A stretch of DNA of 63,253 bases, the filler included. It is 3 parts of 3 records of this genome, joined end to end, with 100 filler letters (N's around TTAATTAATTAA, not from the genome) between each part and the next. Parts side by side here need not be neighbours in the genome. Positions count along the whole stretch, not along the records: positions 1 to 23,339 come from SRR31156797_702; 2 more parts are not named here. One strand, given 5' to 3'. A model generated the notes under the pieces. That model searched no databases and was not told the origin of the DNA. It saw only the letters and a list, made by a program, of their open reading frames with translations. Positions within the stretch are counted from its first letter, which is position 1, and each line of letters begins with the position of its first letter. The position numbers and the translations under genes are program-made. Shown piece after piece: positions 1-63,253 of the stretch.

Positions 1-30
1 GAATCGAACCTGCGGCACCAGGATTAGGAA
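1..30 (-). tRNA. 3' fragment of tRNA-Arg(CCT); probable att site, not a complete gene in this window
   Basis: Minus strand reads TTCCTAA (anticodon loop, CCT) TCCTG GTGCC GCAGG TTCGATT C (T arm). The bases 5' of the loop (TAGAG) cannot pair with TCCTG and there is no D arm. Confidence 0.8.
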
Positions 31-158
31 CTCTAGAACACCATTTTCACACACCCTCACAGAAGCGCACTAAACACCTTTTATTTATTGACTTTATTCA
101 TCTTAGCACTCATCATTAGCTAACACAAGATCACACGTTTTCACTGAGAATCATCACA

Positions 159-179
159 AAAGTGGTGGGAAAGTGGTGG
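159..179 (+). repeat. Tandem 10-mer AAAGTGGTGG x2, candidate integrase arm-type sites
   Basis: Exact direct repeat at 159-168 and 170-179 between the att core and the integrase start. Confidence 0.5.
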
Positions 180-203
180 TTTTGGATTCTGAAGGGGGAA
201 CAA

Positions 204-1469
204 ATGGCTAGACCAAAACTAGAAACTTCGACCAAGTTCAAAGGGGTCCGCTGGTACAAGCACGACACCCGCAAACATGGCATTAAATACGATCGCTGCT
301 TATCTGTCAGATACGCTCATGGCGGCAAACGCTATGAAAGCGTCCTTGGCTGGGAGACAGAAGGATGGTCTGAAGAAACAGCCTATCTCAAAAGAGCTGA
401 ATACCTCCACAACCTCAAAACCGGTGAAGGACCCTACTCCAGAAAAGAAGAACTCGCAGAAGAAAAGGAAACCAATGAGGCGACCAGAAAAGCTGATCAG
501 GAGAAAGCTGCCCAAGAACGCCTCGAGGCCATAACCTTCGGTACGGTCTTCGATGCCTACATGGAATGGGCAAAGACCAACAAGAAACACTGGGGCAACG
601 ATGAATATCGCTACCGTGTTCACCTTGAAAAGCATCTCCACGACAAGAGATTCAAGGAAATTTCAACCTTCCAGCTAGAAGAGATCAAGGCGAAGCTCCT
701 CAAAAAGCTTGCCCCTGCCACAGTGAAGCACTGCATTGTCGTTATCAGGCAAGTCTACAACCGGGCTCAGGAAGGAAGTCTGGGTATCGATGGTAAACCA
801 TTCGAATGGGAAGGACTGAATCCGGTCTCCGGGGTTAAGCTGAAGAATCTCGGCACACACAATGAGAAGATTCGCACCATCGACACACTTGATTCCAAAG
901 ATGGCAAACCTAGGCGCGATGAGAAACTGCTTATGGATATGCTCAAGGAAAAATCCTTCATTACATATGGACTAGCTATGACCAGCCTCTACGCCGGTTT
1001 AAGGTTCGCTGAGGCTGCAAACCTGAGGTGGATGCACATTGACCTCATCAGCGGACATATCAACTGTCTTGACGGAAAAGGCGGCTTAGATCGTAAGATT
1101 TTGATTCCGATCCACCCAAAGCTGAAAGTAGAACTCGAAGAACAAAAGAAACGTCTGGGTTCCCCTACTCCTGATGCGCTCGTCTGGCCCAATAGGAACG
1201 GCAGCACAGTCAACAAGATCAGCGCGACCTTCCCACGCGCAGTAAAAGAACTGGGCTTCAACAAAGGGATCGACGATAGACGCATGAAGCTCGACTTCCA
1301 TAGCCTGCGCCACAGCTTCGCAACCAGACTGGCCGATGCCGGTACTCCCCTAACCGTACTCCGAGACCTGCTGGGCCATCGTGACCTGACCATGGTCTCC
1401 AGATACGCTAAGTCCAGCCAAAGCATCGCCGACGAAGCCATTGCCCGTATCGGCGTGACTGACACATAA
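204..1469 (+). CDS. Tyrosine integrase
   Basis: Motifs AGLRFAEA, HSLRHSFAT, LLGH...MVSRY; start placed at ATG 204 after a GAAGGGGG RBS. Confidence 0.93.
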   Translation: MARPKLETSTKFKGVRWYKHDTRKHGIKYDRCLSVRYAHGGKRYESVLGWETEGWSEETAYLKRAEYLHNLKTGEGPYSRKEELAEEKETNEATRKADQEKAAQERLEAITFGTVFDAYMEWAKTNKKHWGNDEYRYRVHLEKHLHDKRFKEISTFQLEEIKAKLLKKLAPATVKHCIVVIRQVYNRAQEGSLGIDGKPFEWEGLNPVSGVKLKNLGTHNEKIRTIDTLDSKDGKPRRDEKLLMDMLKEKSFITYGLAMTSLYAGLRFAEAANLRWMHIDLISGHINCLDGKGGLDRKILIPIHPKLKVELEEQKKRLGSPTPDALVWPNRNGSTVNKISATFPRAVKELGFNKGIDDRRMKLDFHSLRHSFATRLADAGTPLTVLRDLLGHRDLTMVSRYAKSSQSIADEAIARIGVTDT

Positions 1470-1472
1470 AAA

Positions 1473-1502
1473 ATGCCGCATTGTCCAACGACAGTGCGGC
1501 AT
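1473..1502. terminator. Probable bidirectional terminator between integrase and fic
   Basis: ATGCCGCATTGT-CCAACG-ACAGTGCGGCAT hairpin between convergent genes. Confidence 0.65.
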
Positions 1503-1529
1503 ATAAAATTTTATAAACGACAACTCAAG

Positions 1530-2285
1530 CTAACGGCTACGACCTTCCTCATCCAGTCCCAGAGCAAACCAATAAGGCTTGAAACTTTCAACAACAAGCT
1601 TCTCGGTCATTTTCAAAAACGGACCATAGTCGAGCTTCACACAAGCAGCTTCCAGAGCTTCATAATATTTCAACCGCTCAGAATTCTGAAATACAACCGG
1701 CGGGAATCCACCTTTCATCAATTCAAGGTTCATCAGCAGCCGAGAAGTACGCCCGTTACCGTCAGCAAAAGGATGGATCTTCACGAAATCCACATGGACA
1801 CGGGCAGCGCGTTCAACAACATGCAGATCAGCTCCGTCACCGTTGTACCAATCCATGAACCGATCAATTTCATCCTGCAAATTCAGAAAATCCGGCGGCA
1901 CATGCTCGGCACCGGAAATAGTTACGTTCACAGTGCGGAACACCCCGGCATTACGATCATCAATCCCCTTCAGGATAAGGCTATGAATTTCCTTGATAGT
2001 ACGCACATCTAAAGGATCACCCTGCTCCACCAAAGCGTAGACAAGGTTGATAGCATGAGCATGGTTGGTAGCCTCAAGGTGCTCGGCAATAGATTTGCCA
2101 CCAACGGTCACGCCTTCAAGCACAACCTTGGTTTCCTGAAGCGTGAGAGTGTTCCCTTCAATGGCATTAGAGTTGTAGGTCCAACGCAGGGCCAGATCTT
2201 CACGCAGGTTCTTGACCACTTCGGGCGGAAGCGGCCTGTGTGCGTCGAGGCGGGATTTTAGGGTGTCGAGGATTTGTGTGTTCAT
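1530..2285 (-). CDS. Fic family protein (class II type, N-terminal inhibitory helix)
   Basis: Fic motif HPFADGNGRTSR; inhibitory motif SNAIEGN. Confidence 0.93.
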   Translation of the reverse strand: MNTQILDTLKSRLDAHRPLPPEVVKNLREDLALRWTYNSNAIEGNTLTLQETKVVLEGVTVGGKSIAEHLEATNHAHAINLVYALVEQGDPLDVRTIKEIHSLILKGIDDRNAGVFRTVNVTISGAEHVPPDFLNLQDEIDRFMDWYNGDGADLHVVERAARVHVDFVKIHPFADGNGRTSRLLMNLELMKGGFPPVVFQNSERLKYYEALEAACVKLDYGPFLKMTEKLVVESFKPYWFALGLDEEGRSR

Positions 2286-2516
2286 ATCTTTTGGTCAATC
2301 ATTTATATTTTAGTATAGGATTTTTTTAATTCCGCAAACCAAACTCAATTGATCAGCAACAATAACCATGAACTAGAAGAAACTCAATATATTCAAGGAT
2401 AAACTTTAATAAACAACCTTGTAAAACATCATCCGCTGATATAAACTACGTACCAGCCAACTCACAGACCTATGCTTCCACCCAACCAGCACCAACAACT
2501 TGATTTTTAGAATAAA

Positions 2517-5087
2517 ATGATAACTAACCCCCAAGACCAAGATTCAAAAATGCCCCGTCCTTTCCAAAGAGAGTGCGCTGAACAAAACGGCATGCGATCT
2601 CTTATATTTCTGGACAACTGGACTATATACAGTTCAATTCTGAAGTGGTGTCACAGCAACAATGTCTACAAAATATCAACACTGTGTAAAGATAACGACA
2701 GATATTACGGCAATTACATTGTAACATTCACAGACGAGCTATACGACGACAAAATTGCCACCCTCATACGTTTTTACTTATTACTTGTCGATAACTACGC
2801 TGTAGACAAAAATCAAATAGAACTATTCAGCGACGAAAATAAAAACATCTTCCTACAAGTAAACTTTGAAGCGTTTTCATATGGAGAAGGAGATACAAAT
2901 CTCAAACAAATATATAAAAAAATGACAGATATACTTCAGGGTCAAATTTTTAATGACAATTCAAGGATTGTAGCACCCATTATGATTAATCCATATACCC
3001 ACTACATTCCCTGTTTCTCTAGTGACCTACAGCCATATTTGACATTTGATTCTTTCAGCGAAACCTTAGACACCGGCAATGACACATCTCACTTACTTAT
3101 AGACCAACCAAACAACAAAAGAATTAACTGGATCGAATTCTATAATAACAAAAGACCAAAATTTTCACATAAAAAATCTTTACTACGCAGCGTTTATTTA
3201 GATGCAAAACGTGAAATTTCAAAAGAAGAAATAATTCCCCAACAGCACTTACCAAACCTTGAAGACTGCGATTTGCTTAAAAGTGTACTGGCAACAACAT
3301 CATGGACAGATAAAGACGAACTCAACTTTCTCGGTGGAATCTGCAATCATTTCGAGCTTCGATCTTTTCGACAGCTATGCATATATAGCAAAACATTAAA
3401 CCCAGAAATGCGCCAAGCCGACAAAGCCGCTTCATGGCTCAAATGTAAACTTAAAGCAAAAAGCTGCAAGGAATTAGCAGAAAATTTTAATTACAAATGC
3501 CCAGCTGAATGTAATGTAACTACCCCTTTAGCTCTTCCACAGACAACACCACTCCATACTGGACTAAATTCGCTATTTATTACAATTAACAACAACATCT
3601 ACTACGAAGACGAATATAGAAACAAAATAAAAGTATGCTCAGAATATGTATCTTCAACGAAAATCAATGACCAATACGAAAACTACTGGGGGCATTCTGT
3701 CTATTTTAAAAACACTTTTAATTATATAAAAATTGCAGGTAAGAGCAAAAAAAATATCTTAACCTATCTAGAACGTATAGGCATTAAAATATACAACAGA
3801 AACCTAGCATATCAATATGCAATAGACGCGGTAGTACATTATTCAAAAGACAAAATACCAGTTAGCATAACAGGAACCCCTCACGCTGGCTGGGTTGAAA
3901 ACAATCTTACGGCACCATATACATTCCCATATCGACGGCACACAGAGATCACTATGTCGCCATTCCTGTTTGGACCTAGTTACAAAAACGGTTTCAACTG
4001 TTCTGGAACACTAGAAGAATACCTTCAAGAGCTTTCTAGAATTCAACTCGATAACAATATGAAACTTGCGCTATCAGCAACTCTTGCTGGCCCTCTGCTA
4101 CGCCTGACAGAATCACCAAGCTTCGCAATCCACCTTTGGGGCGGCACACCAGAATATCGAAGACAAATCATAAAACTGGCCAGCTCTATTTGGGGAAATT
4201 CTCATTTTGCTGTTAGCTTCTCTCGCCTATCTGAAAACATTGGTGAAATTGCAGCAGCTCACAACGACAATACCATACTACTCAACATCAACCAATCTGT
4301 TAGCCAAACCAAGGCACACAACTTACTAAAGTCATTGCTCTCCGGAACATCCTCCGACACAGATTATGGCTCATCATTACGTCATATAATCCTCTCCGTG
4401 GGTCCCAACCCCATCCAAGTTAAAAATCAAGAAGCTAGAATAATCAACTTTGAACTCAAAAATTTCATTCCAACCAATTTCGATCACACCAAAACATTTA
4501 TCAACAACCATGGACACCTTGGACCTACTTTCATTCAAAAAATATCACCACCAACAACAATTAGAGAGATTTTTCACTCTAAACGAGCTTCATTTCCGTC
4601 TATGCTTAATAGCAAGCAACAAGAGCCTGCAATCATATTTACAGTATTGAAAACAGCTATTGAGATTGCATGCAACACCAAACTATTACCAATATATGCA
4701 AAAGATGCCTGCAATATGATAGATCAAATATTCTTTAACTGGCGCACAAATAGAACAGAAACGGAACAGAACGCTATCAAACAGGTACTGCATACAATGC
4801 AAAGGCATCATCAAAATGCCCGTTTTGAAGATTCCACAAAATGTTGTACTGGAACAGAATACGATGGATATCGATTCACTGAGTCAAACCGACAAGGGAT
4901 CCTTTTCCCTACACAGAAATTTAAAACCCTCTTTTGTGCCACAGTAAAGCCTAAACGATTGGCGGAGCTGCTGCTAAATGAAAAAATGCTCGTGCAAGAC
5001 AGGAATGGCAGTTTGAGCAGTTCCCACTGGGTCAAGAGTCTACGGAAGTCAGTTCGCGGCTATTTCATTCAATTTCCCCAAAAGTAA
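2517..5087 (+). CDS. Degenerate AEP primase-like + Cys domain + DUF927-like helicase protein, catalytic motifs apparently lost
   Basis: N-terminus aligns by eye to 5897-8395; C-terminal half has DUF927-like blocks (SGTLEEY, LALSATLAGPLL, IHLWGG, ASSIWG) but no GKT Walker A. Confidence 0.65.
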   Translation: MITNPQDQDSKMPRPFQRECAEQNGMRSLIFLDNWTIYSSILKWCHSNNVYKISTLCKDNDRYYGNYIVTFTDELYDDKIATLIRFYLLLVDNYAVDKNQIELFSDENKNIFLQVNFEAFSYGEGDTNLKQIYKKMTDILQGQIFNDNSRIVAPIMINPYTHYIPCFSSDLQPYLTFDSFSETLDTGNDTSHLLIDQPNNKRINWIEFYNNKRPKFSHKKSLLRSVYLDAKREISKEEIIPQQHLPNLEDCDLLKSVLATTSWTDKDELNFLGGICNHFELRSFRQLCIYSKTLNPEMRQADKAASWLKCKLKAKSCKELAENFNYKCPAECNVTTPLALPQTTPLHTGLNSLFITINNNIYYEDEYRNKIKVCSEYVSSTKINDQYENYWGHSVYFKNTFNYIKIAGKSKKNILTYLERIGIKIYNRNLAYQYAIDAVVHYSKDKIPVSITGTPHAGWVENNLTAPYTFPYRRHTEITMSPFLFGPSYKNGFNCSGTLEEYLQELSRIQLDNNMKLALSATLAGPLLRLTESPSFAIHLWGGTPEYRRQIIKLASSIWGNSHFAVSFSRLSENIGEIAAAHNDNTILLNINQSVSQTKAHNLLKSLLSGTSSDTDYGSSLRHIILSVGPNPIQVKNQEARIINFELKNFIPTNFDHTKTFINNHGHLGPTFIQKISPPTTIREIFHSKRASFPSMLNSKQQEPAIIFTVLKTAIEIACNTKLLPIYAKDACNMIDQIFFNWRTNRTETEQNAIKQVLHTMQRHHQNARFEDSTKCCTGTEYDGYRFTESNRQGILFPTQKFKTLFCATVKPKRLAELLLNEKMLVQDRNGSLSSSHWVKSLRKSVRGYFIQFPQK

Positions 5088-5532
5088 TCGCGACAAAAAA
5101 CAATTAAACGCAGTATCATTTACACCTTACTATAATCGTTTTTACCTACCATACAAAATACATAAAATTAATGACATACAGAATACATTTATAATTAACA
5201 CAAATACAATAAATCAAATACAAATACATTTAACTAAATACATATTTCACAATTAAAACAACACACTTAAATAAAAGAATTAATTCACCAAAACTGCTAA
5301 ATAATCTGAGAATTAGTATATATTCAACCTGCCTCTTCATTAATATATACAATAACTATTCATGATCTTCAAAATTATGATTTTATAAAAATAGATAGGC
5401 TCTCTTTACCTATCCACTAAGTCGCAAAAACTAAGATATTGAAATCAAACAAACCTCCTGAAAATACCGAAAAATATTTTTCTACAAACTTTCGAAATCC
5501 TATGTGAACAAATTTAAACTTAGGAGATCTGA

Positions 5533-5796
5533 ATGGAAAATTTGCGAAATCAGCTTATTGAATTTCTTCCTCCCGTATTTGCAGCAACTTCCCTTGACGC
5601 ACTTACTGGGCAGGCCGTCAAATGGAGGACGATACAAAATTTCCGCGCAAGAAAAGACCCACCAAACAAGATTCCAAATAGGTGTTTTTTACGTGATGGC
5701 AAACGAAAAATACTGATTGTTAGAGACCCATTTCTTGAATGGTGGCTAGCACGGCTAAGCTACAATGAATCAGAAGATGAGGTAGTAGAACAGTGA
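5533..5796 (+). CDS. Small DNA-binding protein, excisionase/AlpA-like
   Basis: 87 aa, AGGAG RBS, basic wHTH-like pattern (GKRKILIVRDPFLEWW), directly upstream of the primase gene. Confidence 0.55.
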   Translation: MENLRNQLIEFLPPVFAATSLDALTGQAVKWRTIQNFRARKDPPNKIPNRCFLRDGKRKILIVRDPFLEWWLARLSYNESEDEVVEQ

Positions 5797-5847
5797 TGGC
5801 AACGGGCACAGCTGTACACAGACTATCGACACGATAACCCCGCAACC

Positions 5848-5884
5848 AGGGCTGAGATAAACTAAAATCTCAGCCCTTTTCTTT
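5848..5884 (+). terminator. Terminator-like hairpin directly before the primase RBS
   Basis: AGGGCTGAGAT-N8-ATCTCAGCCCT followed by TTTCTTTT, then AGGAG. Confidence 0.6.
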
Positions 5885-5896
5885 TAGGAGTAAAAA

Positions 5897-8395
5897 ATGA
5901 CAAAAATTCGTTACTGGGCACCTACCAACGGAAACAAGCCTGGGCAATGGCAGATAATTGAAGACTCATCAAATGTTGTGACACGCGCAAAAGAACAAGG
6001 AGCTGCATTCATATCAACAATGGCATTTGAATATGAACCCAAAGAAGACAAATCGGAACCATATCGCTACGGAGACCTTGTTTTCGACCTTGACAATGAA
6101 GACGACCCAGAAATTGCAAGACAGGACTGTCTAACCATCGTCCATCACTTGGAGAAATACGAAGTAGACCCTAACGACCTACGCTTTTTCATATCTGGCA
6201 AAAAGGGGTTTCATATTGTTGTACCTGATTACATCCTCGGGGCACACGATGGGGATCCCATGTTACCCAAAATATACGGTAAGATAGCCACATTTATGGC
6301 TACACGTCTCTGGCCCGAAGACGCGAACACAGTAGACATGACCATGTACGCAATGGGCAAGGGTAAGCTTATCCGTGTTGCAAACATCCGCAGAGAAGAA
6401 GGCACATATAAAGTCCCAATATCATGGCAAGAGCTTCAAGAACTCAACTACTCGAAATTAATCCAGCTAGCATCTAAACCTCGTACTATAGCACTAAAAT
6501 CATGGAATATGCATATTCCCCAAAGACTTTACGGACTCTATAACACCTTTAAAATGATCGAACACAACCCAAAAACCAGCAAAATTGTTGACGCTTCAAA
6601 ATTCATAAAAAATTGTAAGTTCATCCAACACTGCCTAAAAAATGCAAAAACCCTTAGTGAGCCAGAATGGCACGCATTGTTATCTGTAATCAAAGGATTA
6701 GGAAAAGATGGGTACTGGCTTGCTCATGATTTTAGCTGTAATTACCCAAATTACTCTCATGATGAAACTAAAAACAAGCTAAGCCGAGTTGAACCGAATA
6801 TCCGTTGTGAAAAGATTAAGGAACTTTACGACTGTGGGTGTGACTGTGGCATTTCGTCACCATCCAAGCTGTGGACAAAAGCATCCGCAGTCGATTCACA
6901 AGGCGCAGCCAAGCACAGTGATTCTGTAAAACTACTAGAGCTAGCCGAAAAATTCACCCTTTACCCATCTGATGAAGGAGTGCCCTATGCTGATATCAAC
7001 ATTGATGATTGCCGTAAGACAATTCACATAGAAACTAGAGAATTCAGACAGTTAGTTAGTTTCTTATTCTATCAGGAAACAGGCAAACCACTCAAAAATA
7101 ATCTTGCAAGTGACCTGATCCTTGACCTTACCGCCAAAGCAATTCATGGCCCATACGAACCCCGCAAGATTTATACAAGAATAGCCCATTTAGAAGATGC
7201 TATTTATATTGACCTCTGCGACGAATCGTGGCGAGCTATCGAAATCACAGCTGCAGGCTGGGATATAGTAGATTCTCCACCTGTCCGATTTCGACGTGTA
7301 AAAAGTATGCAAACTCTGCCTGAGCCTGTGCGTGGTGGTAAAGTGAGCGAACTAAGAACCTTGCTGAACATCGATTCTGAAGAATCAATTTTGCTGGAAG
7401 CGTGGATGATCGGCACACTAACTCCGGGACCATACCCAATCCTCATTCTCGAGGGCGAACATGGCACAGCCAAAAGCACCACCACCCGCATATTGCGACA
7501 AATAATTGATCCATGTGTGGGAATCAGTCGACCTTCCCCACGCAACGAACAAGACCTAATAATTGCGGCGAATAATTCCCATATACTTGCTTTAGACAAC
7601 CTGTCTGGGGTCCAGCCTTGGCTCTCGGACGCTCTATGCAGAGTGGCAACGGGTGGAAGTTTCTCTACTCGTAAACTCTTCACAAATGACGAGGAATCAA
7701 TACTCACAGTAATAAAACCAATTGTTCTCAATGGTATAGATAAGATCGCAGAAAGACATGATCTTGCAGACAGAAGCCTCCGGGTAACATTACCATTTAT
7801 ACCTCCTGAGAAACGTATGACTGAAAACCAACTAAATGCAGCCTTCAGACGTGCAGCCCCAAAAATCCTAGGAGGCCTATGCGATGGACTGGCATGCGCA
7901 CTAAAAAACTTAAAAAATGTAGAAATCAAAAATCCACCACGTATGGCTGATTTCACTCATTGGGCTGTTGCAGCAGAAGATGCTATGCCGTGGAAAAAGG
8001 GTGAATTCTTCGAAAAGTACTCTAGGAACCAAAGTGAATCCATCCAAAGTGCCTTGGAGTCTGATGAGATTGCAAATGCCATTAAAATTCTCATGAACCA
8101 AACAAGCTTCTGGGAAGGCAAACCGACAGACCTGCTTAATGCACTGGACACTATTGTCGATGAAAAAGTTACTCAACTGAAATCTTGGCCGAAAACACCA
8201 GTAGCCTTAGGTAAACGACTGACTCGGACCCAGGCATTTCTGAGAAAATCAGGTGTTGATATCATCAGAGAGAAAGGTGGCAATCGAACTATTACGATCC
8301 AGAAAACTTATGAAGAATCAGAGCCAACTTCCATAGGAGCAACAGAAGAAGCAAAGTCTCAAACAATAAGCATCGATCAGTTCTTTAATGAATAA
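5897..8395 (+). CDS. AEP-family primase fused to a Cys-rich domain and a P-loop helicase/ATPase
   Basis: AEP motifs VFDLD and SGKKGFH; Cys cluster (NCKF...RCEK...CGCDC); Walker A GEHGTAKST; Walker B-like LALDN. Confidence 0.8.
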   Translation: MTKIRYWAPTNGNKPGQWQIIEDSSNVVTRAKEQGAAFISTMAFEYEPKEDKSEPYRYGDLVFDLDNEDDPEIARQDCLTIVHHLEKYEVDPNDLRFFISGKKGFHIVVPDYILGAHDGDPMLPKIYGKIATFMATRLWPEDANTVDMTMYAMGKGKLIRVANIRREEGTYKVPISWQELQELNYSKLIQLASKPRTIALKSWNMHIPQRLYGLYNTFKMIEHNPKTSKIVDASKFIKNCKFIQHCLKNAKTLSEPEWHALLSVIKGLGKDGYWLAHDFSCNYPNYSHDETKNKLSRVEPNIRCEKIKELYDCGCDCGISSPSKLWTKASAVDSQGAAKHSDSVKLLELAEKFTLYPSDEGVPYADINIDDCRKTIHIETREFRQLVSFLFYQETGKPLKNNLASDLILDLTAKAIHGPYEPRKIYTRIAHLEDAIYIDLCDESWRAIEITAAGWDIVDSPPVRFRRVKSMQTLPEPVRGGKVSELRTLLNIDSEESILLEAWMIGTLTPGPYPILILEGEHGTAKSTTTRILRQIIDPCVGISRPSPRNEQDLIIAANNSHILALDNLSGVQPWLSDALCRVATGGSFSTRKLFTNDEESILTVIKPIVLNGIDKIAERHDLADRSLRVTLPFIPPEKRMTENQLNAAFRRAAPKILGGLCDGLACALKNLKNVEIKNPPRMADFTHWAVAAEDAMPWKKGEFFEKYSRNQSESIQSALESDEIANAIKILMNQTSFWEGKPTDLLNALDTIVDEKVTQLKSWPKTPVALGKRLTRTQAFLRKSGVDIIREKGGNRTITIQKTYEESEPTSIGATEEAKSQTISIDQFFNE

Positions 8396-8398
8396 GAA

Positions 8399-8426
8399 AG
8401 GAGGCCTGGAATAATCCAGGCCTCCT
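8399..8426. terminator. Hairpin terminator after the primase gene
   Basis: AGGAGGCCTGGA-ATAA-TCCAGGCCTCCT, perfect 12-bp stem. Confidence 0.7.
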
Positions 8427-8440
8427 ACTATACTTTTTTA

Positions 8441-8567
8441 TGCGGGTACTGCGGTTACGGCGGCAGTTTTACTCAACATAAATGCACGCTAAAAAAAAAC
8501 TTTTTTTTATATTTTTTATCATTAAAAATTGTTTCTCGAAAATACCGCCATACCCGCCCAAACCGCA
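8441..8567. repeat. Candidate replication origin: two inverted sets of three 9-bp-spaced GCGG iterons around an AT-rich core
   Basis: GCGG at 8442, 8451, 8460; CCGC at 8545, 8554, 8563; A/T tracts in 8471-8540. Confidence 0.6.
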
Positions 8568-8591
8568 TAGAAAAAACATTTATACGATCAC

Positions 8592-11500
8592 TTACTGCAC
8601 AGCCTTCCGAGAAACTTTCCACAAATCAACAATAGCCCCTCCTGATATTCTTGACAATTCCTTCATCAAATCTGGCCTAATAATCAGATCGCACCCCAAA
8701 AACTCAGCAGGATCTGTCCACAACGACCAACTCCCCCTGACACGCCATGACCGAAAAACTACAGCAGGTGACATATCCCGGTCCTTTAGCATCAGGGGAG
8801 CACCGAAAGCAGGTAATGAAAACCACATACGACTTTGTAATATTGGCGGGGGAAAGAAGATATAACTGTCGCAAAGCCAATCAGAGACACGTTCCAATGG
8901 AACTAATGGCCCTACCGGCAAGCCTAAATAGTAGTCCTGCACCAAATTTGACCACCAACCGTCAAATTCATCTGGACAAAATGGAAAAGCATCTTCTGGA
9001 ATTTCTAATCCAATTGGCTTAACAATAGCTCCTGAAAAAACAGTCACAACTTCTGTAGGTTTCGAATGCCAAGCAGAGGAATTGGTATAATATTGTCGTT
9101 CAAACAACGCCAACCGAGTCCAACCATGGTAGGTGGAATTATCATCAATCACGAACAGTTCATTTTCACCAGACGAACAAGTTACAGGTTTTGGATGGTT
9201 GGGGCGCGGTACACGACTAGCCGCAACACCTAAATGAGTTTTAATTTTGGGCAAAATTGACGCAAGAACTTCTTCCTCAGTCTCTGTGGACCAACGCCCT
9301 TGCTTCCATAAATACTCAGATAAGCCAGTGAGTTGATCATTCAACGCTGTAATATAAAGTTCTTTTTCCCATGATAAGACCGGCGTTGGTGGATTCGCAT
9401 CTCCATCACGGCCAATTGCCAGTTCACGGACCGATCGACCATGTTCGCTATTATATTCCCCACTATACCAAATCTCTCGCCAACGCCCTGAAACATAATT
9501 CTGCAACTCTGGCCATGTTTCAGCGAGCCCCTCCGGAATTTTACAAACTCTTCCTGACAATCCGTCAGAAATATCTTCAAATTCCTGAAAACAACTTTTT
9601 CCACGCGGAATTCGCAACCCCACTCTTTCTAACAATATTCCAGCTAATTTACTTGCACCCCAGCTATCACCAGCAGCATAAAGTTCTAGGAGTTTGGACA
9701 CCCCACAAACAATTACATCTGTAGATCTACCAAGTTCATTTAAAACATTAAAAAGAATCAAAACAGAGGACATATGCGCCCCATGTGACAGCCACCAACC
9801 AAAAGGTTTTATAACATCTTGCGGACAATTCTTAAAAGCCCAAGCAATGCCACCCAGGGCACCAAATTTACGAGAGATCCTAGGCTCAGCCATACGTGCT
9901 AGAAGAACTGCTATCAAAGCTTCAGTCAGTGTCCAATCAAATTCATTGTCACATTCAAAACTAGCAAAAGGACCACCATCATTAGGGGATAGAGGTAACC
10001 TATGTGCGACAACAGCAAATATCTCATCCCATGACTTATTTGCTGCACTCTCATCTCCCCAATCAGACACTCGTTTAATCAAATTTCGCGAAAGTCCGGA
10101 AGGATACCAACTGGCTTTAAGCGCATTACCAATTTCATCTGAAATTGTCCGCAGAGCTAACTCTCGATCAAGTTGTATTGCTCTATCCATCCAAGCTGAA
10201 TGCTTACTCCCTCCTAAATTAAGCCACCCGCCGCCGCCTCGAGACGATGTGTATGCAAGCACATAGGCAATCGTCGCTAAATCAATATATCCTGCATTCT
10301 CCATAGATTCTGCCAAACGACTTAACGGATGCGATGCAGCTGAAGGATAATGCGTAATATCCCTTGCAATAAAACGAAGAACACGTTTGGAATCTTCTTC
10401 GCGTCCTTTAGCTGCAAAATCGCAAAGAATATACCCTAGCGAAAGAACAACCTCATCCCATGCAGTGGGGTCTTCCCAGTTATAGAAATTATTCCCAGAA
10501 CGTAATCCGGCAAGAATGCCAACCATGCTCGCATCCTGAGGGAAAGGAGAAATACGTTCCCGCGTATCCCTATCTTTACGTCTTTCCCTGTCATAAATTT
10601 GTCTTGAATTAGCTTTATTCAATTCTTCAGAGGCAACCGGAGGATATGATATGCACAAATCTTTTTCATCTACCACCTTATTAAAATGAGAATAGATTTC
10701 TGTTTGATGGCTATGTTTGCTGTCATTCAAAATTTCTGCGCTAGCCCGAGCTAACAGACCATCTGTCTCTTCTCGCTCGTCACTGACAAGCTGTAAAACT
10801 GGAGCCAATCTTAAATCAACTTCTTTTACTGCTTCACTTTCATGCTCAACTTCAAAATTTAAAGAACTTAATAATGCATCAATAAGTACAGGATCAACAT
10901 CACCAAGAATGTGTTTAGCAACGTCTTGTAAAGCACCTTCCAACATCCAGCCATCAATCCCATCATCCTCAACTATTGTTTGCGCTAACAACATGACAGA
11001 TTGAACAGGAGAAAATTCTATCAATCTACCAAACCAAGCATTTGGACAATTCCTAGTTTCTCGGAGGTCCGTATGTCTAAGTACAGAATTGGTTAGACAC
11101 TGACACTTCTGTAGAGCTTTCGATGACGGAGCACTCTCTATCAAATCAAACAGCGTAATATCCTTATGGAAGCCATATGCAGCCAAAAATCTCGATGCAC
11201 TATGCCATGCTTCCAATGCTGCTGCTTCATCTCCAGCAGCCTTTCTTGCACGAGCTAGACGCATAGCAAAATCGGCATGTGTCGGATAATAAGTCCCTAC
11301 CTTATCAAATCTCTTTGCCTGTTTCTCAACACCAGCCCGGACTATCGCTCCAATTCTTGACGTAGAAACATGTGGTAAAAGCAAATCAAGAACAGCAGCT
11401 TTGCGTAACGGCCCGCCATCTTCACAATCATAACGTGTACCTGTCTCGGCACAGACTTCTAAAAGAGCAGAAATAGCCTGTTTCCAGTCATCCTCATCCT

Positions 11501-14500
11501 CTAAAAACGACAACGCCAATTGAATGCTCGTGTAAATAATACGCTCTACTTGATATAAATCACATGCACGCGGCTTTCCCGTAAAAGGATGTATGTCTTG
11601 TATAATGGCTTTGAAAGCTGCTTCTATATCTCCCTTTTCCCCCTTGCGTTTAGCTGCTTCCACAGAAGCAATCTCAAGCACAAACTTCAACCAGCAGCGA
11701 TACCACCCCGGCCCGAAAAGCCTTCTATATTCATTCTTGACAATTTTAACTGTTGATTCATCGCCATTCATAAAAAGCCGCGCAGAAGACACCCAAGAAA
11801 AAACATTTACAGCATGCTCATCATAATTCTCTTGGAAAATATCAATATCACTTAACAATATCGCATGCTGTACGCATGCATCATAAGCAGCCCCATGAAA
11901 CAAACACGCAATCGCAAGCTCTGGAGAATCAATGTGCTCAACAGCTTGATTTGCGGCTATTGCTGCAGCATCAAAATTTCCTAATCTTTTATATTCATCT
12001 GCCAAGCCCAATCGCAAAACAGCAGCAACTTTTGGTGATAACTTTCTTTCCTCAGATGGATAGTCTGCAAGAGCGGCTATACGTTCCACAAGTGAAGTAC
12101 TGTGCATTCGCGCCAGCCGAGCTGCAACTTGCCGGACAAACCCAGTTCTGAAAGTTCCCCCCAAGGATCTAAGATACCGGACAACCCTGCCTATTATTCG
12201 ACTGTCGCCCAGTCGAAGACGTCCTTGTAATACAGCAATCTTTAAACGCTCATCTTCCACTAAGAAATCTTGATCATCCGGCATATTTCTAAGAATAGGG
12301 AACTCTGTATCATCCCGCAGCTCCAAATATTCACGCCAAGGGGCAGTTCCACCGGCATCATCTATTAATTGGCACGCCATAAGACCATCTTCACGTCCCC
12401 GCATTACTCGCCCATCGAAAATCAATCTCTCAGCAAACGCATCAACTCCAAACAGGTCAAGATAAGCATTCCAATAATCGCCCCAAAAGCCATGAATTTC
12501 TTCAAATGCTGTGTATGCAGATCTATGCAACTCTGCACATCGAACCATTACAGGCCAATTCTGCGAAGAGGCAGCAACATCAGCCGCGAGAGCAATATTT
12601 TTCTCTATTGCTTGCAACGGATGTGCATATGCCAAGCTATCAGACACAAAAGTTGTGCTCACATGCTCCAAGACTTCACTTCCGCGCCCAGCACGCCTTA
12701 AAGCCGGTAGCAAAAATCTATAACTTCGAGCATCTTTAAATAAGCCTCGCCCCACAAGCCAACTAATCACAGGCTCTAGCGCACCACCTAATGATCGCCC
12801 TTGCCGCATCAACTCATCCTTCATGAATCTACGAAAACTTTCATGAAAGATACGGACTCCACCCTGTCCTTGCGTTATCGTAAGAACGGACTTTAAACTG
12901 TCTAAAGCAGGCTTAACAAAACCTCTCATGAATGCAGGAAAAATCTCACGCAGGTCTTCTTCTGAAACTGAAAAATCTATAACACCCAGAACATCCGCTA
13001 TGCCCTGAGCTTCCTGACTCGCTTTGCTGTATAGATATGCATAGTACTCGGCAATATCCCCAGCCAAAGCAGGAGTATTCTCAAGCCACTCGACTGGATC
13101 AATGATATTTCCTGATTTAAGACCAATCGCCAGACCATGAGATAAATATCTAGTATAAAGAGGATTCCCATCAGCTCGATCAGCCAAAACATCAAGAATT
13201 CGTTGCTGAAAACCTTGCTCAGTAATTCCAACAATATTCATGGCCTCTTCAACGCCATGACGCCGAGCCAAAGCCTTAATGTCGCTTGTGTCCCATGCTG
13301 GCAATTGATGCTCAACAAGTGAGTCTCCCCACCATTCATGTAAAGACCTTAAATGCTCCCCTGGTTGCGAACCAATAATAATTCCGACCCCAGTGGGAAT
13401 ATTGAGCGTTGCGAGACGATCAACAATATCAACATCTCCATCACTTAATGAAAATGCATCAGCCTGGACACGCGCTATGTGGTCCAAACCATCGACAATC
13501 AAAACGACTGGACGGTCCAGTTTAGCAGCCTCTACCAACTTGTCTTCAAGCTCTCTTAGCCCTGCCGAATAACGGGCACCTCCCAAATCTAGTAAAGCAG
13601 GTTCGCCATCCACCAACTCGGCAAGAAGATTGCCGAACAGAGTATTCGTCGTTATGCGTTGTTCAACAAGATCATCTCCAGGTTCCAGATAACAATAATG
13701 CCTTGCTACAATAGCACCTTCTTGCTCCAATTCTTCAGAAAGGCGTGTCAATTCCCAGGATTTTCCCGCTCCGGGTTGTCCAACTACCAACTGAAGTTTG
13801 CCCTCTATAGCAGCCCGTAATAATTCACCCCGAAAATTTGGGCGGTTATGAAACTTTGAAGCATCTACAGGAAAAGATTGCGAAACCCGCCCAAAATCTG
13901 TCCTTATTACCAAATTACGTTCAACATCAGCAGGAATTAAAGACAGCTCTTTGGTTCTGGCCAAATTTGCAAGAGAAATAGCCAAAGCGGCAACATCATC
14001 AGGATTTCTGTCGTGGTTCGGATAGCGGCCTATTCCAACACCATCAGCCAACAACTTAACCAAAGCAGATTCCATTTCTTTTGGAGTGGTGAGATCTGTT
14101 GAAGTCTGGGGCAATGAAATTTCAATTACGAACCGTTTGCAAAATTCTAAAAAATCTTCACGATCAAACTCATCTTCGCGCCCAACAGCCAAACAAGTCC
14201 AAATTGGAGCCATGCCCTCTGGCCATATTTCCCCACCGCGCAATTGGAAAAAAGAAGGACTTCCCCCCTCAAATGTAGGCTCTGCAGAACAATCCTCTAA
14301 AAATTTTAATAATTCATCATCAGAAGAAGGTGGCTGCCATGTGGCACACAACCTATATTCATGGGCTGGACCGCGAACATGAGTCAAAACAAGTTTGTCC
14401 ATCCGGAGAGAGGACCTTTCACCTGTAAAATCTGCTATCTTAAGTGGACGATTAGGATCCTGGCTAGATTTGAATTGTCGGCGGATACGCTGCCCTTTTT

Positions 14501-14657
14501 TCACAACTTCGAGATCGTCCAGATTGTCGTCTTTGACCTGCTTGCAATCAACAATCACCTGATCATAACGATCCACCATAGATCGAACTAAAACATAAGC
14601 AGTTGCAATGTCCTGATATCGATATCCCCTATGAGCCGCTTTAAGCCTACCGTTCAT
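8592..14657 (-). CDS. Large STAND/NACHT NTPase with N-terminal Cap4-like PD-(D/E)xK nuclease (Avs-like antiviral candidate)
   Basis: N-terminal AAHRGYRYQD...DDLE...QFK; Walker A GQPGAGKS; Walker B VLIVDGLD; GNPLY and IFHESF motifs; long helical C-terminus; ATG 14657 has a GGAG RBS. Confidence 0.75.
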   Translation of the reverse strand: MNGRLKAAHRGYRYQDIATAYVLVRSMVDRYDQVIVDCKQVKDDNLDDLEVVKKGQRIRRQFKSSQDPNRPLKIADFTGERSSLRMDKLVLTHVRGPAHEYRLCATWQPPSSDDELLKFLEDCSAEPTFEGGSPSFFQLRGGEIWPEGMAPIWTCLAVGREDEFDREDFLEFCKRFVIEISLPQTSTDLTTPKEMESALVKLLADGVGIGRYPNHDRNPDDVAALAISLANLARTKELSLIPADVERNLVIRTDFGRVSQSFPVDASKFHNRPNFRGELLRAAIEGKLQLVVGQPGAGKSWELTRLSEELEQEGAIVARHYCYLEPGDDLVEQRITTNTLFGNLLAELVDGEPALLDLGGARYSAGLRELEDKLVEAAKLDRPVVLIVDGLDHIARVQADAFSLSDGDVDIVDRLATLNIPTGVGIIIGSQPGEHLRSLHEWWGDSLVEHQLPAWDTSDIKALARRHGVEEAMNIVGITEQGFQQRILDVLADRADGNPLYTRYLSHGLAIGLKSGNIIDPVEWLENTPALAGDIAEYYAYLYSKASQEAQGIADVLGVIDFSVSEEDLREIFPAFMRGFVKPALDSLKSVLTITQGQGGVRIFHESFRRFMKDELMRQGRSLGGALEPVISWLVGRGLFKDARSYRFLLPALRRAGRGSEVLEHVSTTFVSDSLAYAHPLQAIEKNIALAADVAASSQNWPVMVRCAELHRSAYTAFEEIHGFWGDYWNAYLDLFGVDAFAERLIFDGRVMRGREDGLMACQLIDDAGGTAPWREYLELRDDTEFPILRNMPDDQDFLVEDERLKIAVLQGRLRLGDSRIIGRVVRYLRSLGGTFRTGFVRQVAARLARMHSTSLVERIAALADYPSEERKLSPKVAAVLRLGLADEYKRLGNFDAAAIAANQAVEHIDSPELAIACLFHGAAYDACVQHAILLSDIDIFQENYDEHAVNVFSWVSSARLFMNGDESTVKIVKNEYRRLFGPGWYRCWLKFVLEIASVEAAKRKGEKGDIEAAFKAIIQDIHPFTGKPRACDLYQVERIIYTSIQLALSFLEDEDDWKQAISALLEVCAETGTRYDCEDGGPLRKAAVLDLLLPHVSTSRIGAIVRAGVEKQAKRFDKVGTYYPTHADFAMRLARARKAAGDEAAALEAWHSASRFLAAYGFHKDITLFDLIESAPSSKALQKCQCLTNSVLRHTDLRETRNCPNAWFGRLIEFSPVQSVMLLAQTIVEDDGIDGWMLEGALQDVAKHILGDVDPVLIDALLSSLNFEVEHESEAVKEVDLRLAPVLQLVSDEREETDGLLARASAEILNDSKHSHQTEIYSHFNKVVDEKDLCISYPPVASEELNKANSRQIYDRERRKDRDTRERISPFPQDASMVGILAGLRSGNNFYNWEDPTAWDEVVLSLGYILCDFAAKGREEDSKRVLRFIARDITHYPSAASHPLSRLAESMENAGYIDLATIAYVLAYTSSRGGGGWLNLGGSKHSAWMDRAIQLDRELALRTISDEIGNALKASWYPSGLSRNLIKRVSDWGDESAANKSWDEIFAVVAHRLPLSPNDGGPFASFECDNEFDWTLTEALIAVLLARMAEPRISRKFGALGGIAWAFKNCPQDVIKPFGWWLSHGAHMSSVLILFNVLNELGRSTDVIVCGVSKLLELYAAGDSWGASKLAGILLERVGLRIPRGKSCFQEFEDISDGLSGRVCKIPEGLAETWPELQNYVSGRWREIWYSGEYNSEHGRSVRELAIGRDGDANPPTPVLSWEKELYITALNDQLTGLSEYLWKQGRWSTETEEEVLASILPKIKTHLGVAASRVPRPNHPKPVTCSSGENELFVIDDNSTYHGWTRLALFERQYYTNSSAWHSKPTEVVTVFSGAIVKPIGLEIPEDAFPFCPDEFDGWWSNLVQDYYLGLPVGPLVPLERVSDWLCDSYIFFPPPILQSRMWFSLPAFGAPLMLKDRDMSPAVVFRSWRVRGSWSLWTDPAEFLGCDLIIRPDLMKELSRISGGAIVDLWKVSRKAVQ

Positions 14658-15029
14658 AATTTCTCCATATAGATATCCGAATAACCTAACAGTCACCCTA
14701 CACAGAAGTACCAACCGAAATATTCATGAAACCGATTTCTTAGCATTAAACATCAATTGAAATATTTATTTATCCCGATACACATAAACGGTTACAAAAT
14801 CTAATAGCAAACACTTTTCTCAAGTATGGAACACCATAAAAAGTTGCCCTCCCCCGAAATAAGCCTACCATTAATTTTGCCATAATTAATGGACAGTACA
14901 AATCTGAACGGCTCAATCGTATTCGAGTCAAAACCAATTGTCATTTAAACGGGCTAAACATTGGAAGATAAATCTGGGCTAGGTTAGTGCTGAACCAGGT
15001 AATAAGATGACAAACATCTTATCTTTAAT

Positions 15030-15057
15030 AAAAAAAGGGGCTGAAATACAGCCCCTT
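15030..15057 (-). terminator. Terminator for the leftward small-protein operon
   Basis: AAGGGGCTG-AAATA-CAGCCCCTT with an A tract on the left (U tract on the minus strand). Confidence 0.65.
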
Positions 15058-15168
15058 AGCAATCATACGGCTTTCACCGTTCATTTTATTTAATTTTCTA
15101 AATATACTACAAAAGCAACGAAAAAAAACACTTATACAGAATAATTCTCCCAAGATTTCACAAATTAA

Positions 15169-15660
15169 TTAGTTATTGATTTGTTCACAGTCAGGGCATT
15201 TCCAAGACTTTCCTTTATTTAAAAGTAAGCCATACCAGACAAAACACCAGAATCCGGAAGTGAACAGCATCATCAACAAGTGTAAGCTGTGATTGATCAT
15301 ATTGCGTGTCGGCTCAACCTTTCCGCCACAATTGTTGCACAATAAAATTTCGTGTCTCTCAGTTCTTTTCTCGTCTGCCCTCCTGTAAGCATACTGATAA
15401 ACTTTATACATGATGAATCCAAAGAACATCGCAGCAACAATGGCAAAGCCAAAGATATTAATAAAAAATGAATCAACTCTATATGAAGAAAAAGTTTTGA
15501 TTGCATATGAGAATAGAAAAAATACACCTATGACGGATGAATAAGATACTATCTTACCCAAAAGTCTGGCTTCTCCATAACCTGCATTCCTTCTATAGTG
15601 ATTTACTGCTCCTGCAACCAACGCTAAGACAAGAACAATTAAAAACGGTATTGCTAACAC
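15169..15660 (-). CDS. Membrane protein with C-terminal split zinc ribbon (LITAF-like architecture)
   Basis: Three N-terminal hydrophobic segments, then CNNC - hydrophobic stretch - CPDC. Confidence 0.6.
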   Translation of the reverse strand: MLAIPFLIVLVLALVAGAVNHYRRNAGYGEARLLGKIVSYSSVIGVFFLFSYAIKTFSSYRVDSFFINIFGFAIVAAMFFGFIMYKVYQYAYRRADEKRTERHEILLCNNCGGKVEPTRNMINHSLHLLMMLFTSGFWCFVWYGLLLNKGKSWKCPDCEQINN

Positions 15661-15696
15661 ATGTATTCCTTGTTGCTCGACAGCTAACCATTTAAA

Positions 15697-15783
15697 TTAG
15701 CTTTTGCTGACCCTGCCGACTAAAAAACCGACTCCATAAGCGACTGCAAAGCAAACTACTACACCGACTAAGATAGTAACCAT
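15697..15783 (-). CDS. Putative 28-aa hydrophobic micropeptide
   Basis: MVTILVGVVVCFAVAYGVGFLVGRVSKS*, AGAGGA RBS; not in the ORF track. Confidence 0.45.
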   Translation of the reverse strand: MVTILVGVVVCFAVAYGVGFLVGRVSKS

Positions 15784-15813
15784 AAAATCCTCTAATATTT
15801 TGATCCGTTAAAA

Positions 15814-15882
15814 CTATTTTCGTCCAGCCAGTACACCTAAAAGAAATCCGACAACTAAAACAATTACTAGAATGAAATGCAT
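15814..15882 (-). CDS. Putative 22-aa hydrophobic micropeptide
   Basis: MHFILVIVLVVGFLLGVLAGRK*, AAGGGA RBS; not in the ORF track. Confidence 0.4.
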   Translation of the reverse strand: MHFILVIVLVVGFLLGVLAGRK

Positions 15883-15932
15883 AATATTCCCTTTTCAAGG
15901 TATTCGATACAAAGCAAAATTTGCTAATGAAT

Positions 15933-16304
15933 CTATTTTTCAAGCGAACTCAAGTCGATAAACATGTTTGCAAATTCATGGAATTCTTTATCTTCAATGC
16001 CCAATAAAAAAGAGTGTAAACTCATGAAAGTTACGCCTTTCTCAAGAGGGTTTTCTCTTTCAGCCATACGCCAATACAGTGAGGTGAAGGCTTCTTGCCG
16101 ATCAGAGTTGAGCCCTTTAAAGTCAACAAGTTCTTGTAGGAACTCATATACAACCGCCTCTTTGCCGCTGCTTTCAATGTACATATTGCTGTAGTGCTCG
16201 ATCCTTTCATCGTTCATCGATTTTTCACTAGCGGTAACGACCTGTTTAAACTGGCTGGCTATATCATTCTGAAAATTACTGACATTTTGTCTGACAGAGT
16301 TCAT
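15933..16304 (-). CDS. Hypothetical protein
   Basis: 123-aa ORF with AAGGAG RBS, divergent from the XRE gene. Confidence 0.6.
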   Translation of the reverse strand: MNSVRQNVSNFQNDIASQFKQVVTASEKSMNDERIEHYSNMYIESSGKEAVVYEFLQELVDFKGLNSDRQEAFTSLYWRMAERENPLEKGVTFMSLHSFLLGIEDKEFHEFANMFIDLSSLEK

Positions 16305-16426
16305 AACTGCTCCTTTTTGTTATTTTTATTACCTATCGTTCCATCATTTAGCTAACACTTAGCACTTATCGGTGTCTTTATTCAAGTTTAAATATCACTG
16401 TTAGTGGGTTTAAAATAAGAACAAAA

Positions 16427-16451
16427 CTCCTCATGACTTAAACATGAGGAG
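16427..16451. promoter_or_regulatory. Inverted repeat overlapping the XRE ribosome-binding site
   Basis: CTCCTCATG-N7-CATGAGGAG; the right arm is the GAGGAG RBS. Confidence 0.45.
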
Positions 16452-16457
16452 AATGAC

Positions 16458-16799
16458 GTGAGTAAATCTACCGAAATTGTTGGAAAAAATATCAGGCGGC
16501 TACGTAAAGGCTTGAACCTCAGCCAGCAGCAAATGGCTGAGCGCGTGGGTATAAGCTACAAATATCTTGGGGAAATTGAGCGTGGAGAGGTCAATCTGTC
16601 AGTTGAAATTCTGATGAAGATTTCCAATGCGCTACAGATTGCGCCTGAGAAGATGCTTGCGCCAGAGGACCAAGGAAACAGCACACTCCTTGAGGCGCAG
16701 GCCGTTCTGGCGGAGCTATCTCCGCAGCAGTTGGAGATTGCGTTAGATATGATAAAAGTGTTGAAAAAACATTCAAATACCGACCTTAAAAGCGGTTAA
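16458..16799 (+). CDS. XRE-family HTH transcriptional regulator
   Basis: IRRLRKGLNLSQQQMAERVGISYKYLGEIERG, cro/C1-type HTH. Confidence 0.9.
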   Translation: MSKSTEIVGKNIRRLRKGLNLSQQQMAERVGISYKYLGEIERGEVNLSVEILMKISNALQIAPEKMLAPEDQGNSTLLEAQAVLAELSPQQLEIALDMIKVLKKHSNTDLKSG

Positions 16800-16863
16800 G
16801 TGCTTCTCAAATAATTTCAGACATATATTACTCCTGTAGAAAGAAGATCTTTTTTAATTTCTC

Positions 16864-16903
16864 AGTCCCTGTCCGGTCTTTCCGAGCAGGGACTTTTCTA
16901 TTT
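16864..16903 (+). terminator. Terminator-like hairpin before the ERF RBS
   Basis: AGTCCCTG...CAGGGACT stem followed by TTTCTATTT, then AGGAGG. Confidence 0.55.
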
Positions 16904-16916
16904 CAGGAGGTCGTAT

Positions 16917-17594
16917 ATGAATGAAACGAACCTTTGTTCCCCGGAAATCACGGAACTGGCTGGGGCAATGCTCAGGGTGCAGCAGGCTTTGAAACCTGCT
17001 GCAAAGGATGGACAGAACAATTTTACAAACAGCAGGTACGCCAGCCTACAATCGGTAATGGAAACGTGCCGGGAAGCCCTGCTGGCGAACGGGATCTGGC
17101 TGACCCAGCTCCCGGTGCAGGTGGAGAATGGAAGCCTTGGATTGGTCAGTAAGATCGTCCATGCGGAATCAGGACAGTGGCAGTCTTCCCTACTGGTGAT
17201 GCCGCTGCCGAAAGGAGATCCGCAGGGCTACGGATCAGCCATGACCTATGCCCGTCGTTACGGACTTACGGCTTTGGTCGGAATAGTTACTGAACACGAT
17301 GATGACGGTGAAGGGTCGTGCCGCCCGCAAAATCAAAACAATGAATATAACCCCGGCAGACACTTGGGTTCTGCAACTCACACAGCATCCAAAAGTCAGT
17401 CTGAAGGTAACGGGTCAGGACAGCCTTTACCTCGTCTTGAGGGAGTTCTGTACCGCAAGGAAAAAGCACGGGATGGCAAGCCCTGCATTCTGGCAACAGG
17501 TAACACACTTCCGCAAAAAGATTCATTACGGAAGGCCGGGTTTCGCTGGGATGGTAATCGCAAATTATGGTGGAAGTATGAGCAGGCCGCATAG
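16917..17594 (+). CDS. ERF-family single-strand annealing protein
   Basis: SRYASLQSV, HAESGQW, PQGYGSAMTYARRYGL, DDDG motifs. Confidence 0.88.
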   Translation: MNETNLCSPEITELAGAMLRVQQALKPAAKDGQNNFTNSRYASLQSVMETCREALLANGIWLTQLPVQVENGSLGLVSKIVHAESGQWQSSLLVMPLPKGDPQGYGSAMTYARRYGLTALVGIVTEHDDDGEGSCRPQNQNNEYNPGRHLGSATHTASKSQSEGNGSGQPLPRLEGVLYRKEKARDGKPCILATGNTLPQKDSLRKAGFRWDGNRKLWWKYEQAA

Positions 17595-17622
17595 CCGATA
17601 AAAAAATTTAACGCAGCAAATG

Positions 17623-17652
17623 AAGCGCGTCTCTTAGGAGGCGCGCTTTTTT
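17623..17652 (+). terminator. Terminator-like hairpin after ERF
   Basis: AAGCGCGTCTC-TTAG-GAGGCGCGCTT plus T run. Confidence 0.65.
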
Positions 17653-17671
17653 ATTGCCTAAAGGAGTAAAT

Positions 17672-18058
17672 ATGGAACCCCTCAGTGACATCACGATTTT
17701 TCTTTCCAGTCTAGGACTCACAAAATTTAACAACAAACTGGCTGAAGCCCAAAGGAAATTGACTAAGCCTGAATTGGTGGCCTTGCAGGAAATGCTGGAA
17801 GAAAACGTCAGCAGCCAGACCGGTCAGGGGTACGGCGGGCATCTCTTTTACTGGACCCGGACAGCATGGGATAAACGCCACCCCTTAGTTTCGTTAATGG
17901 AATCGGTGTTGGAAGAACTCGATACCGTCGACTACAGCTTCTTGCGCATCGGCGAAGATGAAAGTGATTTTGAAATCCGTGGCGACTACTACAACAACCC
18001 TTTTGATAATCCGGACGGCCTGATCCAGCAGACAATGTCCGGGCATTGCGGAGGATAA
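17672..18058 (+). CDS. Hypothetical protein
   Basis: AAGGAG RBS before ATG 17672; stop is 1 nt before the next gene. Confidence 0.65.
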   Translation: MEPLSDITIFLSSLGLTKFNNKLAEAQRKLTKPELVALQEMLEENVSSQTGQGYGGHLFYWTRTAWDKRHPLVSLMESVLEELDTVDYSFLRIGEDESDFEIRGDYYNNPFDNPDGLIQQTMSGHCGG

Positions 18059-18059
18059 C

Positions 18060-19055
18060 ATGACCAATACAATCGAAGAGATTGAAAAGCTGAATCCAGC
18101 CGAACTGGATGCCGGGTTGATCTTCAGCGGGAAAGCTTCCGGACGCATGGTGCAGGGTTTTGAAGAAGCCTCATCCTTCACCCCGCGTCTGGACGCTGAA
18201 TATCTGTTCCATGAATCAAGCAGAGACGTGGTGGTCTGGCTCATGGACAGTTCCGACCCCATTTACCTTTTCGGTCCCAGTGGGAGCGGTAAGACAAGTC
18301 TCATTAAGCAGCTTGCAGCTAAACTGAATTACCCGGTGTTTGAAATCACGGGGCATAGCCGTCTGGAGTTTCCTGAAATGGTCGGACACCTGACCGTAGA
18401 AGAAGGGAGTATGGAATTCCAGTATGGACCGTTAGCTTTAGCGATGAAGCATGGCGGTCTTCTGCTCTTGAATGAGATCGACATCATTGATCCGGCTACT
18501 GCGGCTGGATTAAATGGAATACTGGATGGTGAACCGCTCTGTATTCCTGAGAATTCCGGGGAAATCATTCATCCGCATCCCATGTTCAGATTTGCAGCTA
18601 CGGCCAACTCCAACGGCGCGGCTGATGAAACCGGCCTTTATCAGGGGGTAGTTCGGCAAAATCTCGCATTCATGGATCGTTTTTGGCTATGCGAGATCGG
18701 CTACCCCACACCGGAAGCGGAAACAAAGCTGCTCTCACGTAAGGCCAAGACCCTGCCTGAAAACATCCGTAAGAAAATGGTTGAGTACGCCAATTCCGTC
18801 CGCAAACTGTTTATGGGCGAGGCATCCGGTAATCTTGCCGATACCATTGAGGTTACGTTTTCAACCCGAACCTTGATTCGTTGGGCTGATCTTACTGTCC
18901 GGTTCCAGCCGCTGGCACGGCAGGGAATTCAGCCGATAACCTACGCTCTGGATCGTGCCCTCGGTTATCGGGCCAGCCGGGAGACACGGACTGTACTGCA
19001 CGAACTGGCACAGCGAACGTTTCCCGTGGAAGACGGAGCAAAATCAACATCATAA
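18060..19055 (+). CDS. MoxR/CbbQ/CobS-like AAA+ ATPase
   Basis: Walker A GPSGSGKT, LLLNEID, FAATAN, AFMDRF, FSTRTL. Confidence 0.88.
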   Translation: MTNTIEEIEKLNPAELDAGLIFSGKASGRMVQGFEEASSFTPRLDAEYLFHESSRDVVVWLMDSSDPIYLFGPSGSGKTSLIKQLAAKLNYPVFEITGHSRLEFPEMVGHLTVEEGSMEFQYGPLALAMKHGGLLLLNEIDIIDPATAAGLNGILDGEPLCIPENSGEIIHPHPMFRFAATANSNGAADETGLYQGVVRQNLAFMDRFWLCEIGYPTPEAETKLLSRKAKTLPENIRKKMVEYANSVRKLFMGEASGNLADTIEVTFSTRTLIRWADLTVRFQPLARQGIQPITYALDRALGYRASRETRTVLHELAQRTFPVEDGAKSTS

Positions 19056-19078
19056 AGAATACACGCAAATTTCATAAT

Positions 19079-19110
19079 CGGGGTGGCTTCGGCTGCCCCG
19101 CTTTTCTTTT
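19079..19110 (+). terminator. Terminator-like hairpin before the DUF3150 gene
   Basis: CGGGGTGGC-TTCG-GCTGCCCCG plus CTTTTCTTTT. Confidence 0.6.
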
Positions 19111-19129
19111 GCGGAAAAAGGAGGAAAGC

Positions 19130-20101
19130 ATGGAAACCAAAACCAGGATCACCGTGCTTAATCACATCTTGGCCTTGAATCTGGATGTAAATATCTGGTC
19201 GGCCAGAAAGAAACTTACCCCGTCCGACTTCGGAGCAACCCAGCTTCCGCCGGAAGAACTGGCATCACTTGGGAGTAAGCGAATTTGCAATCCTGAAGAT
19301 CTGCGCATTTTCGGTACTCTCAAGTCTCGTGCTGTGAACATGCTTGATCGTCATGGCGTGCGCTTCCTCGGAGGCTGGGCCATTCCCGAAAAGGTCGCTG
19401 ATGAGATCGTGAAAGAGCTTACTGCGATTGAAAAGGAATTTTTTGCAGCCAAGGAAGACTTTCTCAGTCGTTATGACGAAGCAGTGCAGGACTGGATCAA
19501 GCAACATCCCGGTTGGGAAAAGCTCATCGGAAGCTCGACGGTCAGTGCTGAGTATGTGCGCTCACGGATCGGTTTCAAGTGGCAGTTCTTCAAGCTGGCT
19601 GCTCCTGAAAAGAACTCCGTAAAGAAAGGACTCAAGGAAGAGGTTAACAAGCTTGGCTCCACTCTCTTCGATGAAATCTCCAAGGCTGCAACAGACACAT
19701 GGAATCGCTGCTATGCCGGAAAGGTCAAGGTGACGCATAAGGCTCTCTCGCCGCTGCGGTCTATCCAGAGCAAGCTTGATGGACTTTCCTTTGTTGATCC
19801 CAGAGTCCTACCCATCACCGATCTGCTTCAGACTGCTTTCGATAAGGTTCCGTCCCGTGGATTCATTCGCGACGAAAACCTGCTCATGCTTCAGGGAGTG
19901 GTGTCCCTGCTTCGTGAACCGGCTTTGCTCGTGGAGAATGCACAGAAAATTCTTGATGGAGGCAGTGCCGAGGACCTTCTTGAAGGTTTGACCGCAGCTC
20001 CGAAATCATCCGTTACTGAAGATGTTCCCGAAAATCCAAAGCAGAACCGCACCCCGCAAGCTGTATCACAGCAGCAGATCGACAGTCACGGGCTGTGGTG
20101 A
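19130..20101 (+). CDS. DUF3150-like protein
   Basis: WSARKKL, LASLGSKRI, GVRFLGGWAIP blocks; lies between the AAA and vWA genes; AGGAGG RBS. Confidence 0.75.
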   Translation: METKTRITVLNHILALNLDVNIWSARKKLTPSDFGATQLPPEELASLGSKRICNPEDLRIFGTLKSRAVNMLDRHGVRFLGGWAIPEKVADEIVKELTAIEKEFFAAKEDFLSRYDEAVQDWIKQHPGWEKLIGSSTVSAEYVRSRIGFKWQFFKLAAPEKNSVKKGLKEEVNKLGSTLFDEISKAATDTWNRCYAGKVKVTHKALSPLRSIQSKLDGLSFVDPRVLPITDLLQTAFDKVPSRGFIRDENLLMLQGVVSLLREPALLVENAQKILDGGSAEDLLEGLTAAPKSSVTEDVPENPKQNRTPQAVSQQQIDSHGLW

Positions 20102-20112
20102 TCGGAGGCGTC

Positions 20113-21642
20113 ATGAATAACAAGTTGCTTATGAGATCCTTGCCCTTTGTGGCGAGTGTGCTGGGGCGCAAGTACGGGGTGCGAGTACAAATAGGTGGGG
20201 ACAAAGCTTTTACTGATGGAAAGACAATTCAGTTACCTGCTATGCCGCTTGATAGCGATGACGTGTTGCGCTCTACGGCCCGTGCTTATCTTGACCATGA
20301 AGCAGCCCATATCCGTGAAACAAACTTCGAATGGCTAAAGCTGGCAAAGCTTACTCCATTTGAAATGCACATCTGGAATACGCTGGAGGACTGGCGGGTA
20401 GAAAACAAGCTGGCCGAGGTATTTCCCGGCTGCCGTCAGAACTTTCATTGGTTGATCCGTCACCTCTTTATTAATGATGGCAGCAATGCTCAGACAGGTA
20501 AAAGCGATCCGCTGACTTCCATCTTAAATTGGTTGTTGCTGACTGTTCGCTCCTGGGATGTGGAAGAACTGGGCCCTGAATGTGCTCAATTAGCTTCAAT
20601 TATCGATACGCAATATCCTGGGCTTACGGACCGTTTAAACACCGTTCTGCAAAAGGTCCGGGCAAAATGTGATTCTACTCAGGACTGCATTCTCTACACC
20701 CGTGAGATCATGGCCTTGTTGAAAGAATACCTTAAACAGCTTGAGTTCGCTAACCGGCCAACGCCAGCTAAAAAGCTTAAAAAATTAATGGATTCAAGTT
20801 CCGGCAGCCTTCCCAAGGCGTTCGGAGAGGTTCTGGAAGAGCAATTGGCAAGTCATGCTCCAGATAACACAGAAGAAGGACTTCGGGTTGCCAAGGATGG
20901 TTACAAAAAGCTCAGCGTACTGGACGCAGAAGAACTTGAACTGACCCGTAGGGCTTCCACAGCCCTTAAGTCACGCCTTCATGGAATCATTCAGGCCAAA
21001 ACTATTAAACATGACCGCATCGGTAGAACAGGCCGGTTAAGCACGGCACACCTGCATCGTATCGCAGTTGGAAATCCACGGATGTTCCGCAGCAGGCAGG
21101 AAAGTCGGGGTATCAGCACGGCTGTCCATATCCTCATTGATTGTTCCGGTTCCATGCGCAGACGTATCGGGCTGGCTTCGCAGATTAGCCACACGGTGGT
21201 TAGTGCGCTTAATTCCATCAACGGCGTGAATGTGGGCGTCAGTGTCTTTCCCGCTGTCAGGGCTCAGGGAGGCGAAAACTACGATGAGCCTACAATCGCA
21301 CCCATCCTTAACCACGGCCAGAAGCTGCATACCCGTTTCGGTGTGGCTGCTTCCGGCTCAACGCCGCTAGGTGAAGCCCTCTGGTGGGCTTTCCTGCAAA
21401 TGCTGCCATTGCCGGAAAAACGAAAAATCATCCTCTGCATAACGGATGGCGTCCCGGACAACCCGGCTAACGCTCACCAAGCGATCAAAGACGGAAACGC
21501 ATACGGCTTCGAAATATACGGTCTCGGAATAAAATCCGAGGCCGTTTTTAATTTGTTCCCCGGAAAAAGCAGAGTCATCACCGAACTCCCGGATCTGGCC
21601 CCGGCCATGTTTGACCTGCTTCAGGAATCATTAACCAAATAG
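20113..21642 (+). CDS. CobT-like vWA domain protein with N-terminal HExxH motif
   Basis: DHEAAH, LEDWRVE, MIDAS DCSGS, GSTPL, ITDG. Confidence 0.85.
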   Translation: MNNKLLMRSLPFVASVLGRKYGVRVQIGGDKAFTDGKTIQLPAMPLDSDDVLRSTARAYLDHEAAHIRETNFEWLKLAKLTPFEMHIWNTLEDWRVENKLAEVFPGCRQNFHWLIRHLFINDGSNAQTGKSDPLTSILNWLLLTVRSWDVEELGPECAQLASIIDTQYPGLTDRLNTVLQKVRAKCDSTQDCILYTREIMALLKEYLKQLEFANRPTPAKKLKKLMDSSSGSLPKAFGEVLEEQLASHAPDNTEEGLRVAKDGYKKLSVLDAEELELTRRASTALKSRLHGIIQAKTIKHDRIGRTGRLSTAHLHRIAVGNPRMFRSRQESRGISTAVHILIDCSGSMRRRIGLASQISHTVVSALNSINGVNVGVSVFPAVRAQGGENYDEPTIAPILNHGQKLHTRFGVAASGSTPLGEALWWAFLQMLPLPEKRKIILCITDGVPDNPANAHQAIKDGNAYGFEIYGLGIKSEAVFNLFPGKSRVITELPDLAPAMFDLLQESLTK

Positions 21643-21658
21643 AAAAGGAGAAACCGCA

Positions 21659-21994
21659 ATGTCTGAAGATAATCCCTTATGCCCCAACTGCTGCACTGGA
21701 ACTTTCGTAGTGCTCGTTAACAATACCCAGAAAATCGGAACCGCAGTCGGCGGAGTAGCCGGAGGCGCAGCAGGATACGCCGGAGCAACTTCTGGAGCTG
21801 CAACAGGTGCGGCTATCGGCTCAGTTGTTCCGGTCATCGGAACAGGAATCGGTGCCATCGCAGGAGGACTGGCAGGAGCCATGGCTGGATTCTTCGCCGG
21901 TTCCAAGATCGGTAATGAAGTAGGTGAACACGTAGACCGGCATGTCATCGGGTTATACCGCTGCAATCGTTGCGGTACTCAGTTTGAATCTTAA
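21659..21994 (+). CDS. Glycine-zipper membrane protein flanked by two CxxC motifs
   Basis: CPNC - long Gly/Ala hydrophobic region - CNRC; AAGGAG RBS. Confidence 0.7.
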   Translation: MSEDNPLCPNCCTGTFVVLVNNTQKIGTAVGGVAGGAAGYAGATSGAATGAAIGSVVPVIGTGIGAIAGGLAGAMAGFFAGSKIGNEVGEHVDRHVIGLYRCNRCGTQFES

Positions 21995-22008
21995 GCGAGG
22001 AGGATAAG

Positions 22009-22188
22009 ATGAAGAATTTGCTGACCTTTATCGGTGGCGTGGCTGTTGGTGTTCTGGCGGTTACCGGGATTTATGCTTTGGATGATGATGGGCCGGGTGA
22101 AGCTTGTGAGGATGTTGAGGAAATGACTGAGGATGAAGACGATGTAGATAAAAAGTTGGAGGCATTGTTGGAGCCCGATGGGAGTTAA
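22009..22188 (+). CDS. 59-aa protein with N-terminal TM helix and acidic tail
   Basis: MKNLLTFIGGVAVGVLAVTGIYALDDDG...EPDGS*, GAGGAGG RBS; not in the ORF track. Confidence 0.65.
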   Translation: MKNLLTFIGGVAVGVLAVTGIYALDDDGPGEACEDVEEMTEDEDDVDKKLEALLEPDGS

Positions 22189-22197
22189 TGTTTAAAG

Positions 22198-22234
22198 ATA
22201 ATGCCGTCGGGGAAACCCGGCGGTATTATTTTTT
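22198..22234 (+). terminator. Terminator ending the ERF-vWA operon
   Basis: ATAATGCCGTCGGG-GAAA-CCCGGCGGTATTAT plus T run. Confidence 0.75.
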
Positions 22235-22382
22235 CACGCCTAATCCTGCAAAGCAAAAGAGAAGTTCCCTGAAGGCCTTCAGAGTAAAATTTGTATCACC
22301 ACCTTGAATTATTGCATATATACCAATTGCACACTCCTTGTATTTGTCTCATGAAAGCAAAAAATCAAAGGAGAAGCTATAT

Positions 22383-23303
22383 ATGAAGCTCAATCACGCT
22401 ATTAAATCATTCCTACAGCACTGTTCATTAGAAAGATCACTATCTCCGTTAACTATAAATGCATATCAAAAAGACCTTGATCAATTCCGAAGCACCACAA
22501 AATCAGAGTATTATGATGTAAACGACTTAAATAAAGAGCTAATTAGATCATATTTATCAAGTATAAACGATAGATATAAACCAAAAACTCTAAAGAGAAA
22601 GCTCGCTACTTTGAAATCATTTTTTAATTTTTTAGAAAGAGAAGATATAATACCCGTAACACCATTTCGAAAACTTCATATTAAGATTGACCGATCAAAA
22701 CAATTACCCAAAACAATAAAAGAGTCGTCGCTATCTAGAATTTTAAAATATGCATATCTTGAACAGCAAAAATTTTGCCCTACGAGTAATGCGTACAGAG
22801 AATCAACCAGAGACATTTGTGTGTTAGAACTATTATTTGCAACTGGCATAAGAGTTTCAGAACTATGCAATATTTCTACTACAGAAATTGATCTCAAAAA
22901 CAATAAATTAAAAATAAATGGAAAAGGCAATAAACAACGAATGATTCCACTCTGTGAAAAGAATTCACTAAAAATTTTAAAAGAATACACCCACCTTTAT
23001 GCAGATATCTTGCATGGTTCAACATCATTCTTCCTAAACAGAGACTTACGCCCACTCTCCGACCAGTCCGTAAGGAGGATTATCAAAAAATACAGTGCAA
23101 TTGCCGGAGTCACCGAGAACATTACCCCTCACATGTTCCGACACACCATAGCAACCATGCTTCTCGAAAACGGCGTAGACATAAGAAATATTCAAATATT
23201 ATTAGGCCATAGCTCATTATCTGTCACAGAAATCTATACTCATGTGAGCCTTTCTTCACAACGAGAAATTTTATTGAAAAAGCATCCTAGGAAGAAAATT
23301 TAA
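22383..23303 (+). CDS. XerC/D-like tyrosine recombinase
   Basis: ATGIRVSEL, GKGNKQR, TPHMFRHTIAT, LLGH...TEIYTH. Confidence 0.9.
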   Translation: MKLNHAIKSFLQHCSLERSLSPLTINAYQKDLDQFRSTTKSEYYDVNDLNKELIRSYLSSINDRYKPKTLKRKLATLKSFFNFLEREDIIPVTPFRKLHIKIDRSKQLPKTIKESSLSRILKYAYLEQQKFCPTSNAYRESTRDICVLELLFATGIRVSELCNISTTEIDLKNNKLKINGKGNKQRMIPLCEKNSLKILKEYTHLYADILHGSTSFFLNRDLRPLSDQSVRRIIKKYSAIAGVTENITPHMFRHTIATMLLENGVDIRNIQILLGHSSLSVTEIYTHVSLSSQREILLKKHPRKKI

Positions 23304-23339
23304 GAAGGGAGGAAGTATCAATAACTGGAAATTATGAAT

Positions 23340-23439
23340 NNNNNNNNNNNNNNNNNNNNNNNNNNNNNNNNNNNNNNNNNNNNTTAATTAATTAANNNNN
23401 NNNNNNNNNNNNNNNNNNNNNNNNNNNNNNNNNNNNNNN
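23340..23439. other. Artificial contig spacer
   Basis: N run with TTAATTAATTAA at 23384-23395. Confidence 0.97.
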
Positions 23440-23461
23440 AAATTACGACTTCCGGAGGCTA

Positions 23462-24820
23462 GTGAAAATGAGTAAAAGAAAATTTTCAGCTGCATTTTGG
23501 ACAGCAAACTTCGCCGAGTTATTGGAACGAGCTGCCTACTATGGCGTTTTTATTGTAATCACCCTTTATTTATCCAGAATACTTGGTTTTGGAGACATTG
23601 AAGCATCCTTAATTGCAGGAACATTTTCTGCATTATTATATTTCTTACCTACTTTTGCCGGTGCTTATGCCGATAAAATTGGATTTAAGAAATCATTGAT
23701 TTTTGCTTTCTCCTTTTTATCCATAGGTTATTTAGGGCTTGGTGTTTTGCCAACTTTATTAGAAAGTGCAGGATTGGCTCAATACGGTGAATCTACCACT
23801 TTTAGCGGGCTTCAGGAAAGTTCTGCTAAATATGCTATTTTACCTATTATGGCATTGATCATATTTGGTGGTAGTTTTATTAAATCTGTAATTACCGGAA
23901 CTGTTTCTGTTGAAACCAGTGAAGAAAACAGAGCTACCGGTTTTTCAATCTTTTATACTATTGTAAACATTGGTGCCTTTAGTGGAAAAACAATTGTAAA
24001 ACCACTTCGTGAAGCCATGGGGAATGTTGGGCTGATTAATATTAGTTATTTCTCTGCCGGAATGACCATACTCGCATTAATTGCTGTAATTGTTCTTTTT
24101 AAACCTACTGTTCATAAGAGAGAGGGCAAAAGCTTTGCTGAAATATGGGCTGCATTTATTAACGTAATAAGCAATACCCGACTAATTGTTCTTATCATTA
24201 TTGTTTCCTGATTTTGGTTGGTTCAGCACCAGCTTTATGCTACCATGCCTAAATATGTATTAAGAATGGCAGGAGAAACTGCTTCTCCAAGTTGGTATGC
24301 CAACGTAAATCCCTTTGTTGTATTTACTACTGTTGGTTTAGTAACTTCACTAATGAAACGTAAAAGTGCATTATTTTCTATTACCATTGGTATGTTTATT
24401 ATGCCTATATCAGCCTATTGTATGGCAGCCGGAAATATGCTTAATGCTGATTCAGAAATATTAGGATTACACCCAATTGCATTTATGATGATTGTTGGTA
24501 TTGCCTTTCAAGGTTTAGCCGAATCATTTATATCACCTAGATTTTTGGAATACTTTTCATTTCAGGCACCCAAAGGTGAAGAAGGTTTATATTTGGGCTT
24601 TAGCCATTTGCATTCCTGTATATCAAGTATTGCCGGATTTTTTATGTCTGGAGTTTTATTAGATAAGTACTGTCCCGACCCCATTAAGTTTGGTGGAAAG
24701 ACTGATGAATGGCATGCGGCAACAGCCAATGCACATTATATTTGGTATTATTTTGGTGCAATTGCTATGATTTCTGCCATAGCTTTAATAATTTATGGTC
24801 AGGTTTATAAGAAAAAATAG
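23462..24820 (+). pseudogene. POT/MFS peptide transporter interrupted by one in-frame TGA (24209-24211)
   Basis: ELLERAAYYG POT motif; the two ORFs are in the same frame, IIIVS*FWLVQHQLY. Confidence 0.75.
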
Positions 24821-24854
24821 GTAAACACAATAAATTACACTCACACAACTATTG

Positions 24855-24890
24855 AAAGCCGGAAAAGAATCCCACCTCTTTTCCGGCTTT
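24855..24890. terminator. Bidirectional terminator
   Basis: AAAGCCGGAAAAG...CTTTTCCGGCTTT between convergent genes. Confidence 0.7.
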
Positions 24891-24901
24891 ATTTATTTGT
24901 T

Positions 24902-25267
24902 TTATTCCTTAATCCACCTCTCTTCTGCTTCTAAGGTAGAGAATGTTTTATAGTGATAGTTTTTTATAGTTTCCGATAAATTAGCATACAGCATGCTTAA
25001 AGCGGTACTGATAGGGTTATTAACAATAACTGCCACTTTTACAATATCGTATTTACCAATTCTGGTTTTAATTTCTTCATGAATTTCTTCCAAACCTTCT
25101 GCTTTATATTTAGGAATGGCCTGATTTGCATCTTCAATAAGAAATAAACGCTTATAATGCTTAAAAGATTTGTCCAACTGATCGATATAACTTTTGATAT
25201 CTTGTAATGTAATCTCCCCCACTCTGGTGACGTAAAATATACCAGCTTCTTCCTTTATACTTATCAT
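24902..25267 (-). CDS. Hypothetical protein, SpoIIAA/STAS-like
   Basis: 121 aa; KVAVIVNNP and FSTLEAEERW C-terminal pattern. Confidence 0.55.
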   Translation of the reverse strand: MISIKEEAGIFYVTRVGEITLQDIKSYIDQLDKSFKHYKRLFLIEDANQAIPKYKAEGLEEIHEEIKTRIGKYDIVKVAVIVNNPISTALSMLYANLSETIKNYHYKTFSTLEAEERWIKE

Positions 25268-25285
25268 CGAACCTAATCTATTAAA

Positions 25286-25735
25286 TTACTGATCTTCAGC
25301 ATACCACTCCGCATAGGAGTTGGCAGTCTCATTTAACCGCAAACTATGTAGTTTCACCTCTTTGGGTAATCTCGCTTTTATCCTTTCGGCCATATCATAA
25401 AGAATGTTTTCGCAGGTTGGCTGATAATCGGTTAATATAACCCGATCTCCTATTTGCGGTAAAGACAACAACGCCTCATGCTCGGAGTTTTTATTGAGAA
25501 CAACGCTATGATCCAAGCGATCTACAACTTCTTCATGAACAATGCTTTTCAGCAATCCAAAATCCATGACCATACCAAATTTAGGGCTTTTTTCATCATG
25601 ATTTGGCTCTCCTATTACGGTAACTCGTAAAATATATGAATGACCATGAAAGTGTTTACACAATCCATCATAATTCCATAACGCATGAGCCATCTCAAAC
25701 CTAAATTCCTTGGTTAGTCTAATCTTTCTCCCCAT
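25286..25735 (-). CDS. queD: 6-carboxytetrahydropterin synthase
   Basis: FEMAH, CKHFHGHSY, GMVMDF, PTCEN, ET motifs. Confidence 0.9.
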   Translation of the reverse strand: MGRKIRLTKEFRFEMAHALWNYDGLCKHFHGHSYILRVTVIGEPNHDEKSPKFGMVMDFGLLKSIVHEEVVDRLDHSVVLNKNSEHEALLSLPQIGDRVILTDYQPTCENILYDMAERIKARLPKEVKLHSLRLNETANSYAEWYAEDQ

Positions 25736-25819
25736 TTCCTTTATGAACCTGTTTAATAGTAAAATACCTTAAACCTTTCTGCATCAAGAAAAGTTTAAGG
25801 TATTTTAAATTTTTTCGGA

Positions 25820-26143
25820 TTATTTACTAATTGTACACTGACTTACACAGTTTACAATATTCTGTAAACTATTATGCTTTAATGAATAATACGTATTCTT
25901 ACCTTCTCGTTGAGATACCAACACGCCTTTATCCTTTAAAATTCCTAAATGATGAGAAGTGGTAGACTGCTCAATGTTCAGTAATTGGTGAATCTCGGTA
26001 ACGGTAAGTCTTTTCCCTTCTTCAAGATGACTTAATATAGCAATACGCATTGGATGAGCAATAGCTTTGAGCATACTGGCAGCACGGTCAAGCTGATCCG
26101 CATCTAAATCTTTTATTTTCATGTCTTTTACAAATTCTTTCAT
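25820..26143 (-). CDS. ArsR/SmtB family regulator
   Basis: LKAIAHPMRIAIL, QSTTSHHLGIL, REGKNTYY. Confidence 0.9.
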   Translation of the reverse strand: MKEFVKDMKIKDLDADQLDRAASMLKAIAHPMRIAILSHLEEGKRLTVTEIHQLLNIEQSTTSHHLGILKDKGVLVSQREGKNTYYSLKHNSLQNIVNCVSQCTISK

Positions 26144-26406
26144 GGCTGTAACCCTTTTTGTTGACAGCTTAATAATTGATAATGCAAATATATAATTATG
26201 TCATTAAACAACCTAGGTTGATATCGAAAATATTTAGATATTTAGATGATGTAGATATGTATTTACATTTAATTGTTTAGCTGTCATTTAAATTCTTTAA
26301 GAATGAAATGTATTTAATTTAAACTTATGTTTGGGTAACGCCAATGGGCATCTTGCTTTTATTTTGTGGTAGTGAATGCATATATTTGGCTTCAAATGTA
26401 ATTTAG

Positions 26407-27291
26407 ATGGCAAATACTGATTTTAAACAACAAAGTTATACCGCTCACGAGCAACACTATAAAAGCAACCAAAAAGTTTTTAGACGACTTGAAAATAAAG
26501 ATAGCATTGACTTTTGGCGTCACGAAAGAATGTACAAAACGCTAACGCCTTTTCTATCGGATAAAAATGATAAGTGGCTAACGGTTGGCGATGGTATTGG
26601 TACAGATGCTAATTGGCTACAGGATCAACAGGCAAAAGTAATTGCTTCAGATATTTCGGATTTTATTTTAAAGCAAGCTAAAGAGCAAGGCTATATTCAG
26701 GAATTTTCGAAAGAGAACGCAGAACACATCAGCTTTGACGACAATAGTTTTGCCTATACCTTTTGCAAAGAAGCTTATCATCATTTCCCCCGCCCATATT
26801 TAGCTTTGTACGAAATGATCAGAGTTTCATCTAAAGCTGTAATTTTAATTGAGCCTGAAGATATTGGCATACAAATGCCCATCATCGTATTATTAAAGAA
26901 TATCCTCGATCGCTTTTCTCCTTCTTTAATTAATAAAGTATGGAAAAACCGCTTCTCATTCGAAGAAGTAGGTAATTACGTGTATAAAATATCTGAACGT
27001 GAGTTAGAGAAAGTGGCCATGGGAATTAATTTACCTTGCATTGCTTTTAAAGGAATTAACGATTATTATACCACAAAACTCGATTTATCAGAACCTACAA
27101 GTAATACTAAAATATTGGAGAAGGTGAAATCAAAAATTAGTTTTAAAAATTTCCTTTGCCGTTTAGGACTCATTCCTTATCAGCTTAAAACTTGTGTTAT
27201 TTTTAAAGAAGAACCATCTCAACAAGTAAAAAGTAGTATGAAAGATAGGGGTTACAAAATTGTTGAAATGGCTAAGAACCCATACATATAA
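26407..27291 (+). CDS. Class I SAM-dependent methyltransferase
   Basis: LTVGDGIG motif I, ASDIS, FDDNSF, HHF...IEP. Confidence 0.8.
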   Translation: MANTDFKQQSYTAHEQHYKSNQKVFRRLENKDSIDFWRHERMYKTLTPFLSDKNDKWLTVGDGIGTDANWLQDQQAKVIASDISDFILKQAKEQGYIQEFSKENAEHISFDDNSFAYTFCKEAYHHFPRPYLALYEMIRVSSKAVILIEPEDIGIQMPIIVLLKNILDRFSPSLINKVWKNRFSFEEVGNYVYKISERELEKVAMGINLPCIAFKGINDYYTTKLDLSEPTSNTKILEKVKSKISFKNFLCRLGLIPYQLKTCVIFKEEPSQQVKSSMKDRGYKIVEMAKNPYI

Positions 27292-27428
27292 AAGAAATTA
27301 TCCGAAGAATGTGATACTAGCTCCCCCAATTATTTCTCTTTCTTAAAAAAGCCATATAAATCATATTTTTTTTCTTAAAGCAATTATAACTTGCATTTTT
27401 AATAAAACAATCAATAAAAACATAGCTT

Positions 27429-29516
27429 ATGCTCAAGATTTTCTCTTTTTTAGCAATTACTACCTTGCTTTTTTCGGGGTGTGCGCAAAATGCAACAGAA
27501 ACAGCTGATGGTTTTACCAATAAGGATATTGTTCTACCTAGTGATCGTCTTTCTCCTGAAGCTCTTTGGCAATTAGGCCGAATTGGTGATGTTTCGGTTT
27601 CTAATGATCAAAAATTTGTATTATACACGGTGGCTTATACCGATATTAAAGCTAACAAATCGTTCAAAGATGTTTATCTGTTAGATTTAGGAACGAAAGA
27701 ATCGAAGCAAATCACAAATTCTAAGCTTAACGAGAACAGTGTTAAATTTAAACCTGGTCAGGAAAAAATTACTTTTCTTTCATCAGAATCCGGCTCCAGC
27801 CAAATTTGGGAAATGAACCTACAAGGGACAGACAAAACGCAATTAACTGATATTGATGGTGATATTTCTGATTATTTGTTTTCTCCCGATGGAAAGCAGT
27901 TAATGTATACCATGGAGGTTAAAGTGGATAAAGATATCCACGACAGATATCCGGATTTACCGGAAGCAAACGCGAGAATCGAAGATGATATTATGTATCG
28001 CCACTGGGATACCTGGGAAGATGGCTTATATTGTCATATTTTTATAGCTGAAGTTGGCGAAGGATTAATTAAAAAAGAAAACATAGAGCTTTTAGAAGGT
28101 AAAAGCTACGACTCTCCACTTAAACCCTTTGGTGGAATTGAGCAAATTACCTGGACTCCGGATTCGAAAAGCCTTGCTTATTCTTGCAAGAAAATGGTGG
28201 GCAAAGCGTATGCCGAATCCACCAATTCAGATATTTACCTGTATAATATTGCCGATCAAACAACAAAAAACTTAACCAGCCATAATAAAGGGTACGATCT
28301 TAATCCTTTGTTCTCGCCTGACGGAAAATATATGGCTTGGGAAAGCATGGAAAGAGATGGCTACGAAGCGGATAAAAACCGTTTAATGGTGCTTGAATTA
28401 GAAACGGGCAAAATACGTGACTATACACTAAATTTTGATCAGGATGCAAGTTCATTGACATGGACATCAGACAGTAAAAACATCTATTTCATTAGCAATT
28501 ACCATGGTAATAATGAAATCTATTCCGTAAATATTTCCAACGCAGAAATTTCAAGAATTACCAATGGAATTCACAATTTCTATGCTGTTTATCCATTAAG
28601 CGATAAGTTAATTGCCACCAAAGGATCGATGAATCACCCAACTGAAATTTATGAAGTTGAAACTCAAAGTGGCAAATACGAAGAACTTTCTTTTGTAAAC
28701 AAAGATATACTGGCTCAACTTAAAATGGGTAAAGTGGAAAGCCGATGGATTACAACTACGGATAACAAACAAATGCAAACCTGGGTAATATATCCACCTA
28801 ACTTCGACCCAAATAAGAAGTATCCAACTTTGCTGTATTGTCAGGGAGGTCCACAAAGTACTATTAGCCAGTTCTGGAGTTTACGATGGAATTTTCAGTT
28901 AATGGCTGCCAACGATTATATTATTGTTGCACCTAACCGAAGAGGATTACCTGGTTTTGGACAGGAATGGAATGAGCAAATCAGCGGTGACTACGGTGGC
29001 CAGAACATGAAAGATTATTTTAGCGCCATAGATGCTCTTGCCAAGGAACCTTATGTTGATGAAGACAAGTTAGGAGCTATTGGGGCCAGCTATGGTGGTT
29101 TCTCCATTTATTGGTTAGCCGGTCATCATAATAAAAGATTTAAAGCATTGGTATCGCATTGTGGTTTGTTTAATCTAGAACAAATGTATGCCACTACCGA
29201 AGAAATGTTTTTTGTGAACTGGGATATGAAAGGTGCTTATTGGGAAAAAGACAATAAAATTGCACAGCGTACGTATGCTAATTCTCCACACCGCTTTATT
29301 GGCAATTGGGATACCCCGATCTTAGTTATTCATGGCGCAAAGGACTTCAGGGTACCATATGGACAGGGAATGGGTGCTTTTAATAGTGCTATTATGAAAG
29401 GTGTTCCTGCCAGGTTTTTATTCTTTCCGGAAGAAAGCCATTGGGTACTTTCTCCACAAAATGGTGTTTTATGGCACCGCGAATTCTTTAGATTTTTAGA
29501 TTCATACCTGAAATAA
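27429..29516 (+). CDS. S9 family peptidase (lipoprotein)
   Basis: Lipobox FSGC, beta-propeller repeats, GASYGG, DFRV, ESH. Confidence 0.92.
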   Translation: MLKIFSFLAITTLLFSGCAQNATETADGFTNKDIVLPSDRLSPEALWQLGRIGDVSVSNDQKFVLYTVAYTDIKANKSFKDVYLLDLGTKESKQITNSKLNENSVKFKPGQEKITFLSSESGSSQIWEMNLQGTDKTQLTDIDGDISDYLFSPDGKQLMYTMEVKVDKDIHDRYPDLPEANARIEDDIMYRHWDTWEDGLYCHIFIAEVGEGLIKKENIELLEGKSYDSPLKPFGGIEQITWTPDSKSLAYSCKKMVGKAYAESTNSDIYLYNIADQTTKNLTSHNKGYDLNPLFSPDGKYMAWESMERDGYEADKNRLMVLELETGKIRDYTLNFDQDASSLTWTSDSKNIYFISNYHGNNEIYSVNISNAEISRITNGIHNFYAVYPLSDKLIATKGSMNHPTEIYEVETQSGKYEELSFVNKDILAQLKMGKVESRWITTTDNKQMQTWVIYPPNFDPNKKYPTLLYCQGGPQSTISQFWSLRWNFQLMAANDYIIVAPNRRGLPGFGQEWNEQISGDYGGQNMKDYFSAIDALAKEPYVDEDKLGAIGASYGGFSIYWLAGHHNKRFKALVSHCGLFNLEQMYATTEEMFFVNWDMKGAYWEKDNKIAQRTYANSPHRFIGNWDTPILVIHGAKDFRVPYGQGMGAFNSAIMKGVPARFLFFPEESHWVLSPQNGVLWHREFFRFLDSYLK

Positions 29517-29523
29517 GAAATAC

Positions 29524-29558
29524 AAAAGGGAGTTAGTTTTTACAATTAACTCCCTTTT
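29524..29558. terminator. Bidirectional terminator
   Basis: AAAAGGGAGTTA...TAACTCCCTTTT. Confidence 0.7.
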
Positions 29559-29568
29559 ATTCTAGATA

Positions 29569-30291
29569 TCATTTCATATCCCTTATCCTGACTTCTATAT
29601 CTGTACTACTTAAAAGTTGCTGAATGATTTTGGTATCCGTTTCTCCATAATGATATGGATACAAAATTTTAGGATTTATCATTTTAGCTGCATCAACTGT
29701 CATTTCAGGAGTCATGGTATAAGGCAGGTTCATTGGTAAAAAGGCCACAGCTATATCTTTAAGGTCATTCATTTCAGGAATGTTCTCTGTATCCCCTGCT
29801 ACATAAACCGAAACTCCATCAATTAAAAATACATAACCGTTTCCCTCTCCTTTAGGGTGAAAAGGTTGACCAGAATCTCTTTTATGAACTAAATTATAAG
29901 CCGGCACAACCTGAACTTTCAAATATTCAAATTCTTGACTATCGCCATTTTTTAGATACTGAATATTAGAAAACCCACTTAATCCATCTGCACAAACTTT
30001 AGGCGCTACAATCACTGTTTGCGCGTCATTTATTTTTTCAATCGCATTTTTATCCAGATGGTCACGATGCTGATGCGTAATAAAAATATAATCTGCTTTA
30101 GGCAATTGGCTATAATCTGCCACTTTAGTCCAGGGATCAATATGCACTACCTTTCCCTCATATTCTAAATACAAAGTCCCATGACCTAAGAAATGTAATA
30201 TCAATGATCCATTTTTGCTTGGAATAGTATCTTGCCCCTTCATTATCAAAGGGGTAATCATTATTAGAAATATGATCAGTTTACTTTTCAT
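29569..30291 (-). CDS. Metallo-beta-lactamase fold hydrolase
   Basis: ITHQHRDH, AGDT, PYHY motifs; signal-peptide-like start MKSKLII. Confidence 0.85.
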   Translation of the reverse strand: MKSKLIIFLIMITPLIMKGQDTIPSKNGSLILHFLGHGTLYLEYEGKVVHIDPWTKVADYSQLPKADYIFITHQHRDHLDKNAIEKINDAQTVIVAPKVCADGLSGFSNIQYLKNGDSQEFEYLKVQVVPAYNLVHKRDSGQPFHPKGEGNGYVFLIDGVSVYVAGDTENIPEMNDLKDIAVAFLPMNLPYTMTPEMTVDAAKMINPKILYPYHYGETDTKIIQQLLSSTDIEVRIRDMK

Positions 30292-30586
30292 TATATAATT
30301 TTTAAAGAACAACATCACAAAAACACCGTTTTTAGCATTTTTTAAAAACCATATCTATGGTATTCTGTTATTGAATTAGGACAATTATCTTACGAATAAG
30401 TTTAAATGCAACCGAAATAATTATCTAAATATCAATCTATTATTCAAACCAAAAGTTACAAGAAGGTCTTTCAATTAAAATAGAACTGGCATATAACTAC
30501 CCATTATACAACTAAAATGTACCTTCCTGATTCATGAAGCATATGTTCAGACTTATTGCAATTAAGAGATTCAAAAAATATTATTC

Positions 30587-31597
30587 ATGCAAACAGAACA
30601 GAAAAAACAAAACAAAACTTTACCTAATTGGATCGAGATCATATCCAGATACAACAAACCTAAACTCTCAAAGAGTATTTGGCAAATCATTAATTCGCTT
30701 ATACCCTATGTTGTTTTATGGTATCTAATGATAATTAGCATTGAGGTATCTTATTGGATTACTTTGGGTCTGTCAGTTATCGCAGCTGGATTCTTAATAC
30801 GTATTTTCATCATATTTCATGACTGTGTGCATGGTTCTTTTTTTAAAAAGAGAAAGTATAATACGTATGTAGGTGTTTTCCTTGGATTGTTTGCTTTTAC
30901 ACCGTTTCACAGATGGCAAAATGATCATATGATTCATCACAATACAGTTGGAAATTTAGACCAACGTGGAATTGGCGATGTAAGTACTTTAACAGTGAAC
31001 GAATACCTGAGTCTTTCCAAATGGAAAAGACTTAAATATCGCGTTTACCGACACCCTATATTCTTATTTGGAATAGCGCCATTACTTCATTTTGGCTTAC
31101 AATATCGATTTACCGTAAAACGTTTGCCAAAAAAGATTAAAAGAAATGTTCATCTAACTAATTTAGCCTTAGTTACCCTTGTATTTGGCTTAATTTGGCT
31201 TATGGGTTGGAAGACTTATCTAATGATTCAACTACCCATATTATATATAGCAACGAGTCATGGAATATGGCTATTCTATGTACAACATCAGTTTGAGAGT
31301 GTAGTTTGGACCAACGCTACTAACTGGGATTACAAGACTATGGCTTTGGAAGGGTCTTCTTATTTCAAACTTCCAATCTTATTACAATGGTTTACAGGAA
31401 ATATTGGATTTCATCATATTCACCACCTTTCTCCAATAATTCCATTTTATAATTTACCTCGGTGTCATAAAGAAAATGAGCTATTTCAAAAGATTAAACC
31501 TATTACGTTTTTTACTGCCTTCAAATCTTTGAGATTGCGTTTATGGGATGAAAAAAGACAGAAACTTATTCATTTTAAAGAAATTGCCAAAGCATAA
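30587..31597 (+). CDS. Membrane fatty acid desaturase
   Basis: His boxes HDCVH, HMIHH, HHIHH. Confidence 0.92.
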   Translation: MQTEQKKQNKTLPNWIEIISRYNKPKLSKSIWQIINSLIPYVVLWYLMIISIEVSYWITLGLSVIAAGFLIRIFIIFHDCVHGSFFKKRKYNTYVGVFLGLFAFTPFHRWQNDHMIHHNTVGNLDQRGIGDVSTLTVNEYLSLSKWKRLKYRVYRHPIFLFGIAPLLHFGLQYRFTVKRLPKKIKRNVHLTNLALVTLVFGLIWLMGWKTYLMIQLPILYIATSHGIWLFYVQHQFESVVWTNATNWDYKTMALEGSSYFKLPILLQWFTGNIGFHHIHHLSPIIPFYNLPRCHKENELFQKIKPITFFTAFKSLRLRLWDEKRQKLIHFKEIAKA

Positions 31598-31658
31598 AAA
31601 CAAAAAAGCGCCAATTCAAATTTGAAAAGGCGCTTAGTTAATGCTTTAAGTTTTGATA

Positions 31659-33059
31659 TTAACTATTGGCTAATTCTATCAACTGTTTTTTAATCACGTC
31701 TTGGCTAGAAGGTCTTTGTGCATTGGCATCCACAAGCTTTCCTTCTTTATCTATTAAAATAAAACGAGGAATACCTTTAATTGCATAATTTTTAATAATA
31801 TCAGAATTCCATTCTTTATCTGCATATAGCTGATATCCTTTTAATTCTTTTTCAGTCACCATTTTTTTCCATGAATCTTTATCTCCATCAATGGAAATAC
31901 TAACAAAGGCAATATCCTCATGATGCAATTCTTCTTCCATCGCTTTTAAGTGAGGAATCTCTCCACGACAAGGTCCACACCAGGTAGCCCATACATCAAT
32001 ATAAATTACCTTTCCTTTTAAATCTTCAGAACTCACCAATTGGCCATTTACATCCTGATAAGAAAATGTAGGTGCAGCGCTTCCCGGCTTAAGAGATTCT
32101 AACTTAGACAACAAATTTTCGAAATCCTGAATATAGTCCTGATTTTTTATCATCTCTTTATAACGATTTTTATAAACCGTCTTTTCTTCTTCTGTTGCAT
32201 AGGTATAAGATGAAATAGTTTGACGCCCAAGCATATCCTTAACTTCCTGCGAGGCCTGGAGACTAACAATTAAATCAATGTGTTTATTAAGTCTATCAGC
32301 AGAACCCGTTTCTAAACCTTGTTCATCCAGCTGTTTTTCAATGTTTGATTCGTGTTTTTGCAATACGAAATATTTATAGGTACTGATTTCTTTAAAAAAA
32401 GTAGCATTGTCTAAAGCAATGTCATCGCCCATTGAATAAAATTCTACCGGTATAGGAGTTGTATCCTGAGGAGCTAATCGATTATGATACATGGTGTAAT
32501 ACATGTATTTTTCGCACATCTCAATTTTTGTAATGAGGTCAATTCTTTCTAAAAAGTGAGAAGAAGAGCTTCCTGACTGCTTAAATGAATCTACTTTTGT
32601 TACAACGTTTCCATAATATTCATCAACTTTTGCCTTGAAGTCGGCTGATGGCAACATTAATGTTTGACGGAAATTATCCATGATATCATAGGATTTAAGA
32701 TCGAACATTAATTGAGTTTCCGCTGAACCCTCACCGTTTATTTGTATAGATTGATAAGCGCCAGCTTTCAATTGATCCACATCAATATTAAAAGTTAATG
32801 CTGCGCCTGGTTTTAAGTACATTTGGAAACCATATTTTCCAACAGAAAACTCATAAATACCAGGTTCTTTTACTAATAATTCACCCTGAAAATTACCCTC
32901 TTTAAGCATTAAAGTATCCTTGGTATCCCATAATTGACTGGAAATTACAAGTGACTCAGCATTACTATTTTGGATAGAACCACTAATTGAAGCTTTTGGC
33001 GGCTTTGAATTACAGGCAAAGAATAAGGTCATCAGACCTAAATAAAACAGCTTTTTCAT
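31659..33059 (-). CDS. TlpA-family thiol-disulfide oxidoreductase lipoprotein
   Basis: Lipobox FFAC; WATWCGPC; GIPRF. Confidence 0.88.
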   Translation of the reverse strand: MKKLFYLGLMTLFFACNSKPPKASISGSIQNSNAESLVISSQLWDTKDTLMLKEGNFQGELLVKEPGIYEFSVGKYGFQMYLKPGAALTFNIDVDQLKAGAYQSIQINGEGSAETQLMFDLKSYDIMDNFRQTLMLPSADFKAKVDEYYGNVVTKVDSFKQSGSSSSHFLERIDLITKIEMCEKYMYYTMYHNRLAPQDTTPIPVEFYSMGDDIALDNATFFKEISTYKYFVLQKHESNIEKQLDEQGLETGSADRLNKHIDLIVSLQASQEVKDMLGRQTISSYTYATEEEKTVYKNRYKEMIKNQDYIQDFENLLSKLESLKPGSAAPTFSYQDVNGQLVSSEDLKGKVIYIDVWATWCGPCRGEIPHLKAMEEELHHEDIAFVSISIDGDKDSWKKMVTEKELKGYQLYADKEWNSDIIKNYAIKGIPRFILIDKEGKLVDANAQRPSSQDVIKKQLIELANS

Positions 33060-33309
33060 TTGTTTGATTTTATTGTTGATTGAAAAATGTGAATAGCCGA
33101 CTAAAATAAAAAGATTCGATAATTAACAAAGAAACATCTATCATGTTACTTTGAAATGCTTTAGTTTTTGTATTGCTTTAGAATGAATAAAATCTTTCTG
33201 GACTGCAATCATACTTTTTTATATCTTTATGCGCGTTTTGCATGCATCATTAATGCAATAACCATAAGCCTGTTCTGTTGAGAACTGGCTTTGCCGGAAA
33301 AATAAAAAA

Positions 33310-34188
33310 ATGGGTAAAAAAGATAACATACATACCAAACGCCAGCTTCGTAATTCTTATTTTACAACTGTTATTAGTATTGCACTTGTATTGTTTTTAC
33401 TTGGTGCTGTTGGATATTTAATGCTCAACGCCCAACGATTATCCAATTACGTAAAGGAAAATATTGGTTTTAATGTGGTATTGAAAGACAATGTTCGCGA
33501 AGCAGAAGTGCGCAGACTACAAAAATATCTGGATGCATCCTCGTATGTAAAATCAACCGAATACATTGATAAAGAAAGAGCAGCTCAGGAATTAAAAGAA
33601 GAGTTAGGTGAGGATTTTGTTGACTTTTTGGGATACAATCCTTTGCTTTCTTCTATAGAAGTGAAGCTATTTGCTGAATATGCTAATCCGGACAGCATTA
33701 AAAATGTAGAAGAAATATTCAGTTCCTTTCCGCAGGTAAAAGAAGTTTACTATCAAAAAAACCTGATTGAAAAAGTAAATGAAAATGTAAACAGAATCAG
33801 TTTGGTACTGCTTTCTTTTAGTGCTTTATTATTACTAATTGCCATTGCCTTAATCAACAACACCATACGTTTGTCAGTTTATGCCAAACGCTTTCTAATT
33901 AATACGATGCAACTGGTTGGCGCAACCAAAGGATTTATACGGCAACCTTTTATTAGCACCAGCATTTTTCATGGATTTGTTGGAGGTGTTGTAGCTAATG
34001 GAATGTTGGCTGCCGGAATTTATATTTTACATAAAGAACTGGGAGGTTTTATCGGCTTTGATAATATTGAATTAATCGGGGTATTGTTTATCCTTGTCAT
34101 TTTTGTAGGAATATCTTTATCCTTGATTTCAACCTTTTTTGCTGTAAATAAATATTTAAGATTAAAAACAGACCAATTATACTTTTAA
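33310..34188 (+). CDS. ftsX: Cell division permease FtsX
   Basis: INNTIRL, MQLVGAT..FIR.PF motifs; four TM segments. Confidence 0.9.
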   Translation: MGKKDNIHTKRQLRNSYFTTVISIALVLFLLGAVGYLMLNAQRLSNYVKENIGFNVVLKDNVREAEVRRLQKYLDASSYVKSTEYIDKERAAQELKEELGEDFVDFLGYNPLLSSIEVKLFAEYANPDSIKNVEEIFSSFPQVKEVYYQKNLIEKVNENVNRISLVLLSFSALLLLIAIALINNTIRLSVYAKRFLINTMQLVGATKGFIRQPFISTSIFHGFVGGVVANGMLAAGIYILHKELGGFIGFDNIELIGVLFILVIFVGISLSLISTFFAVNKYLRLKTDQLYF

Positions 34189-34197
34189 TAACTTGCT

Positions 34198-34449
34198 ATG
34201 TCGAACAACAAACAAGAGAAAAAATTTGAATTTGCCCTATCCAAAGAAAACTACATGCTGATGGCTATTGGTTTTGCCATTGTTATTTTAGGATTTATTT
34301 TAATGATTGGCGGCAGAAGTGAAGACCCGAATGTTTTCAATGAAGAAATATATGGATTTCAAAGAATTACCTTAGCTCCAATGTTGGTATTGGCTGGATT
34401 TATCTTTGAGATTTATGCCATCATGAAAAAACCAAAAGAAAAAAAGTAA
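34198..34449 (+). CDS. DUF3098-like membrane protein
   Basis: Two TM helices, RITLAP motif, between ftsX and uppP. Confidence 0.8.
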   Translation: MSNNKQEKKFEFALSKENYMLMAIGFAIVILGFILMIGGRSEDPNVFNEEIYGFQRITLAPMLVLAGFIFEIYAIMKKPKEKK

Positions 34450-34479
34450 TTCTAAAAACATCTTATTACCTCTCTTTTT

Positions 34480-35268
34480 ATGAATTGGATAGAAGCACTG
34501 ATCCTTGGAATTATTCAGGGTTTAACTGAATTTTTACCCGTTAGTAGCAGTGGTCACCTCGAGATTGGGAAACACTTATTGGGCGTTGAAGCCACCGACA
34601 ATTTAACGTTTACAGTGGTTGTGCATGGAGCTACCGTGTTGAGTACCATCGTTGTTTTCAGAAAAGACTTAGCCCAATTAATTTCAGGGCTATTTGCATT
34701 TAAATGGAACGAGGAAACACAATACATTTTTAAAATTGCAGTCAGCATGATTCCCATTGGTATTGTGGGCGTATTTTTTAAAGATTATGTAGAAGAGTTA
34801 TTCAATACGGATAAGATCATGCTATTAGTTGGTTTTATGCTATTGATAACCGCTATCTTACTTGCATTTACATTTTATGCTAAGGCAAAAGAAAAGGATG
34901 TTTCTTTTAAAGATGCTTTTATAATTGGGATAGCTCAAACTATTGCCGTATTGCCGGGTGTATCAAGATCCGGTTCTACTATTGCCACCGGTTTACTGCT
35001 TGGGAATAAAAAAGAAGCGGTGGCTAAATTTTCATTTTTAATGGTGTTGATCCCTATATTAGGAGAAAACATATTAAGCTTATTAAAAGATGATTTTACA
35101 GCTTCGGGATCCATTGGAGCCATTCCTCTCATTGCAGGTTTTATTGCCGCTTTTGTTTCGGGGCTTTTAGCCTGTAAAGCCATGATAAAAGTGGTGAAAA
35201 AAGGCAAGCTGATATACTTTGCTGTGTACTGCGCAGTAGTAGGTATCATAGCCATCATATTTTCATAG
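34480..35268 (+). CDS. uppP: Undecaprenyl-diphosphatase
   Basis: [14 protein letters not shown] and PGVSRSG. Confidence 0.95.
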
Positions 35269-35346
35269 TAAAAATTTAAAATACAAATATTTGCAATTGC
35301 CGGTTGAGTTTTATCTTCCGGCAATTCTTGTGTAATTCAAAAACAA

Positions 35347-36054
35347 ATGGAAGAAATCGACATCAAACCCGGAGGGTATGCATTTAAGGATGGGGAGGTT
35401 TTATTGTTTGATAAACCATACGAATGGACCTCTTTTGACTTGGTAAACAAAGTTAGAAGAAAAATATGCCAGGCACTTGGCGTTAAAAAAATAAAGGTTG
35501 GTCATGCCGGAACATTAGATCCTTTGGCTACCGGATTATTAATTATTTGCACCGGAAAGGCCACTAAAACCATAGATAACTACCAGGCGCAGGAGAAAGA
35601 ATACATCGCTACGCTAAAACTTGGAGCAACTACGCCCTCTTTTGATTTAGAAACAGATATTGATAAAACCTATCCAACCGACCATATTAACCGGGAGTTA
35701 ATAGATACAACGTTAAAAAACTTTATTGGCGAATTAGATCAGGTTCCTCCTGCTTTTTCTGCTGTAAAAGTAAAAGGCAAAAGAGCTTATGAACTCGCCC
35801 GTGAAGGTAAAGATCCAGGATTAAAACCTAAAAAACTGATAATTACAGAAATTGAGGTTTTGGGATTTGAAAACTTAGAATTAACCCTAAGAATTGTATG
35901 CAGTAAAGGAACTTACATAAGAGGATTAGCTCGTGATATTGGTTATGCTTTGGATAGTGGCGCTCACTTAAATGCTTTAAAAAGAACACGAATTGGCGAG
36001 TATAAACTAAGCGAATCAATAGATTTAGCTACATTTGAAAAAAAATTAAAATAA
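35347..36054 (+). CDS. truB: tRNA pseudouridine(55) synthase
   Basis: KVGHAGTLDPLATG, CSKGTYIR. Confidence 0.96.
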   Translation: MEEIDIKPGGYAFKDGEVLLFDKPYEWTSFDLVNKVRRKICQALGVKKIKVGHAGTLDPLATGLLIICTGKATKTIDNYQAQEKEYIATLKLGATTPSFDLETDIDKTYPTDHINRELIDTTLKNFIGELDQVPPAFSAVKVKGKRAYELAREGKDPGLKPKKLIITEIEVLGFENLELTLRIVCSKGTYIRGLARDIGYALDSGAHLNALKRTRIGEYKLSESIDLATFEKKLK

Positions 36055-36239
36055 TTTGTAACCTTTGCCAAAACCTTACGTATAAGGTTGCTCTTGTCCG
36101 TATGTCAACTAATTATCACATATTCAAGATATGTGATAAGTTTTTTATAGCATAAACAAGGGGCAAAATCCACTCCCATGAGGAATGGGAAATAAACAGA
36201 ATAGAAATTCAGTTGTTGATAAAATAAATTAATTACGAA

Positions 36240-37289
36240 ATGAAGTTATCGAAGTTTAAGTACAACCTTCCTGAAGAACTAATTGCACTACACCCTGCAC
36301 AAAACCGCGACGAAGCCCGAATGCTTGTTTTAGATAGAGAAACAGGTGCTATTGAGCACAAAGTATTTAAAGAGCTGATTGATTATTTTGATGATCAGGA
36401 TGTAATGATTTTCAACAACACAAAAGTATTTCCTGCGCGTCTTTACGGTAACAAAGAAAAAACTGGAGCTGAAATCGAAGTATTCTTATTAAGAGAGTTA
36501 AACCAGGAGCAAAAACTTTGGGACGTTTTGGTTGATCCAGCCAGAAAAATAAGAATTGGTAATAAACTTTACTTTGGCGAAAACGATGAAATGGTTGCTG
36601 AGGTAATTGACAACACTACATCAAGAGGACGTACTTTACGCTTTTTATACGACGGTTCGCACGAAGAATTTAAAAGAGCCTTATTTGCTTTAGGTGAAAC
36701 ACCACTTCCAAAGATGATAAACCGTAAAGTTGAGCCGGAAGACGGTGAGCGTTATCAAACCATTTATGCAAAACACGAAGGAGCTGTAGCTGCACCAACA
36801 GCTGGTATGCACTTTAGTCGTGAGCTTATGAAACGCCTTGAAATTATTGGTGTAAACTTTGCCGAAGTAACGTTGCACGTAGGTTTAGGAAACTTCAGAT
36901 CTGTAGATGTTGAAGACTTAACCAAGCATAAGATGGATTCTGAGCAAATTTTCATTACCGATAAGGCTTGCGATATCATTAATAAAGGTAAAGATGAACG
37001 CAGAAAGATATGTGCAGTTGGAACAACAGTAATGAGAACCATTGAAAGTTCAGTTTCTACTTTTGGTCATGTTAAACCTTTTGAAGGATGGACAAACAAA
37101 TTTATTTTCCCTCCTTACGAATTTAACGTAGCAAACTGTATGGTTTCTAACCTCCATATGCCATTATCCACTTTAATGATGATGTCGGCAGCATTCGCAG
37201 GTTACGACCATTTAATGAATGCATATGATGTTGCAGTGAAGGAAAAATACCGTTTTGGTACTTATGGTGATGCCATGTTAATTATCTAA
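36240..37289 (+). CDS. queA: S-adenosylmethionine:tRNA ribosyltransferase-isomerase
   Basis: [31 protein letters not shown]. Confidence 0.96.
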
Positions 37290-37318
37290 GAAATATTTCA
37301 TCCATAAAAATATAGAAG

Positions 37319-37356
37319 CAGCGCCATGAATACCGGATTCATGGCGCTGTTTTTTT
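37319..37356 (+). terminator. Terminator after queA
   Basis: CAGCGCCATGAAT-ACCGG-ATTCATGGCGCTG plus T run. Confidence 0.75.
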
Positions 37357-37364
37357 GAATACTC

Positions 37365-38657
37365 TCACTTATATGCCGCAAGACCTCTTTTATATGTGTC
37401 TATGGCTCTTATTCTCGCATTTGCATGATCAACCATAACTTGCGAATATGCAACTGTTCCATACTCCGGAACCCATTTCAATACATATTGTAAATCCTTA
37501 TCGAACTTCTGAAGCTGAGCTGTTGGGTTAAAAACTCTAAAATAAGGCGCGGCATCGCAACCTGTACCTGCTGCCCATTGCCAATTACCCACATTGGAAG
37601 AAAGTTCAAAATCCAATAACTTAGATGCAAAATATGCTTCTCCCCATCTCCAGTCAATTAATAAATGCTTGCATAAAAATGAAGCAACCACCATTCTTAC
37701 CCGATTATGCATATAACCTGTTGCATTTAACTGGCGCATTCCTGCATCAACCATTGGATACCCCGTCTGCCCATTACACCATCTTTCAAACTCGTCTTCC
37801 TTATTGATCCATTGGATATAATCATATTGTTTTTTGAAATTATTAGCAGCACTTTCCGGAAAGTGATATAAAATCTGCATAAAAAACTCTCGCCAGATTA
37901 ATTCCGATAGAAAAACCTCACTTCTATCTTTTACTTCATTAATTATTTGGCGAACACTAACTGTTCCAAACCTTAAATGAGGTCCTAAATCCGAACCTGA
38001 ATTCAATGATGGAAAATCTCTGGTTTCCTCATATGTCTCAATATGAGATAAGTCAAAAGGCAGTGCCTTATGTATTCCTTTCTCAAATCCAATATCAGCT
38101 AAAGTTGGCATTGGGAATAATTCTTTTAAATACGTGATCTGACCTTCATTTTCTTGAAATTCAATTTCCTGAAACTGCTTTAACCATTGATTTTTATAGG
38201 GTGTAAAAACCGTATATGGTGTACCATCCTTTTTTAAAACCTCATCTTTGGCAAAAATCACCTGATCCTTATAAGTCTTAAAATCAATATTGTGCCTGCT
38301 GAGCAATTCTTTCACCTCCTCATCTCTCCGGATCGCATATGGTTCGTAATCCTCATTGACATAAACTTCCTGAATATCAGACTCGCCAATTAGTTGCTTC
38401 CAAATCTCCAATACCTTACCATGCTTAATACTTAAGGAGCTTTCTTCTTTCCTTAAGGATTCATTGAGCTTTTGCAGTGTTTCATAAATAAAGGTTACAC
38501 GACTATCATTAGTTTCTAAATGACTTAGGATATCCTCATCAAAGATAAATAAGGGTAATATAGGGAATTGACTTTTTGAGGCCTTAATCAGGGCTGTATT
38601 GTCTTTTAACCTTAAGTCTCTTCTAAACCAAACGATATTAATTTTTTCTTTCTGCAT
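37365..38657 (-). CDS. phrB: Deoxyribodipyrimidine photolyase
   Basis: WFRRDLRLKDN, ELIWREF, TGYPMVDAGMR, MHNRVRM, NWQW. Confidence 0.92.
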   Translation of the reverse strand: MQKEKINIVWFRRDLRLKDNTALIKASKSQFPILPLFIFDEDILSHLETNDSRVTFIYETLQKLNESLRKEESSLSIKHGKVLEIWKQLIGESDIQEVYVNEDYEPYAIRRDEEVKELLSRHNIDFKTYKDQVIFAKDEVLKKDGTPYTVFTPYKNQWLKQFQEIEFQENEGQITYLKELFPMPTLADIGFEKGIHKALPFDLSHIETYEETRDFPSLNSGSDLGPHLRFGTVSVRQIINEVKDRSEVFLSELIWREFFMQILYHFPESAANNFKKQYDYIQWINKEDEFERWCNGQTGYPMVDAGMRQLNATGYMHNRVRMVVASFLCKHLLIDWRWGEAYFASKLLDFELSSNVGNWQWAAGTGCDAAPYFRVFNPTAQLQKFDKDLQYVLKWVPEYGTVAYSQVMVDHANARIRAIDTYKRGLAAYK

Positions 38658-38842
38658 AAAAACTACATGTATTAGCAATACGTAAAACTATTCAAAATCC
38701 ATCCAAATATTCAACAACAGCTTTATGCATTCAGTTTAAACTGCAATAATTAAAATTTGTACGACATTTTAAATATGAATTTTTTAAAAAGAAATCGTAC
38801 CTTATTCAAAACAGATCATTCTTATCACAAACAGGAAATTCT

Positions 38843-39679
38843 ATGGCTAAGTTTTTAATTCCCGTCAATTTTGCCCCTTATACCATAAATGCGGTAGATT
38901 ATTGTGTGGCATTAGCAAATCATATTGGAGGAGAGATCTCCTTACTATTTTGCTATACACATATGTTAAGCGATGATCAAAGCAGCGAAGACGAACCTGT
39001 CATTCTTTCTGAAATTGACGCTATGAATGCCCTAAAACAATTAGAAAGCCATATTTTTGAACATAACCATAGCAATAAAACGATCATGGTTAAAAAACAT
39101 CTTCTGGAAGGATACCCTGAAGATATTATTCCTAAATTTTGTAAAGGATACGATCCTAATTTGGTGGTAATGGGTACCAAGAGTAAAGGAGAAACGATCA
39201 AAGAATTATTGGGAAGCGTAACCTTGGATGTTATTAAAAATGTTTCATGCCCGGTTATGGCAGTTCCTAATAATTATATCTTCAATTTAAAAGCAATTAC
39301 AAACATTCTGTTTGTTACTCATTTTTCAAAAAACGAATTTACCTCTCTTCATAAATTACAAGAGCTTATCAGTGCCTTCGACACCAAACTTTTTGCTGTG
39401 CAATATTGCGCTAATGGCAAAGAAAAAGAAGATCCTGAATCGCTTAAGCAATACTTAAGCTATGTACAAAATACCTATCGTAATCAGGATGTTAGATGTG
39501 AATTTATTGAGAATAAAGAGATATTGGAGGCCATAAATGCTTATATTACCCTACACAATATTGATCTACTGGCTATTACAAGACGAAAAAGAAATTTAAT
39601 TTCACAATTATTACACCCCAGTGTTACAAAAAAGATTCTTTTTAATACGGAAATTCCTATGCTATTCTTTCATCAATAG
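38843..39679 (+). CDS. Universal stress protein (tandem USP)
   Basis: LVVMGTK, LGSVT..VI....CPVMAVP. Confidence 0.85.
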   Translation: MAKFLIPVNFAPYTINAVDYCVALANHIGGEISLLFCYTHMLSDDQSSEDEPVILSEIDAMNALKQLESHIFEHNHSNKTIMVKKHLLEGYPEDIIPKFCKGYDPNLVVMGTKSKGETIKELLGSVTLDVIKNVSCPVMAVPNNYIFNLKAITNILFVTHFSKNEFTSLHKLQELISAFDTKLFAVQYCANGKEKEDPESLKQYLSYVQNTYRNQDVRCEFIENKEILEAINAYITLHNIDLLAITRRKRNLISQLLHPSVTKKILFNTEIPMLFFHQ

Positions 39680-39921
39680 ACGTATTTCTTTATAATAAAG
39701 GATTTTTCAATTAAATTTACGCTTCATTTATATTTGAAAAATACATCTTTAACGGCATTAAATACCAGTTTAGTAGAATACTACTTCAAAACAGACCCGA
39801 ATTATTTGTACTTTTTCGTTTTAAACGATACAGACATTTGATAAAAAGTAAAATTTGTCCTTACTAACAGATGACCTATATTCTGTATCGATAAATACTG
39901 TTGATTTTAAAATTTTAGCAT

Positions 39922-40941
39922 ATGAAGATTGGGATTTTATCAGCCGGAGGTGATTGTCCGGGAATTAATGCTGCTATCCGAGGAGTCGGAAAAACTGCCA
40001 TGGTTCAGTTTGGAATGGAAGTAGTTGGTATTTCAAATGGTTTTAGTGGTTTAATTGACATGAATGTAGAACCTCTTACTGAGGATAAGTTATCTGGTAT
40101 TTTGACCTTAGGAGGAACCATTTTAGGAACATCGCGAATGAAACCTTTTAAGCCACAGGAAGGTGATACCGTAGAAGACAAACCGCAGGTAATTAAAGAA
40201 AACTATCACAAGTTAGGTTTAGATGCTTTGGTTTGTATTGGAGGAAACGGTACACAAAAAACGGCCAATCTGTTATCAAAAGAAGGATTAAATGTTGTTG
40301 GTCTTCCTAAAACCATTGATAATGACGTATGGGGAACTGATGTTACTTTTGGGTTTGATTCTGCAGTCAACATCGCTACCGATGCTATCGACCGCCTTCA
40401 TACAACTGCTAACTCTCACAAACGTGTAATGGTAATTGAAGTGATGGGACATAATGCCGGATGGATTGCATTGCATTCCGGAGTAGCTGCAGGTGGTGAT
40501 ATTATTTTATTACCCGAGATAGAATACGACATGGATATTGTGGCCAACACATTAATGACTCGTTCTGAAAAAGGAAAACCATATTCAATTGTTGTGGTTG
40601 GTGAGGGTATTAAAGTTCCTGGAAAAAAGAGCGCTGCACGATATATTTCAAAACAAATTCAGGAGCGTACAAATTTAGAAACCCGCGAAACCATTTTAGG
40701 ATACGTACAGCGTGGAGGTACACCATCTCCAGCCGATAGAGTTCTAGCCACACGGTATGGAGCTTATGCTGCTCAATTAATTCACGAGAAAAAGTTTGGT
40801 ACAATGGTATGTATCAACCAAAACGAAATAACCTCTGTGCCATTAGAAGAAGTAGGAGGTAAAACAAAATTAATCGATCCAGACGATCGTTTGGTTTCTA
40901 AAGCCCGAAACATGGGTGTTTGCTTTGGTGACAAAATTTAA
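39922..40941 (+). CDS. pfkA: 6-phosphofructokinase
   Basis: GGDCPG, GGTILGTSR, GGNG, PKTIDND, EVMG. Confidence 0.92.
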   Translation: MKIGILSAGGDCPGINAAIRGVGKTAMVQFGMEVVGISNGFSGLIDMNVEPLTEDKLSGILTLGGTILGTSRMKPFKPQEGDTVEDKPQVIKENYHKLGLDALVCIGGNGTQKTANLLSKEGLNVVGLPKTIDNDVWGTDVTFGFDSAVNIATDAIDRLHTTANSHKRVMVIEVMGHNAGWIALHSGVAAGGDIILLPEIEYDMDIVANTLMTRSEKGKPYSIVVVGEGIKVPGKKSAARYISKQIQERTNLETRETILGYVQRGGTPSPADRVLATRYGAYAAQLIHEKKFGTMVCINQNEITSVPLEEVGGKTKLIDPDDRLVSKARNMGVCFGDKI

Positions 40942-40989
40942 TGATATCTTTGTTAAACTTAAGTTAAAAACGATATCATAAAAACTTAT

Positions 40990-41036
40990 TGCGGTTGATA
41001 GATGTTATTTTTGAAACATCTGTCAACCGCATTTTT
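40990..41036 (+). terminator. Terminator after pfkA
   Basis: TGCGGTTGATAGATGTT...AACATCTGTCAACCGCA plus T run. Confidence 0.7.
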
Positions 41037-41053
41037 AAGCTATACATATTATA

Positions 41054-41758
41054 ATGAAGAAAGAAGAGATTGCTGCACTGAATAAGCAGTTTGAAAACAC
41101 TGACCCTATTGACGTAATTCGATTTTTTGTTGAAAAATATAAAGATAAAATTGCTTTGGCTTCGAGCCTTGGAGCAGAAGATCAGGTGCTAACTCAAATG
41201 ATGGTTAGTGTAGCAGATCAACCTCATATTTTCACCCTGGATACCGGAAGACTTTTTCCTGAAACTTACGACCTTATCGATCGTACATGCAAAAAGTACA
41301 AAACAAAGATGAAGGTTTACTCCCCAAAATCCGAAGCGGTTCAGAAAATGGTAGAAGAAAAGGGAATGAACCTTTTTTACGATAGTATTGGAAACAGAAA
41401 AGAATGTTGTAATACTCGTAAACTAGAGCCTTTAAAAAGAGCTTTTGCAGGATTAGATGCCTGGGTTTGTGGCTTAAGAGCTGAACAATCAGTAACCCGA
41501 ACCAGTATTCAAGTGATAGAATGGGATGAAAACAACGATATTTTAAAAATAAATCCCCTGGCACACTGGAGCGAAAAAGAAGTGTGGGATTACATAAAAG
41601 ATAACGGTATTCCTTATAACCCACTTCACGACAAAAATTACCCAAGTATTGGCTGCCAGCCTTGTACACGAGCCATTTTACAGGGTGAAGACATAAGAGC
41701 AGGACGTTGGTACTGGGAAAATCCGGATACCAAAGAATGCGGATTGCATAAAAAGTAA
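41054..41758 (+). CDS. cysH: Adenylylsulfate/phosphoadenylylsulfate reductase (4Fe-4S type)
   Basis: LDTG, ECC, SIGCQPCT, RAGRW, ECGLH. Confidence 0.92.
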   Translation: MKKEEIAALNKQFENTDPIDVIRFFVEKYKDKIALASSLGAEDQVLTQMMVSVADQPHIFTLDTGRLFPETYDLIDRTCKKYKTKMKVYSPKSEAVQKMVEEKGMNLFYDSIGNRKECCNTRKLEPLKRAFAGLDAWVCGLRAEQSVTRTSIQVIEWDENNDILKINPLAHWSEKEVWDYIKDNGIPYNPLHDKNYPSIGCQPCTRAILQGEDIRAGRWYWENPDTKECGLHKK

Positions 41759-41787
41759 GACGATAGGTTTAAAACTATACAATAAAT

Positions 41788-43497
41788 ATGAGACTATTCA
41801 ATAAAAAGAACCGATTGAAATGGATAAGCGGAACACTGTTGGTTGTAGTGCTTTCTGTTGGTTTAGTTGGTTTTAATAATGATGACAACCGTAATTTTGC
41901 CATCGTTAAAAATTTGGACATTTTTTATACGCTGTTCAGAGAATTAAACAGTTACTATGTTGACGATACCGATCCTGAGAAATTAATTAAAACGGGAATT
42001 GACGAGATGTTGGAATCTCTGGATCCATATACAACCTATATTCCAGAGGATGATATGGAAGATTTCAAATTCATGACAACCGGTGAGTATGGAGGAATGG
42101 GTTCGTTAATTTCTAAAATTGGTGAATATGTGGTCATTGCTGAACCTTACGAAGGTTTTCCTGCGCAAAAAGCGGGATTAAAAGCTGGTGATAAAATTCT
42201 AAAAATTGATGGAAAAAATGTAGTTGGAAAACCAACTTCTGCTGTAAGCGATTTATTAAAAGGAACGCCAAATACTCCGTTAAAACTTATGGTTGAACGT
42301 CCTGGTGAAGATAAGCCTTTGGATATTGAAATTATCCGTCAGAAAATATCCATTAACCCCGTTCCTTACTACGGAATGGTATCAGATAAAACCGGAATCA
42401 TCATCTTAAATAATTTTACGCAAAATTGCTCCAAAGAAGTCTCTAAGGCTTTAGTTGATTTAAAAGAAAATCAAGGTGCTGAAAGTATAATTCTTGATCT
42501 GAGAGGAAACCCTGGAGGTTTGTTAGACGACGCTGTTAAAATCGTTAACCTATTTGTTAAAAAAGGTAGCGAAGTAGTTTCAACCAAAGGTAAGGTAAGC
42601 CAATGGGACAAAGTGTACAGAGCTACTTCAGAACCGATTGATACGGTAATTCCTGTGGCCGTTTTAATTAGTCGTGGTTCGGCTTCGGCTTCTGAAATTG
42701 TTGCCGGCAGTTTGCAGGATATGGACAGAGCCGTTTTAATTGGTCAACGTTCATTCGGAAAAGGTTTGGTGCAAACAACCCGTCCATTATCATATAACTC
42801 CAAATTAAAAGTAACTACTGCCAAGTATTATATTCCTAGTGGAAGATGTATTCAGGCAGTGGATTATAGCCACAGAAACGATGATGGAAGTGTTGGCTTA
42901 GTGCCGGATTCCTTAATTACTGAATTTAAAACTTTTGGCGGGCGTTCTGTATTCGACGGAGGAGGTGTTTCTCCTGATGTTAAAGTTGACATCTCAAAAT
43001 ATGGGAATATCTCGTTTGCATTAGTTGCGCAATCCATGCTGTTTAACTATGCTACTGAATTTGCTGTTAAATACGAAGAAATTGATGAGCCAACTTCATT
43101 TAAAGTGAGTGATGAAATATTTGAAGAATTCAAACAGTTTGTGGCTGCCAAAAAAGATTTTAAATATAAATCAGCCACTCAGGATGCTTTGAAAAAGCTG
43201 AAAGAAACTGCACAAAAAGAGGACTACTACAGCAAAGCTAAAGGGGAATTTGAAGCGCTTGAAAAATTACTTATGCTGGATGTACAGAAGGACTTAGATA
43301 TTTTTAAACCTGAAATTAGTGAGCTTTTAGGAAGCGAAATTGTTAAACGCTACTATTATCAAAAAGGAGCTATCCAATTCTCACTACAGGAAGATAAAGA
43401 GTTATCGAAAGCTATTGAGATATTAAACAACACGGCTGAATACAATGGAATATTAAATGGTACGGTATTAAGTCATGCCGGAGACCGAAGAAAATAA
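41788..43497 (+). CDS. S41 C-terminal processing peptidase
   Basis: PDZ domain, DLRGNPGG, SASASEI, SFGKG. Confidence 0.92.
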   Translation: MRLFNKKNRLKWISGTLLVVVLSVGLVGFNNDDNRNFAIVKNLDIFYTLFRELNSYYVDDTDPEKLIKTGIDEMLESLDPYTTYIPEDDMEDFKFMTTGEYGGMGSLISKIGEYVVIAEPYEGFPAQKAGLKAGDKILKIDGKNVVGKPTSAVSDLLKGTPNTPLKLMVERPGEDKPLDIEIIRQKISINPVPYYGMVSDKTGIIILNNFTQNCSKEVSKALVDLKENQGAESIILDLRGNPGGLLDDAVKIVNLFVKKGSEVVSTKGKVSQWDKVYRATSEPIDTVIPVAVLISRGSASASEIVAGSLQDMDRAVLIGQRSFGKGLVQTTRPLSYNSKLKVTTAKYYIPSGRCIQAVDYSHRNDDGSVGLVPDSLITEFKTFGGRSVFDGGGVSPDVKVDISKYGNISFALVAQSMLFNYATEFAVKYEEIDEPTSFKVSDEIFEEFKQFVAAKKDFKYKSATQDALKKLKETAQKEDYYSKAKGEFEALEKLLMLDVQKDLDIFKPEISELLGSEIVKRYYYQKGAIQFSLQEDKELSKAIEILNNTAEYNGILNGTVLSHAGDRRK

Positions 43498-43517
43498 CAA
43501 AATGAAATCTCAATCAT

Positions 43518-43553
43518 AAAAAGAGCTTCACTTTGGTGAGGCTCTTTTTTTTT
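43518..43553 (+). terminator. Terminator after the S41 peptidase gene
   Basis: AAAAAGAGCTTCAC-TTTG-GTGAGGCTCTTTTT. Confidence 0.75.
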
Positions 43554-43587
43554 ACTCGGGGTATGACTTAGAGTCATGCCACGAGTA
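43553..43587. repeat. REP-like palindrome 1
   Basis: TACTCGGGGTATGACT-TAG-AGTCATGCCACGAGTA. Confidence 0.8.
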
Positions 43588-43700
43588 GTTAGAAAGCAAT
43601 AGCTCTAGTAAAAATTATTTTGGTTGGCATACATCTTTATAGTTAAATTAGATAATGGTATTTTATTAGAACCCTTGTTGAATTTAAACAACCCAGACCT

Positions 43701-44342
43701 ATGCATTTCCAAAACGATCACCTGTATCATATTTACAATCAAGGCAACAACAAACAAAACATATTCTTCAACCACGATAACTATCTTTTCTTTTTAAAAA
43801 AGATAAAAACTTACATTACACCTTATGCCGATATATTGGCATGGTGCTTAATGCCAAATCATTTTCATTTGATGGTGAGAGTGAATAAATTAGAAGCTGA
43901 AATATTGTATAAGCCTATCTCTCCGGGCACGACTCCAAGTCGTACCCGGAGTAACGAAATGCGTGTTGATACCTTTCAAAAGTCAATAGGTACACTTTTA
44001 AGTTCCTACACAAGAGCCATCAACAAACAGCAAAACCGCAGCGGAAGCCTATTCCGAAAAGAAACAAAAGCAGAGTGTATTACTTACACAGATCATGTAA
44101 GTCCTTCTTTTATCAATACGGAAACAGGTACATTAATTTTATATGAAAACCCGGAAGAACAATATCCTCAAATTTGTTATAACTACATACTTAACAATCC
44201 TGTGAGAGCCGGACTGGTTTCTAAACCTACAGATTGGGCGTTTTCGTCGGCCAGAGATATAGCCGGATTAAGAAATGGCACTTTAATAAATAGAGACGTG
44301 ATTAATGAATATGGTTTGGCTCTTACAACACTCGGGGCATGA
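43701..44342 (+). CDS. REP-associated tyrosine transposase (RAYT, Y1 HUH)
   Basis: YHIYNQG, CLMPNHFH (HUH), YILNNPVRAGL, WAFSS. Confidence 0.88.
   Translation: MHFQNDHLYHIYNQGNNKQNIFFNHDNYLFFLKKIKTYITPYADILAWCLMPNHFHLMVRVNKLEAEILYKPISPGTTPSRTRSNEMRVDTFQKSIGTLLSSYTRAINKQQNRSGSLFRKETKAECITYTDHVSPSFINTETGTLILYENPEEQYPQICYNYILNNPVRAGLVSKPTDWAFSSARDIAGLRNGTLINRDVINEYGLALTTLGA
43921..43953. repeat. REP-like palindrome 2, inside the RAYT reading frame
   Basis: CTCCGGGCACGACT-CCA-AGTCGTACCCGGAGTA. Confidence 0.75.
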
Positions 44343-44363
44343 CTTAAAGTCATACCCCGAGTA
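44330..44363. repeat. REP-like palindrome 3, overlapping the RAYT stop codon
   Basis: ACTCGGGGCATGACT-TAA-AGTCATACCCCGAGTA. Confidence 0.8.
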
Positions 44364-44399
44364 AATTCATTAGTTACCTTACTCTTATTGAAGCTTTTT

Positions 44400-45113
44400 T
44401 TATTTTTCAGCTAAATCCCTGATTACCTTACTCGCAACAAAGCAGCCAAAAATAGCTGGCAAGTAAGAGATTGTTCCTACGGTTGTTTTTTTATTTCTTT
44501 CGCCTTCGGTTTTAATCACACACTCTTTAGACACTTCTTCCGATGAAAAAACAACAGGTACTCCCTTTCTGATACCATCTTTGTACAACCTTTTGCGGAC
44601 CATTCTGGCCAAATTACAATACTTTGATTTGGAAATATCAGCTAATTGTACCCTGGACGGATCTAGTTTACCTCCTGCTCCCATAGACGAAATAATGGGT
44701 AAATTCAAAAGTACCGATTCTCGTATTAAAGCAACTTTTGGTGCCAAAGTATCAATCGCATCTACCACATAATCAAAACCCGATTGCAACAAATCTTTAA
44801 AAGCAGATTCATCCATAAAATCTGCAATGGTATTCAGTTGAATATCCGGGTTTATATCCAGTAATCGCTGCTCCATCACCTTTGCCTTTAACTCTCCATT
44901 GGTACTGCATAAAGCAGGTAATTGCCTGTTTCTATTACTCGGATTAACGGTATCACCATCAATAATGGTCATTTTTCCAATACCGACACGTGCAATCATT
45001 TCGGCCGCATAGGCTCCTACTCCACCTAATCCTACAACCAACACATGTTTTTCAGAAAGTTCTTTTAATGTTTCTTCACCAAACAAAAGTTGGGTTCTTT
45101 CTAACCAATCCAT
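44400..45113 (-). CDS. tcdA: tRNA threonylcarbamoyladenosine dehydratase (ThiF family)
   Basis: GLGGVG, SNRNRQ, DAID, SSMGAG, VVFSSE. Confidence 0.88.
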   Translation of the reverse strand: MDWLERTQLLFGEETLKELSEKHVLVVGLGGVGAYAAEMIARVGIGKMTIIDGDTVNPSNRNRQLPALCSTNGELKAKVMEQRLLDINPDIQLNTIADFMDESAFKDLLQSGFDYVVDAIDTLAPKVALIRESVLLNLPIISSMGAGGKLDPSRVQLADISKSKYCNLARMVRKRLYKDGIRKGVPVVFSSEEVSKECVIKTEGERNKKTTVGTISYLPAIFGCFVASKVIRDLAEK

Positions 45114-45745
45114 CTTTTAAAATTATTTTCAATTCTTTTTTCCAACAAACCCACAGGCATATTTAAAAGTTTAGCTGCCTGCTGATAAATTTCAATAATT
45201 GAAATGTTTTTGTCATCGGTTTCAAACAAAACAAAATCCAAATCTACCTGGTTTAAAATAGTTTGAAATTTATCTGGATGTACCATAATGGCCGCCCCAA
45301 AAGAAATAAAAATATTTTGACTGGAAAATTGAAGAGCCAATTCTTTGGAACCCTGAAAGCCATGAACCAACCATGGCATAATTGCAGTAAGTTTATTTCG
45401 CATTTCAAGGATGAAATGATGTGTTTTTACGGAGTGGATAACTATTGGGAGCTTATGTTTTTCAGAAAGCTCAATATGGCGCTTAAAAACGTTTTTTTGT
45501 ATTTCTATGTTATCCATATTTTTATCCAGACCACACTCTCCTACAACTGCAATTTTTTGATTTTGACATAAAGCCTCCAGTTGTATCAACGCTTCATCGA
45601 TATGAATTTCTTTTAAAAACCACGGATGCAAACCTGCCGATAACAGGTCATTTTCTCTTACCTCAGGTATTGATTGATATGGATAAAAGTTAATAACCGA
45701 AATATCAGCTGATGAAGGTTGATGTGTATGCGCATTTATAATCAT
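45101..45745 (-). CDS. TatD family hydrolase
   Basis: HTH, GLHPW, GECGLD, HGF, FETD. Confidence 0.88.
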   Translation of the reverse strand: MIINAHTHQPSSADISVINFYPYQSIPEVRENDLLSAGLHPWFLKEIHIDEALIQLEALCQNQKIAVVGECGLDKNMDNIEIQKNVFKRHIELSEKHKLPIVIHSVKTHHFILEMRNKLTAIMPWLVHGFQGSKELALQFSSQNIFISFGAAIMVHPDKFQTILNQVDLDFVLFETDDKNISIIEIYQQAAKLLNMPVGLLEKRIENNFKRWIG

Positions 45746-45795
45746 AAATACAAAATAAAAGGTTCTGATGAAAAAACCACCAGAACCTATATTTT

Positions 45796-47472
45796 TTAAT
45801 CCATATCTAAATTTTTGCTTACCAATTTTATAGGATACCTCGCATTATATACCTTTCGTTCTGCTAACGGAAGAGAATCATAGTCTTTATGATCCTTTTT
45901 AGCATCTTCTCTCCTAAAATTTCTAATAGTATTAAAAACAACATCTACTATAGCAATATAATCTTCGAAGGAGGTTAAGTTGCTGTATTTATAAATTGGA
46001 ACTAATCCAGGATGTTGACTAGTGAATTCCTTAAGTTTTTGAGCTTCTATTTCTAAATCAAGATTTTTAGTTTGTCTTATTTGAAATAGATCAACAATAA
46101 GGCTCTCATCAATCATTCCCATATCCTTAGGAGGAATTAGCATAAACAAAGCTTCACTTTCATCCGACGAACTTTGAGTGACAAAACCAATTTTCAGTAA
46201 ATCATGCTGTCTCAAAGTATAACGGATGATGTCCACTTTTTCCATGGGCGTATTTTTATCTATTTCTAGTAAAACACTCATTTTACACACATCTTTATTG
46301 TTCTCAGAAACTTTTATCGAACTAATAAGTTCATCAAGTTGAGCAAAATCATGCTCAACTCCATTATAAAAAAATCCATCTTGAGTCAAACCTAAAGTAC
46401 ACAATATAAAATCATTATCGTATGATGTTACTTCTTTGGCTGTAGGCAAGTCTACCTGAACGGATTTTAAACTTACTGTTGATGCAGCGTTCTCACTTAA
46501 TACATCTTCACCTGACTGATTTAAGGACGCTTCGGTGCAATTAGCAAAAAATATGGCTGCAAATGCGATTATAGGAATGACTAATAAAGCTTTTAACTTC
46601 GCTAATCTTCCGGATTTTATTTTATTCATCATGGCTATTCGTTTTTTAATTGATAATAAATAAAAATTATTGACCAGCTCAACTGAGCGAATGCTGATTA
46701 ACTGACTCAGTAAAAGAGACTGATAATCGAATAAGGCATGTCCCTGTTCTAACACCTTTCTGTCGGCAATGTACTCATGACATGTTTTCATCGATTTCTG
46801 TATGCGCCATGTTAAAGGATTAAACCATTGCAGCAAACTAATTCCCTGCGCAATAAGTAAATCCCATGAATGCTTATGATCCACATGAACTTTTTCATGG
46901 GCCAATACCTGCTCAAATTCGTTGGGTTTAAGCATTTCCTTATTTAAGAACACCCATTTTAAAAATGAAAAAGACGGTACCTTCTCTTTCATTAAAACCA
47001 GGTTAATTCCATTAACCTGCACAATATGATTCTTGCGAATATGATTGCGCAAATAAAGAATAAGAATACCCAACCTCACCACAAAAAAGAGCAATCCTGT
47101 TATATATACGTAAAAAATAATGCTGGATAAATTCCATGAAGAATGATTTAAAACTCCCGTATCTTTAACTTTTATACCTGAGCCTAATTGCTCATAAGAC
47201 ACAGCATATTCAGGATCTGTGAGCCTGATCATATCTTCATAGTAATTTCTAAAGGAACTAATTTGCTGAATAGTCGGAGACAAACCTGTTGTTTCTACGG
47301 GGCTAAACTGCAAAGGAATTAATGGCAAAACCATAGATAAAACGATGCTTGCCAATAAATAAATCCGGTTAAAATTAAAGTAGGTTTCCTTTCGAAAGAA
47401 AACGATGTACCCTAAATAAAACAAGGATAAACATAAACCCGATTCAAGCAGATATATTAAAAAATCACTCAT
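45796..47472 (-). CDS. BlaR1/M56 family metallopeptidase with ExbD-like C-terminal region
   Basis: TM N-terminus, HEKVH, WFNP, HEYIAD, IKKRI; overlaps the blaI-like gene. Confidence 0.85.
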   Translation of the reverse strand: MSDFLIYLLESGLCLSLFYLGYIVFFRKETYFNFNRIYLLASIVLSMVLPLIPLQFSPVETTGLSPTIQQISSFRNYYEDMIRLTDPEYAVSYEQLGSGIKVKDTGVLNHSSWNLSSIIFYVYITGLLFFVVRLGILILYLRNHIRKNHIVQVNGINLVLMKEKVPSFSFLKWVFLNKEMLKPNEFEQVLAHEKVHVDHKHSWDLLIAQGISLLQWFNPLTWRIQKSMKTCHEYIADRKVLEQGHALFDYQSLLLSQLISIRSVELVNNFYLLSIKKRIAMMNKIKSGRLAKLKALLVIPIIAFAAIFFANCTEASLNQSGEDVLSENAASTVSLKSVQVDLPTAKEVTSYDNDFILCTLGLTQDGFFYNGVEHDFAQLDELISSIKVSENNKDVCKMSVLLEIDKNTPMEKVDIIRYTLRQHDLLKIGFVTQSSSDESEALFMLIPPKDMGMIDESLIVDLFQIRQTKNLDLEIEAQKLKEFTSQHPGLVPIYKYSNLTSFEDYIAIVDVVFNTIRNFRREDAKKDHKDYDSLPLAERKVYNARYPIKLVSKNLDMD

Positions 47473-47839
47473 TTTTCTTCCTTTTTAGTTCTTCCAGCAT
47501 TTCTATTGCTTCATTTACATCTTCTATTTTAAGGTTTTTCGTTTCGGAGAAGAAATTGACAACCTGTGAGATCGAATTATTAAAATATCCCTTTACCAAT
47601 TTACCCAACTGGCCTTTGCGATATTCTTCTTTGGAAATTAAAGGAAAATACTCGTATGTTCCCCCATACTTGTTAAAACCAACAATTTCTTTTTTAACCA
47701 ATACTCTTACAATGGTTGATACACTATTATAAGGAGGTTTAGGATCTGGATGCTTAGCTACAATATCTTTGATAAAACCTTTTTCCAACTCCCATAAATA
47801 TTGCATTATTTTTTCTTCTGCCTTTGTTAAAGTTATCAT
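47465..47839 (-). CDS. BlaI/MecI/CopY family repressor
   Basis: LTKAEEKIMQYLW, YNSVSTIVRVL, YFPLISKEEY. Confidence 0.92.
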   Translation of the reverse strand: MITLTKAEEKIMQYLWELEKGFIKDIVAKHPDPKPPYNSVSTIVRVLVKKEIVGFNKYGGTYEYFPLISKEEYRKGQLGKLVKGYFNNSISQVVNFFSETKNLKIEDVNEAIEMLEELKRKKNE

Positions 47840-47874
47840 CGTATTCTAAGTTAGTTAATCAGCAATTCAAACCT

Positions 47875-47909
47875 ACAACTTATTTTTAAGTTACACAACT
47901 TATTTTTAA
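47875..47909. promoter_or_regulatory. Tandem 15-mer, candidate BlaI operator
   Basis: ACAACTTATTTTTAA at 47875-47889 and 47895-47909, just upstream of the blaI-like gene. Confidence 0.55.
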
Positions 47910-47940
47910 ATATTTCAACGTAATTTTAAGTTTAAATGAA

Positions 47941-48009
47941 AGTGTGTGATTTCTACACTTTTAAAATTCCACACTTTGTTGACCCACAGTGTAGATTTTT
48001 TTCTACACT
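47941..48009. promoter_or_regulatory. Candidate enhancer-binding-protein sites
   Basis: AGTGTGTG-ATT-TCTACACT (47941-47959) and perfect AGTGTAGA-N6-TCTACACT (47988-48009). Confidence 0.45.
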
Positions 48010-48104
48010 TATACATATTTTGATGTGATCTAAAATCAGTACTAATAATTTATGATGCTGATTATGTGTCTATTATACGACACACCGTCAATTAACTTAA
48101 ATTA

Positions 48105-48120
48105 TGGCACAAAATTCCCA
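48105..48120 (+). promoter_or_regulatory. Possible sigma54 promoter (-24 box good, -12 box atypical)
   Basis: TGGCAC-AAAAT-TCCCA upstream of a small ORF and near a sigma54 activator gene. Confidence 0.35.
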
Positions 48121-48152
48121 ATACTCTTATCTGAAAACAAAAAATAAAAACA

Positions 48153-48314
48153 ATGTTAGACCATACATTTATTAATAAACTAGCAGCTTTGGTAATTACT
48201 TCTTTGATTTTAGTAATTGGATTAGTATTGCTAAAGACAGCCAGTTTACCGGATGTAACGACTCCGGATAGTAGTGGTCATCAATTAACCATTTACGAAA
48301 AGACTATCATGTAG
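48153..48314 (+). CDS. 53-aa single-TM small protein
   Basis: MLDHTFINKLAALVITSLILVIGLVLLKTASLP...; A-rich leader; terminator downstream; not in the ORF track. Confidence 0.55.
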   Translation: MLDHTFINKLAALVITSLILVIGLVLLKTASLPDVTTPDSSGHQLTIYEKTIM

Positions 48315-48439
48315 TATTTCTCATATCAATAGGTATCGATCTCATAACACAACACACACAACACAAATCAACACAACAAAATTCGATACCACTTACTCTA
48401 GACTATTGTTACCATATATAGTTAAATGTAGTTCTAGGC

Positions 48440-48471
48440 TGCGGGTCAAAACGTTGACCCGCATTTTTTTT
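48440..48471 (+). terminator. Terminator after the small ORF
   Basis: TGCGGGTCAA-AACG-TTGACCCGCA plus T8. Confidence 0.8.
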
Positions 48472-48585
48472 GCCTTATTTAAACCTATTGGCTAAAATAT
48501 TAAAGCACTTTACTTCGTTTAATAAAACAGATGTTTTATATTGCCTGCTTGTGTTTACCTGTTGGGTTTGACATTTTAACTATTT

Positions 48586-49914
48586 ATGGCAAGAATTTTA
48601 ATTGTAGACGATGATACTTCCTTTGGGTTGATGATTGAAGGCTTTTTGAAAAGAAAAGACTTTGACACCGCTTATGTGAGTAGCTTTAATAAAGCTAGCG
48701 ATATCATTCAATCCTCTCAATTCGATTTGGTTTTAACCGATTACCGACTTGATAATGGTACTGGTTTAGATCTGATTCCCATAATTAAACAACAAAATAG
48801 TAAAACTCCGGTAGTTTTAATCACCGCCTATTCTGATATTCGTATTGCTGTAAATGCCATAAAACTAGGTGCATTTGAATATATTGCCAAGCCGGTTAAT
48901 CCGGATGAATTACTACACGTTATCAAACGAGGAATAAGCAAAAAAAACAATGCGAAAGAAGTTCCTATTGAAAAAACCGAAAGTAAGTACATCAAAGGCA
49001 TTAGTAGATACGCAGAACAAATTGACCAACAAATTGAGCTAATATCCGGCACAGAATTATCTGTTTTAATCTTAGGCGAAAGTGGTGTGGGAAAAGAGTT
49101 TGTTGCGCAACGAATTCATGAATTGAGTAATAGAAGTCATAAACCATTTGTAGCCGTAGATTGCGGTGCCTTGCATACTGACATTGCCAGCAGCGAGCTA
49201 TTTGGACATAAAAAAGGATCGTTTACAGGAGCACTTGAAGACAAAGAAGGCCATTTTGAAAATGTAAAAGACGGCACCATCTTTTTAGACGAAATAGGTA
49301 ATTTAAGCTACGACGTTCAGGTAAAATTATTGCGAGCCATTCAGGAAAGAAAAGGGCGAAGATTGGGATGTAATGATGAATATCCTATTCATTGCCGTAT
49401 CATTGCCGCCACCAACGAAGATCTGCGAACAACCTCATTCAGTGGAAAATTCAGGGAAGATTTATATCACCGCTTAAATGAGTTTTCTATTAACCTGCTT
49501 CCTTTGCGAGATCGTAAAGAAGATATAGCAGTGTATGGGAAACGATTTTTAGAGATGGCTTCGAAGGAATTCAGCAAAGAGAATATTCAATTAGGTGAAC
49601 AAGTAGAACGTATATTCTCGAGCTATGAATGGCCGGGTAATTTGCGGGAGTTAAGAAATGTAATCCGCCGGGCTGTATTATTATCAAGAGATTCTGAAAT
49701 TACACTTCATGAACTTCCTCCTGAAATTCAGCAAGCTCCGATTATTGCTGACGGTCCAAAGCAACTTAAAGACGCTAAAGCCCAATCTGAAAAAGAATTG
49801 ATTATTGAAACACTGGAACAAACCAAATACAACAAGGCAAAAACCGCACGTATTTTAGGAATCGACCGCAAAACATTGTATAACAAAATTAGCAGATACA
49901 ATATTGATGCTTAA
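48586..49914 (+). CDS. Sigma54-dependent response regulator (NtrC family)
   Basis: REC domain, GESGVGKE, GSFTGA, FLDEI, WPGNLREL, C-terminal Fis HTH. Confidence 0.94.
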   Translation: MARILIVDDDTSFGLMIEGFLKRKDFDTAYVSSFNKASDIIQSSQFDLVLTDYRLDNGTGLDLIPIIKQQNSKTPVVLITAYSDIRIAVNAIKLGAFEYIAKPVNPDELLHVIKRGISKKNNAKEVPIEKTESKYIKGISRYAEQIDQQIELISGTELSVLILGESGVGKEFVAQRIHELSNRSHKPFVAVDCGALHTDIASSELFGHKKGSFTGALEDKEGHFENVKDGTIFLDEIGNLSYDVQVKLLRAIQERKGRRLGCNDEYPIHCRIIAATNEDLRTTSFSGKFREDLYHRLNEFSINLLPLRDRKEDIAVYGKRFLEMASKEFSKENIQLGEQVERIFSSYEWPGNLRELRNVIRRAVLLSRDSEITLHELPPEIQQAPIIADGPKQLKDAKAQSEKELIIETLEQTKYNKAKTARILGIDRKTLYNKISRYNIDA

Positions 49915-49931
49915 TTCAGAAATTCATCTAT

Positions 49932-50234
49932 TTAATCGTCGCTTCTAAGTCGATTTTCAATATCCATATTTTGATGTAGTATTCGGATAATTTCTACGTA
50001 TTCTCCTGCCTTTTTAAAGAATATCAGGTGAGATTTTACTTTTGACATTCGGTACCCGGTTCTGATGAAATCCACTTTCCTGCACAAATCAAAGTTTTCA
50101 ACTACAAACTTAATCTCATCCATAATTAATTTGTGATATCTATCTGCCTGCTCGCGCGACCATCTGTGTAAGGTATAAAGCCATATTTTTTCTAAATCAG
50201 CAATTGCCTCAACACTTATACGATATTTCATCAT
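49932..50234 (-). CDS. parE: ParE/RelE family toxin
   Basis: AIADLEKIWLYT...W...QADRY, IIRILHQNMD. Confidence 0.88.
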   Translation of the reverse strand: MMKYRISVEAIADLEKIWLYTLHRWSREQADRYHKLIMDEIKFVVENFDLCRKVDFIRTGYRMSKVKSHLIFFKKAGEYVEIIRILHQNMDIENRLRSDD

Positions 50235-50476
50235 TACAAGTGTTTGCGGTGTAATGCGGCAAGATGATCCTCAGGATTGAAATCTTCAATCATTTCGCTT
50301 TTCTCTCCCTCAATTAAAGCTTCTCTGAGTTCATTTAATTTCTTTTCTTCTGATTCTAAAAGTCGTAATGCAGATCGAACTACATCACTTGCAGAACTAT
50401 ATTTTCCTGAAGCAACAGAAGAATTAATAAATTCCTCAAAATGCGAACCCAACGATATCGACGTATTCTTTCCCAT
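50234..50476 (-). CDS. parD: ParD family antitoxin
   Basis: NTSISLG, SGKYSSASDVVRSALRLLE, LREALIEGE. Confidence 0.9.
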   Translation of the reverse strand: MGKNTSISLGSHFEEFINSSVASGKYSSASDVVRSALRLLESEEKKLNELREALIEGEKSEMIEDFNPEDHLAALHRKHL

Positions 50477-50557
50477 GTTCTCTTTCTTTTGCTCCAAAGT
50501 TACCAAATATTGGTAATTGTTTCAAGTTGAAAATCATTAAGTAATGTGCTTTACATT

Positions 50558-53119
50558 CTACTTCAATACTTTTTCTAACTGTGTCAATTCTTTTTTAACC
50601 TCATCCCAGAATTCCTTTAAACCGACTATTTTTTGCTGTAACGCCTTCTTTTTTGACAGAGTGACTTTCTCATTTTCCAGATCTACCAATAAAGGTATTC
50701 CCTTGTTGATTTTAAACTGACGGAAACCGGTTAGCATTTTATGTGCTCTCTCCGAAATGATTAGATGTGGATCTTTGTCGTCGAAGGCCTTTACCATATC
50801 TGCAATACCTTCATCTGAATTATTCATAAAAGTATGAATGACAGAATGCAGAAAATCCTCATCATCACCCGTAAAAGACTTTACCTCCTCCAGGCTAAAT
50901 AATTCTGATTCTCCATTATTCAATTCGCTAACTTCCTCGTCTGATTTTTCTTCCGGCAATTCTTCAGCCAATGGTATTGATTTTTGCTCAAAAATAATTG
51001 CTAACTTTTCCATCAATTGCTTCTGTGTAAAAGGCTTTCTCATGACCCAAACATTATCTGCTTTGGTAGCTTCTTTTAACTCAGTATTTACCATATCTGC
51101 AGTTAAAAACAATACCGGTGTTTCCAATTTCTTTTTATTCCTAATAATATCTAAAAGCTGCAAGCCATCCACTTTAGGCATATGCAGATCTACCATAAAT
51201 AAATCGTAAGGTATATGGTCAATCGCTTTTAAAGCCGGTTCCGACTGAGATATAACATCCAGTTGCTCAACCTTATCATGTAGAATCCGATCTATTAACT
51301 GACATATCATTTCATCATCATCCACAGCCATTACCTTTTTATGTGCAAAATAAATTGGACCTTCTTCCTGCTGAATAACCTTTATCCCTTCTGTTTCAAC
51401 AAAAGGAATGTAAAAAGTAAAAGTGCTACCCTCTCCTTCTTTGCTTTCCACCTGAATACTACCTCCCATTGCTTCAATAATCTGGCGACTGATGGATAAG
51501 CCCAAACCTGTTCCTGAATATTTTCGGGATAAACTAATATTGACCTGGTTAAACATTTTAAACACCATTTTTTGCTTGTCCTTTGGTATGCCAATTCCAG
51601 TATCTTTTACTGTAAAATATAGCTTGACTTTTTTCTTTTGAATATCGAAATAAACAGAACCTTCATGCGTAAACTTAATGGCATTCCCAATTAAATTAAT
51701 AAGCACTTGTTTGAGTCGTAAAGAATCTGATTCAAAAAAGACAATCTCATCGTCCACTTGATAAGATAGATCGAGGTTACTTTGCTGGGCTTTTAATTCA
51801 AACAACTGATAAACCTCTCGCATCATCAGTTGGGCATTAATCCTGTCTTTATAAAAGGCTATATTTCCCGACTCCAGCATAGAAGTATCCAACACATTGT
51901 TTATTAAACCATTTAGATGCTCTGCAGATAACAATATCTTTTCAGAAACCAGTTGCTGGTCTTTACTTTTAAGCATGGCTGAGAGTTGCTCTGAAAAACC
52001 AATAATGGAAGTTAAAGGTGTTCTGATTTCATGACTCATATGCGCCACAAACTGTTCTTTAACCTTTAGCAGTTTATCCACCCTTTCTTTGGCTTTGATA
52101 ATGTCGTTTTTCAATTTTTGACTTCGGGTAATATCGCGGCTAATCCAGTAAATAAAAAAGAGCATCAAAAAGACAGCCGTGGCCAGCAAAATGATGATTC
52201 TATCTATCATCTTACTTCTCAACACTTCCAGTTCTGATCGTTTAGCCTGATTACGCTCAATTGTAGTATTATTGAGTCCGGTAACAATGGTTTTAATTTG
52301 ATCTGTTAAAAGTCGATCGAGTTGAATTAAGTCATTTTCATGCTCTTGTACACGGGTATTTAAATATTTCTCCTTTCGCTCGGCAGATTTTAAGCGGCTT
52401 TTAATCATTTCGATGTTTTCATTGGCGCGGGTCTCCCTCATCACAGTAGAATCAATTTGTCGGCTGACTACCGCTTCCATTTCCACCATCTCTTTCTTTT
52501 TCTTGCTTCCGCCAAATAAATCGCCCATACGCTTGAAAAATCCTTTTTTCTCATCCGGTTCTGATTGCACCAACAAAATGGTATCTTCCAATACCATATC
52601 TTGTTGTGCAGAATCCACTTTTAAACTGGTATAAGTATATTGAGTAACACTATAATCCACCGAATCGGATATCGATTTCAGAATATTTTCAGCTGATGCG
52701 GCATTCATTTTATTCAAATTGATCCGGATTAAACGATCCATTAACTGCTTTTTCTGCAAATAAAGATCCTGAATAGTTAATATTCCATTACGCTGCGAGG
52801 AATCAGGAAATAGAATTTGAAGATAGTTCAGAACTGCCAAAACAGAATCGTGCCGGTTAATATATTCTTCTCTGTATTGCTCCTCTCCGGTTATACCGTA
52901 AACGCGACTCAAGCCTTCTGTCTCTACAATATCAAATATGAGTTGGTTCAGGTATTTTAACTCGTATTCATGTCCGTAATCCTGATTTTGAACCCTTATG
53001 ATGGAAACTACCGAAAAATAAGTAATGGTAAAAATGACGATGACAATGGCCGCAATAATTCCAAAACCAAGCGTTACTTTCGTCTGAATCCATTTTTCGG
53101 GTACTATTTTTTTTGTCAT
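50558..53119 (-). CDS. Hybrid sensor histidine kinase (TM-HisKA-HATPase-REC-Hpt-like)
   Basis: MSHEIRTPL, NLIGNAIKFT, DTGIG, GTGLGL, REC domain (DLHMP). Confidence 0.93.
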   Translation of the reverse strand: MTKKIVPEKWIQTKVTLGFGIIAAIVIVIFTITYFSVVSIIRVQNQDYGHEYELKYLNQLIFDIVETEGLSRVYGITGEEQYREEYINRHDSVLAVLNYLQILFPDSSQRNGILTIQDLYLQKKQLMDRLIRINLNKMNAASAENILKSISDSVDYSVTQYTYTSLKVDSAQQDMVLEDTILLVQSEPDEKKGFFKRMGDLFGGSKKKKEMVEMEAVVSRQIDSTVMRETRANENIEMIKSRLKSAERKEKYLNTRVQEHENDLIQLDRLLTDQIKTIVTGLNNTTIERNQAKRSELEVLRSKMIDRIIILLATAVFLMLFFIYWISRDITRSQKLKNDIIKAKERVDKLLKVKEQFVAHMSHEIRTPLTSIIGFSEQLSAMLKSKDQQLVSEKILLSAEHLNGLINNVLDTSMLESGNIAFYKDRINAQLMMREVYQLFELKAQQSNLDLSYQVDDEIVFFESDSLRLKQVLINLIGNAIKFTHEGSVYFDIQKKKVKLYFTVKDTGIGIPKDKQKMVFKMFNQVNISLSRKYSGTGLGLSISRQIIEAMGGSIQVESKEGEGSTFTFYIPFVETEGIKVIQQEEGPIYFAHKKVMAVDDDEMICQLIDRILHDKVEQLDVISQSEPALKAIDHIPYDLFMVDLHMPKVDGLQLLDIIRNKKKLETPVLFLTADMVNTELKEATKADNVWVMRKPFTQKQLMEKLAIIFEQKSIPLAEELPEEKSDEEVSELNNGESELFSLEEVKSFTGDDEDFLHSVIHTFMNNSDEGIADMVKAFDDKDPHLIISERAHKMLTGFRQFKINKGIPLLVDLENEKVTLSKKKALQQKIVGLKEFWDEVKKELTQLEKVLK

Positions 53120-53198
53120 GATTTGTTGTTGATGCTATTTAGCCTGACAATTTACTTTATTTTTTAGCTTTATGCCAGTTTTAAAGGGTGTGTAAAAA

Positions 53199-53588
53199 AT
53201 GACAATAGAAGTAGTTTGTGCCATCATCAAACACAACAATAAGATTCTGGTTGCTCAGAGAGGAGAAAATATGCCTCATTCGGGATTATGGGAATTCCCG
53301 GGTGGGAAAGTTGAACAAGGGGAATCCTATGCCCAAAGTATTCGAAGAGAGATTTTTGAAGAACTGCATATGGAAATTCATGTGGAACAAGAACTTCCTC
53401 ATTTTAGCTATGATTATCCGGATAAAACCGTTGTATTAATTCCATTTATCTGTAGTACAGAAAATGATGCGTATGTATTGACTGAACATGCAACTATTCA
53501 ATGGCTAAAGACCGATGAAATGGATGAATTAGAATGGATTCCTGCTGATGTAGCCATTAAAGATTCTGTGAAGAATCTATTGAAATAG
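53199..53588 (+). CDS. NUDIX hydrolase, MutT/NudG-like
   Basis: WEFPGGKVEQGES...IRREIFEEL. Confidence 0.9.
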   Translation: MTIEVVCAIIKHNNKILVAQRGENMPHSGLWEFPGGKVEQGESYAQSIRREIFEELHMEIHVEQELPHFSYDYPDKTVVLIPFICSTENDAYVLTEHATIQWLKTDEMDELEWIPADVAIKDSVKNLLK

Positions 53589-53676
53589 AAAAACCACCAG
53601 GACGGAAAGTTATTTTGAGCTCACAAAACATTTCTTATTCCCGGTGGCCTACCTCCATCAAACCAATTTATTTATA

Positions 53677-53784
53677 TTAGACTATTTTAGTCTCAAGCCG
53701 ACGGGCTTTTACTTTGTTCATGAATAAATAGAGCTTATTTACATTCACGATTTTCAATTCTTCCTTCAGTCGAAGAAAGTAAAC
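53677..53784 (-). CDS. Possible C-terminal fragment of a gene cut by the gap
   Basis: Open frame of 35 codons from the gap to TAA. Confidence 0.35.
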   Translation of the reverse strand, partial: VYFLRLKEELKIVNVNKLYLFMNKVKARRLETKIV

Positions 53785-53884
53785 NNNNNNNNNNNNNNNN
53801 NNNNNNNNNNNNNNNNNNNNNNNNNNNNTTAATTAATTAANNNNNNNNNNNNNNNNNNNNNNNNNNNNNNNNNNNNNNNNNNNN
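53785..53884. other. Artificial contig spacer
   Basis: N run with TTAATTAATTAA at 53829-53840. Confidence 0.97.
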
Positions 53885-54200
53885 TGAGCCTCAAATTGAC
53901 AACTCTTCGAATCGGACTTTCAATCGCACCACTGCCAATCGGTAAATTCAAAGCCTTTACAGCTGGGAAAGCAAGGCGATGCCTATTACGTACAGAATAA
54001 TCCCGTTCTGTCCTTATGGCTTTGTGTTCCGGCCTCAACAAAGAGCCTGTACTGCTTGTACGACTATTGCCGATTCACCTTTTAGTAAAACCGTCGCTGT
54101 TTTGAGACCCTGGTTTTACGTTGCTTGGCTGATCAGCTTTTTCATCAGCACAGTTCATTTTTCTATTTGTCTCAGTAACAGAAGTTATCATGTTTTTACG
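53885..54200 (-). pseudogene. Degraded transposase fragment (ISLre2/ISKra4-like)
   Basis: LPIGSGAIES.IRRVVNLRL motif; upstream part broken by stops and frameshifts; upstream limit approximate. Confidence 0.65.
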
Positions 54201-54220
54201 CTAAAGAATAGGCCCCAGAT

Positions 54221-54375
54221 CAGGGCGATTGCATGAAATTTCGGCATAATTTTTGATTGTCTGTACGTTCAGGGTGTTATGCTGTTAACATGGTTTTATC
54301 CGGTATAAGTTGGATATTCAAAGACAGCACAACCAATTGAACTCATTAATTTAAAAAGTTCATGCGATTGCCCTG
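54221..54375. mobile_element. 155-bp MITE-like unit with ISAs1-like ends
   Basis: CAGGGCGATTGCATGAA ... TTCATGCGATTGCCCTG, 15/17 inverted match; non-coding interior. Confidence 0.6.
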
Positions 54376-54649
54376 AGAATACATGACAAAAGTTGAGCAA
54401 TATCCTCAGCTATTTTGATATCTTCTTTGCTATCTGAAGTTTCCTGAAAATTAAAACTGGTTTAAAGGAGGCCTAAAATACAGTTGGCATGAAAATTGAG
54501 GTTCATTTTTCATGCCTAATCAAAACATTCCTCTATTTAACATTTAAATTTATTTAAAATAGCATCCAAATAGTCCTTGAAGAGGTAGGTGTTTTTATGG
54601 TGTGTTTTGAATGGATAAGTTGTTGAAATCATAGCAAAAAAGGAGTATT

Positions 54650-55114
54650 GTGTCCTGTTTGTATTACGTTATTTGCTATTACCTTTGCAAGCTGAAAATA
54701 AAAGCACGATGGGCTTGCCTGCCTCTTGATTTCCGATTTTATATGATGAAAAAAGATATTGAGGAGAAATCTGCTACAGCCAAACGCAAAGGAAAGGTTA
54801 TTCCTTTTGAAAGTAAGATGGCACAGGCGGCCACAATGATAAAGGACATTCAAAATTATTATGGGAAACCAGTGCTTGTTGTAACAGAGAGTTGGCTTGG
54901 TAACGATGGCCTCTGGTCCAGGTTAGATCGTGGAAGTGACGAATCTTTTCACCTACTTTCTCGTATGCGAAAAAATATTGTGCTGTATGACTTTGTCCCT
55001 GTGCATACAGGCCCCCCTAAGGCTGGCCGCCTACAAAAAAATCTTTCGTCAAAAACCTGCTACGCATGGTTGCATAGCAAAGTGCTCAATAAATTTTCAG
55101 GAAACTTTAGTTAA
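54650..55114 (+). pseudogene. DDE transposase fragment (IS701/IS4-like)
   Basis: CLPLDFRFY, VLVVTESWLGN, LLSRMRKN blocks; truncated at both ends. Confidence 0.65.
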
Positions 55115-55202
55115 AGGGTGTCCCGGATTAAATTGGTAGCCTCAATTTTTGAAAACTGGATCATCGAGGTATAGCGACCTAACTCATGTTGTTTTCCTAT
55201 TG

Positions 55203-55496
55203 CAGACCTCGTAAATAAGGTGAAAATAGGGGTATTCTCATTGGACACTATTTATTTTAATAAATTCAATTGGTTGTAGATGTGCTTTTTTAATATTCTA
55301 TAATATGCTGTATTTATAGGTATTAATGACCCCCTTGATAAACTCAGGTTTTGTCAAGGGGGATGGAAATAATTATATATAATCAGTATGTTATAATTCT
55401 TCTTATCACGAATGTCCAATTATTAAGGGAGGCCTTCAAGCCCTTTGAATAACAGGGTTTAGGAGAATATTTTGATATTGCATTTAACGAGGTCTG
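55203..55496. mobile_element. 294-bp MITE-like unit / internally deleted IS
   Basis: CAGACCTCGTAAAT ... ATTTAACGAGGTCTG inverted ends; non-coding interior. Confidence 0.5.
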
Positions 55497-55845
55497 TATT
55501 GATAACAAAGAAATATCTTAAAAAGGCTCTGGAAAAACGGTAATTTTATATCATGTCACTTGGATTCGTGTCGACTGGTGGTGATATTTCACTGGGGGTG
55601 TTTTTATTTCGCTAAACAATTTATGCCCTTGGGAGTATGTGTTGTATATTGTGAATTTTTCAATTATTATAATTGTTAAAAAATCATGATGTTTTACCTT
55701 TATCCGTGGTAAACTAAATATCTTACATGAATTGTCAAAAAAAATGATATGGTTTGCATCATCCTTGCATTAATATTTTTAAATTTGTTTTAATCATGCA
55801 GGGTATTGGTATTTCACCCCATAATGCAATGTACTACTTAAAAAA

Positions 55846-56406
55846 ATGATATTGACAAAAAAAAAGCATATATGTTCAGGTTTTACTCTTATGGAACTGG
55901 TCATCGCCATGGGCATCATTGGTATTATAGCTTCTATTGCAGTTCCCAGCATGGTTAAATTGATGCCTGGGTATCGTCTGCGCAGTGCCACAAGGGATAT
56001 TGTTTCCTGTTTTCAGGAAGCCAAGATGCGGGCTGTTAAAGAAAATGCCACCACAGCTGTAAGGTTTGATATTACCAATAACCAGTACACGGCCTGGGTT
56101 GATAATGGATCGAATGAATGGGCGCTCGATACCGATGAAGTTGTTTTCAAACAGGTGTCCTTACCCAAGGATATCAAGTTTTGCACAGGTACCACTTCTG
56201 GCAATAATTACACAGGCACCTCATTTTCAGGCACTTTATCCCATACTTTCAGGTATAATTCCAGAGGGTTGCCAGCACAGGGGAGCACCGCCGGAGGATC
56301 CGTTTTCCTTAATAACAATCAATTAAATTACAGGCGTGTTGTTATCAGTTCTGCGGGTAATATCCGGGTTCAGAAAAGTAAAGACGGAACAGCCTGGGTA
56401 AAGTAA
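55846..56406 (+). CDS. fimT: FimT/GspH-like minor pilin
   Basis: G|FTLMEL prepilin motif; AKMRAVKEN; YNSRG; first gene of the cluster. Confidence 0.8.
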   Translation: MILTKKKHICSGFTLMELVIAMGIIGIIASIAVPSMVKLMPGYRLRSATRDIVSCFQEAKMRAVKENATTAVRFDITNNQYTAWVDNGSNEWALDTDEVVFKQVSLPKDIKFCTGTTSGNNYTGTSFSGTLSHTFRYNSRGLPAQGSTAGGSVFLNNNQLNYRRVVISSAGNIRVQKSKDGTAWVK

Positions 56407-56422
56407 ATGGTTACGCTTTTAA

Positions 56423-57028
56423 GTGGAGCGATATATGTATAACAAACACAAAAATAATTGTGCAGGCTTTACACTGGTAGAGATATTAATTGCCCTGGCC
56501 ATTACCGGTATTGTTTCTGTGGGCATTTTTTCTGTTTATAAAAATCAGCAGGATGCCCAGCTTGCACAGAAACAGGTCGTTGAAATGCAGCAGAGTTTTA
56601 GAATGGCGATGTATGTCATGACAAAGGAAATAAGGATGGCAGGTTACGACCCTGACGGAACCAATAACGCCGGGCTCATCAGTGCCGGAGACGGCAGGAG
56701 CGGGACCCCCATGGAATTCAGTTATATGGATGATGATACCGGCACGCTTAAAACCATAGAATATGAAATTTATGACGGGTATGGTGATGGAGATTCCGAT
56801 ATCGGAAGGAAAGTCGATGCAGGGTCGCTCCAGCCCCTTGCAGAGAATATCGCCGATCTGCAGTTTACCTATCTGGACAGTGATGGAAATGTAACGGCTG
56901 TTCTTTCAGATATCAGGTCTGTCACGATTAGAATTGAGGCTACAATTGACTCAAGTGCTACCAATTATTTCCAGGGCAACAACCGTATAGTAACCACAAC
57001 ATTAAAGTTCAGGAACCTTGGGCTATGA
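56423..57028 (+). CDS. pilW: PilW-like minor pilin
   Basis: G|FTLVEI; EIRMAGY; LAENIADLQFTY; FRNL. Confidence 0.82.
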   Translation: MERYMYNKHKNNCAGFTLVEILIALAITGIVSVGIFSVYKNQQDAQLAQKQVVEMQQSFRMAMYVMTKEIRMAGYDPDGTNNAGLISAGDGRSGTPMEFSYMDDDTGTLKTIEYEIYDGYGDGDSDIGRKVDAGSLQPLAENIADLQFTYLDSDGNVTAVLSDIRSVTIRIEATIDSSATNYFQGNNRIVTTTLKFRNLGL

Positions 57029-57429
57029 AGATGGCAGGTAAGAAAAATGAAACAAAAAAAACCGTTGCTGATCAAGGATTTACAATCCTTGAAGTTATGA
57101 TCGCCATCTTAATACTCAGCATCGGGCTTCTCGGGCTGACAAAAATGCAGCTCACAGCTATCAACCATAACAGCATCGCCATGAAATTTACAAATGCGAC
57201 TGCTCTTGCCCAAGGTCAGATCGAGTTATTAATGTCCATGCCTTTTGCTGATGTCGCAGATGATACTACAACCACATCCGATGGGTATACCATTGCATGG
57301 ACCGTCGCAGGTTCTGTGGATCTGGATGGTGATGGTGATGATGAAATAAAAAATGTTATAGTGGCTGTGAATGATCCAAAGGGTAAAAAAAGGGTGGAAA
57401 TCAGTTTTGCCAAGGCTGCTGATATCTGA
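57025..57429 (+). CDS. pilV: PilV-like minor pilin
   Basis: G|FTILEVMIAILILSIGLLGL. Confidence 0.82.
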   Translation: MKMAGKKNETKKTVADQGFTILEVMIAILILSIGLLGLTKMQLTAINHNSIAMKFTNATALAQGQIELLMSMPFADVADDTTTTSDGYTIAWTVAGSVDLDGDGDDEIKNVIVAVNDPKGKKRVEISFAKAADI

Positions 57430-57465
57430 TTTTTTTGATGGTATTTCCATCGGGGGAGGTGTGAT

Positions 57466-57969
57466 GTGAAAAATAGTGTTATCGGTAATGAAGATGGATC
57501 AACTATTATAATTGCAATGTTGATGCTTGCCGTACTGACTATCCTGGGAATATCATCTATCAACACCACTAGTGTTGAATTGAAAATCGTGGGTAATGAA
57601 AAATTATTTCAACGGGATTTCTATGTAGCCGACAGTGCATGGAAATACGGTGCGTACTGGCTGGAGGATCAATTCAGCCCGCCTTCCTTTGTAAATACAG
57701 ATTCGAATTTCACCGACGAGGAACTGGATTTGGTCAGAAATTATGGCGATGCAGCTCAAAACGATCTGAATGAAAGCTTTCTTGACGGTACACAGGATGG
57801 AACCCTTGACGCAATACCCTTTTGGTACAATTTACAGTTTAATAAAAGCGATGTCCTGCCCGGGAGCGGGAAAAATTATCGAAAATTTGAATACATTGTA
57901 AAATCCAGTGCAAACAAAACCCAGGGCATTGAAGTCCGGGTCGCTAAAGTATATAAAATCGGTTATTAA
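57466..57969 (+). CDS. pilX: PilX-like minor pilin
   Basis: NEDG|STIIIAMLML without Glu5; IVGN...FYVADSA. Confidence 0.8.
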   Translation: MKNSVIGNEDGSTIIIAMLMLAVLTILGISSINTTSVELKIVGNEKLFQRDFYVADSAWKYGAYWLEDQFSPPSFVNTDSNFTDEELDLVRNYGDAAQNDLNESFLDGTQDGTLDAIPFWYNLQFNKSDVLPGSGKNYRKFEYIVKSSANKTQGIEVRVAKVYKIGY

Positions 57970-58042
57970 TCGCATAATTCGTATGTAACAGTGAGATCGC
58001 CTGTCAATGTGACATATTAATCAACGCAGCGAGGTGTAAATA

Positions 58043-61000
58043 ATGAATAAAATATCAAAAAATATGATGTTAAGAATTTTTATTATGATCTGTTTTGTTC
58101 TTATTTTCCCTTTCCAGGTGCTTGGAGACGAGGTTAACGTCCGGGTGGAGCACGATGATGATGATGCAGAAGAAAGAATCAGCGACGGGGATATGTACAG
58201 GGACAGTTCCGACCTTGAAATGATTTATGACAGTGATCGTGGTGATCAGGTCATTGGTATCCGTTTTTATGATATCCAGATCCCGAAAGGTGCCGTTATA
58301 AGCAATGCCTATATCACCTTTAAAGCTAAAAACAACGAAAGCAATGACACAGACCTTGTCATTAGAGGTCAGGACAGTGACAATGCCGGTCGCTTTACCA
58401 ACACTGATTATGATATTACAAGCAACGTCACAAGACCCAAAACAGATGCGCAAGTCAACTGGAATAATGTGGCATCCTGGAATAATAATGATGAGTATAA
58501 AACTCCTGATCTTACCGCCATTGTCCAGGAAATCGTCAACAGGCCCGGGTGGTCTTCGGGCAATGCCATGGTTTTTATTATCACAGGGAGCAGTGGAAGT
58601 CAGAGAAGAGCGGACTCCCATGATGGCTCCAGCAGCAGTGCGCCAATACTCCATGTTGAGTTCAGTACTGCTCTTCAACCTTATATTCAGGTGGATACCA
58701 ATACAATTGAGCCGTCTTGTTTTGTTGGAGAAAATCCCCCGGATGACACCTTTACCCTGACAAATACAGGGACAGCTGATCTGAATTACAGTCTTGCCGA
58801 TGACCAGGACTGGTTAAGCCTGTCTCGAAACAGCGGCGTGCTTTCGCCTGGTGCATCCACAGTTATAACAGTTAGCTACACTGCATCTGTAAAACCTGAA
58901 GGTTCATATGATGCCGTCATCACGGTTACCGATACAGGAGGGGAGCCCACATCTCCAAACAGTCCTGAAGAAATCAATGTAACCTTGGAAGTAACGGTCC
59001 CTACAGTGGAAGTTTTTGTCTCTTCTTCCAGTGATGATGCTGAGGAAGGCGAAGCCGGAGGTGTCGATCTGGACAGTACCGACCTTGAACTGGTCCGGGA
59101 TGGTACGGACCAGGTGGTCGGCATCCGTTTCCTGGATATCACGATACCTTCCGGTGCCATGATTACAAATGCATATATTGAATTTGATGTAGATGAAGAA
59201 GAGAATTCAGACTCTATTTCCCTGACCATATATGCCGAGGCACAAGATGATCCTGCCACGTTTTCTGCAACAGCCAATAATATTTCCAGCAGAGACAGAA
59301 GCAATCAGTTTATCGAGTGGAACAGTCTGCCTGCATGGAACCTGGGCGAGAAACATCAAACACCTGATTTAAGCAGCATTGTACAGGAAATCGTCGGGAG
59401 ATCCGGGTGGGCCAGTGGAAACGCCATGGCTTTTATTATTACCGGTTCAGGGGAAAGGGTTGCAGAATCCTATGACGGAGACGGAGGTCCGCAACTGCAT
59501 ATTGAATACATCACTGGCAATTTCCCTTTTATTACCGTAAGCGATAATAATATCGGAGCGGTTTGTTATGAAACTGAAAATCCGGCCTCAAACACATTTA
59601 CGGTTACAAACACAGGAGATGATAACCTGGCATATACCCTGGCCCTGGAAATCGCTGATGGGGGAACATGGGTTTCCGTATCCGACACGGCCCCGGCGGG
59701 CAGCCTTGTCGCCGGAGGATCGGCAAATCATACCCTGACCTATAATACAGCAGGCCTTGCACCGGGAAATTATTATGCAACAATTACCATCGACGGCATT
59801 AACGCCCCTAACAGTGGTTATGAAGTTGATATTGTTCTGACGGTTATGGACTACCCCGAAGGATCCGATTGCGGAGACGTTCCCATTTATGCTGACAATC
59901 TTATCAGTCCGGCCATTCTGGTGTTATTGGATGTTTCATCCAGTATGAGCAGTATGATGAATGTCAACAGTGGCGACAATCCACAATCCCCTGATATCTC
60001 TTCTATCGTTCAGGAGCTTGTGAACCGGGGGGGGTGGCAGTATGAAAACGCCATGGTGTTCATCATCAGCGGGTCCGGCACAAGAACGGCAAGCAGTTTT
60101 GACGGAAACAGCGGCGGTGCCCCTCTGCTGCATGTAGAATTCAATGACGGCGTTGACAAGGAAATTGAAATTCGTGTCTCCCAGGGTACTGATGATGCCG
60201 AAGAAAGTTCGTCCGGAGCAATGGACACTACAAACAGTAGCGACCTGGAACTGGTGGAGGACGGTTCAACCCAGACTGTAGGCCTGCGATTTCAAAATGT
60301 TGCTATTCCCAAAAATGCCAATATTACAAATGCATACCTTGAATTTGAAATTGACGAAGCTGGCAGCAGCACAACAAACCTGACCATCCATGGCCAAGCT
60401 CACGATAACCCGTCAGAATTCACCACAAGCAGTGGAAATATTACAGACCGGAGCAGAACATCGGCATCAATTTCATGGAACAATGTTGAAGCCTGGGAAA
60501 CCGGAGCCCAAATGAGCCGTGTTGATATTGGAAAAGATGTTATCAGTGAACTGGTGAAAGATAGGAGTATTGCATGGGGATACGGAACCTGGAGCGGAAA
60601 ATCAGACACCGGATACACATCAGATATTGATTACACAAAAGTGCATATTGGTTGCAAATTCAATGATGATGAGCACCAGGCCGAACTCCAGACGGCGATA
60701 GGTAATACAGTTTATCATTACGGCACACCGTTTGACCACTCAATTGATGCGGCAAAAGAGTACTTCCTGGGGAATAAAAAGGACCAGGATGGTACAGGGG
60801 ATGAATACCAGACAGTGGATTGTCAGCCCATGTTTTTAATTGACATCACAGATGGGTTAGGCAATGGAACTGTGGACGAGGTTGTCGCAGCAACCAATGC
60901 ACTTTGCGATATTAAGGTCACACCCATTGCCGTCGGATTCGGGATTGATGATGCCACCCAGATAGAGGAGATGGCCAAAGTTGCCAACCAAAGGGGTGAT

Positions 61001-63139
61001 GCATCTGACGACCTGTGGGGCTTACATACGGAAACGGATGGTGTGGGGCAGCCTTTTTATGCAAATAACAGGGAAGAACTGATTACAACCTTATCCGGTA
61101 TCGCACAAACCATTAAGACACTTGTTTTTCATGGTTCTGCTCCGGCGCCGACGACTACGGTGGACCAGGGAGATATCGTGGTGGTGGCAAAGTTTAATGC
61201 CGGTGACTGGTCCGGAGAAATTGAGGCTGTAACACCTGACAGTGATACCGGGCTTTGGGATGATGTTACCTGGAAAGCAACCGAGCAATTACCTGCAACA
61301 AGAAATATTTTCACGGTTGATCCGGATGATGAAACCGAAGTTATCAGATACGAAAGCCTTGCACTTGAGAATGACAATTATTTTGACCCTACAAGCCCGG
61401 ATTTTTTCTGTAAACCTTTCGGCGCATTTATCAATTCAATTCCAATAATTGTTGGAGACCCGGCTTTTTTTTATGAATATGATAACTATAAGGATTTTAA
61501 TCCGACACGTTCTTCCATGATATATATTGGATCAAATGATGGTGCGCTTCACGCTTTTGACCTTGCAACCGGAGAAGAAAAGTGGGCGTTTGTTCCTCTC
61601 AACCTCCATGAAAAGCTAAACAGGGCCAATATTCCGTCTTATGACATATGTAGTGATGACTATTGTCACCAGTACTTTGTTGACGGATCTCCGCAAGTCG
61701 CTGATATCTATGACGGAAGCCAGTGGAAAACCATGCTGGTTTGCGGGGAAGGTGGAGGGGGGGACGCCTATTTTGCAATTGATGTCACATATGGTAATGG
61801 GCACTTGAATTCAACGGAAACAGACTCTGATCAATACATGTGGCAATTCAGGGATACCGACCCTGGCTTAACCACAGACGGCGTGGATAATGACGGGGAT
61901 GGTGATATAGATGAGGCTGATGAGGCTGAAAGCGACAATCAGCTGGGGGAAACATGGGCCGATGTAGCAATCGAACGGGTTGCCCATGGAGCGGATTCCG
62001 CAGTCTGGGGCGTTTTTTTCGGTTCTGGGTATTCCACTGACAATCAGGCAAGTAAAGAGTCCTATTTATATGGAATTTCAGTTGTCGACAAATCCCCATT
62101 GTGGAAAAAGATTGATGAGGGGCTCGAGGTTGATACTAACCGGATAAAATTGTCATCGACTGAGCTGCTAAACGATGTCGCATCTCCTCCCATAGTTGTA
62201 GACTACGAAGGCGATGATATTTTCGATAGTATCTATGTCGGCAACTTATATGGGGAATTGTTTCGTGTTAAAGATATAGGGAAGGGTGATATTCCATCCG
62301 TTTCTATCTTTTTTGACTTCAATCCGGTGAATACTTCGGTAAACACCAATCCAATCACAGCAAAACCGACCTTTGCATATGGAGAGAAAACAGAGACGGA
62401 AACCCATCCGGTCTGGGTTTATTTTGGTACCGGAAGCTATCAGGACCAAGCAGATAAAGTAAATATGAAGCTCCAATATTTTTTCGGCCTCAAAGATGAT
62501 CCCGGGTTACCGTCCTGTTATCGTCATGAGCTGCCCGACACGCCTGAGTCTGACAGGACGGATCCTTCGTTGTGCGGTAACCTTAATAAGCTTGAGGCAA
62601 AATATATTACCGGAACGGTACCCATAGATGATGAAGGGGGAACCGTGACGGTTGAATCCAGGTATATATCAGGATCTCCCCAGGAAGAGCAGCCATGGGT
62701 TGTCCAACTCTATAACGGACAGGCGGATTACGATGGCTCCAGTGGCTTACTGGGAAGCGAGCGCGTGATCAAACAGCCCATTGTGGTGGGCGGCATTGTT
62801 TTTTTTACAACCTTTATCCCTGATCCTAATATCTGCGAAGGCAGCGGTAAAACATGGCTGTTTGCCATTGACTATAACAGCGGGGGAGTCCCTCCTGACC
62901 AGGTTTTTGATCTAAATGATGACGGCAAATACGATGACGATGATATGATTACAGGCCCTGACGGTGATAAATACCAGCCAGTGGCGATTCCAATTGAGGG
63001 CGGTCCCGGTTCCAAGCCGGTTCTGGGTCCGGATGATACAATATTTATTACCACCCCAACCGGTGGATTGGAACCTATCCCGGTCAATATACCGGAAACA
63101 ATGGTCAGTCTAAGATCCTGGAAAAGTATAGACAATTAA
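58043..63139 (+). CDS. pilY1: PilY1/PilC type IV pilus adhesin with repeated N-terminal domains, vWA and beta-propeller
   Basis: Signal peptide; MIDAS DVSSS, GTPF, ITDG; propeller motifs GSNDGALHAF, EKWAFVP, YFVDGSP, YFGTG, VFFTTF; DLNDDG Ca loop. Confidence 0.92.
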   Translation: MNKISKNMMLRIFIMICFVLIFPFQVLGDEVNVRVEHDDDDAEERISDGDMYRDSSDLEMIYDSDRGDQVIGIRFYDIQIPKGAVISNAYITFKAKNNESNDTDLVIRGQDSDNAGRFTNTDYDITSNVTRPKTDAQVNWNNVASWNNNDEYKTPDLTAIVQEIVNRPGWSSGNAMVFIITGSSGSQRRADSHDGSSSSAPILHVEFSTALQPYIQVDTNTIEPSCFVGENPPDDTFTLTNTGTADLNYSLADDQDWLSLSRNSGVLSPGASTVITVSYTASVKPEGSYDAVITVTDTGGEPTSPNSPEEINVTLEVTVPTVEVFVSSSSDDAEEGEAGGVDLDSTDLELVRDGTDQVVGIRFLDITIPSGAMITNAYIEFDVDEEENSDSISLTIYAEAQDDPATFSATANNISSRDRSNQFIEWNSLPAWNLGEKHQTPDLSSIVQEIVGRSGWASGNAMAFIITGSGERVAESYDGDGGPQLHIEYITGNFPFITVSDNNIGAVCYETENPASNTFTVTNTGDDNLAYTLALEIADGGTWVSVSDTAPAGSLVAGGSANHTLTYNTAGLAPGNYYATITIDGINAPNSGYEVDIVLTVMDYPEGSDCGDVPIYADNLISPAILVLLDVSSSMSSMMNVNSGDNPQSPDISSIVQELVNRGGWQYENAMVFIISGSGTRTASSFDGNSGGAPLLHVEFNDGVDKEIEIRVSQGTDDAEESSSGAMDTTNSSDLELVEDGSTQTVGLRFQNVAIPKNANITNAYLEFEIDEAGSSTTNLTIHGQAHDNPSEFTTSSGNITDRSRTSASISWNNVEAWETGAQMSRVDIGKDVISELVKDRSIAWGYGTWSGKSDTGYTSDIDYTKVHIGCKFNDDEHQAELQTAIGNTVYHYGTPFDHSIDAAKEYFLGNKKDQDGTGDEYQTVDCQPMFLIDITDGLGNGTVDEVVAATNALCDIKVTPIAVGFGIDDATQIEEMAKVANQRGDASDDLWGLHTETDGVGQPFYANNREELITTLSGIAQTIKTLVFHGSAPAPTTTVDQGDIVVVAKFNAGDWSGEIEAVTPDSDTGLWDDVTWKATEQLPATRNIFTVDPDDETEVIRYESLALENDNYFDPTSPDFFCKPFGAFINSIPIIVGDPAFFYEYDNYKDFNPTRSSMIYIGSNDGALHAFDLATGEEKWAFVPLNLHEKLNRANIPSYDICSDDYCHQYFVDGSPQVADIYDGSQWKTMLVCGEGGGGDAYFAIDVTYGNGHLNSTETDSDQYMWQFRDTDPGLTTDGVDNDGDGDIDEADEAESDNQLGETWADVAIERVAHGADSAVWGVFFGSGYSTDNQASKESYLYGISVVDKSPLWKKIDEGLEVDTNRIKLSSTELLNDVASPPIVVDYEGDDIFDSIYVGNLYGELFRVKDIGKGDIPSVSIFFDFNPVNTSVNTNPITAKPTFAYGEKTETETHPVWVYFGTGSYQDQADKVNMKLQYFFGLKDDPGLPSCYRHELPDTPESDRTDPSLCGNLNKLEAKYITGTVPIDDEGGTVTVESRYISGSPQEEQPWVVQLYNGQADYDGSSGLLGSERVIKQPIVVGGIVFFTTFIPDPNICEGSGKTWLFAIDYNSGGVPPDQVFDLNDDGKYDDDDMITGPDGDKYQPVAIPIEGGPGSKPVLGPDDTIFITTPTGGLEPIPVNIPETMVSLRSWKSIDN

Positions 63140-63253
63140 AGGCGAGAAAACAGGCGTATTATTTAATTACAATTTTTAAGCCGTTGACAGAACCTACCGA
63201 ATCAAGTATTTGACATTTTAGTTAATCACGGGGGTGCTTTCGTAAAAGCTGAG

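Follow-up and report, generated by a model that had tools for sequence, protein, structure and literature searches.

The primase-helicase fusions that mobile elements encode are usually interpreted as replicases. The island described here raises the question what such a protein does when its catalytic residues have been lost and its reading frame has not. It was found in a window (the whole stretch of DNA that was analysed) of 63,253 nucleotides, filler included, of which positions 1 to 23,339 come from SRR31156797_702. The protein in question is called P1 and its relative with intact motifs P2. The features of the island are as follows.

162..1469, plus strand: tyrosine integrase at the end of the island (Pfam Phage_integrase, 1.3e-23)
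1473..2012, plus strand: S179, a 179-aa ORF of the conserved left backbone, with homologues adjoining the integrase in L109, L116, L118 and L119
2293..5490, plus strand: P1 swap cassette, consisting of the P1 gene, the upstream region that goes with it and an AT-rich repeat region (boundaries approximate)
2517-5087, plus strand: P1, 856 aa, unbroken ORF
P1 residues about 1-230: dead AEP-like domain
P1 residues about 231-345: four-cysteine, PriCT-like domain
P1 residues about 346-700: DUF927/MCM-like AAA+ domain with a degenerate P-loop
P1 residues about 771-856: conserved C-terminal domain
5100..5330, plus strand: AT-rich region (25% GC), candidate iterons or operator
5157, 5182, 5203, 5217, 5223 and 5237: six AATACA direct repeats, all on one strand, within 5157-5242
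5533..5796, plus strand: SM87, an 87-aa ORF, the most conserved backbone gene
5848..5877, plus strand: terminator-like hairpin between SM87 and P2
5897..8395, plus strand: P2, 832 aa, intact-motif AEP primase with four-cysteine domain and P-loop ATPase (GEHGTAKS, LDN)
8592..14714, minus strand: STAND NTPase, 2040 aa, weakly Avs1b-like (Pfam AAA_16/NACHT; PADLOC Avs1b, 1.9e-10)
16917..21642, plus strand: right backbone with ERF recombinase, a 134-aa ORF, a MoxR-type AAA_5/CbbQ_C ATPase, DUF3150 and a CobT/VWA protein

The two long frames reported by the initial annotation, of 856 and 832 aa, are both unbroken, at 2517-5087 and 5897-8395. Plain BLASTP relates their products weakly (E 0.002, 15 of 66 positions identical). 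In a profile-profile comparison of the two families with hhalign the N-terminal halves aligned over 269 columns with a probability of 96.2% and an E-value of 2.5e-9. The blocks paired were those of the block-by-block alignment that had been put forward from the letters: YYGNYIVTFTD of P1 with RYGDLVFDLD of P2, ...LFSDENKNIFLQV with ...FFISGKKGFHIVV, GEGDTNLKQIYKKM with HDGDPMLPKIYGKI, and the cysteine blocks too. The AEP part alone (E 1.2e-6) and the cysteine part alone (E 8.3e-7) are each related between the families; controls with reversed profiles yielded E-values of 0.58-0.84, and comparison of N-terminal with C-terminal halves 0.08-0.5. The N-terminal domain of P1 was found to belong to the AEP fold.

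No relation could be detected by hhalign between the ATPase halves (C-terminal half against C-terminal half, E 0.13). That of P1 is DUF927-like, as had been proposed, in the MCM-like AAA+ class of the replicative helicases SaPI Rep and SCCmec Cch, with matches to Pfam PF06048 (E 1.5e-13; score 51.5 bits, gathering threshold 22.6) and to the PDB entry 8tch_A (E 3e-6; 2e-17 when the family profile was the query). That of P2 is RepA/VapE-like (GxxGxAKS, LDN) without a Pfam match above threshold, the only trace being a VapE-like match of E 0.016 in one orthologue. As DUF927 is found in P1 and a RepA/VapE-like P-loop in P2, P1 is no recent duplication of P2, in line with the initial argument from different ATPase types. 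P1 matches phrog_8841 'DNA primase/helicase' (4e-19) and P2 phrog_16345 'primase' (7e-27). The cysteine domain of P2 matches positions 355-448 of NF040561 PrimPol_Msp (E 3.6e-6), and no Pfam match to PriCT_2 (PF08707) was obtained in P1 or P2; in L033, a 40%-identical relative of P2, PriCT_2 appears below the cut-off (E 0.007). Homologues of P2 number 188, and in 11 orthologues D64, D66, G101, K103, G104, D147, K526, S527 and D567 are invariant. The P2 profile had no match in PDB. The C-terminal 86 residues of P1 are its best-conserved part (45%) and are common to active DUF927 proteins, and their profile had no significant match in PDB and Pfam. The C-terminal and four-cysteine domains are the most conserved parts of P1, and the former catalytic domains the least conserved ones.

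The catalytic residues of the primase are gone in P1. Aspartates 64 and 66 of P2, which form the DxD of AEP motif I, align to threonines 70 and 72, and the other P1 members have K/L, R/E, K/P, K/Q or S/D at these positions. Histidine 106 of P2, from motif II (sGxGxH), aligns to phenylalanine 112, and the position is phenylalanine or tyrosine in those members that align there. Aspartate 147 of motif III is replaced by isoleucine or leucine in the P1 family, in a part where the alignment is less certain. In the ATPase domain the Walker A position reads GGTPEYRR, whereas DUF927 relatives have GK[ST] in 134 of 147 aligned stretches; GK[ST] is present in none of the 16 P1 loci, and arginine replaces the Walker lysine in all of them. 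The Walker B position reads LLNIN where DUF927 relatives have LDE, and none of the 16 loci has kept its aspartate. The initial annotation had described the DxD, the motif II histidine and both Walker motifs as erased, which holds, and the motif III aspartate can be added. The four cysteines which it had seen retained (C251, C317, C328 and C332) proved to be invariant in 17 sequences of the P1 family. Judged from these alignments, P1 is an intact, conserved and catalytically dead copy of a primase-helicase.

Sixteen P1 loci were found; 401 genomes of a single bacterial family account for 14 of these. A word-based homologue search for P1 returned one fragment only, and exhaustive search of representatives was needed. 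A pattern scan of the metagenome with the P1 alignment gave one locus, L001; in genome contigs and viral contigs no locus came up with this alignment or with P0130, tblastn of P1 gave no match in plasmid and phage collections, and the nearest genome, G001, is without P1. Full-length members keep frames of 827-895 codons at 13-46% identity, with invariant cysteine, histidine, arginine and aspartate residues (17 sequences). The same losses recur across the full-length family and dN/dS is 0.16-0.27, which contradicts neutral decay and bears out the idea of a double pseudo-enzyme kept by selection.

The position of P1 is constant. In all 16 loci it lies between the integrase and an SM87-type ORF, the latter directly adjoining in 15 and the sixteenth ending at a contig edge. 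The SM87 ORFs are 72-87 aa long, 56-72% identical and have a dN/dS of 0.02-0.04. One of 15 members matches Pfam HTH_17 with an E-value of 0.18, so that SM87 is possibly an AlpA/excisionase-like HTH protein, an assignment which is unproven. S179 matched nothing in Pfam, NCBIfam or PHROG. At the place of the hairpin downstream of SM87 a GC hairpin with a T-run was also read by eye in L001; the promoter and terminator scan found no enrichment over shuffles, and Rfam found no family in positions 1-23000 of the window. The genes of the right backbone occur also in L115, L118, L119, L154 and L156, and positions 16798-22120 are 80% identical to L118 at the DNA level. Beyond SM87 the replicase is a P2-type primase in nine loci, an AEP-active DUF927 fusion in one and HUH-Rep-like in five, and P1 is independent of its type. 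The active relative beside P1, which had been taken as part of the picture, is thus present in nine of 16 loci, the window included, and is no constant partner.

P1 is also exchanged independently of its surroundings. Positions 1-2292 of the window share 88-90% DNA identity with the sister islands L109, L118 and L119; homology to sister islands ends at about 2292 and restarts at about 5470. Likewise, when L001 is compared with L112, the block 9945-12909 of L001 is non-homologous between flanks of 94-96% identity. As near-identical islands hold unrelated P1 alleles, P1 together with its AATACA-repeat region behaves as a swap cassette. Near-identical P2 genes (96% DNA identity) also adjoin unrelated P1 alleles, which argues against a co-evolved pair of P1 and P2. 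The boundary of the cassette precedes the start codon of SM87 by about 40 bp, and the promoter of the SM87-replicase operon would therefore belong to the P1 cassette.

Six AATACA copies as found in the window were reached in none of 1000 shuffles. The core is also repeated in L108 (five copies), L109 (six) and L107 (two). L001, of clade A, has one exact copy, a number reached by 277 of 1000 shuffles, and in the HFHGG subfamily, where the intergenic regions measure only 68-159 bp, no repeats stand out. The repeats go with the P1 subfamily, a correlation which is confounded by common descent.

The analysis shows homology, the loss of all catalytic motifs, purifying selection, a constant position, exchange as a cassette and repeats that go with the subfamily; from these we infer for P1 DNA binding, a target site and a role as initiator or regulator. 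Our main reading, to which we give a probability of about one half, is that a PriRep-type helicase has given rise in P1 to a non-catalytic protein which would bind specific DNA sequences as an initiator or regulator. The replication-related non-catalytic role suggested initially is upheld here as the best reading. The ancestor would have been a self-loading primase-helicase ('PriRep') in the order AEP, PriCT-like cysteine domain, DUF927/MCM-like ATPase and C-terminal DNA-binding domain. P1 would have lost primer synthesis and ATP-driven translocation, yet remains a core gene of integrative, defence-carrying islands. Its four-cysteine and C-terminal domains may recognise the repeats of the cassette to which P1 itself belongs; this cassette would include the sequences that control the SM87-replicase operon, and the origin probably lies there too. 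Bound there, P1 could act on the origin, by marking or melting it, or decide whether the operon for replication and excision is expressed, the chemistry being left to the downstream replicase (P2 here) or to host enzymes. Regulation is favoured over initiation because the HUH-Rep-like replicase of five loci should need no separate origin-melting initiator.

The closest comparison is with the self-loading helicases of the SaPI Rep/PriRep5 type, which have the DUF927 ATPase core in common with P1 (8tch_A, 'Pathogenicity island protein', is the entry matched by the family profile at 2e-17). They also resemble P1 in the primase-helicase fusion architecture, in short direct repeats within AT-rich DNA just behind the gene, and in the setting of an integrative island with the integrase adjacent. 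Mutation of the Walker A lysine to alanine is reported to abolish replication by SaPI Reps (NAR 2022, PMC9371898). SaPI iterons are described as opposed sets, whereas the repeats of P1 all point one way. Unlike SaPI Rep, P1 has arginine for the Walker lysine, no Walker B aspartate and a dead primase domain, and it is exchangeable independently of the replicase. The domain order of P1 is that of PrimQH-type proteins, namely AEP, PriCT/Zn, P-loop ATPase (DUF927, DUF3987, VirE) and winged helix (Kazlauskas et al. 2018, PMC5862659), with the C-terminal domain of P1 as a candidate for the winged helix, except that P1 is without any catalytic motif. In the text of that paper the sole mention of 'inactiv' concerns an engineered mutant, and 'catalytically' is absent. 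In the literature searched, no description of inactivated primase-helicases or of such islands in Desulfovibrio was found. A natural active counterpart is encoded in the sister island L107, where a P2-type AEP N-terminal half (1e-95) is joined to a DUF927 domain with GDSSCGKTT and CLDE; L160 also has an active AEP-DUF927 fusion. The iteron-binding initiators RepA, RepE and pi and the alpha protein of phage P4 bind direct repeats beside an AT-rich region independently of ATP, often with autoregulation. The mode proposed for P1 would be that of these initiators and of P4 alpha origin binding; RepA, RepE and pi are however unrelated winged-helix Rep folds and P4 alpha is an active enzyme, whereas P1 is a large fusion of AEP and AAA+ parts that has been inactivated.

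The Stl master repressors of SaPIs adjoin the integrase gene, are divergent from the replication operon and show high allelic diversity. P1 resembles them in its position beside the integrase, in divergent transcription and in allelic diversity. It could accordingly be a master regulator and sensor which keeps the SM87-replicase operon off when the island is integrated and is released by a replication protein of a helper phage or conjugative element, its dead body serving as bait; we consider this unlikely. P1 is divergent from SM87 in 10 of 15 assessable loci (with a spacer of 68-159 bp in nine of them and an AT-rich one of 449 bp in L109), the operon promoter is assigned to its cassette, its alleles diverge in near-identical islands to an extreme degree, as in immunity or specificity genes, and it is indifferent to the replicase type. 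Against these points, no repressor-type domain was detected in P1 and it has no sequence or fold relation to Stl. To our knowledge an AAA+-derived repressor of 850 aa has no precedent, and we know of no inducer of P1.

Conflict genes, too, typically show hypervariable alleles at one fixed place, and the islands carry defence cargo. This would suit an interference or decoy protein which poisons the replisome of a competitor or phage, or baits the Avs-like STAND sensor, a reading that we regard as improbable. The STAND gene is a neighbour of P1 in one of 16 loci, which is the window itself. Cargo was typed in four loci only, with Avs-like STAND in the window, Fic and BREX in L001, Druantia in L005, and type I RM and KwaB in L116; some P1 loci are without cargo between the backbone parts. 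As defence cargo varies between loci, the initially suggested decoy for the STAND sensor was rejected, and the STAND NTPase, whose place is taken in other loci by BREX, Druantia or type I RM, is variable cargo outside the P1 module. Furthermore, P1 has neither an effector domain nor a PADLOC match, and mixed rings of dead P1 and active P2 are unlikely because their ATPase families differ.

It is highly improbable that P1 is an enzyme with non-canonical residues, for example with an arginine-based P-loop and a Walker B glutamate, or with a pair of acidic residues displaced within the AEP domain. A loop H-x-[WHY]-G-[GS]-x4-R with invariant H539 and R548 is strongly conserved in the P1 family, glutamate is kept at the second Walker B position in 12 of 16 members, and D73 and E74 come directly after the lost DxD in the P1 of the window; the clade of the window, however, also lacks this glutamate (LLNIN, AVNIS, AINFN, AINFS), neither the Walker serine/threonine nor the glycine before the lysine position is conserved in the family, and around motif I the members have no acidic residue in common. 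The loss of the motif II histidine and motif III aspartate and the low conservation of the former catalytic domains speak against it as well. Because 12 of 16 members keep the glutamate, P1 may still show some residual nucleotide-linked behaviour. The view of P1 as a pseudogene in decay, left over from an earlier replicase, is scarcely credible and was rejected: all catalytic motifs are lost, and the gene is split into two ORFs in two of 16 loci (L112, L118) and in pieces in its closest relative (92%; fragments P0004 and P0129 on contig(s) of 3972 bp), so that P1 is not indispensable, but the frames stay open in 17 divergent sequences with invariant residues, under purifying selection and at a fixed position in 16 loci.

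P1 thus belongs to a conserved clade whose members have lost all catalytic motifs of the primase and of the helicase. Selection nonetheless retains the gene at an unchanging position, and it is swapped, with the neighbouring repeats, as a cassette. Automatic annotation as 'DUF927' or 'primase/helicase' would misassign proteins of this type as replicases. On the putative DNA-binding reading, the clade would show DNA recognition by PriRep-type initiators naturally uncoupled from their motor function, and near-identical islands with differing P1 alleles are ready-made swap experiments. P1 points to a control module which mobilises islands with Avs, BREX, Druantia and RM systems in genomes of the sulfate-reducer type. 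As a speculative extension, to which we attach low confidence, the hypervariable and doubly dead P1 might be an exchangeable specificity or immunity module of defence-carrying islands, P1 and its repeats deciding when, and to which helper or competitor, excision and replication start. If true, an inactivated replicative machine would now serve as a sensor-regulator, an analogue of Stl built from a part of the replisome.

An integrative island makes up the leftmost 22 kb of the window, and the GC content falls to 33–37% beyond approximately 22 kb. The genes of the island are arranged in the following order.

162–1469: tyrosine integrase, the first gene
between integrase and P1: S179, an ORF of 179 amino acids
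2517–5087, plus strand: P1, 856 amino acids
between P1 and SM87: spacer of 445 bp with 25% GC
5533–5796: SM87, an ORF of 87 amino acids
5897–8395, plus strand: P2, an AEP primase of 832 amino acids
8592–14714, minus strand: STAND NTPase of 2040 amino acids, opposite to the preceding genes
16.4–21.6 kb: module of HTH, ERF, MoxR-type ATPase, DUF3150 and CobT/VWA genes

The set ERF, (RNase H), MoxR/CbbQ ATPase, DUF3150 and CobT/VWA (16917–21642) is a conserved island backbone which is also found in five further loci (L115, L118, L119, L154, L156) with 72–80% DNA identity to the window. Just beyond its right end a XerD-like tyrosine recombinase is encoded (22338–23303), which is kept in L119 with 84% DNA identity. 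From the 88–90% DNA identity of the island backbone only, we infer a host akin to the genomes searched.

The initial annotation had described P1 as a relative of P2 devoid of catalytic residues. Pairwise BLASTP of the two proteins gave a weak match (E 0.002). Comparison of family profiles for the N-terminal 340 residues yielded a probability of 96.2% and an E-value of 2.5e-9 over 269 columns, which bears out the homology of the N-terminal halves; the AEP part (1.2e-6) and the Cys part (8.3e-7) were significant on their own, and a separately aligned second P1 subfamily matched the N-terminal half of P2 with an E-value of 5.5e-9. Controls were judged clean, with values of 0.58–0.84 for reversed profiles and 0.08–0.5 for N-terminal against C-terminal halves. 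Between the C-terminal ATPase halves of P1 and P2 no relation was detectable by profile comparison (E 0.13). A Foldseek search with an AlphaFold2 model of P1 residues 1–345 of middling quality (pLDDT 68, pTM 0.63) listed the same proteins with none individually significant (best E 0.018). The invariant aspartates 64 and 66 of P2 (motif I) pair with threonines 70 and 72 of P1, histidine 106 (motif II) with phenylalanine 112, and aspartate 147 (motif III) with an isoleucine, the last being the least certain of these alignments; the AEP catalytic residues are indeed gone.

The C-terminal half of P1 is matched by Pfam DUF927 (E 1.5e-13), PHROG 8841 'DNA primase/helicase' matches the protein with 4e-19, and one solved chain, 8tch_A 'Pathogenicity island protein', was found with an E-value of 3e-6 (2e-17 with the family profile). 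When 147 matched stretches of DUF927 relatives were aligned to the P-loop region of P1, 134 contained GK[ST] and most contained LDE, P1 having HLWGGTPEYRR and LLNIN at the respective P-loop and Walker B positions, so that the reported lack of both Walker motifs was confirmed. In all 16 P1 loci an arginine occupies the position of the Walker lysine and the Walker B aspartate is absent; the glutamate following it is kept in 12 of the 16 and is missing from the clade of the window.

These 16 loci comprise 14 genomes with P1-like genes, from 401 of the bacterial family that holds L005 (the data suggest Desulfovibrionaceae), the window, and the metagenome locus L001. No P1-like gene was detected at a threshold of E 1e-25 among 400 additional genomes sampled from the same phylum. 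Exhaustive searching recovered full-length relatives with 46, 39, 27 and 28% identity in addition to fragments. Residues invariant in the alignment of 17 sequences include C251, C317, C328, C332, H539, R548 and D584, hence all four cysteines noted earlier. Conservation in the subfamily with the HxWGG motif is higher in the Cys domain (43%) and the C-terminal 86 residues (45%) than in the AEP-like part (26%) and the ATPase part (32%). The dN/dS ratio of P1 was 0.16–0.27, from few sufficiently close pairs with dS near saturation (1.2–1.7), as compared to 0.06–0.18 for P2 and 0.02–0.04 for SM87. The degree of conservation contradicts neutral decay of the gene, and by sequence comparison the catalytic losses are ancient. 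P1 appears to be dispensable, since its gene is broken into two ORFs in L112 and L118 and a 92% identical relative occurs in pieces (P0004 and P0129, each from a 3972-bp contig, and a third fragment, P0131). The N-terminal half of a P2-type AEP is fused to an active DUF927 ATPase in the related islands L107 (13195–15966, 923 amino acids) and L160 (315–3149, 944 amino acids), which is likely the ancestral form of P1.

In 15 of the 16 loci the P1 gene is flanked on one side by SM87 and on the other by the integrase, alone or together with S179; the remaining locus begins at a contig edge. The gene following SM87 encodes a P2-type AEP primase-ATPase in nine loci, a P2-type AEP fused to an active DUF927 (GDSSCGKTT, CLDE) in L107, and in five loci a protein of about 200 amino acids with YagK/YfjJ_C and REP_ORF2-G2P (HUH-Rep-like) domains, accompanied by RNase H in four. 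Sister islands have the same YfjJ-RNaseH-ERF-MoxR-DUF3150-VWA backbone, one with an integrase close to that of the window (phmmer E 6e-296). In five of them lacking P1 (L151, L152, L154, L155, L156) the slot between SM87 and integrase is occupied by an active AAA_25 (RepA-like) helicase of 390–773 amino acids with an AxxGxGKT motif, and P1 therefore fills the initiator-helicase slot of the island. Pfam detects a C-terminal HTH in three of these proteins (L151, L152, L156), and the gene is convergent with SM87 in L152, L154, L155 and L156. Another SM87-bearing island, L158, has at the replicase position (3550–6351) a protein of 933 amino acids with an AEP-TOTE domain (PF22548, 2e-52); primases of this type are associated with conflict systems.

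The ATPase of P2 (residues 520–570) has an unusual yet invariant P-loop, GExGxAKS, with an LDN Walker B; it resembles AAA_25/RepA-like proteins and is covered by no Pfam model. Among 188 homologues this C-terminal half is preceded by many different fused modules (Toprim, DUF3854, Prim-Pol, PolA exonuclease/polymerase, DnaJ).

A role of P1 as decoy for the STAND protein is unsupported, as defence cargo differs between loci: Avs-like STAND in the window, Fic and BREX in L001, Druantia in L005, and type I RM with KwaB in L116. The STAND NTPase itself is weakly Avs1b-like (PADLOC 1.9e-10, residues 399–633), its long N- and C-terminal regions match no family, and it is perhaps a sensor or effector of Avs type that has not been described before.

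The DNA of L001 matches that of L112 with 96% identity in a block that starts about 40 bp upstream of SM87 and extends past P2, and with 94% identity in the integrase gene. The 3 kb separating these two blocks are unrelated: one locus has a plus-strand P1 of clade A and an AT-rich repeat region, and in the other an HFHGG-type P1 is encoded on the minus strand. L108 and L110 show the same pattern, and the 88–90% identity of the window to L109, L118 and L119 ends at 2292, some 225 bp ahead of the P1 gene, homology resuming near 5470. Judged from these alignments P1 is a swap cassette, and the allele swaps disfavour a co-evolved complex with P2. Direct AATACA repeats occur in the AT-rich spacers beside HxWGG-type P1 genes, with six copies in the window, five in L108 and six in L109 (each count reached in 0 of 1000 shuffles), two in L107 (9 of 1000) and one in L001 (277 of 1000). 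They are absent from four HFHGG-type loci tested likewise (L005, L110–L112); the P2 genes of L110–L112 are 90–98% identical to those of repeat-bearing loci, and shared ancestry of the loci confounds the covariation of repeat and P1 allele.

The conserved block starting about 40 bp upstream of SM87 contains, just within its edge, an inverted repeat, ATCCTATG...CATAGGAG, at approximately 5490–5530, which is kept at the same place in L107–L118. It overlaps the SM87 Shine-Dalgarno sequence and may be a translational control hairpin; Rfam gave no family match for this region. Between SM87 and P2 a GC hairpin followed by a T-run resembles a terminator (5848–5877; about 13190–13230 in L001) and could reduce read-through to the replicase gene.

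The order AEP, PriCT/Zn domain, P-loop ATPase (including DUF927) and winged helix is described for primases of mobile elements in PMC5862659, the terms searched in it giving no mention of an inactivated version such as P1 represents. Searches of open-access text brought up no account of a catalytically dead AEP-DUF927 family.

The main rival explanation is a sensor-regulator resembling Stl. It is retained because P1 occurs irrespective of the replicase type, is divergently arranged across a short spacer in nine loci, and has the promoter of the SM87-replicase operon inside its cassette, all of which add weight towards regulation. According to PMC9371898, SaPI Reps, helicases of the DUF927 type, use a C-terminal winged helix to recognise iterons, which are arranged around an AT-rich centre directly downstream of rep; the origin is bound and melted independently of ATP, and Walker A mutants are unable to replicate. 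P1 looks like a SaPI Rep without motor and primase in which the DNA-recognition parts are kept. On the basis of this analogy we propose that P1 is a non-catalytic, cassette-specific DNA-binding protein. Initiator and regulator roles are combined in iteron plasmids, and P1 may likewise mark the origin as an initiator, regulate the SM87-replicase operon, or do both.
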